The notes under the pieces were generated by a model. It worked only from the letters and a program-made list of their open reading frames with translations. It was not told where the DNA came from and searched no databases. Of a DNA stretch of 64,000 bases, positions 1 through 64,000 are shown piece by piece; the first letter of the stretch is position 1, and each line of letters opens with the position of its first letter. A program made the position numbers and the translations under genes. The stretch comes from Takakia lepidozioides (lineage: Eukaryota; Plantae; Bryophyta). The DNA lies in contig CM060731.1 in assembly GCA_030704615.1 (NCBI GenBank), positions 2,728,001 through 2,792,000 on the forward strand, in the 5' to 3' direction.

Positions 1-3000
1 TTACTCTGGGGCCTCTTCCATGGCACATTGAACATATTGGCCAAGTCTCAAAGCGAACCAAAATCATCTCGATGGCCAATCATCCGTTGAGCCATTGAAT
101 GAATTTTCATTGATCTGATATTAGTCTGGGACCTGTGAGAGGGTGTCTCAAACGTACTAGCAAAGTTTGGAAGCAAACAAAAATGATTTGGATGGGCAAC
201 CATCCGTTCACCCGTTGAATGTATTCCGCTGGATCTGCTATTGCTTTGGGACCTGTTGGACTGTGTTTCGCGTGCTCACGATTTTTTTTTTTCATTTGGT
301 TTTTGAATAGGGCGTGTAATGTAGCCATATGCAACGTGCGTGCCAAATTTGGGAGCGAATATAATTCATTTGGACCCAAAACCACAGTTTCTTCCTTGTT
401 TTGCACTACAAACTTATTTTGTGTTCAACTTCATGCACTCTTCATAGAGAGTTCAGCAATAGTGAGCGAAGAGAACACTTTTTTGGGGGGGCATTTTTTA
501 TTGGTCCAAATTTTGGCGGGGGAGTAGTGGTGGGATGCTGGAAGCCATAGAACAAAATTGAGCCAAAAACAAAATCGATACGTGCCAGAAACCCCCATGA
601 AAGGCAGTGCAAACCTATTTATTGGCTTAAAATTAATTTAAATTCAATTACATTATGGAATGGCTTGGTGTCGATGGGGAGGCAAAAGATTTATTCGTCT
701 GTTGTGTCTCCGCACATGTTCAAGCACATGCGGGCAAAAGAGTGGCTTCAACCACATCCGTTCAATGGGTGCAATAGCCGTGCACGCATAGCAGGATTTC
801 TTTTTCGCAATGAACAAAAACCAGATGACAACTGAACGCCTCATTCGCCCATTGAACGAATTTTGATTGATCTCATATTACACTGGGACCTATCAGAGGG
901 TACATTGAACACACTGGCCAAGTCTCAAAGCAAACGAAAATCATTTGGATGGGCAACCATCCGTCGGCCCATTGAACGAATTTCGATTAATCTCATATTA
1001 CTCTGGGGCCTCTTCCATGGCACATTGAACATACTGGCCAAGTCTCAAAGCGAACCAAAATCATCTCGATGGCCAACCATCCGTTGACCCATTAAATGAA
1101 TTTCGATTGATCTGATATTAGTCCGGGACATCTGAGAGGGTGTCTTGAACGTACTAGCAAAGTTTGGAAGCAAACAAAAATGATTTGGATGGGCAACCAT
1201 CCGTTCACCCGTTGAATGTTTTCCGCTGGATCTGTTATTGCTTTGGGACCTGTTGGACTGTGTTTCGCGTGCGCTCGATTTTTTTTTCATTTGGTTTTTG
1301 AATGGGGCGTGTAATGTAGCCATATGCAACGTGCGTGCCAAATTTGGGAGCGAACATAATTCATTTGGACCCAAAACCACAGTTTTTTCCCTGTTTTGTA
1401 CTTCAAACTTGATTTGTGTTCAACTTCATGCACTCTTCATAGAGAGTTCTGCAATTGATCTCATATTACACTGGGACCTATCAGAGGGTACATTGAACAC
1501 ACTGGCCAAGTCTCAAAGCGAACGAAAATCATTTGGATGGGCAACCATCCGTTGGCCCATTGAACGAATTTTGATTGATCTCATATTACTCTGGGGCCAC
1601 TTCCATGGTACATTGAAGATACTGGCCAAGTCTCAAAGCGAACCAAAATCATTTGGAGGCAAATGATTTATGCGTCTGTTCATTTATTTGTGATTAATCG
1701 TTAATGGTGAAAAGGATAAACCAAAGGTTCCTTGATAAAAAAAAAATTGAATGATTTGAAATTTTGCCAGTATGTTCTACATGCCTCTTACATGGACCGG
1801 ACAAGTATGAGATCAATAAAAAATGGTTCACAGGAGGAACCAATGGTTACTTGATGTGCCAATTTCTGAATGCTTTCAAACTTTGCCATTGCATTGTACA
1901 TGCCCTCTTAAAGGTACCAGACAAAAACCACAACTGAACGTCTCATTGGCCCATCGAACGAATTTTGATTGATCTCATATTACACTGGGACCTATCAGAG
2001 GGTACATTGAACACACTGGCCAAGTCTCAAAGCGAACGAAAATCATTTGGATGGGCAACCATCCGTTGGCCCATTGAACGAATTTTGATTGATCTCATAT
2101 TACTCTGGGGCCTCTTCCATGGTACATTGAACATACTGGCCAAGTCTCAAAGCGAACTAAAATCATTTCGATGGCCAACCATCCGTTGAGCCAACGATTG
2201 AATTTCAATTGATCTGATATTAGTCCGGGACCTGTGAGAGGGTGTCTCGAACGTACTAGCAAAGTTTGGAAGCAAATAGAAATGATTGGATAGGCAACCA
2301 TCCGTTCACCCATTGAATGTATTCTGTTGGATCTATTATTACTTTGGGACCTGTTGGACTGTGTTTCGCGCGCTCATGTTTTTTGTTTCAATCCGTTTTT
2401 GAATGGGGCGTGTAATGACTCCATATGCAACGTGCGTGCCAAATTTGGGATTGATCAAAATTCAATTGGACCCAAAACCACAGTTTCTTGCCCGTTTTGC
2501 ACTTCCATACTTGATTTGTGCTCTACTTCATGCACTCTTCATAGAGAGTTCTGCAATAATGAGCGAAGAGAACATTTTTTTCTTGGGGCATTTTTTATTG
2601 GTCCAAATTTTGGCAGGGGAGTAGCAGTGGGATGCTTGAATCCGCAAAACAAAATTGAGCCAAAAATAAAATCGATACGTGCCAGAAACCCCCAATGAAA
2701 GGCAGTGCAAACATATTTATTGGCTTAAAATTAATTTAAATTCAATTACATTATGGAATGGCTTGGTGTCGATGGGGAGGCAAATGATTTATTCGTCTGT
2801 TGTGTCTCCACACATGTTCAAGCACATGCTGGCAAAGAGGGGCTTCAACCATATCCGTTCAATGGGTGCAATAGCCGTGCACGCATTGGAGGATTTTTTT
2901 CTTCGCAATGAACAAAAATCAGATGACAACTGAACGCCTCATTGGCCCATTGAACGAATTTCAATTGATCTCATATTACACTGGGACCTATCATAGGGTA

Positions 3001-3596
3001 GATTGAACACACTTGCCAAGTCTCAAAGTGAACGAAAATCATTTGGATGGGCAACCATCCGTTGGCCCATTGAACGAATTTTGATTGATCTCATACTACT
3101 CTAGGGCCTCTTCCATGGTACATTGAATATCCTGGCCAAGTCTCAAAGCGAACCAAAATCATTTGGAGGCAAATGATTTATTCGTCTGTTCATTTATTCG
3201 TGATTAATCGTTAATGGTGAAAAGGATAAACCAAAGGTTCCTTGATAAAAAAAAATTTGAATGATTTGAAATTTTGCCAGTATGTTCTACATGCCTCTTA
3301 CATGAACCGGACAAGTATGAGATCAATAAAAAATGGTTCACATGAGGAACCAATGGTTACTTGATGTGTCAATTTCTGAATGCTTTCAAACTTTGTCATT
3401 GCATTGTACATGCCCTCTTAAAGGTACCGGACAAGTATGAGTTCAATTTAAAATATTGCAATGGGTGAACCCATGGTATCTTCATTCAGCAATTTTTGAT
3501 TGTTTTGAAACTTTGCCAGTATATTGTACATGCCGTCAAACAGATACCGAACAAGTATGAGGTCATTTAAAAATGGTTCAAAGGATGAACCTCGTA
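1..3596 (+). repeat. Satellite of ~120-bp monomers arranged in ~1-kb higher-order units (TE-internal)
   Basis: GGCCAAGTCTCAAAG recurs 120 bp apart (~917/1037, ~1504/1624). Larger blocks recur about 1 kb apart (~35/1033). Confidence 0.9.
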
Positions 3597-3688
3597 TTTC
3601 CAAAAATTACGTAGACTATACAGTGGGTTGCACATTTAAGTTTTCGCAACCTGAGACCTTTGGCCTACTCCCTACGTTTCTAGCCTTT

Positions 3689-6221
3689 TTAGTCATCTTC
3701 ATCTAGATTTATTACTTCGCTGTCGTCATCTCCAGATGTTGATGAAGATGCTCCGGGTGTAGAGGACGTGCCTCCACCAGTACGGAGAGCTCGAGCCTGG
3801 GCTCAAGTGGTCAAAGATGGACCCAGTGTTGCGTGGTCCACCCTTGCTATCATGCGTAGCGTTCTAGGCGAGTGCTGACTCTCTTTCACATTTGCCAGAG
3901 CCGGGTGTGTCGCTCTTGCTACGGCGGCATGCAATTTTTCAATTAAATCTGATATGTTTGGAAGTGGCAAGAACACCCCTGGAATAGGGGCAACTTGGTC
4001 ACGCCATGTGTTCTGCCAATACTTTATAACACTCGTGATGGCAGCCTTGAAATTGTCCAACACCTCCTCCTGCTGGGGGTCTCTGCGCAACTCTGGAAGA
4101 AATGGCCCATCATCCCGACGAGGCACCCAGTACGTCTCATTCATATCCTCCCAACGGATGCTAGCGGCCTCCAACTCCCTCAGAAATAGGTCTCTCCCAA
4201 TCGGTTCGCGATTGTATGGGTCGTTTTCCGCTGGCACCCACGGATCCTCAAGCAGTCGAAAGAATCTTTGTCTGGTACAGCTCCAATGCCCTCCCAAGTT
4301 CCGGCAAAAAAACTCCCTTTGGACTGGGTCCCATATGCCTCTAGCACGCATGGTTATTTCCCAGTTGGATGTCACCCAAAAGCTCACCGGATCTTTAACC
4401 CTAGTTAACGTCTTCGCATCCAAGGCGTGCATCTCTCTTTGAGCATCCCATGTCATTGTCTCCCCCCAGTGCTGCCAATTTAAAAAATCGTAAGGCGATA
4501 CATCCAATGGCATGTTGTACCGGTTGTACTCGTATCCCGTGGGCATATTGTCTTGCAACCCAAACAACTCGTAGAAACGTCGATGGATTGGTCCACGACA
4601 GTCAGGGCATTGGCTGGCTCGCATGGCTGCCGATATGAGACATGTGGGATGGAACAAATGGCCACATGAACCAAGCATATAGCCTCCCTCCGGTCCATAA
4701 GGGTTTAGACACATTGTGCACACCGTACCATCTGTTACCCATGACGCTGGATTGCTCTGTGGTATCCACGTCCGTTTATCCTCATTAATGTAGGATGACA
4801 TCCTCGGCCTGGTGTCCCACTCTTCCTCTACTTCCAAATTCCCAGTTTATGCTGTTATTGGTATCGGAAATTGTATGCACATAGTGCTCAAACATGACAT
4901 GCACATCACCCCATGTGATGAATCTAGTGTACTTCGACGTGAATACATCACGCACAGTGTCGTGCCTTTGCAAATTAGCATAGATGCTATCTACGCTTCG
5001 ATTCGACAAACGTGCTGCACGTTGGAGGGAGGACAACGCTTCTTCTATCCGTGTTTCCCGCGATGCTAGATGGCTCGCCCATGTCACCCAATTCCGCCAA
5101 TTCCCCTTCAACCATGGCCACGATCGGATTTGCATGGCATTTGAGTACCAATATGCAACAGCCTTAGCTTGCTCGCGTTCCCCCACAAGCTGCTCTAATT
5201 CCTGTTCTTAGGCCGATGTAATTTGCACGGCTGAACATTCCTCAGTTTCCACTATGGGATCCTTCCCTTTTCTTGCCCTCTCCGCCGCAAGTCTTTCTTC
5301 CTCAACCCTCGCCGGGTCCAGTTCAGACGTTTGCACTTCATTCCCATGCCCGATTGAGTCAACCCCGTCGATGACGCGGTCAATGTCCATTGGTGGCATA
5401 TTCAAACGCGCCAATATGTCTTGCTAGTTGGTGATTGGCCTCGGGTCCTGAAGCACACCGCGTACACTGTCGAGAGTCCCCAACCCCATTCTTTCTAGCA
5501 ACTTCGCTAGTTGCCACCGTTGCAAATGAACAATGTCTTGCAGGTCTTTGATGTGCTGTTCATGTGCGGCCAACTGTTCCTCCAACGGAGAGCGTACCTC
5601 GCCCCCCTCCACCTCAGACGTTGAAGGCCCGGCTGCGGAGACCTGTTGCGGCGTATAATCTGGAGGTTGGTCTGCATTTCCTCCTTCTTCCACCTCGTCA
5701 TTTCCATCGAACCGTATGATGTCCTGCCCCTGACGTATATACAAGTATGGGATATCAGAGAACATATATAGTCTAGTACGCTGTCTCACAGTGGCAGTTT
5801 ACCAATCCACCGGTCGCAATAAAATCAACTCTGTGTACAACATGGCCGCAAATAAATACGGGACCTTATTGTTGACGAGCAGTTGACCCCACAATGTTGT
5901 ATGTACCTCCTCTGCCTTGTGGCGGAAATGCGGGTTGGCGCAGGAATGAAAGTTAGCTTGATTTTGTTTGGTTTGTGGATCATGCCTATCTCTGGGCCAC
6001 AAACGATTTATGTGACACCAGTCCACAAATTTCCTGCAGTCACCAAGTGACCACCGCTGCCCCAACTTCCAAACTTCCCAACCTGGTTCCACAAGAATGT
6101 TGGGGTCATTGTATATGTCGCAACGAAGTTCGCGCCTGACCCCTTTTGGTTTTTTTTTGGGAGGTCCAGGTTCATTATCGTCATCCCTGGGATGACCTCC
6201 TCTGTCTTCCTCCTCCGCCAT
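3689..6221 (-). pseudogene. TE-borne RING-H2 protein, ~840 codons, intronless, disrupted by stops and a frameshift
   Basis: ORFs 5799-6221, 5424-5789, 5208-5414, 4785-5186 and 3803-4837 are collinear. C3H2C3 motif CTMC-x14-CGHLFHPTC-x10-CPDC; NLS-like PKKKPK. Homologs at 31417-33755 and 43657-46088. Confidence 0.85.
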
Positions 6222-6643
6222 TTATGGCTTTGGCTTACTCCTACTCGACAGGTGTTTGCTAAGAAAAATGCTCTCCCAACCCTCCTAAATCGTACCTAAT
6301 CCTACTCCCTAATGAATCCTCCCCAAGTACTAGAGGCACGTGTCACTCCCTCGGCAGTTCTAAGTAATATGACGCAATATGAAAAAAACGTGGGTGCTAG
6401 AGGAGGGCTTCCCAGGAGGTACTCAACATCGATTTCGTAGAATCCAACGGCCCAAAATACCCCCCACCCAACCAATAGTACCCCTCTCCACTTGGACTCA
6501 ATGACAAAGAATGCAACATCCCATCGCCCACCAAGTCCTAGTGTGGAGAAAAGTGAGGGAGAGAATGGCCTCCAAGGCCTTATAAGCCCCCCTCCACACT
6601 CGGGGCGCGCGCTGTCATCATGACTGCGCATGCTAGTAATAGT

Positions 6644-7412
6644 TGCGACCGCCAGCAGGGGTGGTCGCATATTTTTTTCTTTTATTTATTATGTGCGACC
6701 ACCAGCAGGGGGGTGGTCGCAGAATTTTTATTTTTTTTAATAGGTGGGGGTGGTCGCAAATTTGTTTATGTTTTTTAATGGGTGCGACTTCCAGCAAGGG
6801 GGTGGTCGCAGATGTTTTTTTTTTTAAGCAGCAGGGAGGTGGTCGCATAATGTTTTTTTTAAAATAGGCGCGACCACCAGCAGAGGTGTGGTCGCAGAGA
6901 TTTTGTTTAAGGTGCGACCACCACCTGCTGGTGGTCGCACTATTTTCCTTTTCTTTAATAGATGCGACCACCAGCAGGGGGGTGGTCGTAGGGGGGTGGT
7001 CGCATAATTTTCCGATTTTTTAATATCTACCAACAGTCAGTAGCCAGGTCAGTAGCTCAGTTGGTTAAGTGCACTGAGTGCGACCCGGACGATTCTGGGG
7101 TCAAATCTTGCTACTTGATGGGTGTGGTATGGTTTGTGTGTGGTGCCCCATTCCTACGCCTCTTGGCACATAAATGAAAGAGGTTATTTTCTCCTCTCAC
7201 TACTAAGGGGCATGATTTGTGAGCTGTCGCTCCTAGGTGTTTCCCAAAATAAAATAAAATAAAATCTGCGACCACCAGCAGGGATAATCAATAAATCAGT
7301 AAATAGGTGCGACTACGGGCAGGGGGGTGGTCGCAACATTTTTCTTTTATTTTAACAGTTGCGACGACCGCTACTGGTGGTCACACAACTGTTTTTTTTT
7401 AAATAGGTGCGA
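6644..7412. repeat. Array of palindromes GCGACCACC-N7/8-GGTGGTCGC with AT-rich linkers
   Basis: Directly visible, e.g. gcgaccaccagcaggggggtggtcgc at ~6695-6720. Confidence 0.9.
7047..7264 (+). mobile_element. tRNA-derived SINE inserted in the palindrome array
   Basis: Box A-like TAGCTCAGTTGG, degenerate box B-like GGGTCAAATC, unique body, A-rich tail (AAAAT)n. Second copy at 42652-42868 (-). Confidence 0.65.
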
Positions 7413-7736
7413 CCACCAGGAGGTTCAACCTCTGTATGTATGTTTGGAGAGGCAGATGAAAAGCACATGTATCGACTCCCCATAGATTTGTGAAGGGGAA
7501 GATGAATGTTGGGAGCTGCACCTGGCTTTTGTGGCTTTCGAAACCATAAAAAGAAATCAACAATGTAAAAGTAATGACGAAACACAAACACACGCACAAC
7601 CACCAAACCCTTTATTGGGTACACATATTCCATCATTTTTATTTCCGTACACGTTGCATGTACCCAAACTGAAACATGGATATCCATGGAAACATACTAC
7701 ATATCATGTGACAGGTCACAAAAGTTATAGCTGTAC

Positions 7737-8135
7737 CTAATTCCGTCTGCCACGACGACGATGGTATGATCTCACGTCTAGTACAAAATCTTCGTTCCCA
7801 CTCACTTTACCCCCGTTCCCATGATCAGTGCTAGAATCATGATCTCCATCTGTTCTTTCGTTTCCAGAGGCAACTAGCCGTTGGACCTGTAGTCGTCCTC
7901 GGACTACGTTCAGTTGTCTCTTTGGTCGATTTCCACTCCTATCATGATTACCATCTAGGGTATCAGGCCTGTTCACAGGTCGGTCACCAACAAAAAGTTG
8001 TACAATTCTCTGCCGTTTCTGGGCTTGTTCCGGATTTCGTGGTGGCCTTGGAGCAAGTCTAACCATGTTAGATACATTGTCCGGGCACACTTGGACAATT
8101 TTATCAGCTCCAATTTTATCGATGTAACTCGTCAA
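7737..8135 (-). pseudogene. Internally deleted hAT transposase remnant
   Basis: IDKIGADKIVQVCPDNVSNM matches IKQVGSDRIVQIYTDNAANM of the 38617-39168 ORF. It is fused directly to the C-terminal FVGDRP...RGRLQVQR...RRRN tail also seen in 36768-37751. Confidence 0.8.
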
Positions 8136-9059
8136 GCTAAACCTCAGCTTGCCTCACAGTATGGAGATGTCATATGCGCTGCTACCTTCAAAGACGTTCT
8201 TGTGGCATTTCATATATTTCTACCGTCACTATATACTTCTTCGATTAGATGTTGCATTATGGTTATTTCTTAGCAATTTGTTGAATCTGAACCTCTCTCA
8301 TCATCTCTACTATTTGCCAATGTTCTATCATTGCCGCTGTCAATTTAGGTCTATAAACCCCGATGAAATCAAACGACATCCACTCACGCACACAATAAAC
8401 CCATCCAGATTTAACTTACAACAGATTATCTGGCAGAAAAAATGCGCTCTTGTAACTCCTCTCTACTTGGTGACGTTTCTCGTCTCCTGATCAGCGGATG
8501 CCCTTGAAAACTTGAGAACCACAAATCTGAAGCAAAAACAGAAACCTCTGTTTCTGTCTCCACTCCCCAGGGAAAATAGTACTCATGTACGCCTTGAAGG
8601 CCCCCTGCTTCAAAGACAAAAACCACACCAGAGTGATCTATGGCTGAAATAAAGTCATTATACTCGACTTATGGCGACACGAAGGCAGGCGTACACACAT
8701 AGCGGGGGAGGAAGCAGCACATTCCAGGCCCTGGGACACACATCTCTGTCAAAAAAATGAGAGAAGGAAGAATTTTCTGATCAGCAGAGACAGAACAAGT
8801 TCCTACGCAATTTGAATGCCGAGAGATGCAACAGGGATGCCCTCAGATAAGAGAAAAAAATAGCATGACACTCATAGGCAAGCAACAAGGCAAGGCGAAC
8901 CCTGAGGCTGGTTAGAAGTTAGCCGCGGTTTCGCTAAAAATAGTTAATCCGAGAGCCAAAAATCATCTCCAGCACTACGTGTTGAATTCTGGGTGGCTGG
9001 GTTTTTCCTTCGGGATCTCACTCCAAGTCTTGAGATGTGGAGAACCACAAAGCTGGCCG

Positions 9060-9068
9060 AAACCCTAA
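9060..9068 (+). promoter_or_regulatory. Telo-box AAACCCTAA upstream of the ribosomal protein gene
   Basis: Exact motif ~50 bp before the RPL35a ATG; typical of plant translation-machinery genes. Confidence 0.7.
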
Positions 9069-9114
9069 AGTTGTTTCTCTTTCTGCGCTTGCGGCGGATA
9101 ACCGAAGGACGGCC

Positions 9115-10338
9115 ATGGTGGAACGCAAGGGAGAGCGCGTCAGGTGACTTCTTCCTCCTCTGCCTTGATGGTTTTGGCCCTCCATGACTGTTAGATGTTC
9201 CGATTGCACTTTCTTCTGGCAACTGAATTATTGTGCGCTCTCTTTGTGGACATTTCTTGTCTTCTCCTTGGTCTTTTTTTTATTTCTCTATGACTGTTTG
9301 ATGTCAAGTTCTTTGGCTGTTGCTATGTCATGCAAGTGCAGGGAGTTTGGTTGGGCATTTGACAGAGGTTTATCTCCCTTTTTTATGTGATGTTGTCATG
9401 CCTCACACATGCACACATTGTCAGTTAATGTAGGTGTGAAGTTAGACTGAAAGGATTTTGGTCAAGGAAAGACTGCCAATAGAGTTTCCTACTTATTTCG
9501 CGACCCTGTCAAAAGGAGGCTTGAAGAGAAGCAGTCATTATCTATGGTGAAAGTTGCATTTCTGCCATCCTTCTGAAGGGTTGGGCCAGAGACTGATGAG
9601 ACTAGATGTTCACGTCACTTCAGCATTTCTGAGAGATCGACGTAGGTATTTGCAATATTATTTCCTTGTTGGAGGATCCATGCCGTAGTTTCGTGCAGTG
9701 TTCTTATCCGTGCCTGGGGCGTTTTGTGCAGGTTGTATGTCCGTGGAATCATTCTTGGGTACCGAAGGTGTGTGAGTGTCTCTTGCTGTCGCATTTGGAA
9801 GCAGTCAGATCTTGTTGCTACTTTGTGACATCGTGCTGGGCATTGTCTTCTATTCACAATTAGGAGTTTTAATATGGCTTGTGTTCTCTTCCTTACAAAG
9901 TGATGGCTATGCAGGTCAAAATCTAACCAGTACCCAAGTACATCGCTCCTGCAAATTGAAGGTGTGAACACACCAGAGGAAGTCAAATGGTACCTTGGGA
10001 AGAGGCTAGCTTATGTCTACAAAGCTAAGACCAAAAGGAATGGATCTCTTTACCGATGTATCTGGGGAAAGGTGGCTCGGCCTCATGGCAACAGTGGCAT
10101 TGTTCGTGCTAGGTTCCGCAAGAATCTCCCTCCGGCTTCCTTGGTATTCGATTTTACCCCATCATTATTTATTGATCAAGTGTTTTGGATATGCATCTCC
10201 AAGACTAAAACCTCAATTTACTATGTGGAACGTTTCAGCTGAATGGATACATTTTGTGACATTACTGGTCCTAAGTACATTATTTTTGTGCCATAGGGTG
10301 CGAGAGTGAGGGTGTTCATGTATCCAAGCCGCATCTAA
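9115..10338 (+). CDS. RPL35A: 60S ribosomal protein L35a (eL33), 111 aa. Exons 9115-9143, 9732-9767, 9915-10143, 10297-10338.
   Basis: Splicing at GT-AG sites gives [39 protein letters not shown]...[13 protein letters not shown]...[41 protein letters not shown]. Confidence 0.97.
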
Positions 10339-13218
10339 GCTGGTGAGTTCTGTGACAATGCTTGAAATTTTGGAGAGATACTGTAGTTTGAAATTCTTGG
10401 ATGCTTAATGTTGATTTCCAGGCTTAAAGTCGGTGGGGAGTTATAACAGCTCGGCACTGTTATTCCGGACATAGTTGCTTCGTACTCTTACATTGAATCT
10501 CTAAGTCATGAGACAACATTCTTTCTGGTTCCGTTCCTCTTTTTATTGTTTCTTCTTTCGTGTTACTTCCTTGATGTTTATCGCGGTGCCCATGTTTTCG
10601 CCTTCTGATGGTTCTTCCTTGGATTAGCTATCTCATTTACCTTCGGTTGTCAGATGCGAGTTCACAGTTTACTCGGCTCTCACATGGTCCTATATAACCC
10701 GTACTTCGGCTGCCGGGCCTGTTGGACATGGAGTAGTGGTGTACACTTTAGCTGTTTTGTAGCTGCAGTATTTAACTGGCTGCTTGTGTTTTGTATAGAT
10801 TATATTGCACAAGCAGGTATACCAGGACTTGTGGGAAGAGTAAGGTTTTGAAAACTGGGCTCTACAATTTGGTGGAGTTTGAATGGACATCCTTTTAGAA
10901 AAAGTCCCACATATGAGTGTCTTTGAGCTAAACTCAGAAAATAATTGAACTCCAATGTTGAGACATGCACTTTCAAATTTGTAACCTCAGCCTAGGTTGA
11001 AAGGAGGGGTTCAAAGGCCTGCGCACCTTTCCATGCAGCAGGTGCTTACGCAGCTAGGGGGGCTTGTGTGATAGGCTGTACTGACAGGGCAAGCGCATCA
11101 GCCATTACTAATGAGGTGTAGTTGGTACACATGCGTAAGTTCTGGCACGTGCCAGTTCATGTGGTAAATCGCCCTGTGAACAGCCAACTCGCCATATTGT
11201 GTGGAGGTTTGGCTGGAAGTAGTACCCTTAAACAGGTCACAGGCACATTGCAAGAAAGTTCAGAGGTCCTTTGGACCGGATTTCTCCCTCTGTTATGTCT
11301 GAAGACGGGCTCACCCGTCCTCATGGGAAGCTGCTCTGAACTTGTGGCTTATTCAGCTAAAGGATAAAATCACTTGTTCTCACACTCTGAACCTGTCTTG
11401 AAGGTATATGATAAACTTTGGCAGTAGTATATGGCACCGTGCAGTAACTAGTTGTGCTGGGAACAGGTAGTAAACAATTGATGGTTTCGCGAGTAGTGCA
11501 TCCCCATTGCATAGAAAAGTAACAATCTATAAGGATGACTTTTTGTTGATACAACCTTCAGGCAAGAGTAAGCATCTGGCATGGCTCGGGGAAATATGAC
11601 CTATGGCATAGTAAAGTGGCAGTCTAAAGGATCAGTTTTTGCTTATATAACCTTTTTGGCTCCTTGAGTAGAAGTGATGGTTGCTTGTCACTACCACACA
11701 TGTTCTTCTTCTTGGTCCATGGATTGGTGAGAGACAATCACCAAGCCATACCGCCATTCTCTGTGAGTTAAATATCAATATGAATCCTTGTTGTTATGTG
11801 TGTATAAAGCCCTTTTTTTTCTTTTGCCTGCCTCTGTTTTTCTTCTTTGCTGTTTGTTTCTTGTTTTCTCTTCTGAAAATCACTCTTAACCATAGATCAG
11901 ATCTTCTCGGTACATTTTTGGTTACCATCAATTGGCTATATGTATAGATCTCGATACTTATGAGGATATTGATATAATAGATAGAAATCTTTGAGATCTT
12001 CTCCTATATCAACCATTCTGATACAAGTTCAATCTTGCAGGACATGGATGGGTCACGGACTCTAGGAGAGGGACCTGGGATTGGAAGAAGCTGTTTATGG
12101 TTGGCGCCAGCAGATATTTCTGCTTGTCCTCAGAGAGGAACAAATATTGTGAGGAGTGCGTGGATGTCATCACCCTCTTTGTGGGAGCAGATATTTCTGC
12201 TTGTCCTCAGTGAGGAACAAATATTGAGAGGACTATATGCATGTCATCACCCTCTTGATCTTGTAATAGAGCCTTTAATTTGGGAGGTTTCAATGTGCTG
12301 TGCTGCTTTTTTCAGTTGGTTTGGCTTGTGTTGGAGCTGCTATGATTCAATTCTTTTTGGAGTGGTAACTCTTTGGATTACAGCTTCCAACTTAGCTAAG
12401 CGTATGCTCAGTCAATTCACAAGTGTTCTCTGCAAACCCAGCGTATATCTTGGTGTGGAATACTTGCTACATTTTCAGGCAGTAATAAAAGATGGGTTTA
12501 GGCTGTTATGAAAGAACTGGCAGGAACGAGGATGAAGTTATCTGGAGTAGATAAGATAAAGATAAAGTTTCTTTAATGTCCAGTGAATTTACAGAGCCTA
12601 CTGCTCAACACTCAGGCCATGGAGGGCCCAATGGACGGTCTGTTGAATGATGGAAAATATTCATGAATGGAGGATGCATGAATACAGTGTAGACGAATGC
12701 ACAATGGATATGACATGAGTGTGTGGTGTTTGTGGGATGGATTCATGAAGATTGCCATTTCATTCTAAGTGGATTCTTTGTTCCATTTTTTTTGTCTGCC
12801 GGAACATCTGCAATAAAGTAGGGGTATTCAATATTTTCCGAAGTGGATGAGAACAGAACATTAAAAATGCGTAGTTCAGTCTCACTTAGAGCCAGTACAA
12901 TGTATCCTCGCGTCCTCTGCATCCAAGTCCAAAAATTTAAGAACTCCGAATCTACGATGGCTACACCTCCGGTCGGGCAATAAAAAGTCAGGGGAGAGAG
13001 CCTCGGCCATTTGAAGTGCCATTGCTTCGGCATACACAGGAAGCACAAAAGTGGAAAGGGGACTGTCGAAAACAGTCTCGCCACAAATGGGGATGTCTCT
13101 TGAAGATCCATCGTTGCCTTTCCTGCAAGTCACAGCAAGAAAAACGTTATTACTGCAAATTTGATGTCTGCGATTGAACAGGGCACTAAAAGTGGAATAT
13201 GACAATTCCATGGCAAAC

Positions 13219-14289
13219 TTACTCACATGAAAAGTCATTGTGGACCTGCTTATCCTTGGGATCCTCATCATTTCGGATTTGAATCGTTTCAATTTGTGTG
13301 TCTGATGTAGAGCCAGACAAAAGGGGGAGGAGCACAGTCTTGTATAGGTCAGAGTCATCCTCCATGCCCAAAAAGGGTTCTTCCGCCTGCCTTGCACTCA
13401 TGGTAAGTTGCTCCTGCAACAGACAGGAGGACATGAACAGCTTGGAGGGGGGATTAACGAAGATGAAGATTGTGAAAGAAAACCAAATCTGAAGGGAGAA
13501 AACGAACCTGTGGATACTGAGAGGTCAACCACCCGTGTAGAATGGTGGCTGCATGACTCCAGTAGTGTCTGCATGAACGCTGGGGTTTTCTCTTTTGCAC
13601 CTTTCCAGGGAATGCCATCTGGTCTTTTGAGAGTCTGACTGGGCTGCATGAAGTTGTACAAAATGTCATCGACATGCGGCTCATACGGGGGATTGATGAA
13701 ACGCCCCTAGTCAAAAATCTCGAAGTTGCGGACGGAGGATGGTGTCTTTGAGGTGCAAATCCTCCGCAGGCAGATCGCCTCGAACATCCTCATCTGCAAA
13801 AGACTGAAGGTTAGGGTGCGAAACACAAACAATATTGAAAGTTTGTAGATTGGCACTTCAAAACATAGGCATGCAACATGCATCATAGATTCTTCTAGAG
13901 TTACGCTGTAGAAAACATTGAAACGCAACAATAAAGCATATCCAGGAGGGAGGCGTCATACCAGCTGACCAGGACAACCCCCTTTCACAAGGTAGAGGAT
14001 GTTCACACAATTCCATGTGCGCAGAACTTCAAACCCAGAGGACTTCAGGTACGATGCCAATGTCCGACGACTATCCTTGTCACATGACTGAAAGAGCAAA
14101 AAAGTCCCTGCATCAGAAAGGAAATAATTGCAGAACCCGAACACCCAACTCCAGTAGTTGTCATCGAATTTGTTCCAGCTTGGCGTCTTGCCTTTTGGAA
14201 GAACTTCTGGCATAGCCTGGCCGTCCGGGATGTCAAGAATGACCATGTCTACAGCAAACATTTTACACGAAGAAGGGACCAGTGCTCGC
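13219..14289 (-). pseudogene. Beta-class (N6_N4_Mtase-like) amino-DNA methyltransferase pseudogene with spliceosomal introns
   Basis: Motif IV-like VDMVILDIPDG precedes EKTPAFMQTLLESCSHHSTRVVDLSVSTG|ATYHECKAGGR/PFLGMEDD (motif X-I-II-like). Introns at 13961-13794 and ~13507-13414. In-frame TAG at 13707-13709 and a 1-nt frameshift near 13380. Confidence 0.7.
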
Positions 14290-14574
14290 CTGCGACAAAC
14301 ATGTTCAATTTGAGAACGAAGAGAAGAATGTTTGCAAAGAAACAAAGATCAATACTGTCAATGTCACTTACAAATGCAAAGGAAATAAAGTTAAATTCCT
14401 ACCAGATTAAGGAAAGAGATCATGTTATCCCAAGTAGGCGAAGGCACCCCAGTGTATAATTTCTTCCGACTCTCCATCATCGTCAGCCATCCCTCATTAA
14501 CAATCTTTAATCTCCCCTGCCAGCACGGGAAGGGTGTGGCCTGACATCGAACACGCACTGAACTGTGCAGGTCG

Positions 14575-15246
14575 AATCGTCGGATGATGACAACCAGCCG
14601 TTGTCATTCCTTCACCGACACCGTGCCCTTGTCATTCCTTCACCGACACTGTGCCCCTGTGAACCGTGCTTCATCTCACGCCGCTTAATCTCATGTTTCT
14701 CTTTCTCAAGCCGGTCCATCCCATGCTGGTCCATCTAGTCTCTCTCCCCCTCATGTAATTCCTTCCATTGCTACTCCGATCTTGGGAGATGATTCTTCTG
14801 TTGCGGGACTTCTGCAAGTCGAACCATCGGATGACGACGACCGGCCATTGTCGTTTCATCTGGACCGATGACGTCCGCATGTGAACCGTGCTCCATCGAC
14901 CCTCGCTGGTCCATCTCATGCCCATTCCTCTCATGTCGGCCCCTCTGATGTACGTGTGAGTAGCCTTCCTCATACGAGAAGCCTTCCTCATACGAGAAGC
15001 CTTCCTCATACGAGACCTGCTCCAAGGCCACCACGAAATCCGGAACAAGCCCATAAACGACAGAGAATTGTGCAACCTTTTGTTGGTGACCGATCTGTGA
15101 ACAGGCCTGATACCCTAGATGGTATTCATGATAGAAGTGGAAATCGACCAGAGAGACAACTGAACGTACTCCGAGGACGACTACAGGTCCAACGGCCAGT
15201 TACCTCTGGAAATGAAAGAACAGATGGAGATCATGATTCTAGCACT
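14575..15246 (+). pseudogene. C-terminal remnant of the copy B hAT transposase (continues at 24208-24224 and 41701-41773)
   Basis: SDDDNQP...QRIVQPFVGDRSVNRPDTLDGIHDRSGNRPERQLNVLRGRLQVQRP is homologous to ORF 36768-37751. Contains an 18-bp x3 repeat (SLPHTR). Confidence 0.8.
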
Positions 15247-17108
15247 TGTCAAGTTATTTTACCACTAGTGTGAAACTAGCTAGGAAATAGCTAGCTTTTA
15301 CATATTGACATTTGGGATTGGCCCAAGTGTCAATCCAGGGGTCAAGGCAGATTTAGGCCCTGGAGTGGTTATCTTCACGGCAAGCGCGGGAGGCTCATCT
15401 TTCTCGAGTTGAGCCTCACCGCGCCTAGCTATGGCGCCGTAGTGTGGATTCCCCATGGCGTGGGGTGCACTTGGCTTGACTTGTATTTGAGTGATGAGGT
15501 TATATATGCATGAGTTTATGCTTCAGCTTTGTGAGCTCGCATGAGCTTGTGCTTGTATTCTTCTTCTTTATCACTCGAGAAAGATCAGCTCGTATCTGTG
15601 AGTGCCAGATACGAGTTAGTTGTAGCACTTGTGGTTTTTGCTTGAGAATGAGAGAAACCAAGTTGTTATGCAAGGAGCACCGTGGAGCTCTTGGTTGTTA
15701 GAAGCGGAGGCGATGTGGGTTACGAGGTGGTAGACCTTGGCATTCGATCTTCAGCTTCAGAGATGAAAGCACCATGCTACAGGTAATTCTAGAGCACCTT
15801 GATGGTTTCAGATTGTGTACATGCATGAGCAAGCACGATTGGGAAGAGGACCAGTCAAGAGCAGGTTATAGTGGCTTTGGTGGCAAAGCTGAGAACTGGA
15901 CTGGGAATGCGAGCTTTCATTGTGTGAAGGATTGCAAGACCAAGCGAAAGGGCTGATTTGGCTTGGGGCAAATCAGTGCACTTTGTGGAGTATGGTAAGA
16001 TTGGGTTTCAATCTCGAGCTTCAGCATTGAGAGGGCTCTTGTCATGGCAAGAGCAAGGCTGGAACAGGAGCTAAGAGGTGCGGCAAGGCCATGGAATGTG
16101 CACCTAGGGTTTCAAAGCTTGGAAGAAGAGCTCTTGCACCACAAGAGAAGTGTCTTGTGGCTGGAAATGTAAGCCTTAGGGTTTCAGGAGCTGGGCAAAG
16201 GTTGTGGAGTGCTTAGTCTTGTCTTAGAGAGCATCAAGGAGCCAAGGAGCCAAGATAGGGGGCTGATATCTCTTGTGTGAAGAGGTTGCATGTGTGGAGC
16301 ATGTATTCAGCTCATTGAAGTTTCCATCTTCAAGCTTGGAGGGCAAGCAAGGAAGAGGGAAGGGCTGACTTCCCTTATGTGAGGGCAATGCATGTGTGGA
16401 GCATGCTATCAGCCTGGTGAAGGCTTGCACTTTCAGGTGTGGGAGTGCAAGAAAGGAAAGAACGGGCTGGTTTCCCTGTAGGGCATGTGGAGCATGCTTT
16501 CAGCCTGCTGAAGCTTGTATTTTCAGGTTTGTGGGTGCAAGAAATGAAGCAAAGGAGCTGATTCTCTTATGGTGAGAGTGGGGCATGTGTGGAGCATGCC
16601 TTCAGCCCATTGAGGCTCTTGTTTTCAAGCTTTAGAGAGCTAGAACGGAAGGTCCAGGGTTGGTTTCCACTTGGAGTGAAAGAAAAGCACTTGTAGGGCC
16701 TATGTGAGTTGGGGTTTCAACTTCAAGCTTGAAGGGAGCGCAACTCTTGAAGCAGCAGGTGTAGGGGGCTGGAATAGGCTCTAAGATAGATGTTATGGCC
16801 AAGGAGAGTGCTTGAATGAGTGCTCACAAGGGCTGGGAACCAGCAAGGCTTGGTTGTTTGCCATTGAGTTTAGTGGCGTGTTTGGGGAGGCTAAGTGAGA
16901 AAGAAGGCTTGGTTTGTGGCAACCACCTCATGGCTTAGGGCTACTATGGTGGTGTGTAGGAGTCGAAAGAGCAAGAATACCTTGCTGATTTCCTCACAGC
17001 CGCCATAGCTCGGTGGAAAGAAGCCTAGAGTCCAAGAGACACAAACCCTAGCTTGGCGGGCTAAACCCCTTGGAGAAATGGCTAAACTACCAGAGCGGCC
17101 ATGGATGG

Positions 17109-17700
17109 GGCTGTGACAGGCTGTGCCCAGTGGCCTGTGGAGCTGTGACGGGCTGTGCGGGCTGTGACAGGCTGTGCCAGTGGCCTGTGGGGGGCTGTTG
17201 TGACGGGCTGTGCGGGGTTGTGACAGGCTGTGCCCAGTGGCCTGTGGGGGGGCTGTGACGGGCTGTGACAGGCTGTGCCCGTGGCCTTTGGGGCTGTGAG
17301 GGTGAGGGGCTGTGACAGGCTGTGCACAGTGGCCTGTGGGGCTGTGAGGGGCTGTGAGGGGCTGTGGCCTTTGGGGCTGTGACCTCTGTGACCTGTGTCG
17401 GGCTGTGACAGGCTGTGTCATGTGGCCTATGGGGCTGTGAGGGGCTGTGATAGGCTGTGGCCTTTGCGGCTGTGACCCTGTGACCTTTGTAGGGCTGTGA
17501 CAGGCTGTGCCTGTGGCCTTTGGGGTTGTGATGGGGTGTGATAGGCTGTGACATGTGGCCTTTGGGGCTGTGACCCTGTGACCTGTGTAGGGTTGTGACA
17601 GGCTGTGGCCTGTGAGCTGTGTGGGCTTCTGCTGGTCTGTGGTGGCCCGTGTTGACCTGTGGATGGCCTGTGCTGACTTGTGGAGGCACTGGTGGACTGC
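17109..17700 (+). repeat. GGCTGTGA/GGCCTGTG minisatellite in the retroelement leader
   Basis: Dozens of degenerate GGCTGTG(A/C) units. Confidence 0.9.
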
Positions 17701-18346
17701 CTAAGGACTGGCATGTGGTCTGGAAGGCCGAATTTTGAAGCTCGTGGAGGGCGGTTTGAGGAGTATCTTCATGATATTCCCATGGTCATGCAAGTGAGGG
17801 AAGAGAGGAGAGGAAGAGTGTTGGGATGAGGGCATGCTGGGGTTAGGCATTGCTTTAGCTTCTCTTCCTCGTAGTTTCCACCCTCTCATTAGGCCAAGAC
17901 CTTTCCGTAGGTGGAGGCAAGAGTCAGTCCGGGTTTGGGCTGGGGTGTCATTGCAGGAGCAACACCGTGGAGTTGTTTTTGGTGTGGGGGAGTTGTCGTT
18001 CTGATTTCTTGTGTTTGGATCCCCTCCATACCTGCATGCTTGACTGTGCGCCATGCTAGTTTTGTGTGGGCGCTTGTTTTTATAGGTGATTGGTCCGGAT
18101 TTGATCACCGGCCAGTCCTAGAGCATGCTGTCGATGGTGAGGCTGGGGTGATGACCAGCCAGACCATCATTGTTTCTCCTGTGGTGAGGTTGGAGGTGAT
18201 GACCAGCCAACCATAGGAGTGCTTGCGGTGGATGCAGGTACAGGTGTAGGCTATGTTAGGAATTTAGTATTCCAAACCATAAGCCGCAACAGGTTCTCTA
18301 CCCGGTTACCTTGTGGAGAGGGGGTTAGGGACATGTTCATGACCGG

Positions 18347-19759
18347 TTGAGTGTCAACACGGAGGTGCCACTAGTTGCTGGGGGCAGTGCCGGTTCGAGC
18401 ACTAGCGATACTAGTGGGTACACGAGACGAGGTGTGCGGTTTAGGCCACCTTCACCTCCTGTGTCTTCTACGGAAGGTTCTGATTCGGATTGTGAATCAG
18501 GAGGACTCATACCGGCGGTGCAAGTTGTTTCTTTGCCATTGTTGTGGGACACAATGGAGGAGATGTATGGAGCTACCAAGGGGCCACGAAGGTACTCTGG
18601 GGCGGTGGGCACCATCGAGTTGGATGATTTTATCCAAGAGTTTGATAGTTGGTGTGATTTGCAGCAAATGCGCAATCCACAACTATTTACGCCTTTCATG
18701 GCATGGAAGGGGCTGTTTCAGCACCTTGAGGGGCCGCCTATGGATGATTACCATGAGTTCAGGCGGGGGCATGAGGTTGAGATCGAGGAGTGGAGGATGT
18801 ACTGGTCACCCAACTATGTCTCCATCACTAGGGGCACTAGAGCCACGAGGGCAGTGGCTACACCTGCCGCTGCACCGGCAGCTTCAGTAAGTAGCAGTGG
18901 GACTGGTAGTACAGTAGCTACGACGTCCACCCAAGCCACTACCGCACCAGCACTAGCACCCGTGCCTGCCTTCAACCCTGTTGTGGAGTTCTTCGAAGAG
19001 TTGAGAGGGAACTACCAAGGGGTGAGGACAGAGAAGTTGCGGAGCTTGCAAGAGTTCCAACGGAAGCCGACCGAGAGTTTGAGGGAGGCTTTCACTCGCA
19101 TGAGGCGCTTGATAAATGTAATCCAAGGGGTTACGGAAGCTCAGGCAGTCCAATTCTGGTATGGGATATTGGACAAGGAGCTGAGGAGAAGGGTGCAGGA
19201 TGCAACTCTCTTACAAGCGGCCCAACCCACCTTAGCAAATGTGTTTTTGCTGGCAGAGCGGATAGAGCTCAACATGGTGGAGGAACGAGTGGTCACGGTG
19301 GGATTTGCTAAGGAGACACCACGGGGTAGTGGTGCTCCTAGCCAACCACTACCTCAACGTGCTCAAGGCAACAAGAGGGCTCAGGTGAAGCTCAGGGAAG
19401 GGCAGAGAGGACCTCAGATGCAGGGGTCTCTCCCTTCATTTGCTGGCCAACAACGGGCGGATGTGGTGTGCTGGACATGTGGAGGACCCCATGTCAAGAA
19501 GGATTGCCCAGAGGGAGGCAAAGGGCCGGCACATGCACAGCCTGCACAGTTGCAGTATGGGCATTATGGCAAGCACGGGCATGGAGAGGCCCAGTGTTAT
19601 GGTTTGCATCCTGAGTTGCGCCCAGGCCAGTTCCAAGGGAACAATGGTGGCCGGGGGGGGGCGAGGTGGAGCAGCCCAGAGAGGACGAGGTGGCCAGCCA
19701 CGAGGTGCAGGCCAAGGGCAAGCTCAACATGGCCAAGGACGCGGAGATCAAGGTGTTGA
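18347..19759 (+). CDS. Retrotransposon Gag with CCHC zinc knuckle
   Basis: LQEFQRKPTESLREAFTRM capsid-like motif; CWTCGGPHVKKDC knuckle plus a second decayed knuckle. Confidence 0.85.
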   Translation: MSVNTEVPLVAGGSAGSSTSDTSGYTRRGVRFRPPSPPVSSTEGSDSDCESGGLIPAVQVVSLPLLWDTMEEMYGATKGPRRYSGAVGTIELDDFIQEFDSWCDLQQMRNPQLFTPFMAWKGLFQHLEGPPMDDYHEFRRGHEVEIEEWRMYWSPNYVSITRGTRATRAVATPAAAPAASVSSSGTGSTVATTSTQATTAPALAPVPAFNPVVEFFEELRGNYQGVRTEKLRSLQEFQRKPTESLREAFTRMRRLINVIQGVTEAQAVQFWYGILDKELRRRVQDATLLQAAQPTLANVFLLAERIELNMVEERVVTVGFAKETPRGSGAPSQPLPQRAQGNKRAQVKLREGQRGPQMQGSLPSFAGQQRADVVCWTCGGPHVKKDCPEGGKGPAHAQPAQLQYGHYGKHGHGEAQCYGLHPELRPGQFQGNNGGRGGARWSSPERTRWPATRCRPRASSTWPRTRRSRC

Positions 19760-20921
19760 CCAAGGCATGGCCAACCGGCTTCAGCAGCTAGAGCAGAGGC
19801 TTGCTGCCATGGCTATAGCTCAGGTGGTACCGGCTCTAAGGCTGGATGGTCCACCTCCTGCTCCTGAGGGAGGAGATATGGGAGGCATGGGATTCATGTG
19901 TGGAGCAGCACTACCACAAGTACAGGTGGAGTCTGCTGCAGCCGTGACTCGAGGAGCAGCACGAATTCCTGAGCCACGAGGTGCAGAGGTGGAGTTGGAT
20001 CCACAGCGTGGGGAGGCAAGCCGTCAGGCTAGGCTTCCTCAGTCATTCACATTGGCGGAGATAGTGTCGACGCCATCCATGGCACCTAGTTCTCGCCCGA
20101 CTGTTACCGAGGCGGAGGTTACTATGCCATTGGGGAGAGCTACACGGGTAGCACCACTACCTAGTGTCGCCAAGGCTACGGCAGCTAGTGTGCTGCTAGG
20201 AGCGGCCACATCTGTGTGCCAGGCTCTATTGTTCTCGGCTACCATGATTGCGACGCCGGGGGTAAGACCAGCTGAGGTGTTCAGGCTGGCAACTACACTC
20301 TGTGAGAGTGGGGAGGTTACTTCATCTTTTGCGGAGATTCTAGGAGGTGTAGTGCCGGAGGGATCCTTGGATTTGAGGGTCAAGACTGCCACGTCGGCGC
20401 CATGGCAAGCTACAGCTGCCAGGTTGATGGAGCTGCCAGCTAGGCCAGCCATTGAGCGCGCCATGGTGACACCTGGAGTTGTCATGTTAGACAACCAGGA
20501 TGGCATTTTCTGTTTGAGTGGACCGGCAGGCAAGAGGTACCGGCCACTGCGGGTCTTGTTGGACTCGGGAGCTAAGCCACTAATGCTGGGCAGAGCTGCT
20601 GTTGCAGGCTTGGGCCTCACGGAGGCGGATATGGAGCCTTGTCCTTTCCAGATACAGACGTCTCTGGGAGGATCGGAGCAAGCTCGGGGCATGACACGGC
20701 GTGAGTTGGCTATCAGACTACGGCCGGATCACCCTACAGATGGCTCAGTGATGCAAGCCAAGGCCATTGTGACAGACGCGGTCTCATACGATGTCCTGGT
20801 TGGTGGGGCAGTGTTGTACCCCATGGGCTTCACCCTGGATTTTTGGGAGGAGTCAGCTTCCTATAGGCTTGCATGGCAGTCAGGGGAGGGCCGGCGTGTG
20901 CAGCTCCTTGTGACGTCATAG
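19440..20921 (+). CDS. Gag-Pol continuation containing an aspartic protease
   Basis: RVLLDSGA active site and YDVLVG motif. Confidence 0.8.
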   Translation: MLANNGRMWCAGHVEDPMSRRIAQREAKGRHMHSLHSCSMGIMASTGMERPSVMVCILSCAQASSKGTMVAGGGRGGAAQRGRGGQPRGAGQGQAQHGQGRGDQGVDQGMANRLQQLEQRLAAMAIAQVVPALRLDGPPPAPEGGDMGGMGFMCGAALPQVQVESAAAVTRGAARIPEPRGAEVELDPQRGEASRQARLPQSFTLAEIVSTPSMAPSSRPTVTEAEVTMPLGRATRVAPLPSVAKATAASVLLGAATSVCQALLFSATMIATPGVRPAEVFRLATTLCESGEVTSSFAEILGGVVPEGSLDLRVKTATSAPWQATAARLMELPARPAIERAMVTPGVVMLDNQDGIFCLSGPAGKRYRPLRVLLDSGAKPLMLGRAAVAGLGLTEADMEPCPFQIQTSLGGSEQARGMTRRELAIRLRPDHPTDGSVMQAKAIVTDAVSYDVLVGGAVLYPMGFTLDFWEESASYRLAWQSGEGRRVQLLVTS

Positions 20922-21145
20922 GAGGAGTTGCGGTTGCCCAGCGAGGCAAGATGCCGACACTAGCAGCATTCACAGCGGCAGTGAGTTGGCTAGAGAGTTG
21001 CTTGAGGGCAATGCTCATTCAGAGGATGTACCACCTCCGGGGAGAGCAGGATGACATGTATGGTATGGCGGAGTTGCCTACCATGGTTGCTCAGACTCCA
21101 TTGTGGGGCACGAGCAAGGATTTGTAGCGGGATGCTGATCGACGG

Positions 21146-22345
21146 GTGCAACAAGCCTGGGTGGAGGCTTTTGTACCGTCAGGAAAGGAGGAGAGTGTGG
21201 GGATTGCACCAAGACCACCTCAATTGTCTCCATTGGACACCACACCTATTGTGTGGCAGTATCCGGATGAAGGCATTTGTCTTCTGGACTTGTTTGGCGG
21301 GATCAGCATCGGATTGGCTGCTGTGTTACAAGCAGGTGTACGAGTTCGGCGTTACCTGTATGTGGAGAGGGATGAGACTGCACGACGCGTTTCACTTCGC
21401 CATGTTGCTCAGTTGGTGCAGCGGTACCCTGAGTTGTTGTCGGTGTCTGCAATTCGTGGATATCAGCAGGCCTTGCCAGCAGACATTTCGTTGCTGGGGG
21501 CGCAGGATTTGGAGTGGGTTGGCTCCATTGATCTGGTAGTGGCAGGTTGGCCCTGCCAAGGGCATTCATCAGCCGGGCATGGCAATGGATTGCGAGACTC
21601 GAGGTCGGGTCTGTTTTGGGAGATGGTGCGGGTTTTGCGCCACTTGCAGCTTCATCAAGCTGTATCTCCAGCATACATCTTGGAGAATGTGCCACTGATG
21701 GGCGATTCTCGGGCCAGGGTGATGGCCAGTGTGCATCAAGTCCGGTCATGGCTTGGGTCAGCAGTGTTGCTAGATGCAGCTACAGTGGGGTCACAGGCTC
21801 ATCGTCCACGGCTATGGTGGACTAACTTGATGCCACCCGCACTGCTCAACCGTGCATTTGATGGGGTGCAGCGGCCAGCACATCTCATAGTGGATAGCAT
21901 TCTGGACACATGGAGGCAGTCTCAGCGTGTGAGACACGATGACTGTTCGCCTTTGGCAGTGGTCAACAAGGTGGGTCAACCACGAGCAGCATTACCTACA
22001 CTGCTCAGCTTCCCAGGATCGCATGCTTTCCGGGATAGTGGACCTGGCCTCCTGTGGGATGCTCAGTTGCAGCAGTTAGTGGAGCCTAATGCTGACGAGC
22101 GTGAGCGGGCAATGGGTTTTACCACTGGTACCACGGCAGTGTCGTCTCTTTCTGAGGCATCACGTCGTCAAGTGTTGGGGCAAGCAATGGATCTCAATTG
22201 TTTGACCTGGATTATCAGCTTGTCTATGGCTGAGCAACGCAGAGTGCGGAGTACACTTCCCTCGATGGTCTCTCTGCCTACCGAGACGGTACAAGCAGTG
22301 AGTGGGGGCGAGCCGGTGAGGACCACAGGGCGTAGTCATCCATGA
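21146..22345 (+). CDS. C5 cytosine DNA methyltransferase domain within the retrotransposon pol region
   Basis: Motifs in order: I LDLFGGIS, II YVERD, IV GWPCQGHS, VI ENV, VIII QAHRPRLW, IX ERERAMGF, X LGQAM. Confidence 0.92.
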   Translation: MQQAWVEAFVPSGKEESVGIAPRPPQLSPLDTTPIVWQYPDEGICLLDLFGGISIGLAAVLQAGVRVRRYLYVERDETARRVSLRHVAQLVQRYPELLSVSAIRGYQQALPADISLLGAQDLEWVGSIDLVVAGWPCQGHSSAGHGNGLRDSRSGLFWEMVRVLRHLQLHQAVSPAYILENVPLMGDSRARVMASVHQVRSWLGSAVLLDAATVGSQAHRPRLWWTNLMPPALLNRAFDGVQRPAHLIVDSILDTWRQSQRVRHDDCSPLAVVNKVGQPRAALPTLLSFPGSHAFRDSGPGLLWDAQLQQLVEPNADERERAMGFTTGTTAVSSLSEASRRQVLGQAMDLNCLTWIISLSMAEQRRVRSTLPSMVSLPTETVQAVSGGEPVRTTGRSHP

Positions 22346-22641
22346 CACACATGGGAGGTGCTCGAGATTCAGAGGGAGTTGGCAGCCAAGGCAGCTGTGA
22401 TAGATGAGGTTGGGGATTCTTCTCGGGTTGAGGAGGTCCTCAATGATGAGATGATGGGGCAGGATGAGGTCTTGTCATTGACTGAGCAGGCAGAGAGTAC
22501 TGCTCAAGAGATTGCAGCATAGCAACCACGGGACGCGTCCTCTACCTCTAAGTCTGCTGGACTTAAGGTTGCAGTTACGGAGGACAATTGAGAGCCTGAC
22601 ATTGGACCTATTGTCACTAGAGGAGAGAGACGACGTATACG

Positions 22642-23755
22642 GTGGTTCTTGAGGCTTGCATGAATTGCTTTGCCTCTTGTGCTACGGTGGAGGAGCATGA
22701 GAGACATGTTCAGGTTGTGCATCGACCGGGTTTGGTCAATAAGGATGCGGATGGATTGCGTCGCAATCCACGCACAAGCCAGCAAGATGACACTGGAGCT
22801 CGGTGGCATGGTGAGACGGACGAGGAGATGATGTCGGGATGGCACGCATCTGCATTTTTGTGTATCTTGGCATCGGGAGGTCAGGTTGGACCTACAACAG
22901 GGATGACTGTAGACGGAGTGTCTGAGGACCCTGAGGCTAGTGATGAGCCAGATGGTGCCAGAGATATACATGAGGATTCGGCTGTGTTGGACTACCTCCG
23001 CATGGGAGACACGGCAGCCACTGTGACTGTTGCGCAAGTATGGCTTGCAAAAGGGACACCTAGGAGATTGGGATCTTCAGGTTCCTTGGTTAGCCATGGG
23101 CTACAGGTTCAGCAAACAAACATCACTTGCCTCTTTCTCACCATATTTCCTTCTCTTTGGCCGAGAGCCGGATTTGTCTGCAGCCATTCGTAGGGACACT
23201 ACTCAAGTCCTTAACCTTGACGATCCGGACGTGTGGGTACGTGCATGTGATCAGCGTGAAGAATTGTTCAAGAAAGTCATGCCCATGGCTTTTGAGAACC
23301 TTGCCATTGCACAGCACCGTGATACGTTGAGGTATGCCACTATACGTGGTGGAGGATATCGTCCTGGGGTTCGAAGGTTTAGCCCTGGTGACTATGTTTA
23401 TTTGCAGCAGACTGCTCCTACGACTTTGGATGTTACTGCAGGGCGTGTTATTCTTAGGGTTCGAGAGGTGTTGCCCTCAGGGGTCCTGATCTTGGAGGGT
23501 CGGGATGGCATGACTTGGAAGGACCATGTGCGTAATTGTGCGCCATGTCACCTTCCCAATGTCGATGACAGAGTTGACCCAAACTTGGCAGTGGTACCTG
23601 CAGGTTTGAGGTGCATGCTCTGTGGGTCTGCCAAAGGGGCAGCCACCATGCTGGTGTGTGATCAATGCTCAAGGGGTTGGCATATGGGATGCTTGACACC
23701 ACCTCTTGAGAAGGTTCCTGACGGAGATTGGTTGTGTCCACACTGCTTGGGATAG
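22642..23755 (+). pseudogene. RNase H C-terminus, integrase C-terminus and PHD finger; RT and integrase core deleted
   Basis: VHRPGLVNKDADGL; DWDLQVPWLAMGYR...SPYFLLFGREP; FSPGDYVYL; PHD CMLC...CDQC...WHMGCLTPPL...GDWLCPHC. Confidence 0.85.
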
Positions 23756-24015
23756 TGGTAGTGGACATGACTGGAGGCAGCTAACAAGACATGGGAGGCC
23801 AAGCTCATAGGAGTCAATACATGAGATCCCAAGCTCAAGTTCACAGGTTGCAAGACGGCGACTAATGATGGGGCAACTCTTGCACCCGGCCTCTTGATCT
23901 ATCGAGTTTGAGTGTAGTAGGGATAGTGGTGGAGGACTTAGTGAGGCTATGGTCACTATCACATCTTGTGGCTACCTGGACTTAGAGGGACCTAAGCACC
24001 AGCTAGGGGGGCGAT

Positions 24016-24203
24016 TGTGTGGACTAGTGACTGCCATAGTGGGCAGCATAGTGGCAGCCTAGTGATTGACTAGTTGTAGCCTAGTGGTTGGACTAGTGGC
24101 TGGACTAGTGGTGGACTAGTGGTATACTAGTGTGTGGTGTGCACATGTGTTGTGTGGTTTTGGACAGCGATGTAGTTGTGTAGCGATATGTATGCGCACG
24201 ACA
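24016..24203 (+). repeat. Putative 3' LTR (~188 bp, rich in GGACTAGTG)
   Basis: Starts TGTGTG just after the PPT and ends CACGACA. Confidence 0.65.
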
Positions 24204-24486
24204 CACTGATCATGGGAACGGGGGCCTAGTTATCATTCCTGACGTGACGTGGCGCTGACACGTCGGCCGTCACGTCCGACATGCGTCACGTCACGTCGAA
24301 TCCGGACATTTACCCATGTAATTTTTTTTTTACATTTGACTTTTACGATTTACTTCTACCCTTTGTAATGACATGGCAGCCACGGTGTAAAACAGACGTG
24401 GCCAATTATTAATATTTTTTCATTCTTCTAAAAAAATGATTCAGCCTATATTCACGGTCGCATATAATTTATTATTTTTAATAAAA

Positions 24487-25010
24487 GCAACCGCCCACAT
24501 TGGCGGTCGTTTGTAATTTAATATTTTGTTAAATTAAGCGACCGCCAGTATTGGCGGTCGCCGGTAATTTATTTATTTTTAAATGAAGCGACCGCCCATA
24601 TTGGCGGTCGCCCGTAATTTATTTATTTTTAAATGAAGCGACCGCCTATATTGGCGATCGCCCGTAATTTATTTATTTTTAAATGAAGCGACCTCCAATA
24701 TTGGCGGTCGCCCGTAATTTATTTATTTTTAAATGAAGCGACCTCCAATATTGGCGGTCGCCCGTAATTTATTTATTTATAAATGAAGCGACTGCTGAAA
24801 TTGGCGGTCGCCCGTAATTTATTTATTTTTAAATAAAGCGACCGCCGAAATTGGCGGTCGCCCGTTATTTTTTTATTTTTAAATGAAGCGACCGCCCATA
24901 TTGGCGGTCGCCCGTAATTCTTTTATTTTTAAATGAAGCGACCACCCATATTGGCGGTCGTCCGTAATCTATTTATTTTTAAATGAAGCGACCGCCCATA
25001 TTGGCTAGTC
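24487..25010. repeat. ~51-bp tandem array with palindrome GCGACCGCC-N6-GGCGGTCGC, upstream of the kinase gene
   Basis: About 10 units such as aaatgaagcgaccgcccatattggcggtcgcccgtaatttatttattttt. Confidence 0.95.
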
Positions 25011-25423
25011 GCGCCGCGCTGACACGTAGCAAGGCGCCGCACCTTTTCGAGCATAATGTCATTTTTTTTGGGGGGGGGGGCTGGTGGGCGCCTATATAAA
25101 CCATTCCCCCCTCCTTTTCTGATCACTTTTGCCCCTCTTGTGGTGCGGTTCATTGGCATCCTGTAGTCCTTTCGGACTTCGTTGCTTGGCACTGCCAACG
25201 GGAGGTGCAAAGGTGATTATTTGGGGGGGGGGAGAGGTTTTGTTGGTTTTCTATTGGTCAGTCCCACACACTTGTTCACGGTACAATCATCGTATCACCA
25301 TTTTGCCGTTTCCGGATCTCCGGCAGCCTGTTTTTTTGCAGAAAACTACGAAGACACCATCCACACGCGTTCATTGCCATTTTTCTGAGGTTTTGGACCC
25401 TGTAGTGGGCAAAGGTTTATACA

Positions 25424-26886
25424 ATGTCGGGGGTTGTGAATTCAAGTTCTGGGGCGGGATCGTCTGGGGGGCGGAGGAAGAGAAAACGTGCCCACGAGCG
25501 GGATAGCCAGGTTAACAAGCCAGACTACCCGGGACCGGATGCCTTGGATAGGGTGAAAGAAGTGGTAGCGGATTATTTCAAGGGTAAGGACATAATGAGG
25601 CTGGAGAGTGCTTATGTTAGGCATGGATGGGAGGGGTTTCAGATTTTTCAGCAAAATATGGAGAGAAAAATGACAAACGCTTTGGCGGGGGCTAAGTGGA
25701 CGGCGAACAGGGGCAAGCCGAAGTTCAATCGGTGGATCCAAAGCAGGGCGAAAGACGTCACGTGGAATTTGAGGCAATTAATGCAGACATGGAAGGGTAG
25801 AACAACCCAGGGTCGAGTGTCCTCCGCCGAAGCTGAGTTGATGCGGCGTGTTGAGTATTGGGCTTGCTCGGCAAGTCAGAATTCACATCGCCGGACTAGG
25901 GTTGTCCCTTGGAGGCGGGGTCATCGGGCGGGGAAGGCACAACTGGTCTTTATTACCTGAACTCTACTGCGAAGGTGGTAGAGATTGGCCCTTACAAAGA
26001 AGGAGGGTATGCTAAGGTCCGTCACTGTAGGATTGTTGGCGATTCTAGAATATCGGAGCGTTGGGAGCTAGCGGGAAAAAAACCCAAGTCCAAAAATCCA
26101 GAAAAGGCGTTGAGACAACATAACGACGAGTGTTTGGCAGTGAAGTTCCAGCATCCGGGTGTTATCTCGTATTTTGCTGTGAATGCACGTGAGGTAAAGG
26201 GTTACACTCGCTGGTGGAATGGGGGGACAATACGCGACATGATGAACCTTGACAGAAAATGGGGCAACAATTCGGACAACAGGGTGATTTTGGAACAAAT
26301 GGGAACAGAAGCAGAGTTCCAGGAATGCAATCGCTTGCTTCGTTTCCGGAAAGTGCGCAGTAAACTTGCATGGGCACTGGTGTGCATCATGGATGTTGTC
26401 CACAAGAAAGGTGTCCTGCACAACGACTTGTCCCCCGACAACATCTTGTTGCATTTTCCAGATGGCACCGAGGAGATCAAGATTGGGGTGTGTGATTGGG
26501 GCTTAGTCACCCCATTGGGCATACGCAAAGCCTCGTTGTACCAGTTTGAAAACCAAGACAAGTTGGACCGGGAACTCGCGAAAAGATGGTGGGTGGAAAA
26601 AAATATTGCATCGGTTTTCAATACGAATGTCACGCCCCCCCCCCAACAGGACATGACGTCGGAGGCCTTTGCCGTTGGGAAGATAGCGGTATGAATAAAT
26701 GACGGCGCTCATTATGATCAAAGTATGTTCCATGACCAATCTACGGGAGGTTGTTGACATTCAATGCTACAAAGATTGTACGACAACAACAAAAATGAGA
26801 GAGTCACATTAGCCCATGTAGTACTTCGGTTCATGGGCAAGCCATTCAATTGGCCTGAGCCGAAAGACGTATATAGGACGGAGTAG
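25424..26886 (+). pseudogene. TE-borne intronless protein kinase with an NLS-like N-terminus (frameshift and premature stops)
   Basis: RRKRKR; Gly-loop EGGYAKV; LAGK lysine; HNDLSPDNILL catalytic loop; DWG. Homolog at 49700-51199. Confidence 0.85.
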
Positions 26887-27585
26887 ACCATAGTCTCGTA
26901 GATATGAGATTTCTGGCGGTACAATGGTTCTTTTATGAAGACATAACTCAATTTTGATCGTGCATGTAATAAATAAAGTCCCATTGTAAATATTACATTG
27001 CATATGCTCGACCCTGGCACCTGTCATCGCAACATAAATGGTTTGTGTACTAGCTCACTGTTTACATTTATAATGTTCCAAGGTTTCGGATAGGGTTATG
27101 AGAAAACGATGTATTAGTTCCGTAGGAGCTAGACAACAAACGTCTCATCTCATTCAACTGTGCGACACTACCATGAGAGGCATGGATCGGAAAGTAATAG
27201 GTGCACATGCGACCTCCGAACGTTTGATACTAGGTCTCTACTTAAACGTGCGGAGGTCGTATGTACACCTATTATTTTTTTATCCATGCCACTCATGGTA
27301 GTATCGCCCAGTTGAATGTGATATGGAACGTTTGTTGTCTAACTCATATGGATCCAATATATCATTTTCTCAGTACCCTGTCAGAAACATTGAAACATTC
27401 GCAGTTACAAACAGTGCCACAATACACGGCCGGTTTTGTTGAAATGACATTTGTGAGGTTCGAGCGTATGCAATTTATTATTTACAACGGAATTTTATTT
27501 ACTCGGGGGACCGGTACTGCTGTTGAAGCGCAACTGATGGTGCGAATTCTCTATTGATTGGAGCTGTCACAACCAATGTCAACAA

Positions 27586-27932
27586 TCATATTTACGGTAA
27601 GGTGTTTCATGCTATTGTTGTTCATCTAGCTGAATTTTGTAGTACTCTTTTTGTTATTCCCATGCCAACGTCCTCTGAGACTGTCATGTTCAAACGGATG
27701 TATCAGCCACCCCGGCCAGCTTGCAAGCTACAGCCATGGCCCACCATAAATTGAATGAATTGAAGATTTTGTGCGAAGTTCCTGGTTTCATGTCCGTGGT
27801 GGCTGATACGGAATTCGGAATATGGCAGTCGCAGTGGACCTGATGTTGTTGGCATAGGAGTAGCAAAACGATTCCTAAATAATTCTGCTACATGAACATC
27901 GGCAATATGAAACACCTTGCAGTACATATGAT
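27586..27932. repeat. Imperfect inverted repeat (~85-bp arms)
   Basis: AAGGTGTTTCAT...ATGCCAAC versus GTTGGCAT...ATGAAACACCTT. Confidence 0.75.
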
Positions 27933-28242
27933 TCTTGAGATTGTTTGCACGGATTATTTGTGTTTGTGCTTTCAAGTGACGAACATTTTCGCCATGGTGC
28001 GGAAGACGTGCATTGGCCACATTAAACGGTTGATGTGATACCATTTCACAAATGTATCACATCGCATTTGTGAAAATGTATCACATGAACCGTTCCATGT
28101 GGCCTACGGGAGTCTTCGATGGGTACGAGATCAATGTGGCCTACAAGATCTACTTCCACCAACAAACATGTGATCATTTCAAAACGCTAGAACTTTGAAG
28201 CGACGATGGGCAAGGTTCTTCATCCAGATGTTCAACATGCTG

Positions 28243-28541
28243 AGGTCTTCTGTAATGTCTCTTGTTTCGTAATGAGGTGCTTCTCCAACTCTTATTTTTC
28301 CAATTCTAATATCTTCCATCTGGAACATATCCACACATGCGTATATAACTTAAGAAAAGAAATGACCATCAAAACTGGAAGCTGGGGATGAGGCTTATAA
28401 AAGCTGAGATGGTCATTTGTTTTTTTAAGGATTTATGCACACATATGTGGATCTGTTCCAGGTGGAGAATATTAACATATTGGATAAAGTGGACATGGAG
28501 AAGCACCGCATTACGAGGCAAGAGACACTACAAAAAGAGCT
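28243..28541. repeat. Imperfect inverted repeat / foldback (~130-bp arms, ~40-nt loop)
   Basis: TGTCTCTTG..CGTAATG.GGTGCTTCTCCA...AAATGACCATC versus GATGGTCATTT...TGGAGAAGCACC.CATTACG..CAAGAGACA. Confidence 0.85.
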
Positions 28542-28559
28542 TCAAAGGGCATACCATGT

Positions 28560-30970
28560 AACAGGTCCCAGTATAATCAAAGACGAAACCCCATTCATTC
28601 AATGGACGATTGAATGGTTGCCCATCCAAATGATTTTTGTTTGCTTTCAATCTTTGCCACTATGTTCAACATTCCATGTATCAGGTCCAGGACTAATATC
28701 AGATCAATCGAAATTCATTCAATGGCTCAACGGATGGTTAGCCATCAAAATGATTTTGGTTCGCTTTGAGACTTGGCCACTATGTTCAATGTGCCATGTA
28801 AGAGGCCCCAGAGTAATATGAGATCAATCAAAATTCGTTCAATGGGCCAACGGATGGTTGCCCATCCAAATGATTTTCGTTCGCTTTGAAACTCCCTCTG
28901 ATACGTCCCAGTGTAATACGAGATTAATCAAAAATCGTTCGATTGTCCAATGAGGCGTTCACTTGTCATCTAGTTTTTGTTCAATGCGAAAAAGAAATCC
29001 TGCAATGCGTGCACGGCTATTGCACCCATTGAACGGATGTGGTTGAAGCCCCTCTTTTGCCCGCATGTGCTTGAACATGTGTGGGACACATGTGCGGAGA
29101 CACAACAGATGAATAAATCATTTGCCTCCCCTTCGACGCGCTCCCCCCTCAAGCCATTCCACAATTTAATTGAATTTAAATTTATTTTAAGCCAATAAAT
29201 AGGTTTGCACTACCTTTCAGTGGGGGTTTCTGGCACGTATTGATTTTGTTTTTGGCTCAATTTTGTTCTGCGGCTTCCAACATCCCACGGCTACTCCCTT
29301 GCCAAAATTTGGACCAATAAAAAAAGCCCCCAAAAAAAAAAAATCTCTTCGCTCATTATTGCAGAACTCTCTATAAAGAATGCATGAAGTAGAACACAAA
29401 TCAAAATTGGAGTGCAAAACAGGGAAGAAACTGTGGTTTTGGGTCCAAATGAATTTTGATCGCTCCCAAATTTGGCACGCACGTTGCATATGGCTACATT
29501 ACACGTCCCATTCAAAAACAGAATGAAAAAAAAAATCGTGAGCACGCGAAACACGGTCCAACAGGTCCCAAAGCAATAGTAGCTCCAACAGAATACATTC
29601 AACGGGTGAACGGATGGTTGCCCATCCAAATCATTTTTGTTAGCTTCCAAACTTTGCCAGCACGTTTCAGACACCCTCTCACAGGTCCCGGACTAATATC
29701 AGATCAATCGAAATTCATTTGATGGCTCAATGGATGGTTGGCCATTGAAATGATTTTGGTTCGCTTTGAGACTTGGCCACTATGTTCAATGTGCCATGTA
29801 AGAGGCCCCAGAGTAATATGAGATCAATCAAAATTCGTTCAATGGGCCAACGGATGGTTGCCCATCCAAATGATTTTCGTTCGCTTTGAAACTTGGCTAG
29901 TGTGTTCAATGTACCCTCTGATACGTCCCAGTGTAATACGAGATCAATCGAAAATCGTTCGATTGTCCAATGAGGCGTTCACTTGTCATCTGGTTTTTGT
30001 TCAATGCGAAAAAAGAAATCCTGCAACGCGTGCACGGCTATTGCACCCATTGAACGGATGTGGTTGAAGCCCCTCTTTTGCCCGCATGTGCTTGAACATG
30101 TGTGGGACACATGTGCGGAGACACAACAGACGAATAAATCATTTTCCTCCCCTTCGACGCGCTCCCCCCTCAAGCCATTCCACAATTTAATTGAATTTAA
30201 ATTTATTTTAAGCCAATAAATAGGTTTGCACTACCTTTCAGTGGGGGTTTCTGGCACGTATTGATTTTGTTTTTGGCTCAATTTTGTTCTGCGGCTTCCA
30301 ACATCCCACGGCTACTCCCTTGCCAAAATTTGGACCAATAAAAAATGCCCCAAAAAAAAAAATCCTCTTCGCTCATTATTGCATAACTCTTTATAAAGAG
30401 TGCATATAGTAGATCACAAATCAAGTTTGGAGTGCAAAACAGGGAAGAAACTGTGGTTTTGGGTCCAAATGAATTTTGATTGCTCCCAAATTTGGCACGC
30501 ACGTTGCATATGGCTACATTACACGCCCCATTTAAAAACGGAATGAAAAAAAAATCGTGTGCATGCGAAACACAGTCCAACAGGTCCCAAAGCAATAGCA
30601 GCTCCAACAAAATACATTCAACGGGTGAACGGATGGTTGCCCATCCAAATCATTTTTGTTAGCTTCCAAACTTTGCCAGCACATTCCAGACACCCTCTCA
30701 CAGGTCCCGGACTAATATCTGATCAATCGAAATTCATTCGATGGCTCAACGGATGGTTGGCCATTGAAATGATTTTGGTTCGCTTTGAGACTTGGCCACT
30801 ATGTTCAATGTGCCATGTAAGAGGCCCCAGAGTAATATGAGATCAATCAAAATTCGTTCAATGGGCCAATGGATGGTTGCCCATCCAAATGATTTTTGTT
30901 CGTTTTGAAACTTGGCCAGTGTGTTCAATGTACCCTCTGATACGTCCCTGTGTAATATGAGATCAATCGA
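28560..30970 (-). repeat. 120-bp-monomer satellite with a 1020-bp higher-order unit (~2.3 copies)
   Basis: Blocks at 28921, 29941 and 30961 are in register; same family as 1-3596 in reverse complement. Confidence 0.9.
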
Positions 30971-31416
30971 AATTAGTTTGTGCTTTGAGAACTTTGTGGG
31001 TATGTTCGTAGAAAGATCATAGATTTCGCGAAATGATTATGAAATACGGAGGGACCAGACGAAATTTGTTTGGACCCGGACCGTTCGTAACTCGTTATAA
31101 CTTATTTGTTAACATCAATTTTTCTTGTTCTCCAGCTTTCGGAGTTCATTACCCATATACACGTCATGACCAAATATGACACCATTGTAAATTTGTTTAC
31201 AGGGTGAACTACTTCTTCCCCATCACACGAGTGTAAATGTGAAGAAAACGCTGCTCATGCAATTGAATTTGGAAGGTGTCGCACATGTGCATTGTGTATT
31301 AACAAAATTGGTGATATACAAACTTGGCGGAATGCCATCACTGTGTTTTCCAACAATATTCAAGATACAACAAAAATACATATTGTATATGTGTTACGCT
31401 GCCAGTCATTAAAAAC

Positions 31417-33755
31417 CTAGTTGTCATTGTCTGAAGATGTGGAATTTGATGCTGTGGCCTGATTTGCACTGCCAATTGCCAGAGCTTGTGACCGTGATCT
31501 CGTGGTCAATGAGGGGCCTAATGGCATGTGATCAATTCTGGCCTGCATCCGTCTACTTCGCGGTGAAAGTTGACTTTCTTCTTCACTCTCACGACGTGGC
31601 GGAGGTGGATCGAGAACAAGTGCTCGGGCTGCATGCAAATCGGCAACGAGGCCGTCCACATCCGGCAATACAGCCCCCGAAACACGATGATAACGGTCTG
31701 TCCATAATCGCCTCCATTTCTCTACAACTGCCTTGATGGTACTTTTGAAACTTTCCAACTGCCTCTCGCGGGCCCTGTCCCTAATCATTGTGTTGTTTCG
31801 ACGATAAGCCACCTCGTACGTATTATTCATTCGGCGTTGACATATTATAGCATCTTCCAGTTCGGACAACAACAAATGTCTCCCAATCGGTTGTCGGTCA
31901 TACAATTCGTTCTCCTCTGGCACCCATGGAACCTGTGGGATCCGGATAAACCTGGACCTTCTTTGACTCCAATGCCCTCCCAGATTGCGGCAAAACTGCT
32001 CTCTCTCCCACCAATCTCGAATGCCTCCAGCACGTATGGTTATCTCCCAATCAGATGTGACCCAGAAATATTGGGAATCTTTGATGTATACCGGGTTTCC
32101 GACATGTATGCCATGCATCTCTCTGTCTGCATCCCATACCAAGTTCTTGCCCCAATGCACACAATTCAGAAATGTGTATGGTAGCCCATCCAATGGAAGG
32201 TTGTGTCGATTGTATTCAAAACCTATAGGCATCCGATCCTCCAAGCCCACCAGCTCATAGAAACGGCGATGGATTGGTGTACGACATTCTGGGCAAACGC
32301 TCGTCCGCAAGGCTTGCGGGATAAGACATGTGAGATGGAACATATGTCCACATGATCCAAGCACATGACATCCCTCTGGGCCGTATGGATTCCTACACAT
32401 CGAACAAACTGTGCCATCTGATATCCACGACGGCAAAACGCTTCGTGGTATTTCCTCCCTCTGGGCCGGTTTGATGTGGCTGGTCATCCTTGTTGTGGTG
32501 TCCCACTCTTCCTCTATCTCCAATTCCCAGTTTATGCTTTTGTTCGACCCCGAAATTCTATGCTCACATCGATCGAACATAAAATCCACATTTGCCCAAT
32601 TGATATACCCGGCGAACACACTTGATGCGATGCGGAGATCGTTATACCTTTGCATGTTGGTATAAATGCTATCCACGCTACAGTTCGACATGCGTGCGAT
32701 ACGTCGCAAGCCTGACAGTGCCCGCTCTACCCGTGCTTCTCTGGAGGCCAAATGGGTCGCCCATTGTATCCAATTCTCCCAATCGCCATTCAATGGGACC
32801 CATGTCTAAATCTCCAGTGTTTTGGACAAGCGCCATGCAGTTGTCATGACAATGTCCCGCTCCTTTGTAACGCGGTCGACATCTAATATCGGGTTCATCT
32901 CCGATTGAATGGCGACCCTCGAGCATTCCCCGGTTTCCAGTACTGGTTCTTTTCCTTTCCTCATTCTCTCATCCGCTATTCGCTATTCCTCAACCATGGT
33001 TTCATCGGCCACAGGGTCAAGGACGTCCGTAACTTCCTGAATGATGAGGTCAATACTGCGAACGGGCATCGCAAACTCCGCGTCCAAGTCCACGACGTTT
33101 GTTCGAACCTCATTGTGGACAACAGTGCCTTCATTGTTTGGAGGCATGTCTTGCAATCTAGCTTCCAACTCGGCTATGCGCAGTGTTTGCCAGTCTAGTC
33201 GGTCCTGCAGGGTCCTGATTCGCTGGTCTCTTTCCGCTAGTTGTTCCTCTAACGTTGCAGCTGGTTGTATTCCGAACGTGTCCGGGATGTACTCCAAATC
33301 GTATAGCAACCTTGCGTTCCTCCTACCAACAGTTTGTCAATTCACTGGACGCAAGAGTATGACCTCTACGTACAACATGGCTGCCAATGTGTACGAGATT
33401 TGACCCTTTAAGAGAGGTTGACCCCACAATGTGCAATGCACCTCATTCGCCCTATGCTGGAAATGCAAGTTCGTGCAAGACCTGGACTCTGCGTAATTGT
33501 TTCGGGTTTGCACGTCATGCCTATCCAAAGGCCACAATCGATTGATGTGGTACCATTTCACGAATTTTTTGCATCTCGTCATCGGCCACCGGAACTCTTC
33601 CGGAACATCCTCCCAGCACTCTTCTGTTAGTATGCTAGGGTCACCAAATACTTCCTAATTCAAGTCTTGCCTTGACCATTTGATTTTCTTAAGGGCGGTC
33701 CATGTTCATTGGGGTCATCTCTTCCATGACGGTCATCGTCCTGGCCCTCTGCCAT
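31417..33755 (-). pseudogene. TE-borne RING-H2 protein (diverged paralog of 3689-6221)
   Basis: 458-aa open segment with CSMC...CGHMFHLTC...CPEC. Upstream fragments HINRLWP..RHD and AAMLY.E.ILLRPV match copy A. Confidence 0.85.
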
Positions 33756-34107
33756 TCTACAACAATCGGAACAACACTAAATGAGGTTTTCTAAAAACAC
33801 GTAATTCTAAACCCTTCCCCCGTTAAGTAGGTGTGAAAATAGTTCCTAAAAGCTAATTTTGTAGAATAAAATGATCTTGGAAGCCAGAAGAGGGCCTATG
33901 GGAGCATTCTGCAATGACCTCACAAAAATCGCGGCAAAAAATACCCCCCACCCAGCCAATGGCCTCCTTATCCACGTGTCATGGAATAATGAAATGCCAC
34001 GCACACAAAAGTTGTGTGGAGAGGAAATGAGGGGAGAATAAGCCTCCCTTGGCTTATATCCCCCCTACCCTCATTTCTCGGGCCACGTGCAGGGCGAATC
34101 TTCTAGA

Positions 34108-36495
34108 AGCGACCGCCAACTTGGCAGTCGCTCGATTTTCGGAAAAATTAAAAAATAGGCGACCGCGAGAACTGCCGGTCGCTCCATTTTTCGGGAAAAA
34201 AAAATAAAAAAATGACCACCAGAACAGGCGGTCGCTCCATTTTCGCATCATTTAAAAAAAATTAAAAAAAAAAAAAGCGACCGCCAACATAGGCAGTCGC
34301 TTCATTTTTAAAAACTTAAAAAAAAAAAAAAACGACCGCCAACATAGGCGGTCGCTTCATTTAAAAACAATTTAAAATAAATAAGCGACCGCTAGCATAG
34401 GCGGTCGGTTCATTTTCAAAACACTTAAAATAAATAAGCGACCGCCAACATAGGTGGTCGCTTCATTTTTAAAAAATTTAAAATAAATAAGTGACCGCCA
34501 ACAAAAGCGGTCCCTTCATTTTCAAAAACTTTAAAACAAAAAAACCGACCGACTACATGGGCGGTCGCTTCGTTAATTTTTTTTCAAAAAAAAATAAGCG
34601 ACCGTTAGCATAGGCGGTTGCTTCATTTTCAAAACATTTAAAATAAATAAGCGACCGCCAACATAGGCAGTCGCTTCATTTTCAAAAACTTTAAAAAAAA
34701 TAAGCGACCGCCAACATAGGCGGTCGCTTCATTTTGAAAAAAAAATAAAAAAAATAAGCGACCGCCAGCATTGGCGGTCGGTTCATTTTCAAAACATTTA
34801 AAATAAATAAACGACTGCCAATATAGGTGGTCGATTCAATTAAAAAAAAATTAAAATAAATAAGCGACCGCCAGCATGGGCGGTCGCTTCATTTTCAAAA
34901 CATTTAAAATAAACAAGCGACCGCCAACATAGGCGGCGCTTCATTTTCAAAACATTTAAAATAAATAAGCGACCGCCAACATAGGCGGTCGCTTCATTTT
35001 CAAAAAATTTAAAATAAATAAGCGACCGCCAACATAGGCGGTCGCTTCATTTTCAAAAGCTTTAAAAAAAAAAAAGCGACCGCCAACATACGCAGTCGCT
35101 TCATTTTGAAAAACTTTAAAAAAAGTAAGCGACCGCCAATATAGGCGGTCGCCTCATTTTTAAAAACATTAAAAAAAAATAAGCGACCGCCAGCAATGGC
35201 GGTCGCCCCGACCGCCAACATAGGCGTTCGCTGCATTTAAAAACAATTTAAAATAAATAAGCGACCGCCAGCATGGGCGGTCGCTTTATTTTCAAAATAT
35301 TTAAAATAAATAAGCGACTGCCAACATAGGCGGTCACTTCATTAATTTTTATAAAAAAAAAATAAGCGACCGCCAACATAGGCGGTCGCTTCATTAATTA
35401 AAATAATAATAAAATAAGCGACCACTAGCATTGGCGGTCGCTTCATTTTCAGAACATTTAAAATAAATAAGCGACCGCCAACATAGGCGGTGGCTTCATT
35501 TTAAAACAAAAAAACCGCCAACATAGGCGGTCGCTTCATTTTCAAAAACTTTAAAAAAAGTAAGCGACCGCCAACATAGGCGGTCGCTTCATTTAAAAAC
35601 ATTTAAAATAAATAAGCGACCGCCAGCATAGGCGGTCGCTTCATTTTCAAAACATTTAAAGTAAATAAACGACCGCCAACATAGGCGGTCGCTTCATTTT
35701 CAAAAACTTTAAAATAAATAAGCGACCGCCAACATAGGTGGTTGCTTCATTTCCAAAATAATTAAAATAAAAGCGACTGCCAGTAATGGCGGTCGCTTCA
35801 TTTCCAAAATAATTAAAATAAAAGCGACCGCTAGTAATGGCGATCGCCCCATTTCCAAAAATAAAAAAATAAAAGCAACCGCCAGTAATGGCAGTCGCTG
35901 CATCTTAAAAAATAACCATTACAGCAACCGCCAGAAATGGCGGTCGCTGCATTTTGTAAAAACAAAAACTGCCAGTAATGGAAGTGAGGGGAGGATGACT
36001 GGGGGCTTATATGGCCCCCCCGCCTCATTCATCGCTCCACGTGCAGGGTAGACCTCGTAGAAACGACCGCCACCATGGCGGTCGCTCCATTTCTCCAAAA
36101 AAAAAAAAAAAAACGACCGCCTGTAATGGCGGTCGCTGCATTTATAAAAACAAAAAAGAATTTCAAGCGAAGTGAGGGGAGAATGTCCCGGAGCTTATAT
36201 GCCCCCCTTCCCCCCGCCTCACTCCTCACTCCATGCGCAGGGCACACTTCGTAGAAGCGACCGCCACCTTGGCGGTCGCTCCATTTTCATTTTCAAAATA
36301 ATTAAAATATAAGCGACCGCCATAAATGGCGGTCGCTCCATTTTGATCCAAAAAAACAAAAAAACGACCGCCAGTAACGGCGGTCGCTTCATTTCCAAAA
36401 TAATGACTGGGAGCTTATATGCTCCCCCCCCCTCATTCCTCGCTCCACGCAGAGGGCAGACCTCGTAGAAGCGACCGCCACCTTGGCGGTCGCTC
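34108..36495. repeat. Long (~2.4 kb) array of GCGACCGCC-N6-GGCGGTCGC palindromes with A-tract linkers, upstream of the RING gene
   Basis: Roughly 40 units such as taagcgaccgccaacataggcggtcgcttcattttc. Confidence 0.95.
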
Positions 36496-36767
36496 CATTT
36501 AAATAAAAATGAATGCACAGTTGGAAGCATGACACAATTGTTCTCTATTCCACAAGCAAATAACCGAACACAAACATGAGCAAGTGACGGGGCATTTGGC
36601 CGACATTTTGGCTGGTATACACATGGGCAACATCTTTTATTTTCCAACACATACACAACAGCAATACAAATACTCATAGTGACAATGATCACATTGGTAT
36701 TACTTCAGTACAGAAATATAAACATGTCCACTAAAAAGTGCTGATGCATGCCTACAGCTGTTTTGTT

Positions 36768-39756
36768 TCAATTCCTTCTACTCCTCCGACGGCGGGACGA
36801 AAAAGATCCTAATCCTAATGCTCCGATGGGTTGAAAATCCGGGTCACCCTCGACTTCACTACCGTTGTCATGATCAGTGCTGGAATCGTCCTCCCTATCC
36901 GACCTCATATGTCCAGGCCTTTGAATCTGCAAGCGACCTCGAACCACATTTAGTTCTCTCTGAGGTCGACTCCCGCTCCGGTCTTCAATACCATCCACGG
37001 TATTTGGCCTGTTTGTGGGCCGATCGCCTACAAAAGGTTGGACTGTTCTCTGTTGTTTATGGACTTGGGACGCAATCGAAGGTGGTCTCGAAGGAGGTAC
37101 CGGAGGGGGGACTGCTTGAGATGGATCGACATTAGATGGTCCGGCATGTGAGGAACCACGGGTCTGCTGCGCAACACGTCGGTTAAGGTGGAATTGTAGT
37201 GGCAGGTTGTCATCATCCGAGGCTTTAACTTCCGCCCGGTCTAATGTATCAGAATGATGCATGCGTGTGGAAAACAGATCAACCCTGTTGCTCTTTAATG
37301 CCCGCTGTGTTGATGGGGAGCTGGATCGGTTTTGGCATTGTGGTGGAGCTGGTCGTATCGGTGAGGCATGATCCCGTCCCGTCGACTGTACAATGGGTTT
37401 GACACCATCGTTTGTATGAACAAGGTTGCGTACGTCGATCGGTCCTGCCAGTACATCACCCCTAAGCTCCATTGGGGCTACTACTGGTTTCAGCATGTAG
37501 TGCGGGGCGAGGGTCGACCCCAACTTCATTTTGAGGACCATGTTCTGGGGATGACACAATTGCAACTTCACCTTCATCTGCGATACGCATTTTTTCAAGA
37601 AGATCATCAAAGGTCGGCTGGATATAAGCATCCTTCTCTGTGAATGTAAACCTGTCATACGCATTTTCATGAGCATCATCGGATCCATCTTCACTATCGG
37701 AGGCAGATGATTCCCTCTGAGATGATTATCTCTAAGGCTCAGTATCGTCACTCATCAAATCAGCCTCAGAAGCAGAGTCTTCGGAATGCAAATTCCTCTC
37801 ATACCATGCTGCAGCATCATCCGCTGCCCTCTCACGTAGCAGTCGACAATTGGTATACACATACACCAATTTGTCAGCCTTCGCGGGATTCAACCTGTTG
37901 CGAATCTTGTTGTGAACAAATGAATAACTGCTTCAATTGCGTTCGCAAGATGAGGCAGAGTACACTTGAGCAAGAATACGCTTCGCAATGGGAGCCAATG
38001 TTCTTGCTCCAACTCCAATTAGATCCCACCATTCATGTGGCAGCATATTGAGCTCTTTTGAATCCGGCATGTCCTCAAAAAGGTCGCGGCGATCTGAGAA
38101 GCATTGGTTTTCGGATATAGCTCTCTCTGCATGGTTCGGCGGAGCCAGTCGCATGAGCACTCGCATGAGGCCGGCCTTGGCATCAGCGTCGTCTCGGAGC
38201 ATGGTATTGTCAAGCAAGAATGGATTGAGCAAAGCTCGCACATAATACAAGTCCGTTCGAACCATCGAACGACGGTCGTAAAATGCATCCTCAGCACTGT
38301 CCGCAAGTTCAGGTTCCAAGAAGAAGGGAGGATGCCTCAAGGATTGGACGTGTTTCTCAAGATTTTGCATTAGTAACCATGCCTTGCCCATTACTGGTTG
38401 CTTTTCATCAAACTCCCGCAAGACGATTGACACCGGCTCAACCATATAAACAAAGTTTTCACATTTCTTCCAGAAATCATCGCTGCAAATGTTATTTCGA
38501 ACTTTTCGACTTTTGCCCAATGACTTGGCTTTTCTGGAGTCCCGCAATGTCCGTGTGTACGCATCCCATTGAGGATCGATGCTGGTGTGCTCCAGACTAC
38601 TCTTCACCGTCACGAACTAATCCACCATCAAGAAGTTAGTGACAAAACGAGTTTCGCCTGGATTGCGGAGGTTGTATTTGGGTTCGTGCCTCCTATATAT
38701 TGCTAAATGGATGTGGTGTGTGCGGATGAACGACACAACAGTCTTCGCTCGCTTGACAAGTTGTTTCACCCACCGTTCTTTTCCCCAATCTTCCAAAATG
38801 AGGTAAAGGATATGAGCAGCACAACCTTGATAGTACATATGGGGATAATGTGCCAACAACATGTCTGCAGTGTTTCTCATGTTAGCGGCATTGTCTGTGT
38901 ATATTTGCACGATTCTATCACTTCCGACCTGTTTGATGAAGTTCGTCAATAGTTGGCATTGATAAGGTCCATCTTTCTTCTCGCCGCTAGTGTCGACCGA
39001 TCCCGAGAATTGTTCCCCAGCTAGACATACGAGCATGACATTGAACAACGGTCTGTTTGTGACAGAACTCCATCCATCGGTACATATAGTGTTTCCATAT
39101 TTTCTGATGCACTCGCCCGTCCTATCGTTGACCTTTTGGGTAAACTCGGTCATGGCGTCTTCTAGCAATCATGTACGGAGATTGTGATAAGTCGGAGGCA
39201 CGTACGTGGATCTGGACTCCGAGGTTGCTCTAACGGCAGAAACAAATGCCGGAAGCCTTGCCACAGTAAATGGTATGTTGGCCTCAAAGAAAAACTGCGT
39301 CTATTTTTTATCCAACTGTCTTTTCGCAGACAAGTTAAGACCTTCTTGCATGGATTGCTGCCGTAATCCTCTACTCCGTTGAAGTGTAGGGGTACAAAGA
39401 GGTGTTGAAGCAAGTGTTGCTCCGGCACAATCCACTTGTCCAATGACACCCGTAGCCTCACAAGAGTCGCCCTGGGTGCTAATCAGGGCATCCTGACGGG
39501 AAGATGGAGTGTTCTGCTCAGAGGTCATGTCCAGATCCAAAGACATTGGAATATTGCCTCCACACTGGGTAAAGTGGTTTTTTACCCGCATAGATGCTTT
39601 GGGGCATAAACCCACCCCAACGCTCTTCACACCTTTATAGCCGAGGTGAGCGAGCAACCGATCCTTACGATAAGAAAGTTTTAATGCACATAGGTTGCAC
39701 TCAACACTACTAGTGTTCGGGATTGCCGAATACCAAGGGCTCCATTCCTCCCTCAT
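36768..39756 (-). pseudogene. hAT transposase (BED finger, DDE core, hATC dimerisation domain, long low-complexity C-terminus) with in-frame stops
   Basis: W..ECNLC...LLAHL...C BED finger; TDGWS; TDNAANM; CAAH; ETRF; WW...ILAQVYSASSCERN. Confidence 0.93.
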
Positions 39757-40189
39757 CTTCACCCAATATCCACTCCCCTGGGACCTAGCGATGCAAGCAA
39801 CAAAAAACAATCACCTATAAATGAACGTGTTGTGAATGTAGAGTGCAATGCGATAGCCCAACACTTCTACACCTGTCAGCAACCCAAGTGGGTCGATGTG
39901 GGTTGTAGTGTTGAGCTTATACACAATTTGCTGAAGTGGCTTTGGTGGAAGCCACAACGGCAAAATGTCCGTACCTTCCTCTTGGGCTACACTCTCGTTC
40001 AATGGAAGAGAACATCCAAAACAACCTCAAGTGTTTGCGCCAAAAGAAGTGAGGAGCTTGGTGACCCTCCTCCGTTATATATGATCTAAGAGGGATGAAA
40101 GTGAAATAAAAGTGAAATGAATAAATGACGAACCAATAGCGCCTACCCGAAAAAGGCTGTACAACCATATTTGTTGTAATTTTGAAATT

Positions 40190-41500
40190 AAGCGACCGCT
40201 AATACTACGGTCGCTATTTTTTTTTTTAATGAAAAACAAGCGACCGCCACTACTGTGGTCGCTTTTATTTCCTTTCATTTTGTGCAATATTGCGGTCACT
40301 TCTATTTTGTATATTTTTAAATTTAAGCGACCGCCGGTATGGCGGTCGGTTCATTTGTTAATATATTTAAAATAAAGCGACCGCCAATATGGTGGTCGCT
40401 TTTATTTTTAATATTTAAAAAGAAACGCAATCGCCAGTAAGGCGGTCGCTTTTAATCTTTATATTTTGGTGGTCGTTTGTTTTTCTATACATTTTTTAAA
40501 TTAAGCGACCGCCCATTGGCGGTCGCTGTTTTTTTTATACATTTTTGAAATTATCCGACCGCCATATGGCGGTCGCTTGTTCTGTACATATTTACAAAAT
40601 TATGCGACCGCCAATACGGCAGTCGCTTGTTTTCTTTTTTAAATTAGGCGACCGCCAATGCGACCGCCAATCTTATTTTTTCTTAAAAATAAATTGAAGC
40701 AACCGCCTAGATAGCGGTCGCTATTTCTTTTTTTAATTCAAAAAATAAAGCGATCGCCACTGCGACCGCCAATCTTGCTTTAAAAATAAATAAATTGAAG
40801 CGACCGCCAATATGGCGGTCGCTATTTCTTTTTCTATTTCGAAAAACAAAGCGACCGCCAGTGCGACCGCCAATACGGCGGTCGTTATTTCTTTTTTAAT
40901 TTCGAAAAACAAAGCGACCGCCATAATTGGCGGTCACGTTCATTTTGTTAATTTTCAAAAATATATTTGCCACCGTGCGACCACCAATACGGCAGTCGCT
41001 TGTTTTCTTTTTTAAATTAGGCGACTGCCAGTGCGACCGCCAATCTTGCTCTGAAAAAACAAATTGAAGCGACCGCCAATACGGCGGTCGCTTTTTTTTT
41101 ATAAAAATTCGTAAAACAAAACGACCGCCATAATTGGCGGTCGCGTTCATTTTGTTAATTTTCAAAAATGTATTTGCCACCGTGCGACCGCCAATACGAC
41201 AGTCGCTTGTTTTCTTTTTTAAATTAGGCGACCGCCAATACGCCCGCCAATCTTGTTTTTTTTTTTAAAAATAAATTTAACCGACCGCCAACATAGCGGT
41301 CGCTATTTGTTTTTTTAATTCGAAAAATAAGGCGACTGCCAGTGCGACCGCCTATCTTGCTTTTAAAAAAAAAAAATTTGAAGCGACCGCCAGTGCGACT
41401 GCCAATTTTGCTTTTAAAAAAATAAAAATTTAAGCGACCGCCAATACGGCGGTCGCTATTTCTTTTTTAATTTCGAAAAACAAAGCGAACAGGCGGTCGT
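40190..41500. repeat. GCGACCGCC palindrome array upstream of the transposase
   Basis: Many full and half sites separated by A/T tracts. Confidence 0.9.
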
Positions 41501-42089
41501 GTTCATTTTGTTAATTTTCAAAATGTATTTGCCACCGCCACCATGTCGGCGACGTGGCTGCTTAAGTGGTAGTATTTTACCTGGTACTATTTTTACCAGA
41601 ATATTCCCCGAACCTGACGTGACGGAGGTCTCGTCAGCGTCAGGTCTGATGTGACCTGACGCTGACGGACGGACGTGACGCTGATAACCAGGAACGGGGG
41701 TGAAGTGAGTGGGGACGAAGATTTTGTACCAGGCGTGAGATCATACCATCGTCGTCGTGCCAGACGAAACTAGGTACAGCTATAACTTCTGTCACATGAT
41801 GTGTAGTATGTTTCCATGGATATCCATGTTTCAGTTTGGGTACATCCATACGTGTACGAAAATAAAAATGGTGGAATATGTGTACCCAAGAAAAGGTGTG
41901 GTGGTTGTGCGTGTGTTTGTGTTTCGTCATTACCTTTACATTGTTGATTTCCTATTATGGTTTCGAAAGCCACAAAGGCCAGGTGCAGCTCCCAACATTC
42001 ATCCCTTCACAAATCCATGGGGAGTCGATACATATGCTTTTCATCTGCCTCTCCAAACATACATACAGGTGCAAGAGAACCAACCTCCT

Positions 42090-43190
42090 GGTGGTCGCAC
42101 CTATTTTAAAAATAATAATTGTGCGACCACCAGTAGCGGTCGTCGCAATTGTTAAAATAAAAGAAAAATGTTGTGACCACCCCCCTGCTGGTAGTCGCAC
42201 CTATTTACTGATTTAATAGGTAGTAAGTTAGTACGTAGTAAGGGGGGGTTTCCCTTATATAGCCTCTCATTGCGGTGGGACCCTTCTAGAAGCCCGCCGA
42301 CCCTGGGAGCCTTCTAGAAGGCCCTGGACACATGTCAACCCTACAAGACTCCATATTCTAAATTTAGCCAATTCCTCCATTCTTTTTTTGGACCCCCTCA
42401 TCTCATTCCTTAATACACGTGGCCTTCCTACATAGGCACCCCACTCTAATTCCTGGACCACTCTAGAATCAGGGCCCGAATGAAACTGCTCTACATATTA
42501 TTCGCACCTATTTAACAAAAAGAAAAATAGTCCGACCACCCCCCTGCTGGTGGTCGCAGCTATTTAAAAATAGAAAATTCTGCGACCACCCCCTTGCTGG
42601 TGGTCGCCCCTAAAAAAAAATGGTGCGACCACCCCCCTGCTAATGGTCGCAGTTTTTTTTTTTTTTTTTGGGAAACATCTGGGAGCGACAGCTCACAAAT
42701 CAGGCCCCTTAGTAGTGAGAGGAGAAAATAACCTCTTTCATTTATGCGCCATGAGGCTTAGGAATGGGGCAGCACACACGAACCATACCACACCCATCAA
42801 GTAGCAAGATTTGACCCCAGAATTGTCCGGGTCGCACTCAGTGCACTTAACCAACTGAGCTACTGACTGTTGGTAGATATTAAAAATTCGGAAAATTATA
42901 TGACCACCCCCCTACGACCACCCCCCTGCTGGTGGTCGCACCTATTTGTTTTAAACAAAATTTCTGTGACCACCCCCCTGCTGGTGGGCGCGCCTATTAA
43001 AAAAAAGAAAAATTATGCGACCACCTCCCTGCTGGTGGTCGCACCTATTAAAAATAAATAAAAATCTACGACCACCCCCTTCTGGTGGTCACACCCATTG
43101 AAAAAAATTTGCGACCACCCCCCTGCTGGTGGTCGCACCTAATAAAGAAAAGAAAAAATGATGCGACCACCCCCTGCTGGCGGTCGCAAC
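42090..43190. repeat. GCGACCACC-N7/8-GGTGGTCGC palindrome array upstream of the copy B RING gene
   Basis: e.g. gcgaccacccccttgctggtggtcgc at ~42582-42607. Confidence 0.9.
42652..42868 (-). mobile_element. tRNA-derived SINE (equivalent position to 7047-7264)
   Basis: Reverse complement of the copy A SINE, with a poly(T) run at 42653-42669. Confidence 0.65.
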
Positions 43191-43656
43191 TAGCTTGCAT
43201 AGGGCGCAGCAAGGAAATTGAATTACTAGCGTGCGCAGTTTGATGGCAGCACGCCCCGAGTGTGGAGGGGGGGCTTATAAGGCCTTGGAGGCCATTCTCT
43301 CCCTCACTTTTCTCTACACCAGGACTTGGTGGGCGATGGGATGTTGCATTCCTTATTCTTGAGTCCAAGTGGAGAGGGGTGCTATTGGTTGGCTGGGGGG
43401 TATTTTGGGCCGTTGGTTTCTACGAAATCGATGCTGAGTACCTCCCGGGAAGCCCTCCTCTGGCACCCACGTTTTTTTCATTGCACATTGCGTCATATCA
43501 CTTAGAACTGCGGAGGGAGTGACACGTGCCTCTAGTACTTGGGGAGGATTCATTAGGGAGTAGGATTAGGGAGTAGGATTAGGTACGATTTAGGAGGGTT
43601 GGGAGAGCATTTTTCTTAGCAAACACCTGTCGAGTAGGGGTAAGCCAAAGCCATAA

Positions 43657-46088
43657 ATGGCGGAGGATGAAGACAGAGGAGGTCATCCTAGGGATGACGA
43701 TAATGAACCTGGACCTCCCAAAAAAAAACCAAAAGGGGCCAGGCGCGAACTTCGTTGGGACTTATACAATGACCCCAACATTCTTGCGGAACCAGGTTGG
43801 GAAGTTTGGAGGTTGGGGCAGCGGTGGTCGCTTGGTGACTGCAGGAAATTTGTGGACTGGTGTCACATAAATCGTTTGTGGCCCATAGATAGGCATGATC
43901 CACAAAGCAAACAAAATCAAGCTAGTTTGCATTCTTGCGCCAACCCGCATTTCCGCCACATGGCAGAGGAGGTACATACAACATTGTGGGGTCAACTGCT
44001 CGTCAACAACAAGGTCCCATATTTATTTGCGGCCATGTTGTACACAAAGTTGATTTTATTACGACCAGTGGATTGACAAACTGCCACTGCGAGACGACGT
44101 ACTAGACTATACATGTTCTCTGATATCCCAGACTTGTATATACGTCAGGGGCAGGACATCATATGGTTGGATGGAAACGACGAGGTGGAAGAAGGAGGAA
44201 AGGTAGACCAACCTCTAGATTATACGCCGCAACAGGTCTCCGCAGTCGGGCCTTCAACGTCTGAGGTGGAGGGGGGCGAGGTACGCTCTCCGTTGGAGGA
44301 ACAGTTGCCCGCACATGAACAGCACATCAAGGACCTGCATGACATTGTTCATTTGCAACGGTGACAAATAGCGAAGTTGCTGGAAAGAATGGGGTTGGGG
44401 ACTCTCGACAGCGTACGCGGTGTGCTTCAGGACCCGAGGCCAATCACCAACGAGCAAGACATATTGGCGCATTTGAATATGCCACCAATGGACATTGACC
44501 GCGTCATCAACGGGGTTGACTCAATCGGGCATGGGAATGAAGTGCAAATGCCTGAACTGGACCCGACGAGGATTGAGGAAGAAAGACTTGTGGCGGAGAG
44601 GGCAAGAAAAGGAAAGGACCCCATAGTGGAAATTGGAGAATGTTCAGCCGTGCAAATTACATCGGCCCAGGAACAGGAATTAGAGCAGCTTGTGGGGGAA
44701 TGCGAGCAAGCTAGGGCTATTGCATATCGGTACTCAAATGCCATGTAAATCCGATCGTGGCCATGGTTGCAGGGGAATTGGCGGAATTGGGTGACATGGG
44801 CGGGCCATCTAGCATCGCGAAAAACACGGATAGAAGAAGCGTTGTCCTCCCTCCAACGTGCAGCACATTTGTCGAATCGAAGCGTAGATAACATCTATGC
44901 TAATTTGCAAAGGCACGACACTATGCGTGATGTATTCACGTCGAAGTACACTGGATTCACCACATGGGGTGATGTGGATATATGTTTGAGCACTGTGTGT
45001 ATACAATTTCCGATACCAATAAGAGCATAAACTGGGATTTGGAAGTAGAGGAGGAGTGGGACAACAGGCCGGGGATGTCATCCAACATTCATGAGGATAA
45101 ACGGACGTGGATACCACTGAGCAATCTAGCGTCATGGATAACAGATGGTACGGTGTGTACAATGTGCCTAAACCCTTACAGACCGGAGGGAGGCTATATG
45201 CTTGGTTCATGTGGCCATTTGTTCCACCCCGCATGTCACATATCGGCAACCATGCGAGCCAGCCAATGCCCTAACTGCCGTGGTCCAATCCATCGACGTT
45301 TCTACGAGTTGTTTGGGTTGCAAGACAATATGCCCACGAGATACGAGTACAACCGGTACAACATACCATTGGATGTATCGCCTTACGATTTTTTAAATTG
45401 GCAGCATTGGGGGGAGACAATGACATGGGATGCTCCAAGAGAGATGCACGCCTTGGATGCGAAGACGTTAACTAGGGTTAAAGATCCGGTGACCTTTTGG
45501 GTGACATCCAACTGGGAAATAACTGTGCATGCTAGAGGCATACGTGACCCAGTCCAAATGGAGCTTTTTTGCCGGAACTTGAAAAGGCATTGGAGCTGTA
45601 CCAAACAAAGATTCTTCCGACTGCCTAAGGATCCGTGAGTGCCAGCGGAAAACGATCCATACAATCGCGAACCGATTGGGATAGACCTATTTCTGAGGGA
45701 GTTGGAGGCCGCTAGCATCCGTTGGGAGGATATAAATGAGAGGTAATGGGTGTCTCGTCGAGATGAAGGGCCATTTCTTCCAGAGTTGCGCAGAAACCCC
45801 CAGCAGGAGGAGGTGTTGGACAATTTCAAGGCTGTCATCACGAGTGTTATAAAGTATTGGCAGAACACACGGCGTGACCAAGTTGCCCCTATTCCAGGGG
45901 TGTTCTTGCCACTTCCAAACATATCGGATTTAATTGAAAAATTGCATAAAGCCATAGCAAGAGCGACAAACCCGGCTCTGGCAAATGTGGAAGAGAGTCA
46001 GCACTCGCCTAGAACGCTACGCATGATGGCAAAGGTGGACCACACAACATTGGGTCCCTACGAGGTTCATCCTTTGAACCATTTTTAA
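43657..46088 (+). pseudogene. TE-borne RING-H2 protein, copy B (multiple stops, 3' deletion)
   Basis: Near-identical to copy A. About 220 bp corresponding to ~3597-3818 is missing at ~46057. Confidence 0.85.
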
Positions 46089-49000
46089 ATGACCTCATAC
46101 TTGTTCGGTACCTGTTTGACAGCATGTACAATATACTGGCAAAGTTTCAAAACAATCAAAAATTGCTGAATGAAGATACCATGGGTTCACCCATTGCAAT
46201 ATTTTAAATCGAACTCATACTTGTCCGGTACCTTTAAGAGGGCATGTACAATGCAATGACAAAGTTTGAAAGCATTCAGAAATCGGCACATCAAGTAACC
46301 ATTGGTTCCTCCCGTGAACCATTTTTGATTGATCTCACTTGTCTGGTTCATGTAAGAGGCATGTAGAACATACTGGCAAAATTTCAAATCATTCAATTTT
46401 TTTTTATATCAAGGAACCTTTGGTTTATCCTTTTCACCATTAACGATTAATCACGAATAAATGAACAGATGAATAAATCATTTGCCTCCAAATGATTTTG
46501 GTTCGCTTTGAGACTTGGCCAGGATATTCAATGTACCATGGAAGAGGCCCCAGAGTAATATGAGATCAATCAAAATTCGTTCAATGGGCCAACGGATGGT
46601 TGCCCATCCAAATGATTTTCGTTCACTTTGAGACTTGGTCAGTGTGTTCAATTCAATGTACCCTCTGATAGGTCCCAGTGTAATATGAGATCAATCGAAA
46701 TTCGTTCGATGGGCCAATGAGGCGTTCAGTTGTCATCTGGTTTTTGTTCATTGCGAAAAAAAATCCTCCAATGCGTGCACGGCTATTGCACCCATTGAAC
46801 GGATGTGGTTGAAGCCCATCTTTTGCCCGCATATGCTTGAACATGTGTGGGACACATGTGGGGAGACACAATAGACGAAAAAATCATTTGTCTCCCCATC
46901 GACACCAAGCCATTCCATAATGTAATTGAATTTAAAATTTTAAGCCAATAAATAGGTTTGCACTGCCTTTCATTGGGGGTTTCTGGCACGTATCGATTTT
47001 ATTTTTGGCTTTATTTTGTTTTACGGATTCAAGCATCCCACTGCTACTCCCCTGCCAAAATTTGGACCAATAAAAAATGCCCCAAGAAAAAAATGTTCTC
47101 TTCGCTCCCTTTTGCAGAACTCTCTATAAAGGGTGCATGAAGTAGAGCACAAATCAAGTATGGAGTGCAAAACGGGCAAGAAACTATGGTTTTGGGTCCA
47201 AATGAATTTTGATCACTCCCAAATTTGGCACGCACGTTGCATATGGAGTCATTACACGCCCCATTAAAAAATGGAATGAAACAAAAAACATGAGCGCGCG
47301 AAACGCAGTCCAACAGGTCCCAAAGTAATAGTAGATCCAACATAATACATTCAATGGGTGAACGGATGGTTGCCCATCCAAATCATTTTTGTTTGCTTCC
47401 AAACTTTGCCAGTATGTTCGAGACACCCTCTCACAAGTCCCGGACTAATATCAGATCAATCAAAATTCATTCAATGGCTCAACGGATGGTTGGCCATTGA
47501 AATGATTTTGGTTCGCTTTGAGTCTTGGCCAGTATGTTCAATGTACTATGGAAGAGGCCCCAGAGTAATATGAGATCAATCAAAATTCGTTCAATGGGCC
47601 AACGGATGGTTGCCCATCCAAATGATTTTCGTTCGCTTTGAAACTTGGCCAGTGTGTTCAATGTACCCTCTGAAGGTCCCAGTGTAATATGAGATCAATC
47701 GTTAACAATTAATCATGAATCATCCAACAGGGGATCTGTTGGTTCATCCTTTGAACCATTTAACATTGTTGAAGCCCCTGAAATTTAATTCCAACCTCTC
47801 AAATTGCACTTCTAGCCCCTGAAATGGCAATTCCCGCCCCTCAAATTGCAACTGTAGCATGTGAAATGGCAATTGCCAGTGCAGCCCCTGAAATTGGCAA
47901 TTGAAGCCCCTGAAATTGCAAGTCCAGCCCCTGAAATTGGGCAATTCGAGCCCGAGAAATGGCAATTTCAGCCCTTGAAATTGGCTATGGGTGAACCAAT
48001 CATTCCCCTGCCAAATGATTTTGGATTGATTGAAACTTTGCGAGTGTCTTGTACATGCCTTCTTAAAGTTACTAGACAAGTATGATGTATTGCAATCTTG
48101 AGGGGTTGGAATTGACAATTTCAATGGCTCAAATTACAATTGGAGGGGCAGCCGGGGTTGGTCATTTTAGGGACTGACATTACCAATTTTAAGGGCTTGA
48201 ATTTCATTTTGAATTGTAATTCAAGGGTTACAATGGGCCATTGGGGGGCTAGAATTACCAAAGCAATGACATCCAAAGCAATATAAAATCATTTGATAGC
48301 GGAATGATTGGTTCACCCTTTCAACCATTTTTTATTCACGTCATACTTGTCCAGTACTTGTAGGAGGGCATGTGGCTGACACTTGCAAAGCTTCAAAGCA
48401 ATGTAAAATTATTTGATAGGGGAACAATTGGTTCACTCTTTCAACCATATTTTACTGACCTCATACTTGTCCGGTACCTTTAAAATGGCATGTGAAAGAC
48501 ACTTGCAAAGCTTTAAAGCACTAAAAAATCATTTGATATGTTCATGATTGATTCACACTTTCAACCATTTTAGATTGACTTGAAACTTGTGAAAGATTTG
48601 TAAGAAGGCATGTACAAGACACTTGCAAAGTTTCAAATCAATTTAAAATCATTTGGTAGGGGGACGATTGGTTCACCCTTTAAACCATTTTAGATTGATG
48701 TCATACTTCTCAAAGACGTGTAAGAGGGCATGTAGAAGACACTTGCAAAGTTTCGGAGCAATAAAATATCATTTCATCGGGGAAGTTTCCGTTCACCCTT
48801 TCATCCAATTTTGAATTGAACTGGATTTTTACTAAATAAAATGATTTAGATGGCATAGGATTGTAGGGCGCAATGAGTGTGGGGCGCAATGATTTTGTTT
48901 TTGGCTTGATTTTGTGGTGTGAGTTGAACCCTCACACCACCACATCCTTGCTAAAAAATGTACCAAAGAAAAATGTTTGAAAACAAACGTTCATCCTTTA

Positions 49001-49535
49001 CTCTATGCTCACTATTGCAGAACTCTCTATAAAGAGTGCATGAAGTTGAACATAACTTCACCTTGGAGTGCAAATGAGGGAATAAAATGTGTTTTGGATG
49101 CACACAATGTCTGTTCATGGTGATATTTTGCATGCAACTCTTCATGTTGTTATCAAGCATATGACTTCAGAATGGAATTGAAAACAATTCATGTGCAGTC
49201 GAAAGGTTGTTTATCCTTATGAATTTGAATAACCCATTCAAACAACTTTGTTGAAGTTCAACTTTGGTCCATATGTGCTTAAGTACGTACAAATCACGTA
49301 CAGAATGTTGCAAGCGAAGAAATAATCATTTGCCCCCCGAACGACTTGTTAAACCTTTCAACCAATTTTCAATCATGAATCATTTAATAGGGGAACTATT
49401 GGTTCACCCTTAGAACCATTTTAGATTGACCTCATACTTGTCCGGTAACTTAAAGATGACATGTACAAGACATTCCCGAAGTTTCAAATCAATCTAAAAT
49501 CATTTGGCAGGGGAACGATTGGTTCACCCATTGAC
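46058..49535. repeat. 120-bp satellite block of copy B. Orientation switches around 47700-48270, where ~21-bp AGCCCCTGAAATTG repeats occur in both orientations.
   Basis: 46058-47700 is the reverse complement of the copy A satellite. 48270-48800 and 49380-49530 are diverged 120-bp monomers (ACTTGCAAAG every 120 bp). Confidence 0.85.
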
Positions 49536-49699
49536 CCGGTGTACACTGTCACTCTTCAAGATTCGTGGGTGTGGTGCTTGATTATCCCATATGATGGACC
49601 CAGGTGCCATGGCCAAGTAACAAACCATTAAAACATTATGGTACGAGACAAACACAATTGAAAACAACATTTATTCAAACATGATGTACAGTCAGAGGT

Positions 49700-51199
49700 C
49701 TACAAGTTTCTATCCATCCTCCAACAATTTTTGGGCTCAGGCCAATTGAATAGCCCCGTCATGAAACGCTTCACAACATTTTCTAGTTTGTACCGCAACT
49801 CTACTATGTCTACACACAAGTTTTCCAGAGCCGAAGCAAAATAGGTTCCAGTAGACATATCGTTGAACAGGCTTGCATCGAACGTGTTACCCCCATTTAT
49901 TGCCTGGGCTATCTTCCCAATTGGAAAGGTCTCTGATGGCACAGTTAGAGGAGGCTACGAGGTGTGCCATCTGACTGGTTGTTGGCTACATTATGAACAA
50001 TTGCAATTTCAGGTGCAATCCACCATCTATGTGCGAGAGTCTTTATCATCTTGTCTCTGCTCTCGAAAATGTACAACGTGGTTTTTGGGTCATCCGTCGT
50101 GGAGGCCATCTCCCAATCGCATACCGCGATGTACACATCTTTAGACCCTTGTGGAAAATGCAACAAGATGTTATCGGGGGACATGTCGTTGTGCAAGAGA
50201 TGGTGATTATGGACGTTGAGCATGATGTGCAAAAGCGCCCATGCCAATTGGGTGCGATTATGTCGGAATCGAACCAGTCGGTTGACCTCCTGCATTTCCT
50301 GGTCCGTCCCCCGTCGTTCCATTAACTCTCTGTTATCCCGATCATTCCCTCATTTCCTGTCAATACTCAACCATGATCGTATGGTCCCCCCATTCCACCA
50401 ATGTGTGTAACCTTCATTTCGACGTGGATGCAACGCAAAATACTTTATGATGCCGAAATGATGGAACTTTATAGCCAACGTTGTTATGTTGGACTTTGGC
50501 AAGCTCAACATTTGTTTCCCTGGGCGTTTTCTCTGCTAGCTCCCAAGATGGAGGAATAAATTGATCCCCAACAATTCTAACCCTCCGAATTGTACCATAC
50601 CCTCCCTGTTTGGGCGCGTCGAGTTGTTGTACTTGTGCGTTTGTGGATATGTATTTCACGTTTAATGCCGCATCCGCGGACGAGGACCCCGCCTTCCATG
50701 AGAGTGGTTTCATACGTCGTTTGGGGGCCTTTGCCATGTCAGACCACCAATCCACAAACACAAACAACTCCTCCTCCGAAGTTGGCATGCGACCTTCAGC
50801 TACAAGTGTTCTCGTAACAAACTTGTCCATGGTTTGCCTCAGATTCCATATGACATCATGGGCCCGGTCCTCCATCCATTTCGTGAATTGGAACTTTGCC
50901 ATGTCCTCATCCCATTCATCCCCGGCCAAAGCCTCCCTCATTCTCATCTCCATATTGTGCTGGAATCTAAGGAACCCCTCATTCCCATGTCGGACATACA
51001 AAAGATTCAAACGCATTATGTCATTGTCCTTCAAATAATCCAGCACTACTTGCTTCACCACCTTCGCGGCCTCTGCGCTTGGATAATATTTTTTGTTGAC
51101 CTGACTATCCCGTTCATGTGCATGTTTACGCTTCCTACCTTTACGTCCACTTCCCGATGAACCCCCTGACACTGTGTTCGAAGCAACGTTTCCGGACAA
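49700..51199 (-). pseudogene. TE-borne intronless protein kinase, copy B
   Basis: RKRKHAHERDSQVNK N-terminus, QGGYGTI, HNDMSPDNILLHFP, CDWE, FNWPEPK; collinear with 25424-26886. Confidence 0.85.
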
Positions 51200-51563
51200 G
51201 ATGAAAGTACTATGCGGAATAGACGCGGCAACAGAAAAATAAACCCAGACTATTGATAACCTTATATACTAGCAGACTAATTTCCTCACCTTCTATTGGT
51301 ATAGTACCCAAAGCAAACTCTCCCGCAGTCCCAGGAAAAAAAAGCAAAAACTCCTCTCCCACACAAATCCACTTTCTCCCCCCCCCCCCCAACACTCAGT
51401 CCTAGCCACTGAAGTTCAAACTCTAAGAAGCCCCATAACCGCACTCACAGAGAGGGAAAAAAGTGGGTTGGGAATGAGGGGTAGGTCCTTATATACTGCC
51501 TGGAGAAGCCTGGCGCGCGACCGCCTCTGCTGCCCATTCACGCCTCGCCACGTGTCCAGGGAG

Positions 51564-52048
51564 CGGTCGCACCTATGGGTGATCGCAGCTAATAACAAAA
51601 CAAAAAAAGTGCTGCGACCCCCCCTGCTGGTGGTCGCACATTTTTTAAAACAAAACGAAAATGTGCGACCCCCCATAAGCGGTCGCACCTAATAACAAAA
51701 AAGAAAAAGTCTGCGACCACCACCGGTTGGTGGTCGCACCCATTTAAGAAATAATTAAAAATGTGCGACCATCCCCTGTTGGTGGTCGCACCTATTTAAA
51801 AAAAATGAAAAAGTTGCGACCACCACCTGCTGGTGGTCGCACCCAATTTTAAAAAAAGAAAAAATGTGCGACCACCCTCTGCTTGTGGTCGCACCTATTA
51901 AAAAGAAAGAAAATGCTGCGACCACCACCTGCTCGTGGTCGCACCCATTTAAAAAATAAGAAAAAATGTGCGACCACCCCCTTCTGGTGGTCACACCTAT
52001 TTTAAAAATAAATAAAAATTGTCCGACCACCCTTTGCTGACGGTCGCA
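51564..52048. repeat. GCGACCACC palindrome array upstream of the copy B kinase
   Basis: About 9 units, ~50-bp period. Confidence 0.9.
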
Positions 52049-52494
52049 TGATTGACAATATAAATCATAATATATGAATTTTACAGATAATTAATGAAGT
52101 CCACGTAATGATGCCACATCGGTTGCCACGTCGGTTTTCATAGTAAATAGTCAATAGTAAAGTAAAAAAATAAACATATTTATGTACAGTAACGTCGGTT
52201 TAGGACGTGACGTGACGCACGTCTGTCGCTGACGTCGGACGTGACGCTGACGCGTCAACGCCACGTCATGTCCAAATTTGCAACTAGGCCCAACATTCGC
52301 CATGAGGTGAATGCATTGAGAATGCTCTCTGGAAATAGAGGCTACATTGACAACATTTTGGAATTAAAAGGAATGAGCAAGTATCTTTGGCCGAGACTTG
52401 GAGGAAGTCGGCCGAACTAGCTAGTGAAGAGTAGAGTCAAGTGGGGGTTTGATTCTTGCCATGAGACGCCATGGTACTGAAACAAACTCCTTGA

Positions 52495-53300
52495 TGTGGG
52501 ACGCCACAACTTGGATATTAGTTTCTACAAAATGAACAAGTCGATGAGGACATCGACTCCATGTTGATAGGGGTGTGTGTCGCGGTCCTTTGCCTTAAGG
52601 GCGGGGGGGTCGGGACACAAGAGGGGCTGCCCCTGTGGTGGGGGCAGTGACAACAATAGGAACTAGGGCTGAAACACCCTTGAGTGCCTAAGGCACTCAA
52701 GGAGGCGAAGGCGCTCACTAGGTGGAGCCCCGCACACCGGGTTGCGGTGGGGGTGGGTCCACGAGGAGTGGTGGTAGCTTAGGTCTTAGTGGGGGTGGCA
52801 TAGGGCTTACCATGGGGCGGAGACCTTGTGGTGGGAGTCGTGGGGAGTCTTGGGACCCATCACGGTCCAATGGGGCCGTGGTGGGTGGGCCAAGACTCAC
52901 CACGACTCATCACCGAGAATCGAGGGTTTTCGTGGTGGTTCGCAATAAAAAGATGGTGTTGTTTAGGAAACCCCCGCGGACAGTCACAGAAGTATATATA
53001 GGGAGTAGTACCCTCGAGAACGGTACAAGCCCGTTGGTGACCAAAAACTAGTGAGTAAGCGTGCGAGCCGTAAAGCGACCAAGGTGTGGGGAGCTGTTCC
53101 GGACTGCCAACAACCAAAGGGAATTTCCATTAGGCCCAAATTGAGAGAGGGTCTTGTGGAGGAGCAAAGGGGGACCGTTATACCCCAGTGAGCAGCCGAA
53201 GCTCCGAGTTGGTCCGGCGACCAGTTTGGGAGTTAGGCGCGCGCATCAAAGCGAGTAACTATGACTTGAAGGGGAGCTTACTGAAGTGAGGTGTGTGACA
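52495..53300 (-). mobile_element. Probable LTR-like retroelement fragment interrupting the MULE ORF
   Basis: On the minus strand it begins TGTCACAC exactly where MULE homology stops. No TSD found; left boundary uncertain. Confidence 0.35.
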
Positions 53301-54105
53301 TCTAGACACAAGAGGCGTTCCCTTGGAACACATGTCCAACGCCCGTGCTATCTTGCTTGGATCCCCTGATCTGCTTGCAGCACGCAACAACAACTCTTGT
53401 TTGTTCGGACTTTTCCCACCAACGCCTCCTCTCAAGAAGTCATGATATCTGGTTTGTTGTTGGAGTGCACGTATGAGATCATCTGTTGTTACCACATACA
53501 AATCCCGACCCCGTTTCCCGGACTGTTGCAACCATGCGTTGTGCACTGTCTCTGCCAAATTGCAAGATGACATGTCTGCCATTTCCTCAATGGACATGTT
53601 CTGCAAAGTGGAAAACACACTTCAGAATACCAAAGAGGTTACAACACCACCCAAACAAATGCAGATCTGCACCATGGAACGATATGGAAAATGCATGCAA
53701 AACTAGAGACGTACCATTGTCATGGATGCTCCCCACTGTCTGTACCAGAAGTGCCAAAACGCCAACCAATCTTCCAACGCTCTCATACTGTCAAGCGATG
53801 CTGCTCCTGAAGAGAACCACCAGGCACGAATTGTCTGGAACAATGTATTCGCCTTCGCCATAGATTTGACATCTTTGTACTCTTTGCACAACTTACGATG
53901 ATGTGTCTGCATCTCAGGTTTGATATCCGTTTTCGTATGTTTATCTAGAGATCGGGTCCAATGGAACAGACATGTACGCTCTCTTCCCTCCATTGGCACC
54001 TTTGGGTCCCCCGATCCGACGATAATCCGCACAACATTGAAATTCGTCTGTGCACTATCTGCCATGAAACCAGCAAAATTCGGAGCAGGGACGCCATGGC
54101 ATCCT
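53301..54105 (-). pseudogene. MULE/Mutator-type transposase fragment with one intron (~53714-53601)
   Basis: GFMADSAQ...RTCLFHW (D and CxxH) and SCNLAETVHN (catalytic E region). Confidence 0.75.
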
Positions 54106-54838
54106 ATAACACGAATCAGGGATTTCTACATTAGCTGCTGGGATTCCGAATCCTCCGATTGCATGTCACAAACTGCAATTGTCATAACTCGTTAGTATAC
54201 AAGATCGTATACATGACAAGCCATAGTCGTCCAATCTTTCACCCGTTTGACATGATCAAACATAAGAAAACATTTCTCCAGGTCACCACTCTTCTGCATC
54301 TGCCTGACGAGGCTCAAACTTGTAAACGTTTACCTCTTACACGTGATTTGCAACATTGTTCACCCTCGAATTAGTACGTTGGTGGACTCCCTTTTCAATG
54401 ACACTACAGATGCATTTATGAGCTGTCCATTATTCCTGTTTCTCGGAGATGTGAAGTCTATATTCCGGCTACATGAGTGTGTTATCTCATCTCCTTGAAA
54501 TTGATCATAGATTTTTCCCGGTCATTGGTATGAGGAACCCAGAAATGTTTGACCTTGAAACTACCTACAAACTCCCTGTTGTCTTCTTGCTTCGGACAAC
54601 AATGACATCCGCTTGACTTAGCGAGTGTGGATCTCATCTCTCAGCGGTTGTCTTTAGGAATCTCGTTAATAAGTTAATATGTTTGAGGCTGAAGTATCCT
54701 TCAATTTCAACATAGAAACCTCTTTTGTTCTCACATGTTCGTCTAATTCAAATTGGAATTAGGATTGATGGAAGCTTTGAACTACAAAGGAAAAACTTTG
54801 CACATGTATACACAATTCCGATTTGAAAGTGTCTGAAC

Positions 54839-55520
54839 CAGTGTTGCATTGGTATTTAGGGTATTCCCGGGTACTAATCAACCTGGTTTTCCAGAACCTA
54901 CCAGGCGGATACGTGTCTGCTGCAAAACCTAGGGTAGACCAGTACTATCCTGATACATCCCCCCTCTGCTACCAGGCTCATACTCAGACCCTTCCAGAAG
55001 CCATAGCTCGATACCAGTACTCTAGACACGGATTGCCCCATTTTTCCTCTGGATTCTTGGGTAGGATTTTGCTTCATGTACAAGCACTTCATGATGCATG
55101 TTGACGGCGCCGAGGGATATCTTGTAGTTAGGGTGTAGTTTTAGATTCATCTCTCCACTATGATGAGGATGGATTCTGGTTTGTAGAGGCTGCCTACTGT
55201 GATAATCAGATGTAGGATAGTTTAGGTAAAGAAACGTCAAGGATGTCATCTTTTGCCACAACACAATCTATAAACTTTGATATTAATATAATGTCCGCCT
55301 GGTATTATATACCAGGGTTGATATGTCCCTGGTATTACCTTCCACAATACCTTGATATTCATACCATCTGGAGGTATTTGAAAAATGCAATACCTATACT
55401 TATACCTTCCATGGACCTTGACCTTATCTACCTAGGACCATACCAGCCTTAAGAAAGAAGGGGCCTCCCAAGACCAGGACCAGGCCGGTATATTATAATT
55501 CCAATACCAGTACAACACTG
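54839..55520. mobile_element. Non-autonomous hAT MITE, 682 bp
   Basis: TIRs CAGTGTTGCATTGGTATT / AATACCAGTACAACACTG; perfect 8-bp TSD GTCTGAAC (54831-54838, 55521-55528). Confidence 0.9.
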
Positions 55521-56873
55521 GTCTGAACCCAGAAAATTTGTGGGTGCAATGTATTGTGCTCAATGCCTTCACATGGAAAAAAGAGCCAACCATGCTCTTC
55601 TTTCAGACTACAAGATGGCAACCGCCTATCTGACTTGGGACGTTTCTGTAAGATCCACATAGTGAATAAATTCCCTGCTTGCAAACATTAACTTCAACTG
55701 CAGGTACGATGGTCTTTCTTCCCCGTAAATTTGTACTTCTGAACTACTCAGGAGTGCACTGTGAAAAAGCCTACAAAATTTACTGGCACTGTGACTTGCA
55801 GAGCAATCAACTTATGGTAGCCTACCAAACACCAGCGAATCTCGTTGGCTTGAAGCTGAAAGACAATGCTTCCAAAACACAAATGTCTTCTGTCACAGAG
55901 AGTGAGTTGATTGTACAAAATTTAGAGACGAGGTGGTGAATGCATTTAGACCGTTTTCAAGAAATCTTCTTGCTCTGCTCTTGCATTAAACGTCTTTCCA
56001 CATCCTGTACCAACTCTCGCATGCAGGTTACTTTCTTGTCGTGTGACTAGCAATCAGCCATCATGTACTCAAAATAGGATGCACTTATGAGACAGCTAAC
56101 AGCAAGAACATGTTGCTCGTGTTGCCTATGTAACACGAGCAACATGCTGATGTACATACCAGCATTCCAGCTGCATTGGCAGCCACAAATTATCCGAAGG
56201 GGCTCTCAAGTGTCCGATGAAGTTGTGGATTAGACTGAGTGAGTGGCCGCTCCAAGCTTGTGGTTCTGGGGTCAGATTTGGGGAAAAACTATTAGTTCGG
56301 AATTTTGGAGTGCCAATTCTTGAAATGTTGACAAATTTCAAAGACGAACCTGAAATCGACCAACTGGGTTTTTCAACGCTTCTATAGCCAGCAATCTGAA
56401 AGTTACTAAAGGAAAGGTTGAAGAAGCGAAGACAAAGGTATCTAGTATCCACTGCACTAATTTTTTCCATGAGTCATAGGCAACCTCTGGTGTGAAGGCC
56501 GCATGTTACTCTGTGCATGACAAGAATGTGACCCTGAGATGTTGGATGGTGGTTGTTAACCTTTCTACATTTCTTCAAGTTGATGATCTCAGCAATGCAG
56601 ACTGTTGTACCATCTGAGTGAAAATTAGTTGAGGCCCCTGTGGAGGGCTAGAGTGCCCTTACCATACTAAGGGTTCAGCCAATAGAAAACCGGAGCTGGT
56701 GGTGGGTTTTCACCCACAAAATCTATGAAAGACAGCCCAAATTTGCTGGAGAACTTGCCCACAGCCAATAGAATCCCATGATACACTTGTTTGCAGTCCT
56801 GGAATCATACCAGCTTTTTTATTACATGCCACATTCTTACTGGGAGAGAAACGTCAAACCCCATGTAATTAGG

Positions 56874-63651
<6,778 letters not shown>

Positions 63652-64000
63652 CTGCATACAAAGGTATACGTCACATCGTTCAAATCCAAACTCAAGGCAG
63701 AGAAAGCTGTCAAGGAAAGAAACTCCTTGATACAATAATGACTTCAAACAGTAACTTCCTGGTGTTCTACTACTACTAGTGTCTATGTCATGGGAAGGCT
63801 CTTGTTGAGCTGTTTGTAACCAGAATACAGCTCAGTGGAGTGGGAATATGCAGTCAATCAAATCATTATATTATCATTATCGTTACTGAGTATTTCTACA
63901 TTGTGCTACACTCAAACTCTAATCCCCATAACTATTAGGCCATTAGAGTACTTGGCAAGGTCTTCAGTAATGAAAGGTAGAGAACATGCATTGAACTCCT

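Follow-up and report, generated by a model that had tools for sequence, protein, structure and literature searches.

hATs are textbook one-gene DNA transposons. Mobile elements equipped with ubiquitin-like or phospho-signalling enzymes are found elsewhere (Pack-MULEs, KAONASHI/ULP1-bearing MULEs, kinase-bearing Mavericks, the Spok block), with transposases and hosts that differ from those of the hAT element described here, and to our knowledge none of these kinds pairs a kinase with a RING-H2 protein. Repeat arrays are a feature of both VANDAL and Spm. Accessory anti-silencing proteins are precedented in TIR elements (bioRxiv 10.64898/2026.08.24.746577). Like the present locus, VANDAL with VANC (Mutator-like) and Spm with TnpA (CACTA) are TIR elements that possess dedicated accessory genes and, in their non-coding parts, internal repeat motifs particular to the family (10.64898/2026.08.24.746577), but they belong to other superfamilies and their accessory proteins are DNA-binding activators; the accessory proteins encoded here are a kinase and a RING-H2 protein, the latter including a domain that has no match. 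Among plant hATs, the longest consensus in the 2017 Repbase set is Gulliver (7,144 bp), and the TIR consensus is [T/C]AGNGNNG (PMC6027215). The histone-H3-carrying hAT of Pseudocercospora fijiensis contains a transduplicated, identifiable host housekeeping gene in many copies, all of them inactivated (PMC6710886); here, too, a non-transposase gene was amplified by a hAT, but no host parent was among the matches and selection inside the elements has been long-term. The fungal ToxhAT/ToxTA (14 kb), likewise a large class II element with cargo, has been reclassified as a non-autonomous Tc1/Mariner with a TA TSD (PMC12506042) and therefore provides no giant-hAT precedent. No description of a multi-gene hAT with kinase and RING cargo was found in the open literature (Repbase and Dfam lay outside that search).

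The window (the whole stretch of 64,000 nucleotides that was analysed) contains, at 24225-41692, a 17.5-kb cut-and-paste hAT (DUF659) transposon whose kinase, RING-H2, and transposase genes are all broken. As in Ac, Tam3, and hobo, short TIRs and an 8-bp TSD are combined with DUF659 and dimerisation domains and with subterminal repeats. The left TIR (24225..24235, + strand; CCTAGTTATCA) is 11 bp long, within the 5-27 bp usual for hATs, and the right one (41682..41692, − strand) is its near-complement (10/11 match). The TIR starts with CCTAG, not YAG, and in the moss lineage fits the plant consensus partly. An exact 8-bp TSD, AACGGGGG, borders the element on the left (24217..24224) and on the right (41693..41700), and a single copy of it, with identical flanks, marks an empty paralogous site at 7810-7817; TIRs, TSD, and empty site had all been proposed in an earlier note on this DNA, and each was recovered. 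When the window was scanned for the 11-bp TIR (≤1 mismatch allowed) next to an 8-bp direct repeat, 86 matches resulted, and the element was the only one located outside repeat arrays and palindrome-spanning inverted duplications. Its left subterminal region (24236..24443), rich in ACGT/TGACG words, resembles the end of a second element at 52234-52272.

This second element represents a sister subfamily and receives the insertion (41701..52288, − strand); it consists of an array, a RING gene (43657-46058, +), a satellite, a kinase gene (51200-49700, −), another array, and a TIR-like end. At 52288, on the kinase side, a genuine end is present that looks like the left end of the main element. Of its transposase, only the tail is present (14815-15246, +), with core and far end missing. 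The earlier note had let the sister element span 14575-52288; the end at 52288 stood, but the boundary at 14575, where neither a TIR nor a TSD partner is present, was rejected, and the transposase core could not be upheld either. A partial repetition of the sister, copy A (1..8060, −), was present as claimed, with satellite, RING gene (3800-6221), array, and transposase tail, and it is this copy that holds the empty site. The main copy was inserted into a sister-subfamily transposase tail and later decayed.

The places and strands of the three genes in the main element, as first proposed, agreed with the Pfam matches. The hAT transposase (36768..39756, −; DUF659 E 2e-31) comprises a BED-like region, DUF659, CxxH, a C-terminal E motif, and a long, acidic, low-complexity tail of 300 aa; D, D, CAAH, and E motifs are visible. 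The core frame is interrupted by premature stops, four in number, and the tail by a frameshift. An intact relative (L007; 48% identical) scored above the cut-off for Dimer_Tnp_hAT, so that a DDE transposase with CxxH and the hAT dimerisation domain is present in this lineage.

The kinase gene (25424..26900, +; Pfam Pkinase E 4.6e-8) encodes an N-terminal region of ∼130 aa and a divergent, non-RD protein-kinase domain. In the window it is disrupted by one frameshift near 25912, which is not present in other kinase copies, and by premature stops; intact homologs comprise 484-499 aa. The motifs AxK (β3 Lys), the αC Glu, H-N-D-x-S-x-x-N, and CDWG (Asp at the DFG position) are kept, and the K, E, D, N, and D positions are conserved in dozens of homologs. 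Because the domain is non-RD, with Ser in place of the catalytic-loop Lys and without an APE motif, kinase activity is only putative. The best kinase match in the PDB had an E value of 1.8e-7, and the close sequence matches were all unnamed, with no named host parent gene among them. ESM Atlas neighbours of the kinase include, behind a Streptophyta cluster, giant-virus kinases, a weak lead. A viral origin of the cargo was rejected, as IMG/VR contained no homologous locus for kinase or RING.

The RING gene (31417..33755, −), disrupted by a frameshift and stops in the window, encodes an N-terminal domain (termed ringN), a coiled coil, a RING-H2 domain (C3H2C3), and a W-rich C-terminal region. 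The Pfam RING match (E 8e-6) was slightly below the curated cut-off, but the C3H2C3 pattern was found in 3/3 window copies and 13/16 homologs. All eight ligands are kept and a basic residue follows the last Cys, while the canonical Trp is absent. With the whole model as query, the top Foldseek rows were RING-H2 domains (probability 0.99, E 0.16), which makes the protein ubiquitin-ligase-like, a predicted E3. Intact homologs range from 787 to 1154 aa, and the gene for the largest adjoins an open transposase frame.

As whole-protein fold searches were dominated by RING and coiled coil, ringN (∼120 aa, with a confidently predicted fold) was run in isolation. No solved structure proved alike (best Z 2.9, no Foldseek match, Atlas TM ≤0.40), nor was there a match in Pfam, to known DNA- or chromatin-binding folds, or, by Pfam and structure search, to VANC or TnpA. 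The predicted model makes ringN a candidate new fold. In some lineages, a second gene fuses ringN to a UIM-like motif, a match made by eye that Pfam did not recognise.

Family-specific arrays with a TATA-like box lie 5′ of nearly every gene, including the internal ones. In the main element, a 50-bp palindromic array with GCGACCGCC arms precedes the kinase (24444..25005; TATA-like box at about 25093), a 53-bp palindromic array with a TATA-like box next to it precedes the RING gene (34109..36485), and a second 50-bp palindromic array precedes the transposase (40180..41470). The motif varies by subfamily (sister arrays have GCGACCACC arms), and so does the base composition: CpG o/e is 2.3 in the kinase-side array, in contrast to 0.6-1.0 in the sister arrays, which are not CpG-rich. 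Family-specific repeat motifs in non-coding regions are what anti-silencing systems display; alternatively, and at the expense of counter-silencing, the arrays could be mere transposase-binding sites. Besides the arrays, a satellite made of an about 1-kb unit of 120-bp subrepeats occupies 28550..30978. It is 89% identical to the sister block but reversed relative to the genes, which are about 60-65% identical, and it is missing from a complete relative (L093). The satellite is therefore lineage-specific filler; arrays and satellite exist as first noted, but ancestral cargo the satellite is not.

That relative, an element of 18,529 bp from another plant assembly (ENA ERZ25073694), has perfect TIRs (11/11) and an exact 8-bp TSD, and it contains the kinase gene, a gene for ringN only, the RING gene, and a DUF659/hAT-dimer transposase. 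Decayed copies from Sphagnum (assigned from a neighbouring gene on L043) carry the kinase/RING cargo as well, with TIR/TSD pairs at L047 (8-bp TSD exact) and L075 (7/8). The lineage with this cargo is thus known from at least three plant genomes, peat moss among them. These relatives share the gene set, yet the genes vary in order and orientation, and a fourth one is found in some lineages, so the fixed gene order originally proposed had to be given up. With 17.5-18.5 kb compared with the 7,144 bp of Gulliver, and with two or three additional selected genes where a transposase alone is typical (albeit not strictly defining), the lineage differs from known hATs.

In L003, L005, and L006, MULE-like ORFs occur close to the kinase, which raised the possibility that the cargo is shared with Mutator-like elements. 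This was rejected, because in L003 and L005 hAT ends, roughly 1 kb 5′ of the kinase, separate it from the MULE-like ORFs, and because L093 is closed by TIR and TSD; no MULE-like transposase was found within kinase-bearing ends, and a search of L006 yielded no ends. Outward-facing ends near kinases were in modest excess (23 vs 8). A blind TIR plus TSD scan of AT-rich loci gave mainly chance pairs, and since the background of the end-motif scan was high (183 matches vs 137 in shuffled sequence), only TSD-matched pairs were relied on.

If the cargo were functionless host gene fragments, passively captured as in Pack-type elements, neutral evolution would be expected. The window copy and most others are indeed broken, and recent copies diverge near neutrality (dN/dS of 0.75 between sister and copy A). 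Between main element and sister, however, dN/dS was 0.37 for the kinase and 0.23-0.30 for RING. As the choice of alignment pulls the estimates of the pipeline below 1, neutral simulations were passed through it; their means were 0.61-0.79 and their minimum 0.46, so that both cargo genes fell below every matched simulation. In addition, the ORFs are full-length and intronless and have their own promoters, they occur in three genomes, and no identifiable host parent gene was among the matches (annotated plant genomes, searched non-exhaustively). Passive capture is thus largely refuted and highly improbable. Kinase, RING, and transposase trees, built from tblastn tiles with X at stops and with broken genes searched piecewise and left unjoined, were congruent at supported groups; distance correlations (rho 0.78-0.92) are inflated by common host history and common decay. 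Both checks, on selection and on trees, had been suggested beforehand and came out in favour of dedicated, intronless cargo. Together with the complete relative, the Sphagnum copies, and the absence of a named host parent, they leave us in very little doubt that a mobile giant hAT lineage possesses the kinase and RING genes as its dedicated accessories. The retention under selection of a kinase gene together with an E3-like one by a 17-19 kb lineage, in Sphagnum as well as in two further plant genomes, shows that hATs can evolve a multi-gene, virus-like organisation.

Alternatively, the genes might serve the plant in signalling or defence and be spread by the transposon, with some copies domesticated. 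Identical full-length RING proteins in 8-10 sequencing runs would fit, as would L094, where no transposon end faces the gene from upstream. Nevertheless, we give host benefit little credence: an intact RING gene (L008) is only 500 bp away from a perfect TIR, most genomic copies are pseudogenes, and the promoter arrays follow the element subfamily, not the host. As to expression, no RNA carrier was found; in two presumed-RNA runs, the matches, to a diverged kinase, were no longer than 35-40 nt.

What the accessory genes do for the element may be counter-silencing, the likeliest of the readings considered here. Every gene would be intronless and transcribed on its own from a subfamily array and TATA box, so that one element-encoded DNA-binding factor (the BED region of the transposase, or ringN) could activate all of them together. 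The kinase and the RING E3, targeted by ringN, would act at cognate arrays on silencing proteins of the host or on chromatin marks, modifying or removing them, assisted in some lineages by the ringN-UIM ubiquitin reader, and the family would stay expressed and mobile, as VANDAL does through VANC and Spm through TnpA. Against this, the anti-silencers known to us bind DNA and none is a kinase or an E3, ringN resembles no known DNA- or chromatin-binding fold, the non-RD kinase is only putatively active, the sister arrays are not CpG-rich, and no clear expression was seen. More tentatively still, an old hAT lineage of non-seed land plants may use a new fold to direct kinase, RING E3, and ubiquitin reader to the promoter arrays of the respective subfamily and counter silencing through post-translational modification of host proteins, and not by a DNA-binding activator alone.

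A kinase and an E3 also form the classic phospho-degron pair and might instead act on the element's own transposase, one phosphorylating and the other ubiquitinating it, in order to time or limit jumps, with the arrays as transposase-bound autoregulatory promoters. The three genes co-diverge, the acidic tail is a plausible target, and transposases are able to activate cognate promoters (10.64898/2026.08.24.746577). Such self-regulation is rather unlikely, given that cargo is kept where transposase is scant or absent (L047, L075, and the window sister, which may be passive derivatives), and that a new targeting domain duplicated into two genes seems to exceed the needs for one substrate.

Kinase-containing killers reside on giant fungal mobile elements (Spok), and nematode Mavericks have kinase cargo. 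By analogy, a toxic kinase neutralised by the E3 or ringN-UIM would favour those cells or spores of a haploid-dominant plant that inherit the element, and the genes are indeed paired and co-inherited, the kinase having no close host relative. This is improbable: the family is multicopy and dispersed, which dilutes drive, dead copies lost both genes without sparing an antidote, and RING genes occur with no kinase in view (L007 and L008, both short contigs).

Regarding counter-silencing, the existence of intact RING and kinase genes and of an open transposase frame makes its use by a plant DNA transposon beyond Arabidopsis directly testable. Copies of the element may also inflate kinase and RING counts in bryophyte-type genome annotations.

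The main element (24225-41692) was the only pair of TIRs with a TSD in a window-wide scan that was not accounted for by arrays or inverted duplications. Its left TIR, CCTAGTTATCA, starts at 24225; the right TIR, ending at 41692, is the complement of CCTAGTTATCA with one mismatch, and the TSD AACGGGGG lies on both outer sides. In copy A, a copy of the sister subfamily (1-8060), the same flanks enclose a single AACGGGGG (7810-7817), an empty site identifying the main element as a true insertion; its target was the transposase tail of the sister subfamily. By TSD, TIRs and transposase, the element belongs to the hAT superfamily. The TIRs, 8-bp TSD and empty paralogous site claimed in the earlier note were thus recovered, as was its layout: after an array follow the kinase gene (25424 to about 26900, + strand), a 120-bp satellite, the RING gene (33755-31417, − strand), an array, the DUF659 transposase gene (39756-36768, − strand) and another array. 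This copy is dead, the transposase core being broken by four stops and the kinase and RING genes each by a frameshift and stops. Many other copies in DNA runs with the same species label lack the kinase frameshift, and thousands of contigs from such runs match the main-element stretch, which makes the family multicopy.

Carriage of these genes is common to several genomes. In the ENA assembly ERZ25073694, about 1 kb separates a kinase homolog from an outer end of the CAGGGTTGTCA type, and extension of this locus (L093) yielded a complete element of 18,529 bp whose 11-bp TIRs match perfectly and whose 8-bp TSD is exact; it carries a kinase gene (+), a gene for ringN only (the ∼120-aa N-terminal domain of the RING gene; −), a ringN-RING gene (+) and a DUF659/hAT-dimer transposase gene (−). 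In a relative from another assembly, the RING gene is intact (1154 aa) and faces an open transposase frame. The search for TIR- and TSD-bounded elements with the same genes, proposed earlier, returned beside L093 decayed copies on JGI contigs, one tied to Sphagnum via a neighbouring S. fallax gene: L059, L064 and L043 contain all three genes, L075 contains them between TIR-like ends (TSD 7/8), and in L047 an exact TSD accompanies ringN and kinase. Gene order, previously thought fixed, varies among lineages, as does orientation. RING or ringN was near 14 of 27 distinct kinase loci (each at least 8 kb) and hAT transposase near four, within a fetched flank limited to 10 kb; decay may also hide genes. 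Trees were congruent in part: the kinase and RING trees share the pairs L043 with L041 and L028 with L057 as well as a larger Sphagnum clade, and pairwise distances correlate (rho 0.78 for kinase-RING, 0.92 for kinase-transposase, 0.90 for RING-transposase), although common host history and common decay inflate these values, so that they are consistent with co-descent of the three genes without proving it. Identical intact RING-family proteins of 885 and 787 aa (L094-L098 and L008-L012) recurred in 8-10 sequencing runs; L008 terminates in a perfect TIR, L094 has an upstream hAT-like end facing away, and these copies are candidates for active or domesticated ones.

Comparison of the main and sister subfamilies gave dN/dS values of 0.37 (kinase) and 0.23-0.30 (RING), similar to the transposase tail (0.21) and below neutral simulations at matched identity run through the same pipeline (mean 0.61-0.79, none below 0.46); recent copies gave 0.75. 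Identity was highest at second codon positions, then first, then third. Beside these values, passive capture of the cargo is most improbable. Close cargo homologs are full-length, single-ORF and unnamed, with no annotated host gene among them, and IMG/VR contained no viral locus homologous to kinase or RING. That the cargo benefits the host is very unlikely. Kinase and RING are, as the earlier note had proposed, real dedicated accessory genes under selection in a multi-gene hAT lineage, which differs in this from Pack-type cargo.

The kinase retains the beta3 lysine, alphaC glutamate, catalytic aspartate and asparagine, and the DFG-position aspartate; it is non-RD, with serine replacing the catalytic-loop lysine and no APE, and matches its best solved relatives at an E of only about 1e-7. 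The RING-H2 assignment held, but the protein is more than a RING finger: ringN is followed by a coiled coil, the RING-H2 domain and a C-terminal region that is conserved. Its eight ligands are kept, a basic residue follows the last cysteine, and the structure model overlays RING-H2 domains. That kinase and RING form a toxin-antidote module is unlikely. Isolated ringN was modelled with pLDDT 91 and pTM 0.85 (from 15 sequences) and nothing in Pfam, PDB (best Z 2.9 among 48,161 chains) or Atlas matched it, which fits a candidate new fold without proving it. In some lineages, a fourth gene (L006:5336-6463, intact with 375 aa; L093:3039-4220) combines ringN, a low-complexity linker and a conserved C-terminal acidic-L-x-x-A-x-x-x-S-x-x-E motif, which by eye resembles a ubiquitin-interacting motif and was not recognised by a Pfam search. 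ringN would thus be common to a putative ubiquitin writer, the RING protein, and a possible reader, its ringN-only paralog. At L006:6728-8482, between ringN gene and kinase, and also in L015, lies a 670-bp inverted repeat (80%), a possible source of hairpin RNA.

Clusters of a repeated GC-rich motif precede every gene present in the main element, sister and L093, including internal genes far from element ends. For kinase and RING, the cluster is followed by a TATA-like box; at the transposase gene, the promoter is harder to make out. Each subfamily has its own motif (GCGACCGCC, GCGACCACC or CGGACG-type), and the main-element arrays are CpG-rich (o/e 1.8-2.3 vs 0.3-0.5 in flanks), whereas the sister arrays are not. 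An element-encoded factor would switch the genes on or off together. That the accessory genes control their own transposase is rather unlikely; tentatively, and by analogy with the anti-silencing accessory proteins VANC and TnpA (10.64898/2026.08.24.746577), to neither of which those found here are homologous, their job may well be counter-silencing, in which phosphorylation and ubiquitination would keep the family active against the host.

In a 2017 Repbase survey, plant hAT consensus sequences reached at most 7,144 bp, and Physcomitrella had none (PMC6027215). ToxhAT has been reclassified out of hAT (PMC12506042), and a fungal H3-carrying hAT is an inactivated transduplication (PMC6710886). 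The accessible portion of a giant-transposon review contains neither "hAT" nor "kinase" as whole words, and searches of the open literature yielded no description of a hAT with kinase and RING cargo. The multi-gene lineage with dedicated kinase and RING genes, and with a candidate new fold, is real and appears to be a new form of hAT.

The sister element had been drawn as a mirror image with the same layout, spanning 14575-52288. Its end at 52288 is real; the end at 14575 is absent, and so is a transposase core within the window. The satellite (28550-30978) shares 89% identity with a sister block (46059-48812) vs about 60% for the genes, and its orientation relative to the genes is inverted, which suggests exchange between subfamilies after gene divergence. 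The sister also has a second copy in the other orientation (65-70%); the complete L093 element has no satellite. In copy A, a short DUF659-like piece (8064-8135, − strand) adjoins the transposase tail without a gap, which points to a derivative formed by internal deletion.

A retroelement-like insertion (15251-24203) with TGTC...GACA ends and a 4-bp TSD, CACT, which occurs once at the empty site, contains gag-like, protease-like, C5 DNA methyltransferase, integrase C-terminus-like and PHD pieces, and no LTR pair. Many contigs run from its right end via GC into left-end sequence (GACA-GC-TGTC palindrome), and its depth, when summed, exceeds that of the hAT about 30-fold. Transposase-family fragments at 53262-54323 (− strand), Mutator-like by eye and without Pfam match, have relatives outside hAT ends in L003, L005, L006 and L024. 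L002 carries, near or inside the element, a repeated gene set (1683-7159, 11436-11744) that includes a Tet-like 2OG-Fe(II) oxygenase fragment and a NIF phosphatase-like domain, the NIF protein being high-copy in that assembly. The stretch 62865-63254 (− strand) is probably an exon of a host receptor-like kinase.

What the first reader, a model, noticed from the sequence alone, without database searches (positions are those of the whole stretch)
34108..36495. Subfamily-specific palindrome arrays upstream of every TE gene: candidate self-recognition or anti-silencing code
Seen: the arrays at 24487, 34108 and 40190 all use GCGACCGCC-N6-GGCGGTCGC. The sister subfamily arrays (6644, 42090, 51564) all use GCGACCACC-N7/8-GGTGGTCGC. 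Both arms changed in a compensatory way, the spacing changed, and the switch is concerted across separate arrays of one element. Each array lies 5' of a gene, including internal ones far from the TIRs. The period is ~50 bp with A/T-tract linkers. Known: Arabidopsis VANDAL Mutator elements use VANC proteins that bind family-specific tandem motifs to cause sequence-specific demethylation. Inference: an analogous system with a dimeric TE-encoded binder (the RING protein N-terminus or the BED transposase).
Basis: partly seen in the sequence, partly recalled or inferred. Interest (0 to 1): 0.85.

Follow-up and report, generated by a model that had tools for sequence, protein, structure and literature searches.

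The report
Palindrome-array promoters of a three-gene hAT transposon
A large plant jumping gene of the hAT class has a row of short palindromes in front of each of its three genes; the palindrome half-site is conserved across distant relatives, so it is probably a protein landing site, but the binder and any anti-silencing role are untested.

Summary
Element B is a hAT transposon at 24225-41692, with an 8-bp target duplication and an empty site in copy A. It carries three tandem arrays with 50-53 bp units and about 70 palindromes of GCGACCGCC / GGCGGTCGC. Copies A and C belong to a second lineage whose arrays all use GCGACCACC / GGTGGTCGC with longer spacers. No site of either lineage carries the other lineage's variant on both arms.

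Each array ends 55-110 bp upstream of a conserved TATA core promoter, one each for the kinase, RING and transposase genes. A different motif (TGACG/GACGTG) marks only the termini.

Three points weaken the "subfamily code" reading:
- The two lineages are only about 50% identical in protein, so they are not close sisters.
- Both arm changes are CpG-to-TpG/CpA transitions, and whole-unit array turnover can spread them.
- A distant relative (L008) clusters a half-site that is 8/9 identical upstream of its genes and near its terminus, so the motif evolves slowly.

Best reading: selected protein-binding arrays that act as shared upstream control regions. The binder is unknown; candidates are the transposase N-terminus, the RING protein N-terminus or a host factor. 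VANC-like anti-silencing remains possible but has no evidence here. Other windows of this scan noted the same family before.

The parts
24225..41692 (.). Element B: 17,468-bp hAT transposon. TIR CCTAGTTATCA / CCTGGTTATCA, 10 of 11 bases matching.
   Evidence: 8-bp TSD AACGGGGG at 24217-24224 and 41693-41700. Copy A shows the unoccupied site with a single AACGGGGG at about 7810-7820.
24225..24320 (.). Left terminal motif cluster (TGACG / GACGTGAC). Likely transposase-binding end, distinct from the palindromes.
   Evidence: These motifs cluster only at the three termini in the window. About the outer 90 bp aligns well with the terminus of lineage C.
24444..25010 (.). B_left array: 11 palindromes, N6, exact 50-bp period.
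25093..25100 (+). TATA box of the kinase promoter, preceded by a G-run.
   Evidence: same architecture as the modules aligned
25424..26694 (+). Protein kinase gene (two ORFs, N-terminal RRKRKR).
   Evidence: Pfam Pkinase E=4.5e-8; ORFs
31417..33755 (-). RING-H2 gene: exon 1 (Cys/His N-terminal domain, broken in B), a coiled-coil exon, and the RING ORF 31417-32793.
   Evidence: Pfam RING; coiled-coil hints; exon 1 aligned with A, C and L008; sequence
34053..34060 (-). TATA box of the RING promoter, 50-55 bp from the first palindrome, with CACGTG between them.
34109..36493 (.). B_int array (the finding): 41 palindromes with a 53-bp unit. It lies between the transposase 3' end and the RING promoter.
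35965..36505 (-). Three extra copies of the module palindrome-CACGTG-TATAAG at the distal end of B_int.
   Evidence: alignment
36768..39810 (-). hAT transposase gene in several ORFs. In-frame stop at 38617-38619, so this copy is dead.
   Evidence: DUF659 E=2e-31; ORFs; stop; homologues in L002 and L008
40074..40083 (-). TATA box of the transposase promoter, followed by CTCCTCACTTC.
40192..41500 (.). B_right array: 18 palindromes (mostly N5) plus six direct half-site pairs, with a higher-order repeat of about 207 bp.
41600..41692 (.). Right terminal TGACG/GACGTG motif cluster of B.
6645..7420 (.). A_int array (A/T variant), upstream of the RING gene of copy A. TATA at 6579-6586 on the minus strand.
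5799..6221 (-). Intact RING-gene exon 1 of copy A: 140 aa, PPKKKPKG, invariant C62 H70 H80 C94 H98 H101.
42090..43186 (.). C_int array (A/T variant, N8), followed by TATA at 43274-43281 and the RING gene on the + strand.
51562..52048 (.). C_right array (A/T variant, N7), upstream of the kinase gene on the - strand. TATA at 51488-51497.
52185..52290 (.). Right terminus of copy C, with a TGACG/GACGTG cluster homologous to the left end of B.

Best explanation
The arrays are amplified clusters of a binding site for a sequence-specific protein, with half-site GCG(A/T)CC(G/A)CC. In this lineage the half-sites are arranged as inverted pairs inside AT-rich tandem units of about 50 bp. One array sits directly upstream of the TATA core promoter of each of the three genes (kinase, RING-H2, transposase), and two of the three are also subterminal. 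The arrays therefore most likely act as a shared upstream control region that puts all three genes under one factor. That factor is probably made by the element itself: the transposase N-terminal Cys/His finger, or the RING protein's N-terminal Cys/His domain next to its coiled coil. The same sites may also help bring the element ends together. The G-to-A / C-to-T difference between lineages arose as two symmetric CpG transitions and was spread by array turnover. It may shift binding preference but does not make a sharply private code. Shown: the anatomy, the conservation of the arms, the promoter linkage and the clade-wide half-site. Inferred: that a protein binds, which protein, and the effect on transcription.
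For: The palindromes occur only in the hAT arrays, at 28 exact matches against 0 expected by chance. Arms are 18/18 identical among arrays of one element and 16/18 between lineages, while linkers between lineages score no better than shuffled AT-rich sequence, with one exception (B_left versus C_right). The lineages share only 47-61% protein identity. Every array is followed within 55-110 bp by a conserved module of G-run, TATAAG and CTCCCCTCAC. The internal array holds the same position, between the transposase 3' end and the RING promoter, in B, A and C. A separate motif class marks only the termini. This is reminiscent of the bipartite recognition reported for Ac transposase (PMC3260210 and Becker and Kunze 1997, cited there). 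Relative L008 (RING x2 plus hAT transposase, 35-48% identical) clusters GCGTCCGCC, which is 8/9 identical to the B half-site, with 38 hits against 6 expected. These clusters lie upstream of a RING gene, upstream of the transposase and in its subterminal 300 bp, each followed by a TATA and CCCCTCACTTC where a gene follows. Direct half-site pairs in B_right show that the half-site itself, not only the hairpin-forming pair, is the repeated unit.
Against: No DNA-binding fold could be assigned to either candidate protein. Relatives L002 and L003 carry RING plus transposase without any such motif or array, so arrays are not obligatory in the clade. Spacer length varies by 2 bp within one element, which is awkward for a rigid dimer. 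The three promoters are paralogous cassettes, so an array in front of every gene may partly reflect common descent. Only two lineages plus one outgroup were available.
Confidence: 0.5

Rival explanations
1. First reader's model. The arrays are a subfamily-specific self-recognition code read by an element-encoded protein that removes or blocks silencing, working like VANC on VANDAL elements or like TnpA on Spm.
For: Motif clusters lie in non-coding regions upstream of each gene, form tandem repeats, and are consistent within a lineage while differing between lineages. This matches the published VANC and TnpA pattern (PMC5735166; bioRxiv 10.64898/2026.08.24.746577). Element B keeps CpG o/e at 1.05, against 0.42-0.44 in neighbouring repeats.
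Against: The motif differs by a single base per arm between lineages that are about 50% diverged in protein, and by one base from the L008 motif. It is therefore conserved rather than rapidly diversifying. No VANC or TnpA homologue turned up among the ORFs scanned against Pfam. There are no methylation data. The high CpG o/e of B may only mean that the insertion is young, since B is nested inside C.
Confidence: 0.13
2. The palindromes are binding sites for a conserved host transcription factor that the element has recruited as enhancers. No element-encoded binder is involved.
For: The half-site is conserved across very divergent elements, and apparently across different hosts. Position just upstream of TATA boxes is typical of enhancer or UAS elements.
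Against: The same motif is also subterminal at both ends in B and in L008, which is where hAT transposases bind. No site occurs outside the hAT copies in this window, although the window holds hardly any host genes, so this is a weak test.
Confidence: 0.15
3. The arrays work through nucleic-acid structure, not protein recognition. Candidates are cruciforms or hairpins in DNA, or hairpin RNA from read-through or from the duplicated distal promoters, acting as a terminator or insulator between tandem genes or as a small-RNA source.
For: Each unit folds into an 11-bp stem, with z about -10 for DNA and -9 for RNA. Both arms changed together and loop length is free to vary. Three promoter copies at 35965-36505 point into the array.
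Against: Any palindrome folds like this. Direct half-site pairs, and the non-palindromic clusters in L008, keep the half-site without a stem. Stem sequence would then be free to drift, yet 16 of 18 arm bases are conserved between lineages.
Confidence: 0.1
4. The arrays are neutral minisatellites: a promoter-proximal unit expanded by slippage or unequal exchange and has no function of its own.
For: Tandem arrays expand readily. The A/C arrays look like recent whole-unit copies, with 93% linker identity. L002 and L003 do without arrays.
Against: Arms are conserved while linkers and spacers have diverged within B and between lineages. Array position is conserved in lineages about 50% diverged in protein. 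A homologous half-site is clustered in L008.
Confidence: 0.1

Closest known systems
Ac/Ds subterminal AAACGG repeats bound cooperatively by Ac transposase (hAT superfamily)
   Same: Same superfamily. Many copies of a short motif lie in the subterminal regions of both ends. A second, different recognition element sits at the very termini, matching the bipartite recognition described for Ac (PMC3260210).
   Different: Here the sites are inverted pairs embedded in regular 50-53 bp tandem units. The arrays extend 0.6-2.4 kb rather than about 200 bp. A full array lies 5-7 kb from the nearest end. Each array is tied to a TATA promoter of a separate gene. Binding is untested.
VANC proteins and their tandem target motifs in Arabidopsis VANDAL (Mutator-like) elements
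   Same: [quoted passage not shown] Motif variants differ between related families (PMC5735166).
   Different: Different superfamily, and no VANC-like protein turned up. VANC motifs are arrayed in one orientation, not as palindromes. Here the motif changes very slowly across lineages. A demethylating activity is unknown.
Spm/CACTA TnpA and its clustered subterminal motifs
   Same: An element-encoded regulator binds dense motif clusters at the element's promoters and termini and activates cognate copies, with family-specific motifs (bioRxiv 10.64898/2026.08.24.746577). From my own knowledge, maize TnpA sites occur in both direct and inverted orientation, as in B_right.
   Different: No TnpA homologue, a different superfamily, and internal arrays for extra cargo genes.
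Related RING-carrying hAT element in L008 (ENA ERZ25073694, ctg132236)
   Same: RING-H2 gene or genes plus a DUF659 hAT transposase. The half-site is 8/9 identical and is clustered upstream of genes and subterminally. It has the same TATA plus CCCCTCACTTC core promoter, and an AT-rich tandem array next to one terminus.
   Different: Its motifs are mostly direct, about 19-22 bp apart, and are not in 50-bp palindrome units. Its 62-bp array has a different core. No kinase homologue was detected.

Membership tests
hAT superfamily transposon | 8-bp target site duplication and short terminal inverted repeats | tested here: met
   TSD AACGGGGG on both sides of 24225-41692. TIR matches at 10 of 11 bases. 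The empty site is present in copy A.
hAT superfamily transposon | Transposase with a hAT catalytic core and C-terminal dimerisation domain | tested here: inconclusive
   DUF659 (found in plant hAT transposases) scores E=2e-31. The B ORF 37933-38613 gets no Pfam hit of its own, but its homologues in L002 and L008 carry PF05699 Dimer_Tnp_hAT. The B copy has an in-frame stop.
hAT superfamily transposon | N-terminal BED-type zinc finger | tested here: inconclusive
   No Pfam hit in B even at E<=5. The homologous L008 stretch hits zf-BED at E=0.007, below the gathering score. The AlphaFold model reached only pLDDT 55.
VANC-type sequence-specific anti-silencing system | Element encodes a VANC-family protein | tested here: not met
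   Pfam scans of the scanned ORFs of the hAT copies gave only kinase, RING and DUF659. No VANC-like gene turned up, but I ran no dedicated VANC search, so this rests on the Pfam scans.
VANC-type sequence-specific anti-silencing system | Dense family-specific motif repeats in the non-coding regions of the element | tested here: met
VANC-type sequence-specific anti-silencing system | The protein binds the motif and causes loss of DNA methylation at cognate copies | not testable with these tools
   Needs EMSA or ChIP and bisulfite data.
Transposase-binding subterminal repeats (Ac type) | Repeated motif within about 250 bp of both ends | tested here: inconclusive
   The TGACG/GACGTG motifs fill the outer 100 bp or so. 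The palindrome arrays begin about 190-240 bp from the ends and run far inward, and one array is wholly internal.
Transposase-binding subterminal repeats (Ac type) | Bound by the element's transposase and required for transposition | not testable with these tools
   This needs an experiment.

The most novel reading that the evidence does not exclude
The palindromes are landing sites for the element's own RING-H2 protein. This protein has a nuclear-localisation-like stretch, a conserved Cys/His N-terminal domain, a coiled coil for dimerisation, a RING-H2 domain and a conserved C-terminal domain. On this reading it is a sequence-specific ubiquitin ligase that, together with the co-carried nuclear kinase, modifies chromatin or silencing factors at the element's own three promoters. 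That would be a self-contained, transposon-encoded anti-silencing module of a kind not described for any transposon.
Probability: 0.1. Interest if true: 0.85.

Novelty: new variant of a known kind. Interest (0 to 1): 0.5.

Why it matters
If a protein of the element binds these arrays, this hAT family would be a clear case outside seed plants of a transposon wiring several cargo genes to one private cis-regulatory element. So far this idea is documented only for Mutator-like (VANC) and CACTA (TnpA) elements of Arabidopsis and maize. The three natural half-site variants (GCGTCCGCC, GCGACCGCC, GCGACCACC) and their different arrangements give ready-made material for binding-specificity tests. The pairing of a RING ligase and a kinase with the arrays suggests a mechanism worth testing. 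If a host factor binds instead, the arrays show how a transposon builds strong promoters by amplifying one host site.

Tried and rejected
1. RING ORF search in the 5.8-billion-protein set: no hit in the allowed length range.
2. HMMER search of the 327-aa transposase C-terminal ORF: one short metagenome fragment only.
3. Kinase ORF search: only short contigs.
L072, L102 and L119 were inspected.
6. AlphaFold of the RING N-terminal exon (pLDDT 42) and of the transposase N-terminus (pLDDT 55): too poor for fold search.
7. The protein atlas and PDB profile searches gave nothing.
8. Helical phasing: spacings of 50-53 bp are about five turns, but the mean phase differs between arrays, so this is not a discriminating test.
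9. Composite-element idea (the internal array as a relic end of a fused element): rejected. There is no terminal motif cluster next to it, and the same layout is present in the second lineage.
10. Spliced gene models were not joined.
11. The search of earlier findings by sequence was blank.

Full report
**What is there.** The stretch 34109-36493 is a tandem array of about 41 units of 53 bp. Each unit holds the palindrome GCGACCGCC-N6-GGCGGTCGC and an A/T-tract linker. Exact searches give 21 matches for the G/C form and 7 for the A/T form GCGACCACC-N-GGTGGTCGC, against none in shuffled sequence, and all fall in six arrays. A relaxed catalogue lists 98 sites. Outside the arrays the window has only scattered single half-sites with a mismatch.

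**The elements.** A self-comparison and the ends resolve the window.
- Element B is 24225-41692, 17,468 bp. It has an 8-bp duplication AACGGGGG and TIRs CCTAGTTATCA/CCTGGTTATCA.
- Copy A shows the unoccupied target with a single AACGGGGG, so B is a discrete hAT insertion.
- B landed in the 3' part of the transposase gene of another copy, C. C comprises 41701-52290 plus 14815-15246.
- A Ty3/gypsy element (15247-24203) landed in C about 20 bp away.
- Copy A (1 to about 8135, inverted) is 94.5% identical to C over 2.8 kb.
- B differs from A/C at 47-61% protein identity in the kinase, RING and transposase C-terminal ORFs. The window therefore holds two deep lineages, not close sister subfamilies.

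**Gene content of B**.
- A kinase gene at 25424-26694 on the + strand.
- A 120-bp satellite.
- A RING-H2 gene at 31417-33755 on the - strand.
- A DUF659 hAT transposase at 36768-39810 on the - strand.

B is dead. The transposase has an in-frame stop at 38617-38619, and RING exon 1 is broken.

**Link to promoters.** Each array ends 55-110 bp upstream of a TATA box.

| Gene | TATA position | Strand |
|---|---|---|
| B kinase | 25093-25100 | + |
| B RING | 34053-34060 | - |
| B transposase | 40074-40083 | - |
| A RING | 6579-6586 | - |
| C RING | 43274-43281 | + |
| C kinase | 51488-51497 | - |

An alignment of seven such regions shows a conserved module of G-run, TATAAG and CTCCCCTCAC downstream of the last palindrome. 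Three further copies of this module lie at the distal end of the internal array (35965-36505). In both lineages the internal array lies between the transposase 3' end and the RING promoter.

**Two classes of cis element.** TGACG/GACGTG motifs cluster only in the outer 100 bp or so of the three termini present. The left end of B and the right end of C align well over about 90 bp, although the rest of the non-coding DNA does not align. The palindrome arrays begin about 190-240 bp inside the ends. This recalls the bipartite recognition reported for Ac transposase, which recognises subterminal AAACGG repeats plus the TIRs (PMC3260210).

**Evidence for constraint on the arms.** I compared consensus units.
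- Arms are 18/18 identical among the three arrays of B, although spacers differ (CATATT, AACATA, AATAT).
- Linkers are only partly related: B_left versus B_int is 76% (shuffle p about 0.01), while B_right is indistinguishable from shuffled sequence.
- Between lineages the arms are 16/18 identical, and linkers are mostly no better than shuffled.
- In A/C the two arrays have 93% identical linkers, so they are recent whole-unit copies of each other.

**The switch.**
- The two differences, CCGCC to CCACC and GGCGG to GGTGG, are both CpG transitions on symmetric CpGs.
- Single-arm versions occur sporadically in B: 4 sites with G,T and 3 with A,C.
- The orthologous promoter-proximal unit of A (6645) and C (43163) is a hybrid that keeps the CpG on one arm. 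This fits an older edge unit that homogenisation did not reach.
- The outgroup motif in L008 also has the CpG (below), so the A/T form is the derived one.
- Given two hits among the four CpGs of a palindrome, one in three pairs is symmetric. The 'compensatory' pattern is therefore not improbable by itself. What needs explaining is its fixation in every unit of at least two arrays.

**A relative.** Protein searches with the DUF659 exon found L008 (ENA ERZ25073694) and L002/L003 (JGI metagenomes), which carry RING homologues next to the transposase.
- L008 clusters CGTCCGCC, with extended form GCGTCCGCC, which is 8/9 identical to the B half-site. There are 38 hits with up to 1 mismatch against 6 expected.
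- The clusters lie at 2929-3163 upstream of a RING gene, at 9655-9774 upstream of the transposase, and at 19072-19300 in the subterminal region.
- Where a gene follows, a TATA and CCCCTCACTTC come next.
- A 62-bp AT-rich array with another core lies between the terminus and the inward-pointing ORFs.
- L002 has neither motif nor arrays.

The half-site is therefore an old cis element of part of this clade. It changes by single bases, and the palindromic 50-bp array is one lineage's arrangement of it.

**Who binds.** This remains unresolved.
- The transposase N-terminus has a conserved W-Y...C-x2-C...H-L-G-Y...C pattern. It gets no Pfam BED hit in B, and only a sub-threshold one in L008.
- The RING gene has a conserved N-terminal exon, intact in A at 5799-6221. 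It has a basic stretch and six invariant Cys/His residues and is followed by a coiled-coil exon. That layout would suit a dimeric binder.
- Both AlphaFold models were of low confidence, and the profile and atlas searches were blank.
- The variable spacers and the six direct half-site pairs in B_right argue for flexible or independent half-site recognition, and against a purely structural (hairpin) role. Each unit can nevertheless fold into an 11-bp stem.

**Comparison with known systems.** The layout parallels VANC targets in VANDAL elements (tandem, family-specific motifs in non-coding regions; PMC5735166). It also parallels TnpA motif clusters in Spm elements (bioRxiv 10.64898/2026.08.24.746577) and, within hAT, the Ac subterminal repeats. 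It differs from all three in four ways:
- the sites are palindromic;
- the arrays are very regular and long;
- each array is attached to the promoter of one of three genes, two of them cargo genes;
- the motif evolves slowly.

I found no paper describing a hAT family with kinase and RING cargo or such arrays, but those searches were narrow.

**Limits.** There is no genome-wide census. Only two lineages and one informative outgroup were available. Exons were not joined into spliced models and were searched separately by reference. Earlier notes of this scan describe the same three-gene hAT family with palindrome-array promoters in other windows of this genome, so the family is not new to the scan. 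What this report adds is the lineage comparison, the CpG route for the switch, the separate terminal motif and the conserved half-site in L008.

**Verdict.** The arrays are most likely selected protein-binding upstream regions shared by the element's three promoters (confidence 0.5). A VANC-like private anti-silencing code is possible but unsupported (0.13).

Noticed in passing
window 15247-24203: A Ty3/gypsy-like retroelement inserted into copy C about 20 bp from the B insertion. It has a weak gag hit and carries an ORF with a C5 cytosine DNA methyltransferase domain (21146-22345, PF00145 E=6.6e-13) and a PHD finger ORF (23030-23755). CpG o/e is 0.44.
   Followed up: partly
window 848-3591, 28593-30974, 46064-48812: A 120-bp satellite array occupies the same place in all three hAT copies, between the 3' ends of the kinase and RING genes. 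The satellites are 75-94% alike between copies.
   Followed up: no
window 7040-7230: A roughly 190-bp insertion in copy A that is absent from copy C. It has a tRNA-like stretch, but ARAGORN calls no tRNA. It may be a SINE-like element.
   Followed up: partly
window 42216-42501: A roughly 286-bp segment in copy C, absent from copy A, splits the array. It holds a TATA-like sequence and repeated TTCTAGAAG motifs, and may be a small nested insertion.
   Followed up: no
window 36768-37751 (-): A 327-aa low-complexity ORF follows the hAT dimerisation region. Its C-terminal third is conserved in A, C and one metagenome fragment (L001) at 47-61% identity. It could be a transposase C-terminal extension or a fourth small gene; this is unresolved.
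   Followed up: partly
L008 17840-18810: The 62-bp array of the related element is split by a roughly 970-bp insertion bounded by inverted TTAACCCCTCAA / TTGAGGGGTTAA ends (MITE-like).
   Followed up: no
L072 945-1102: A GC-rich (68%) bacterial metagenome contig has four identical copies of GCGACCGCC-ATCCG-GGCGGTCGC at 45-bp spacing. I take this as a chance resemblance to the plant palindrome; it may be a bacterial repeat element.
   Followed up: no
window 24225-24320 vs 52185-52290: About the terminal 90 bp are well conserved between the two lineages even though their proteins are only about 50% identical. The two lineages might therefore be cross-mobilised by each other's transposase.
   Followed up: partly
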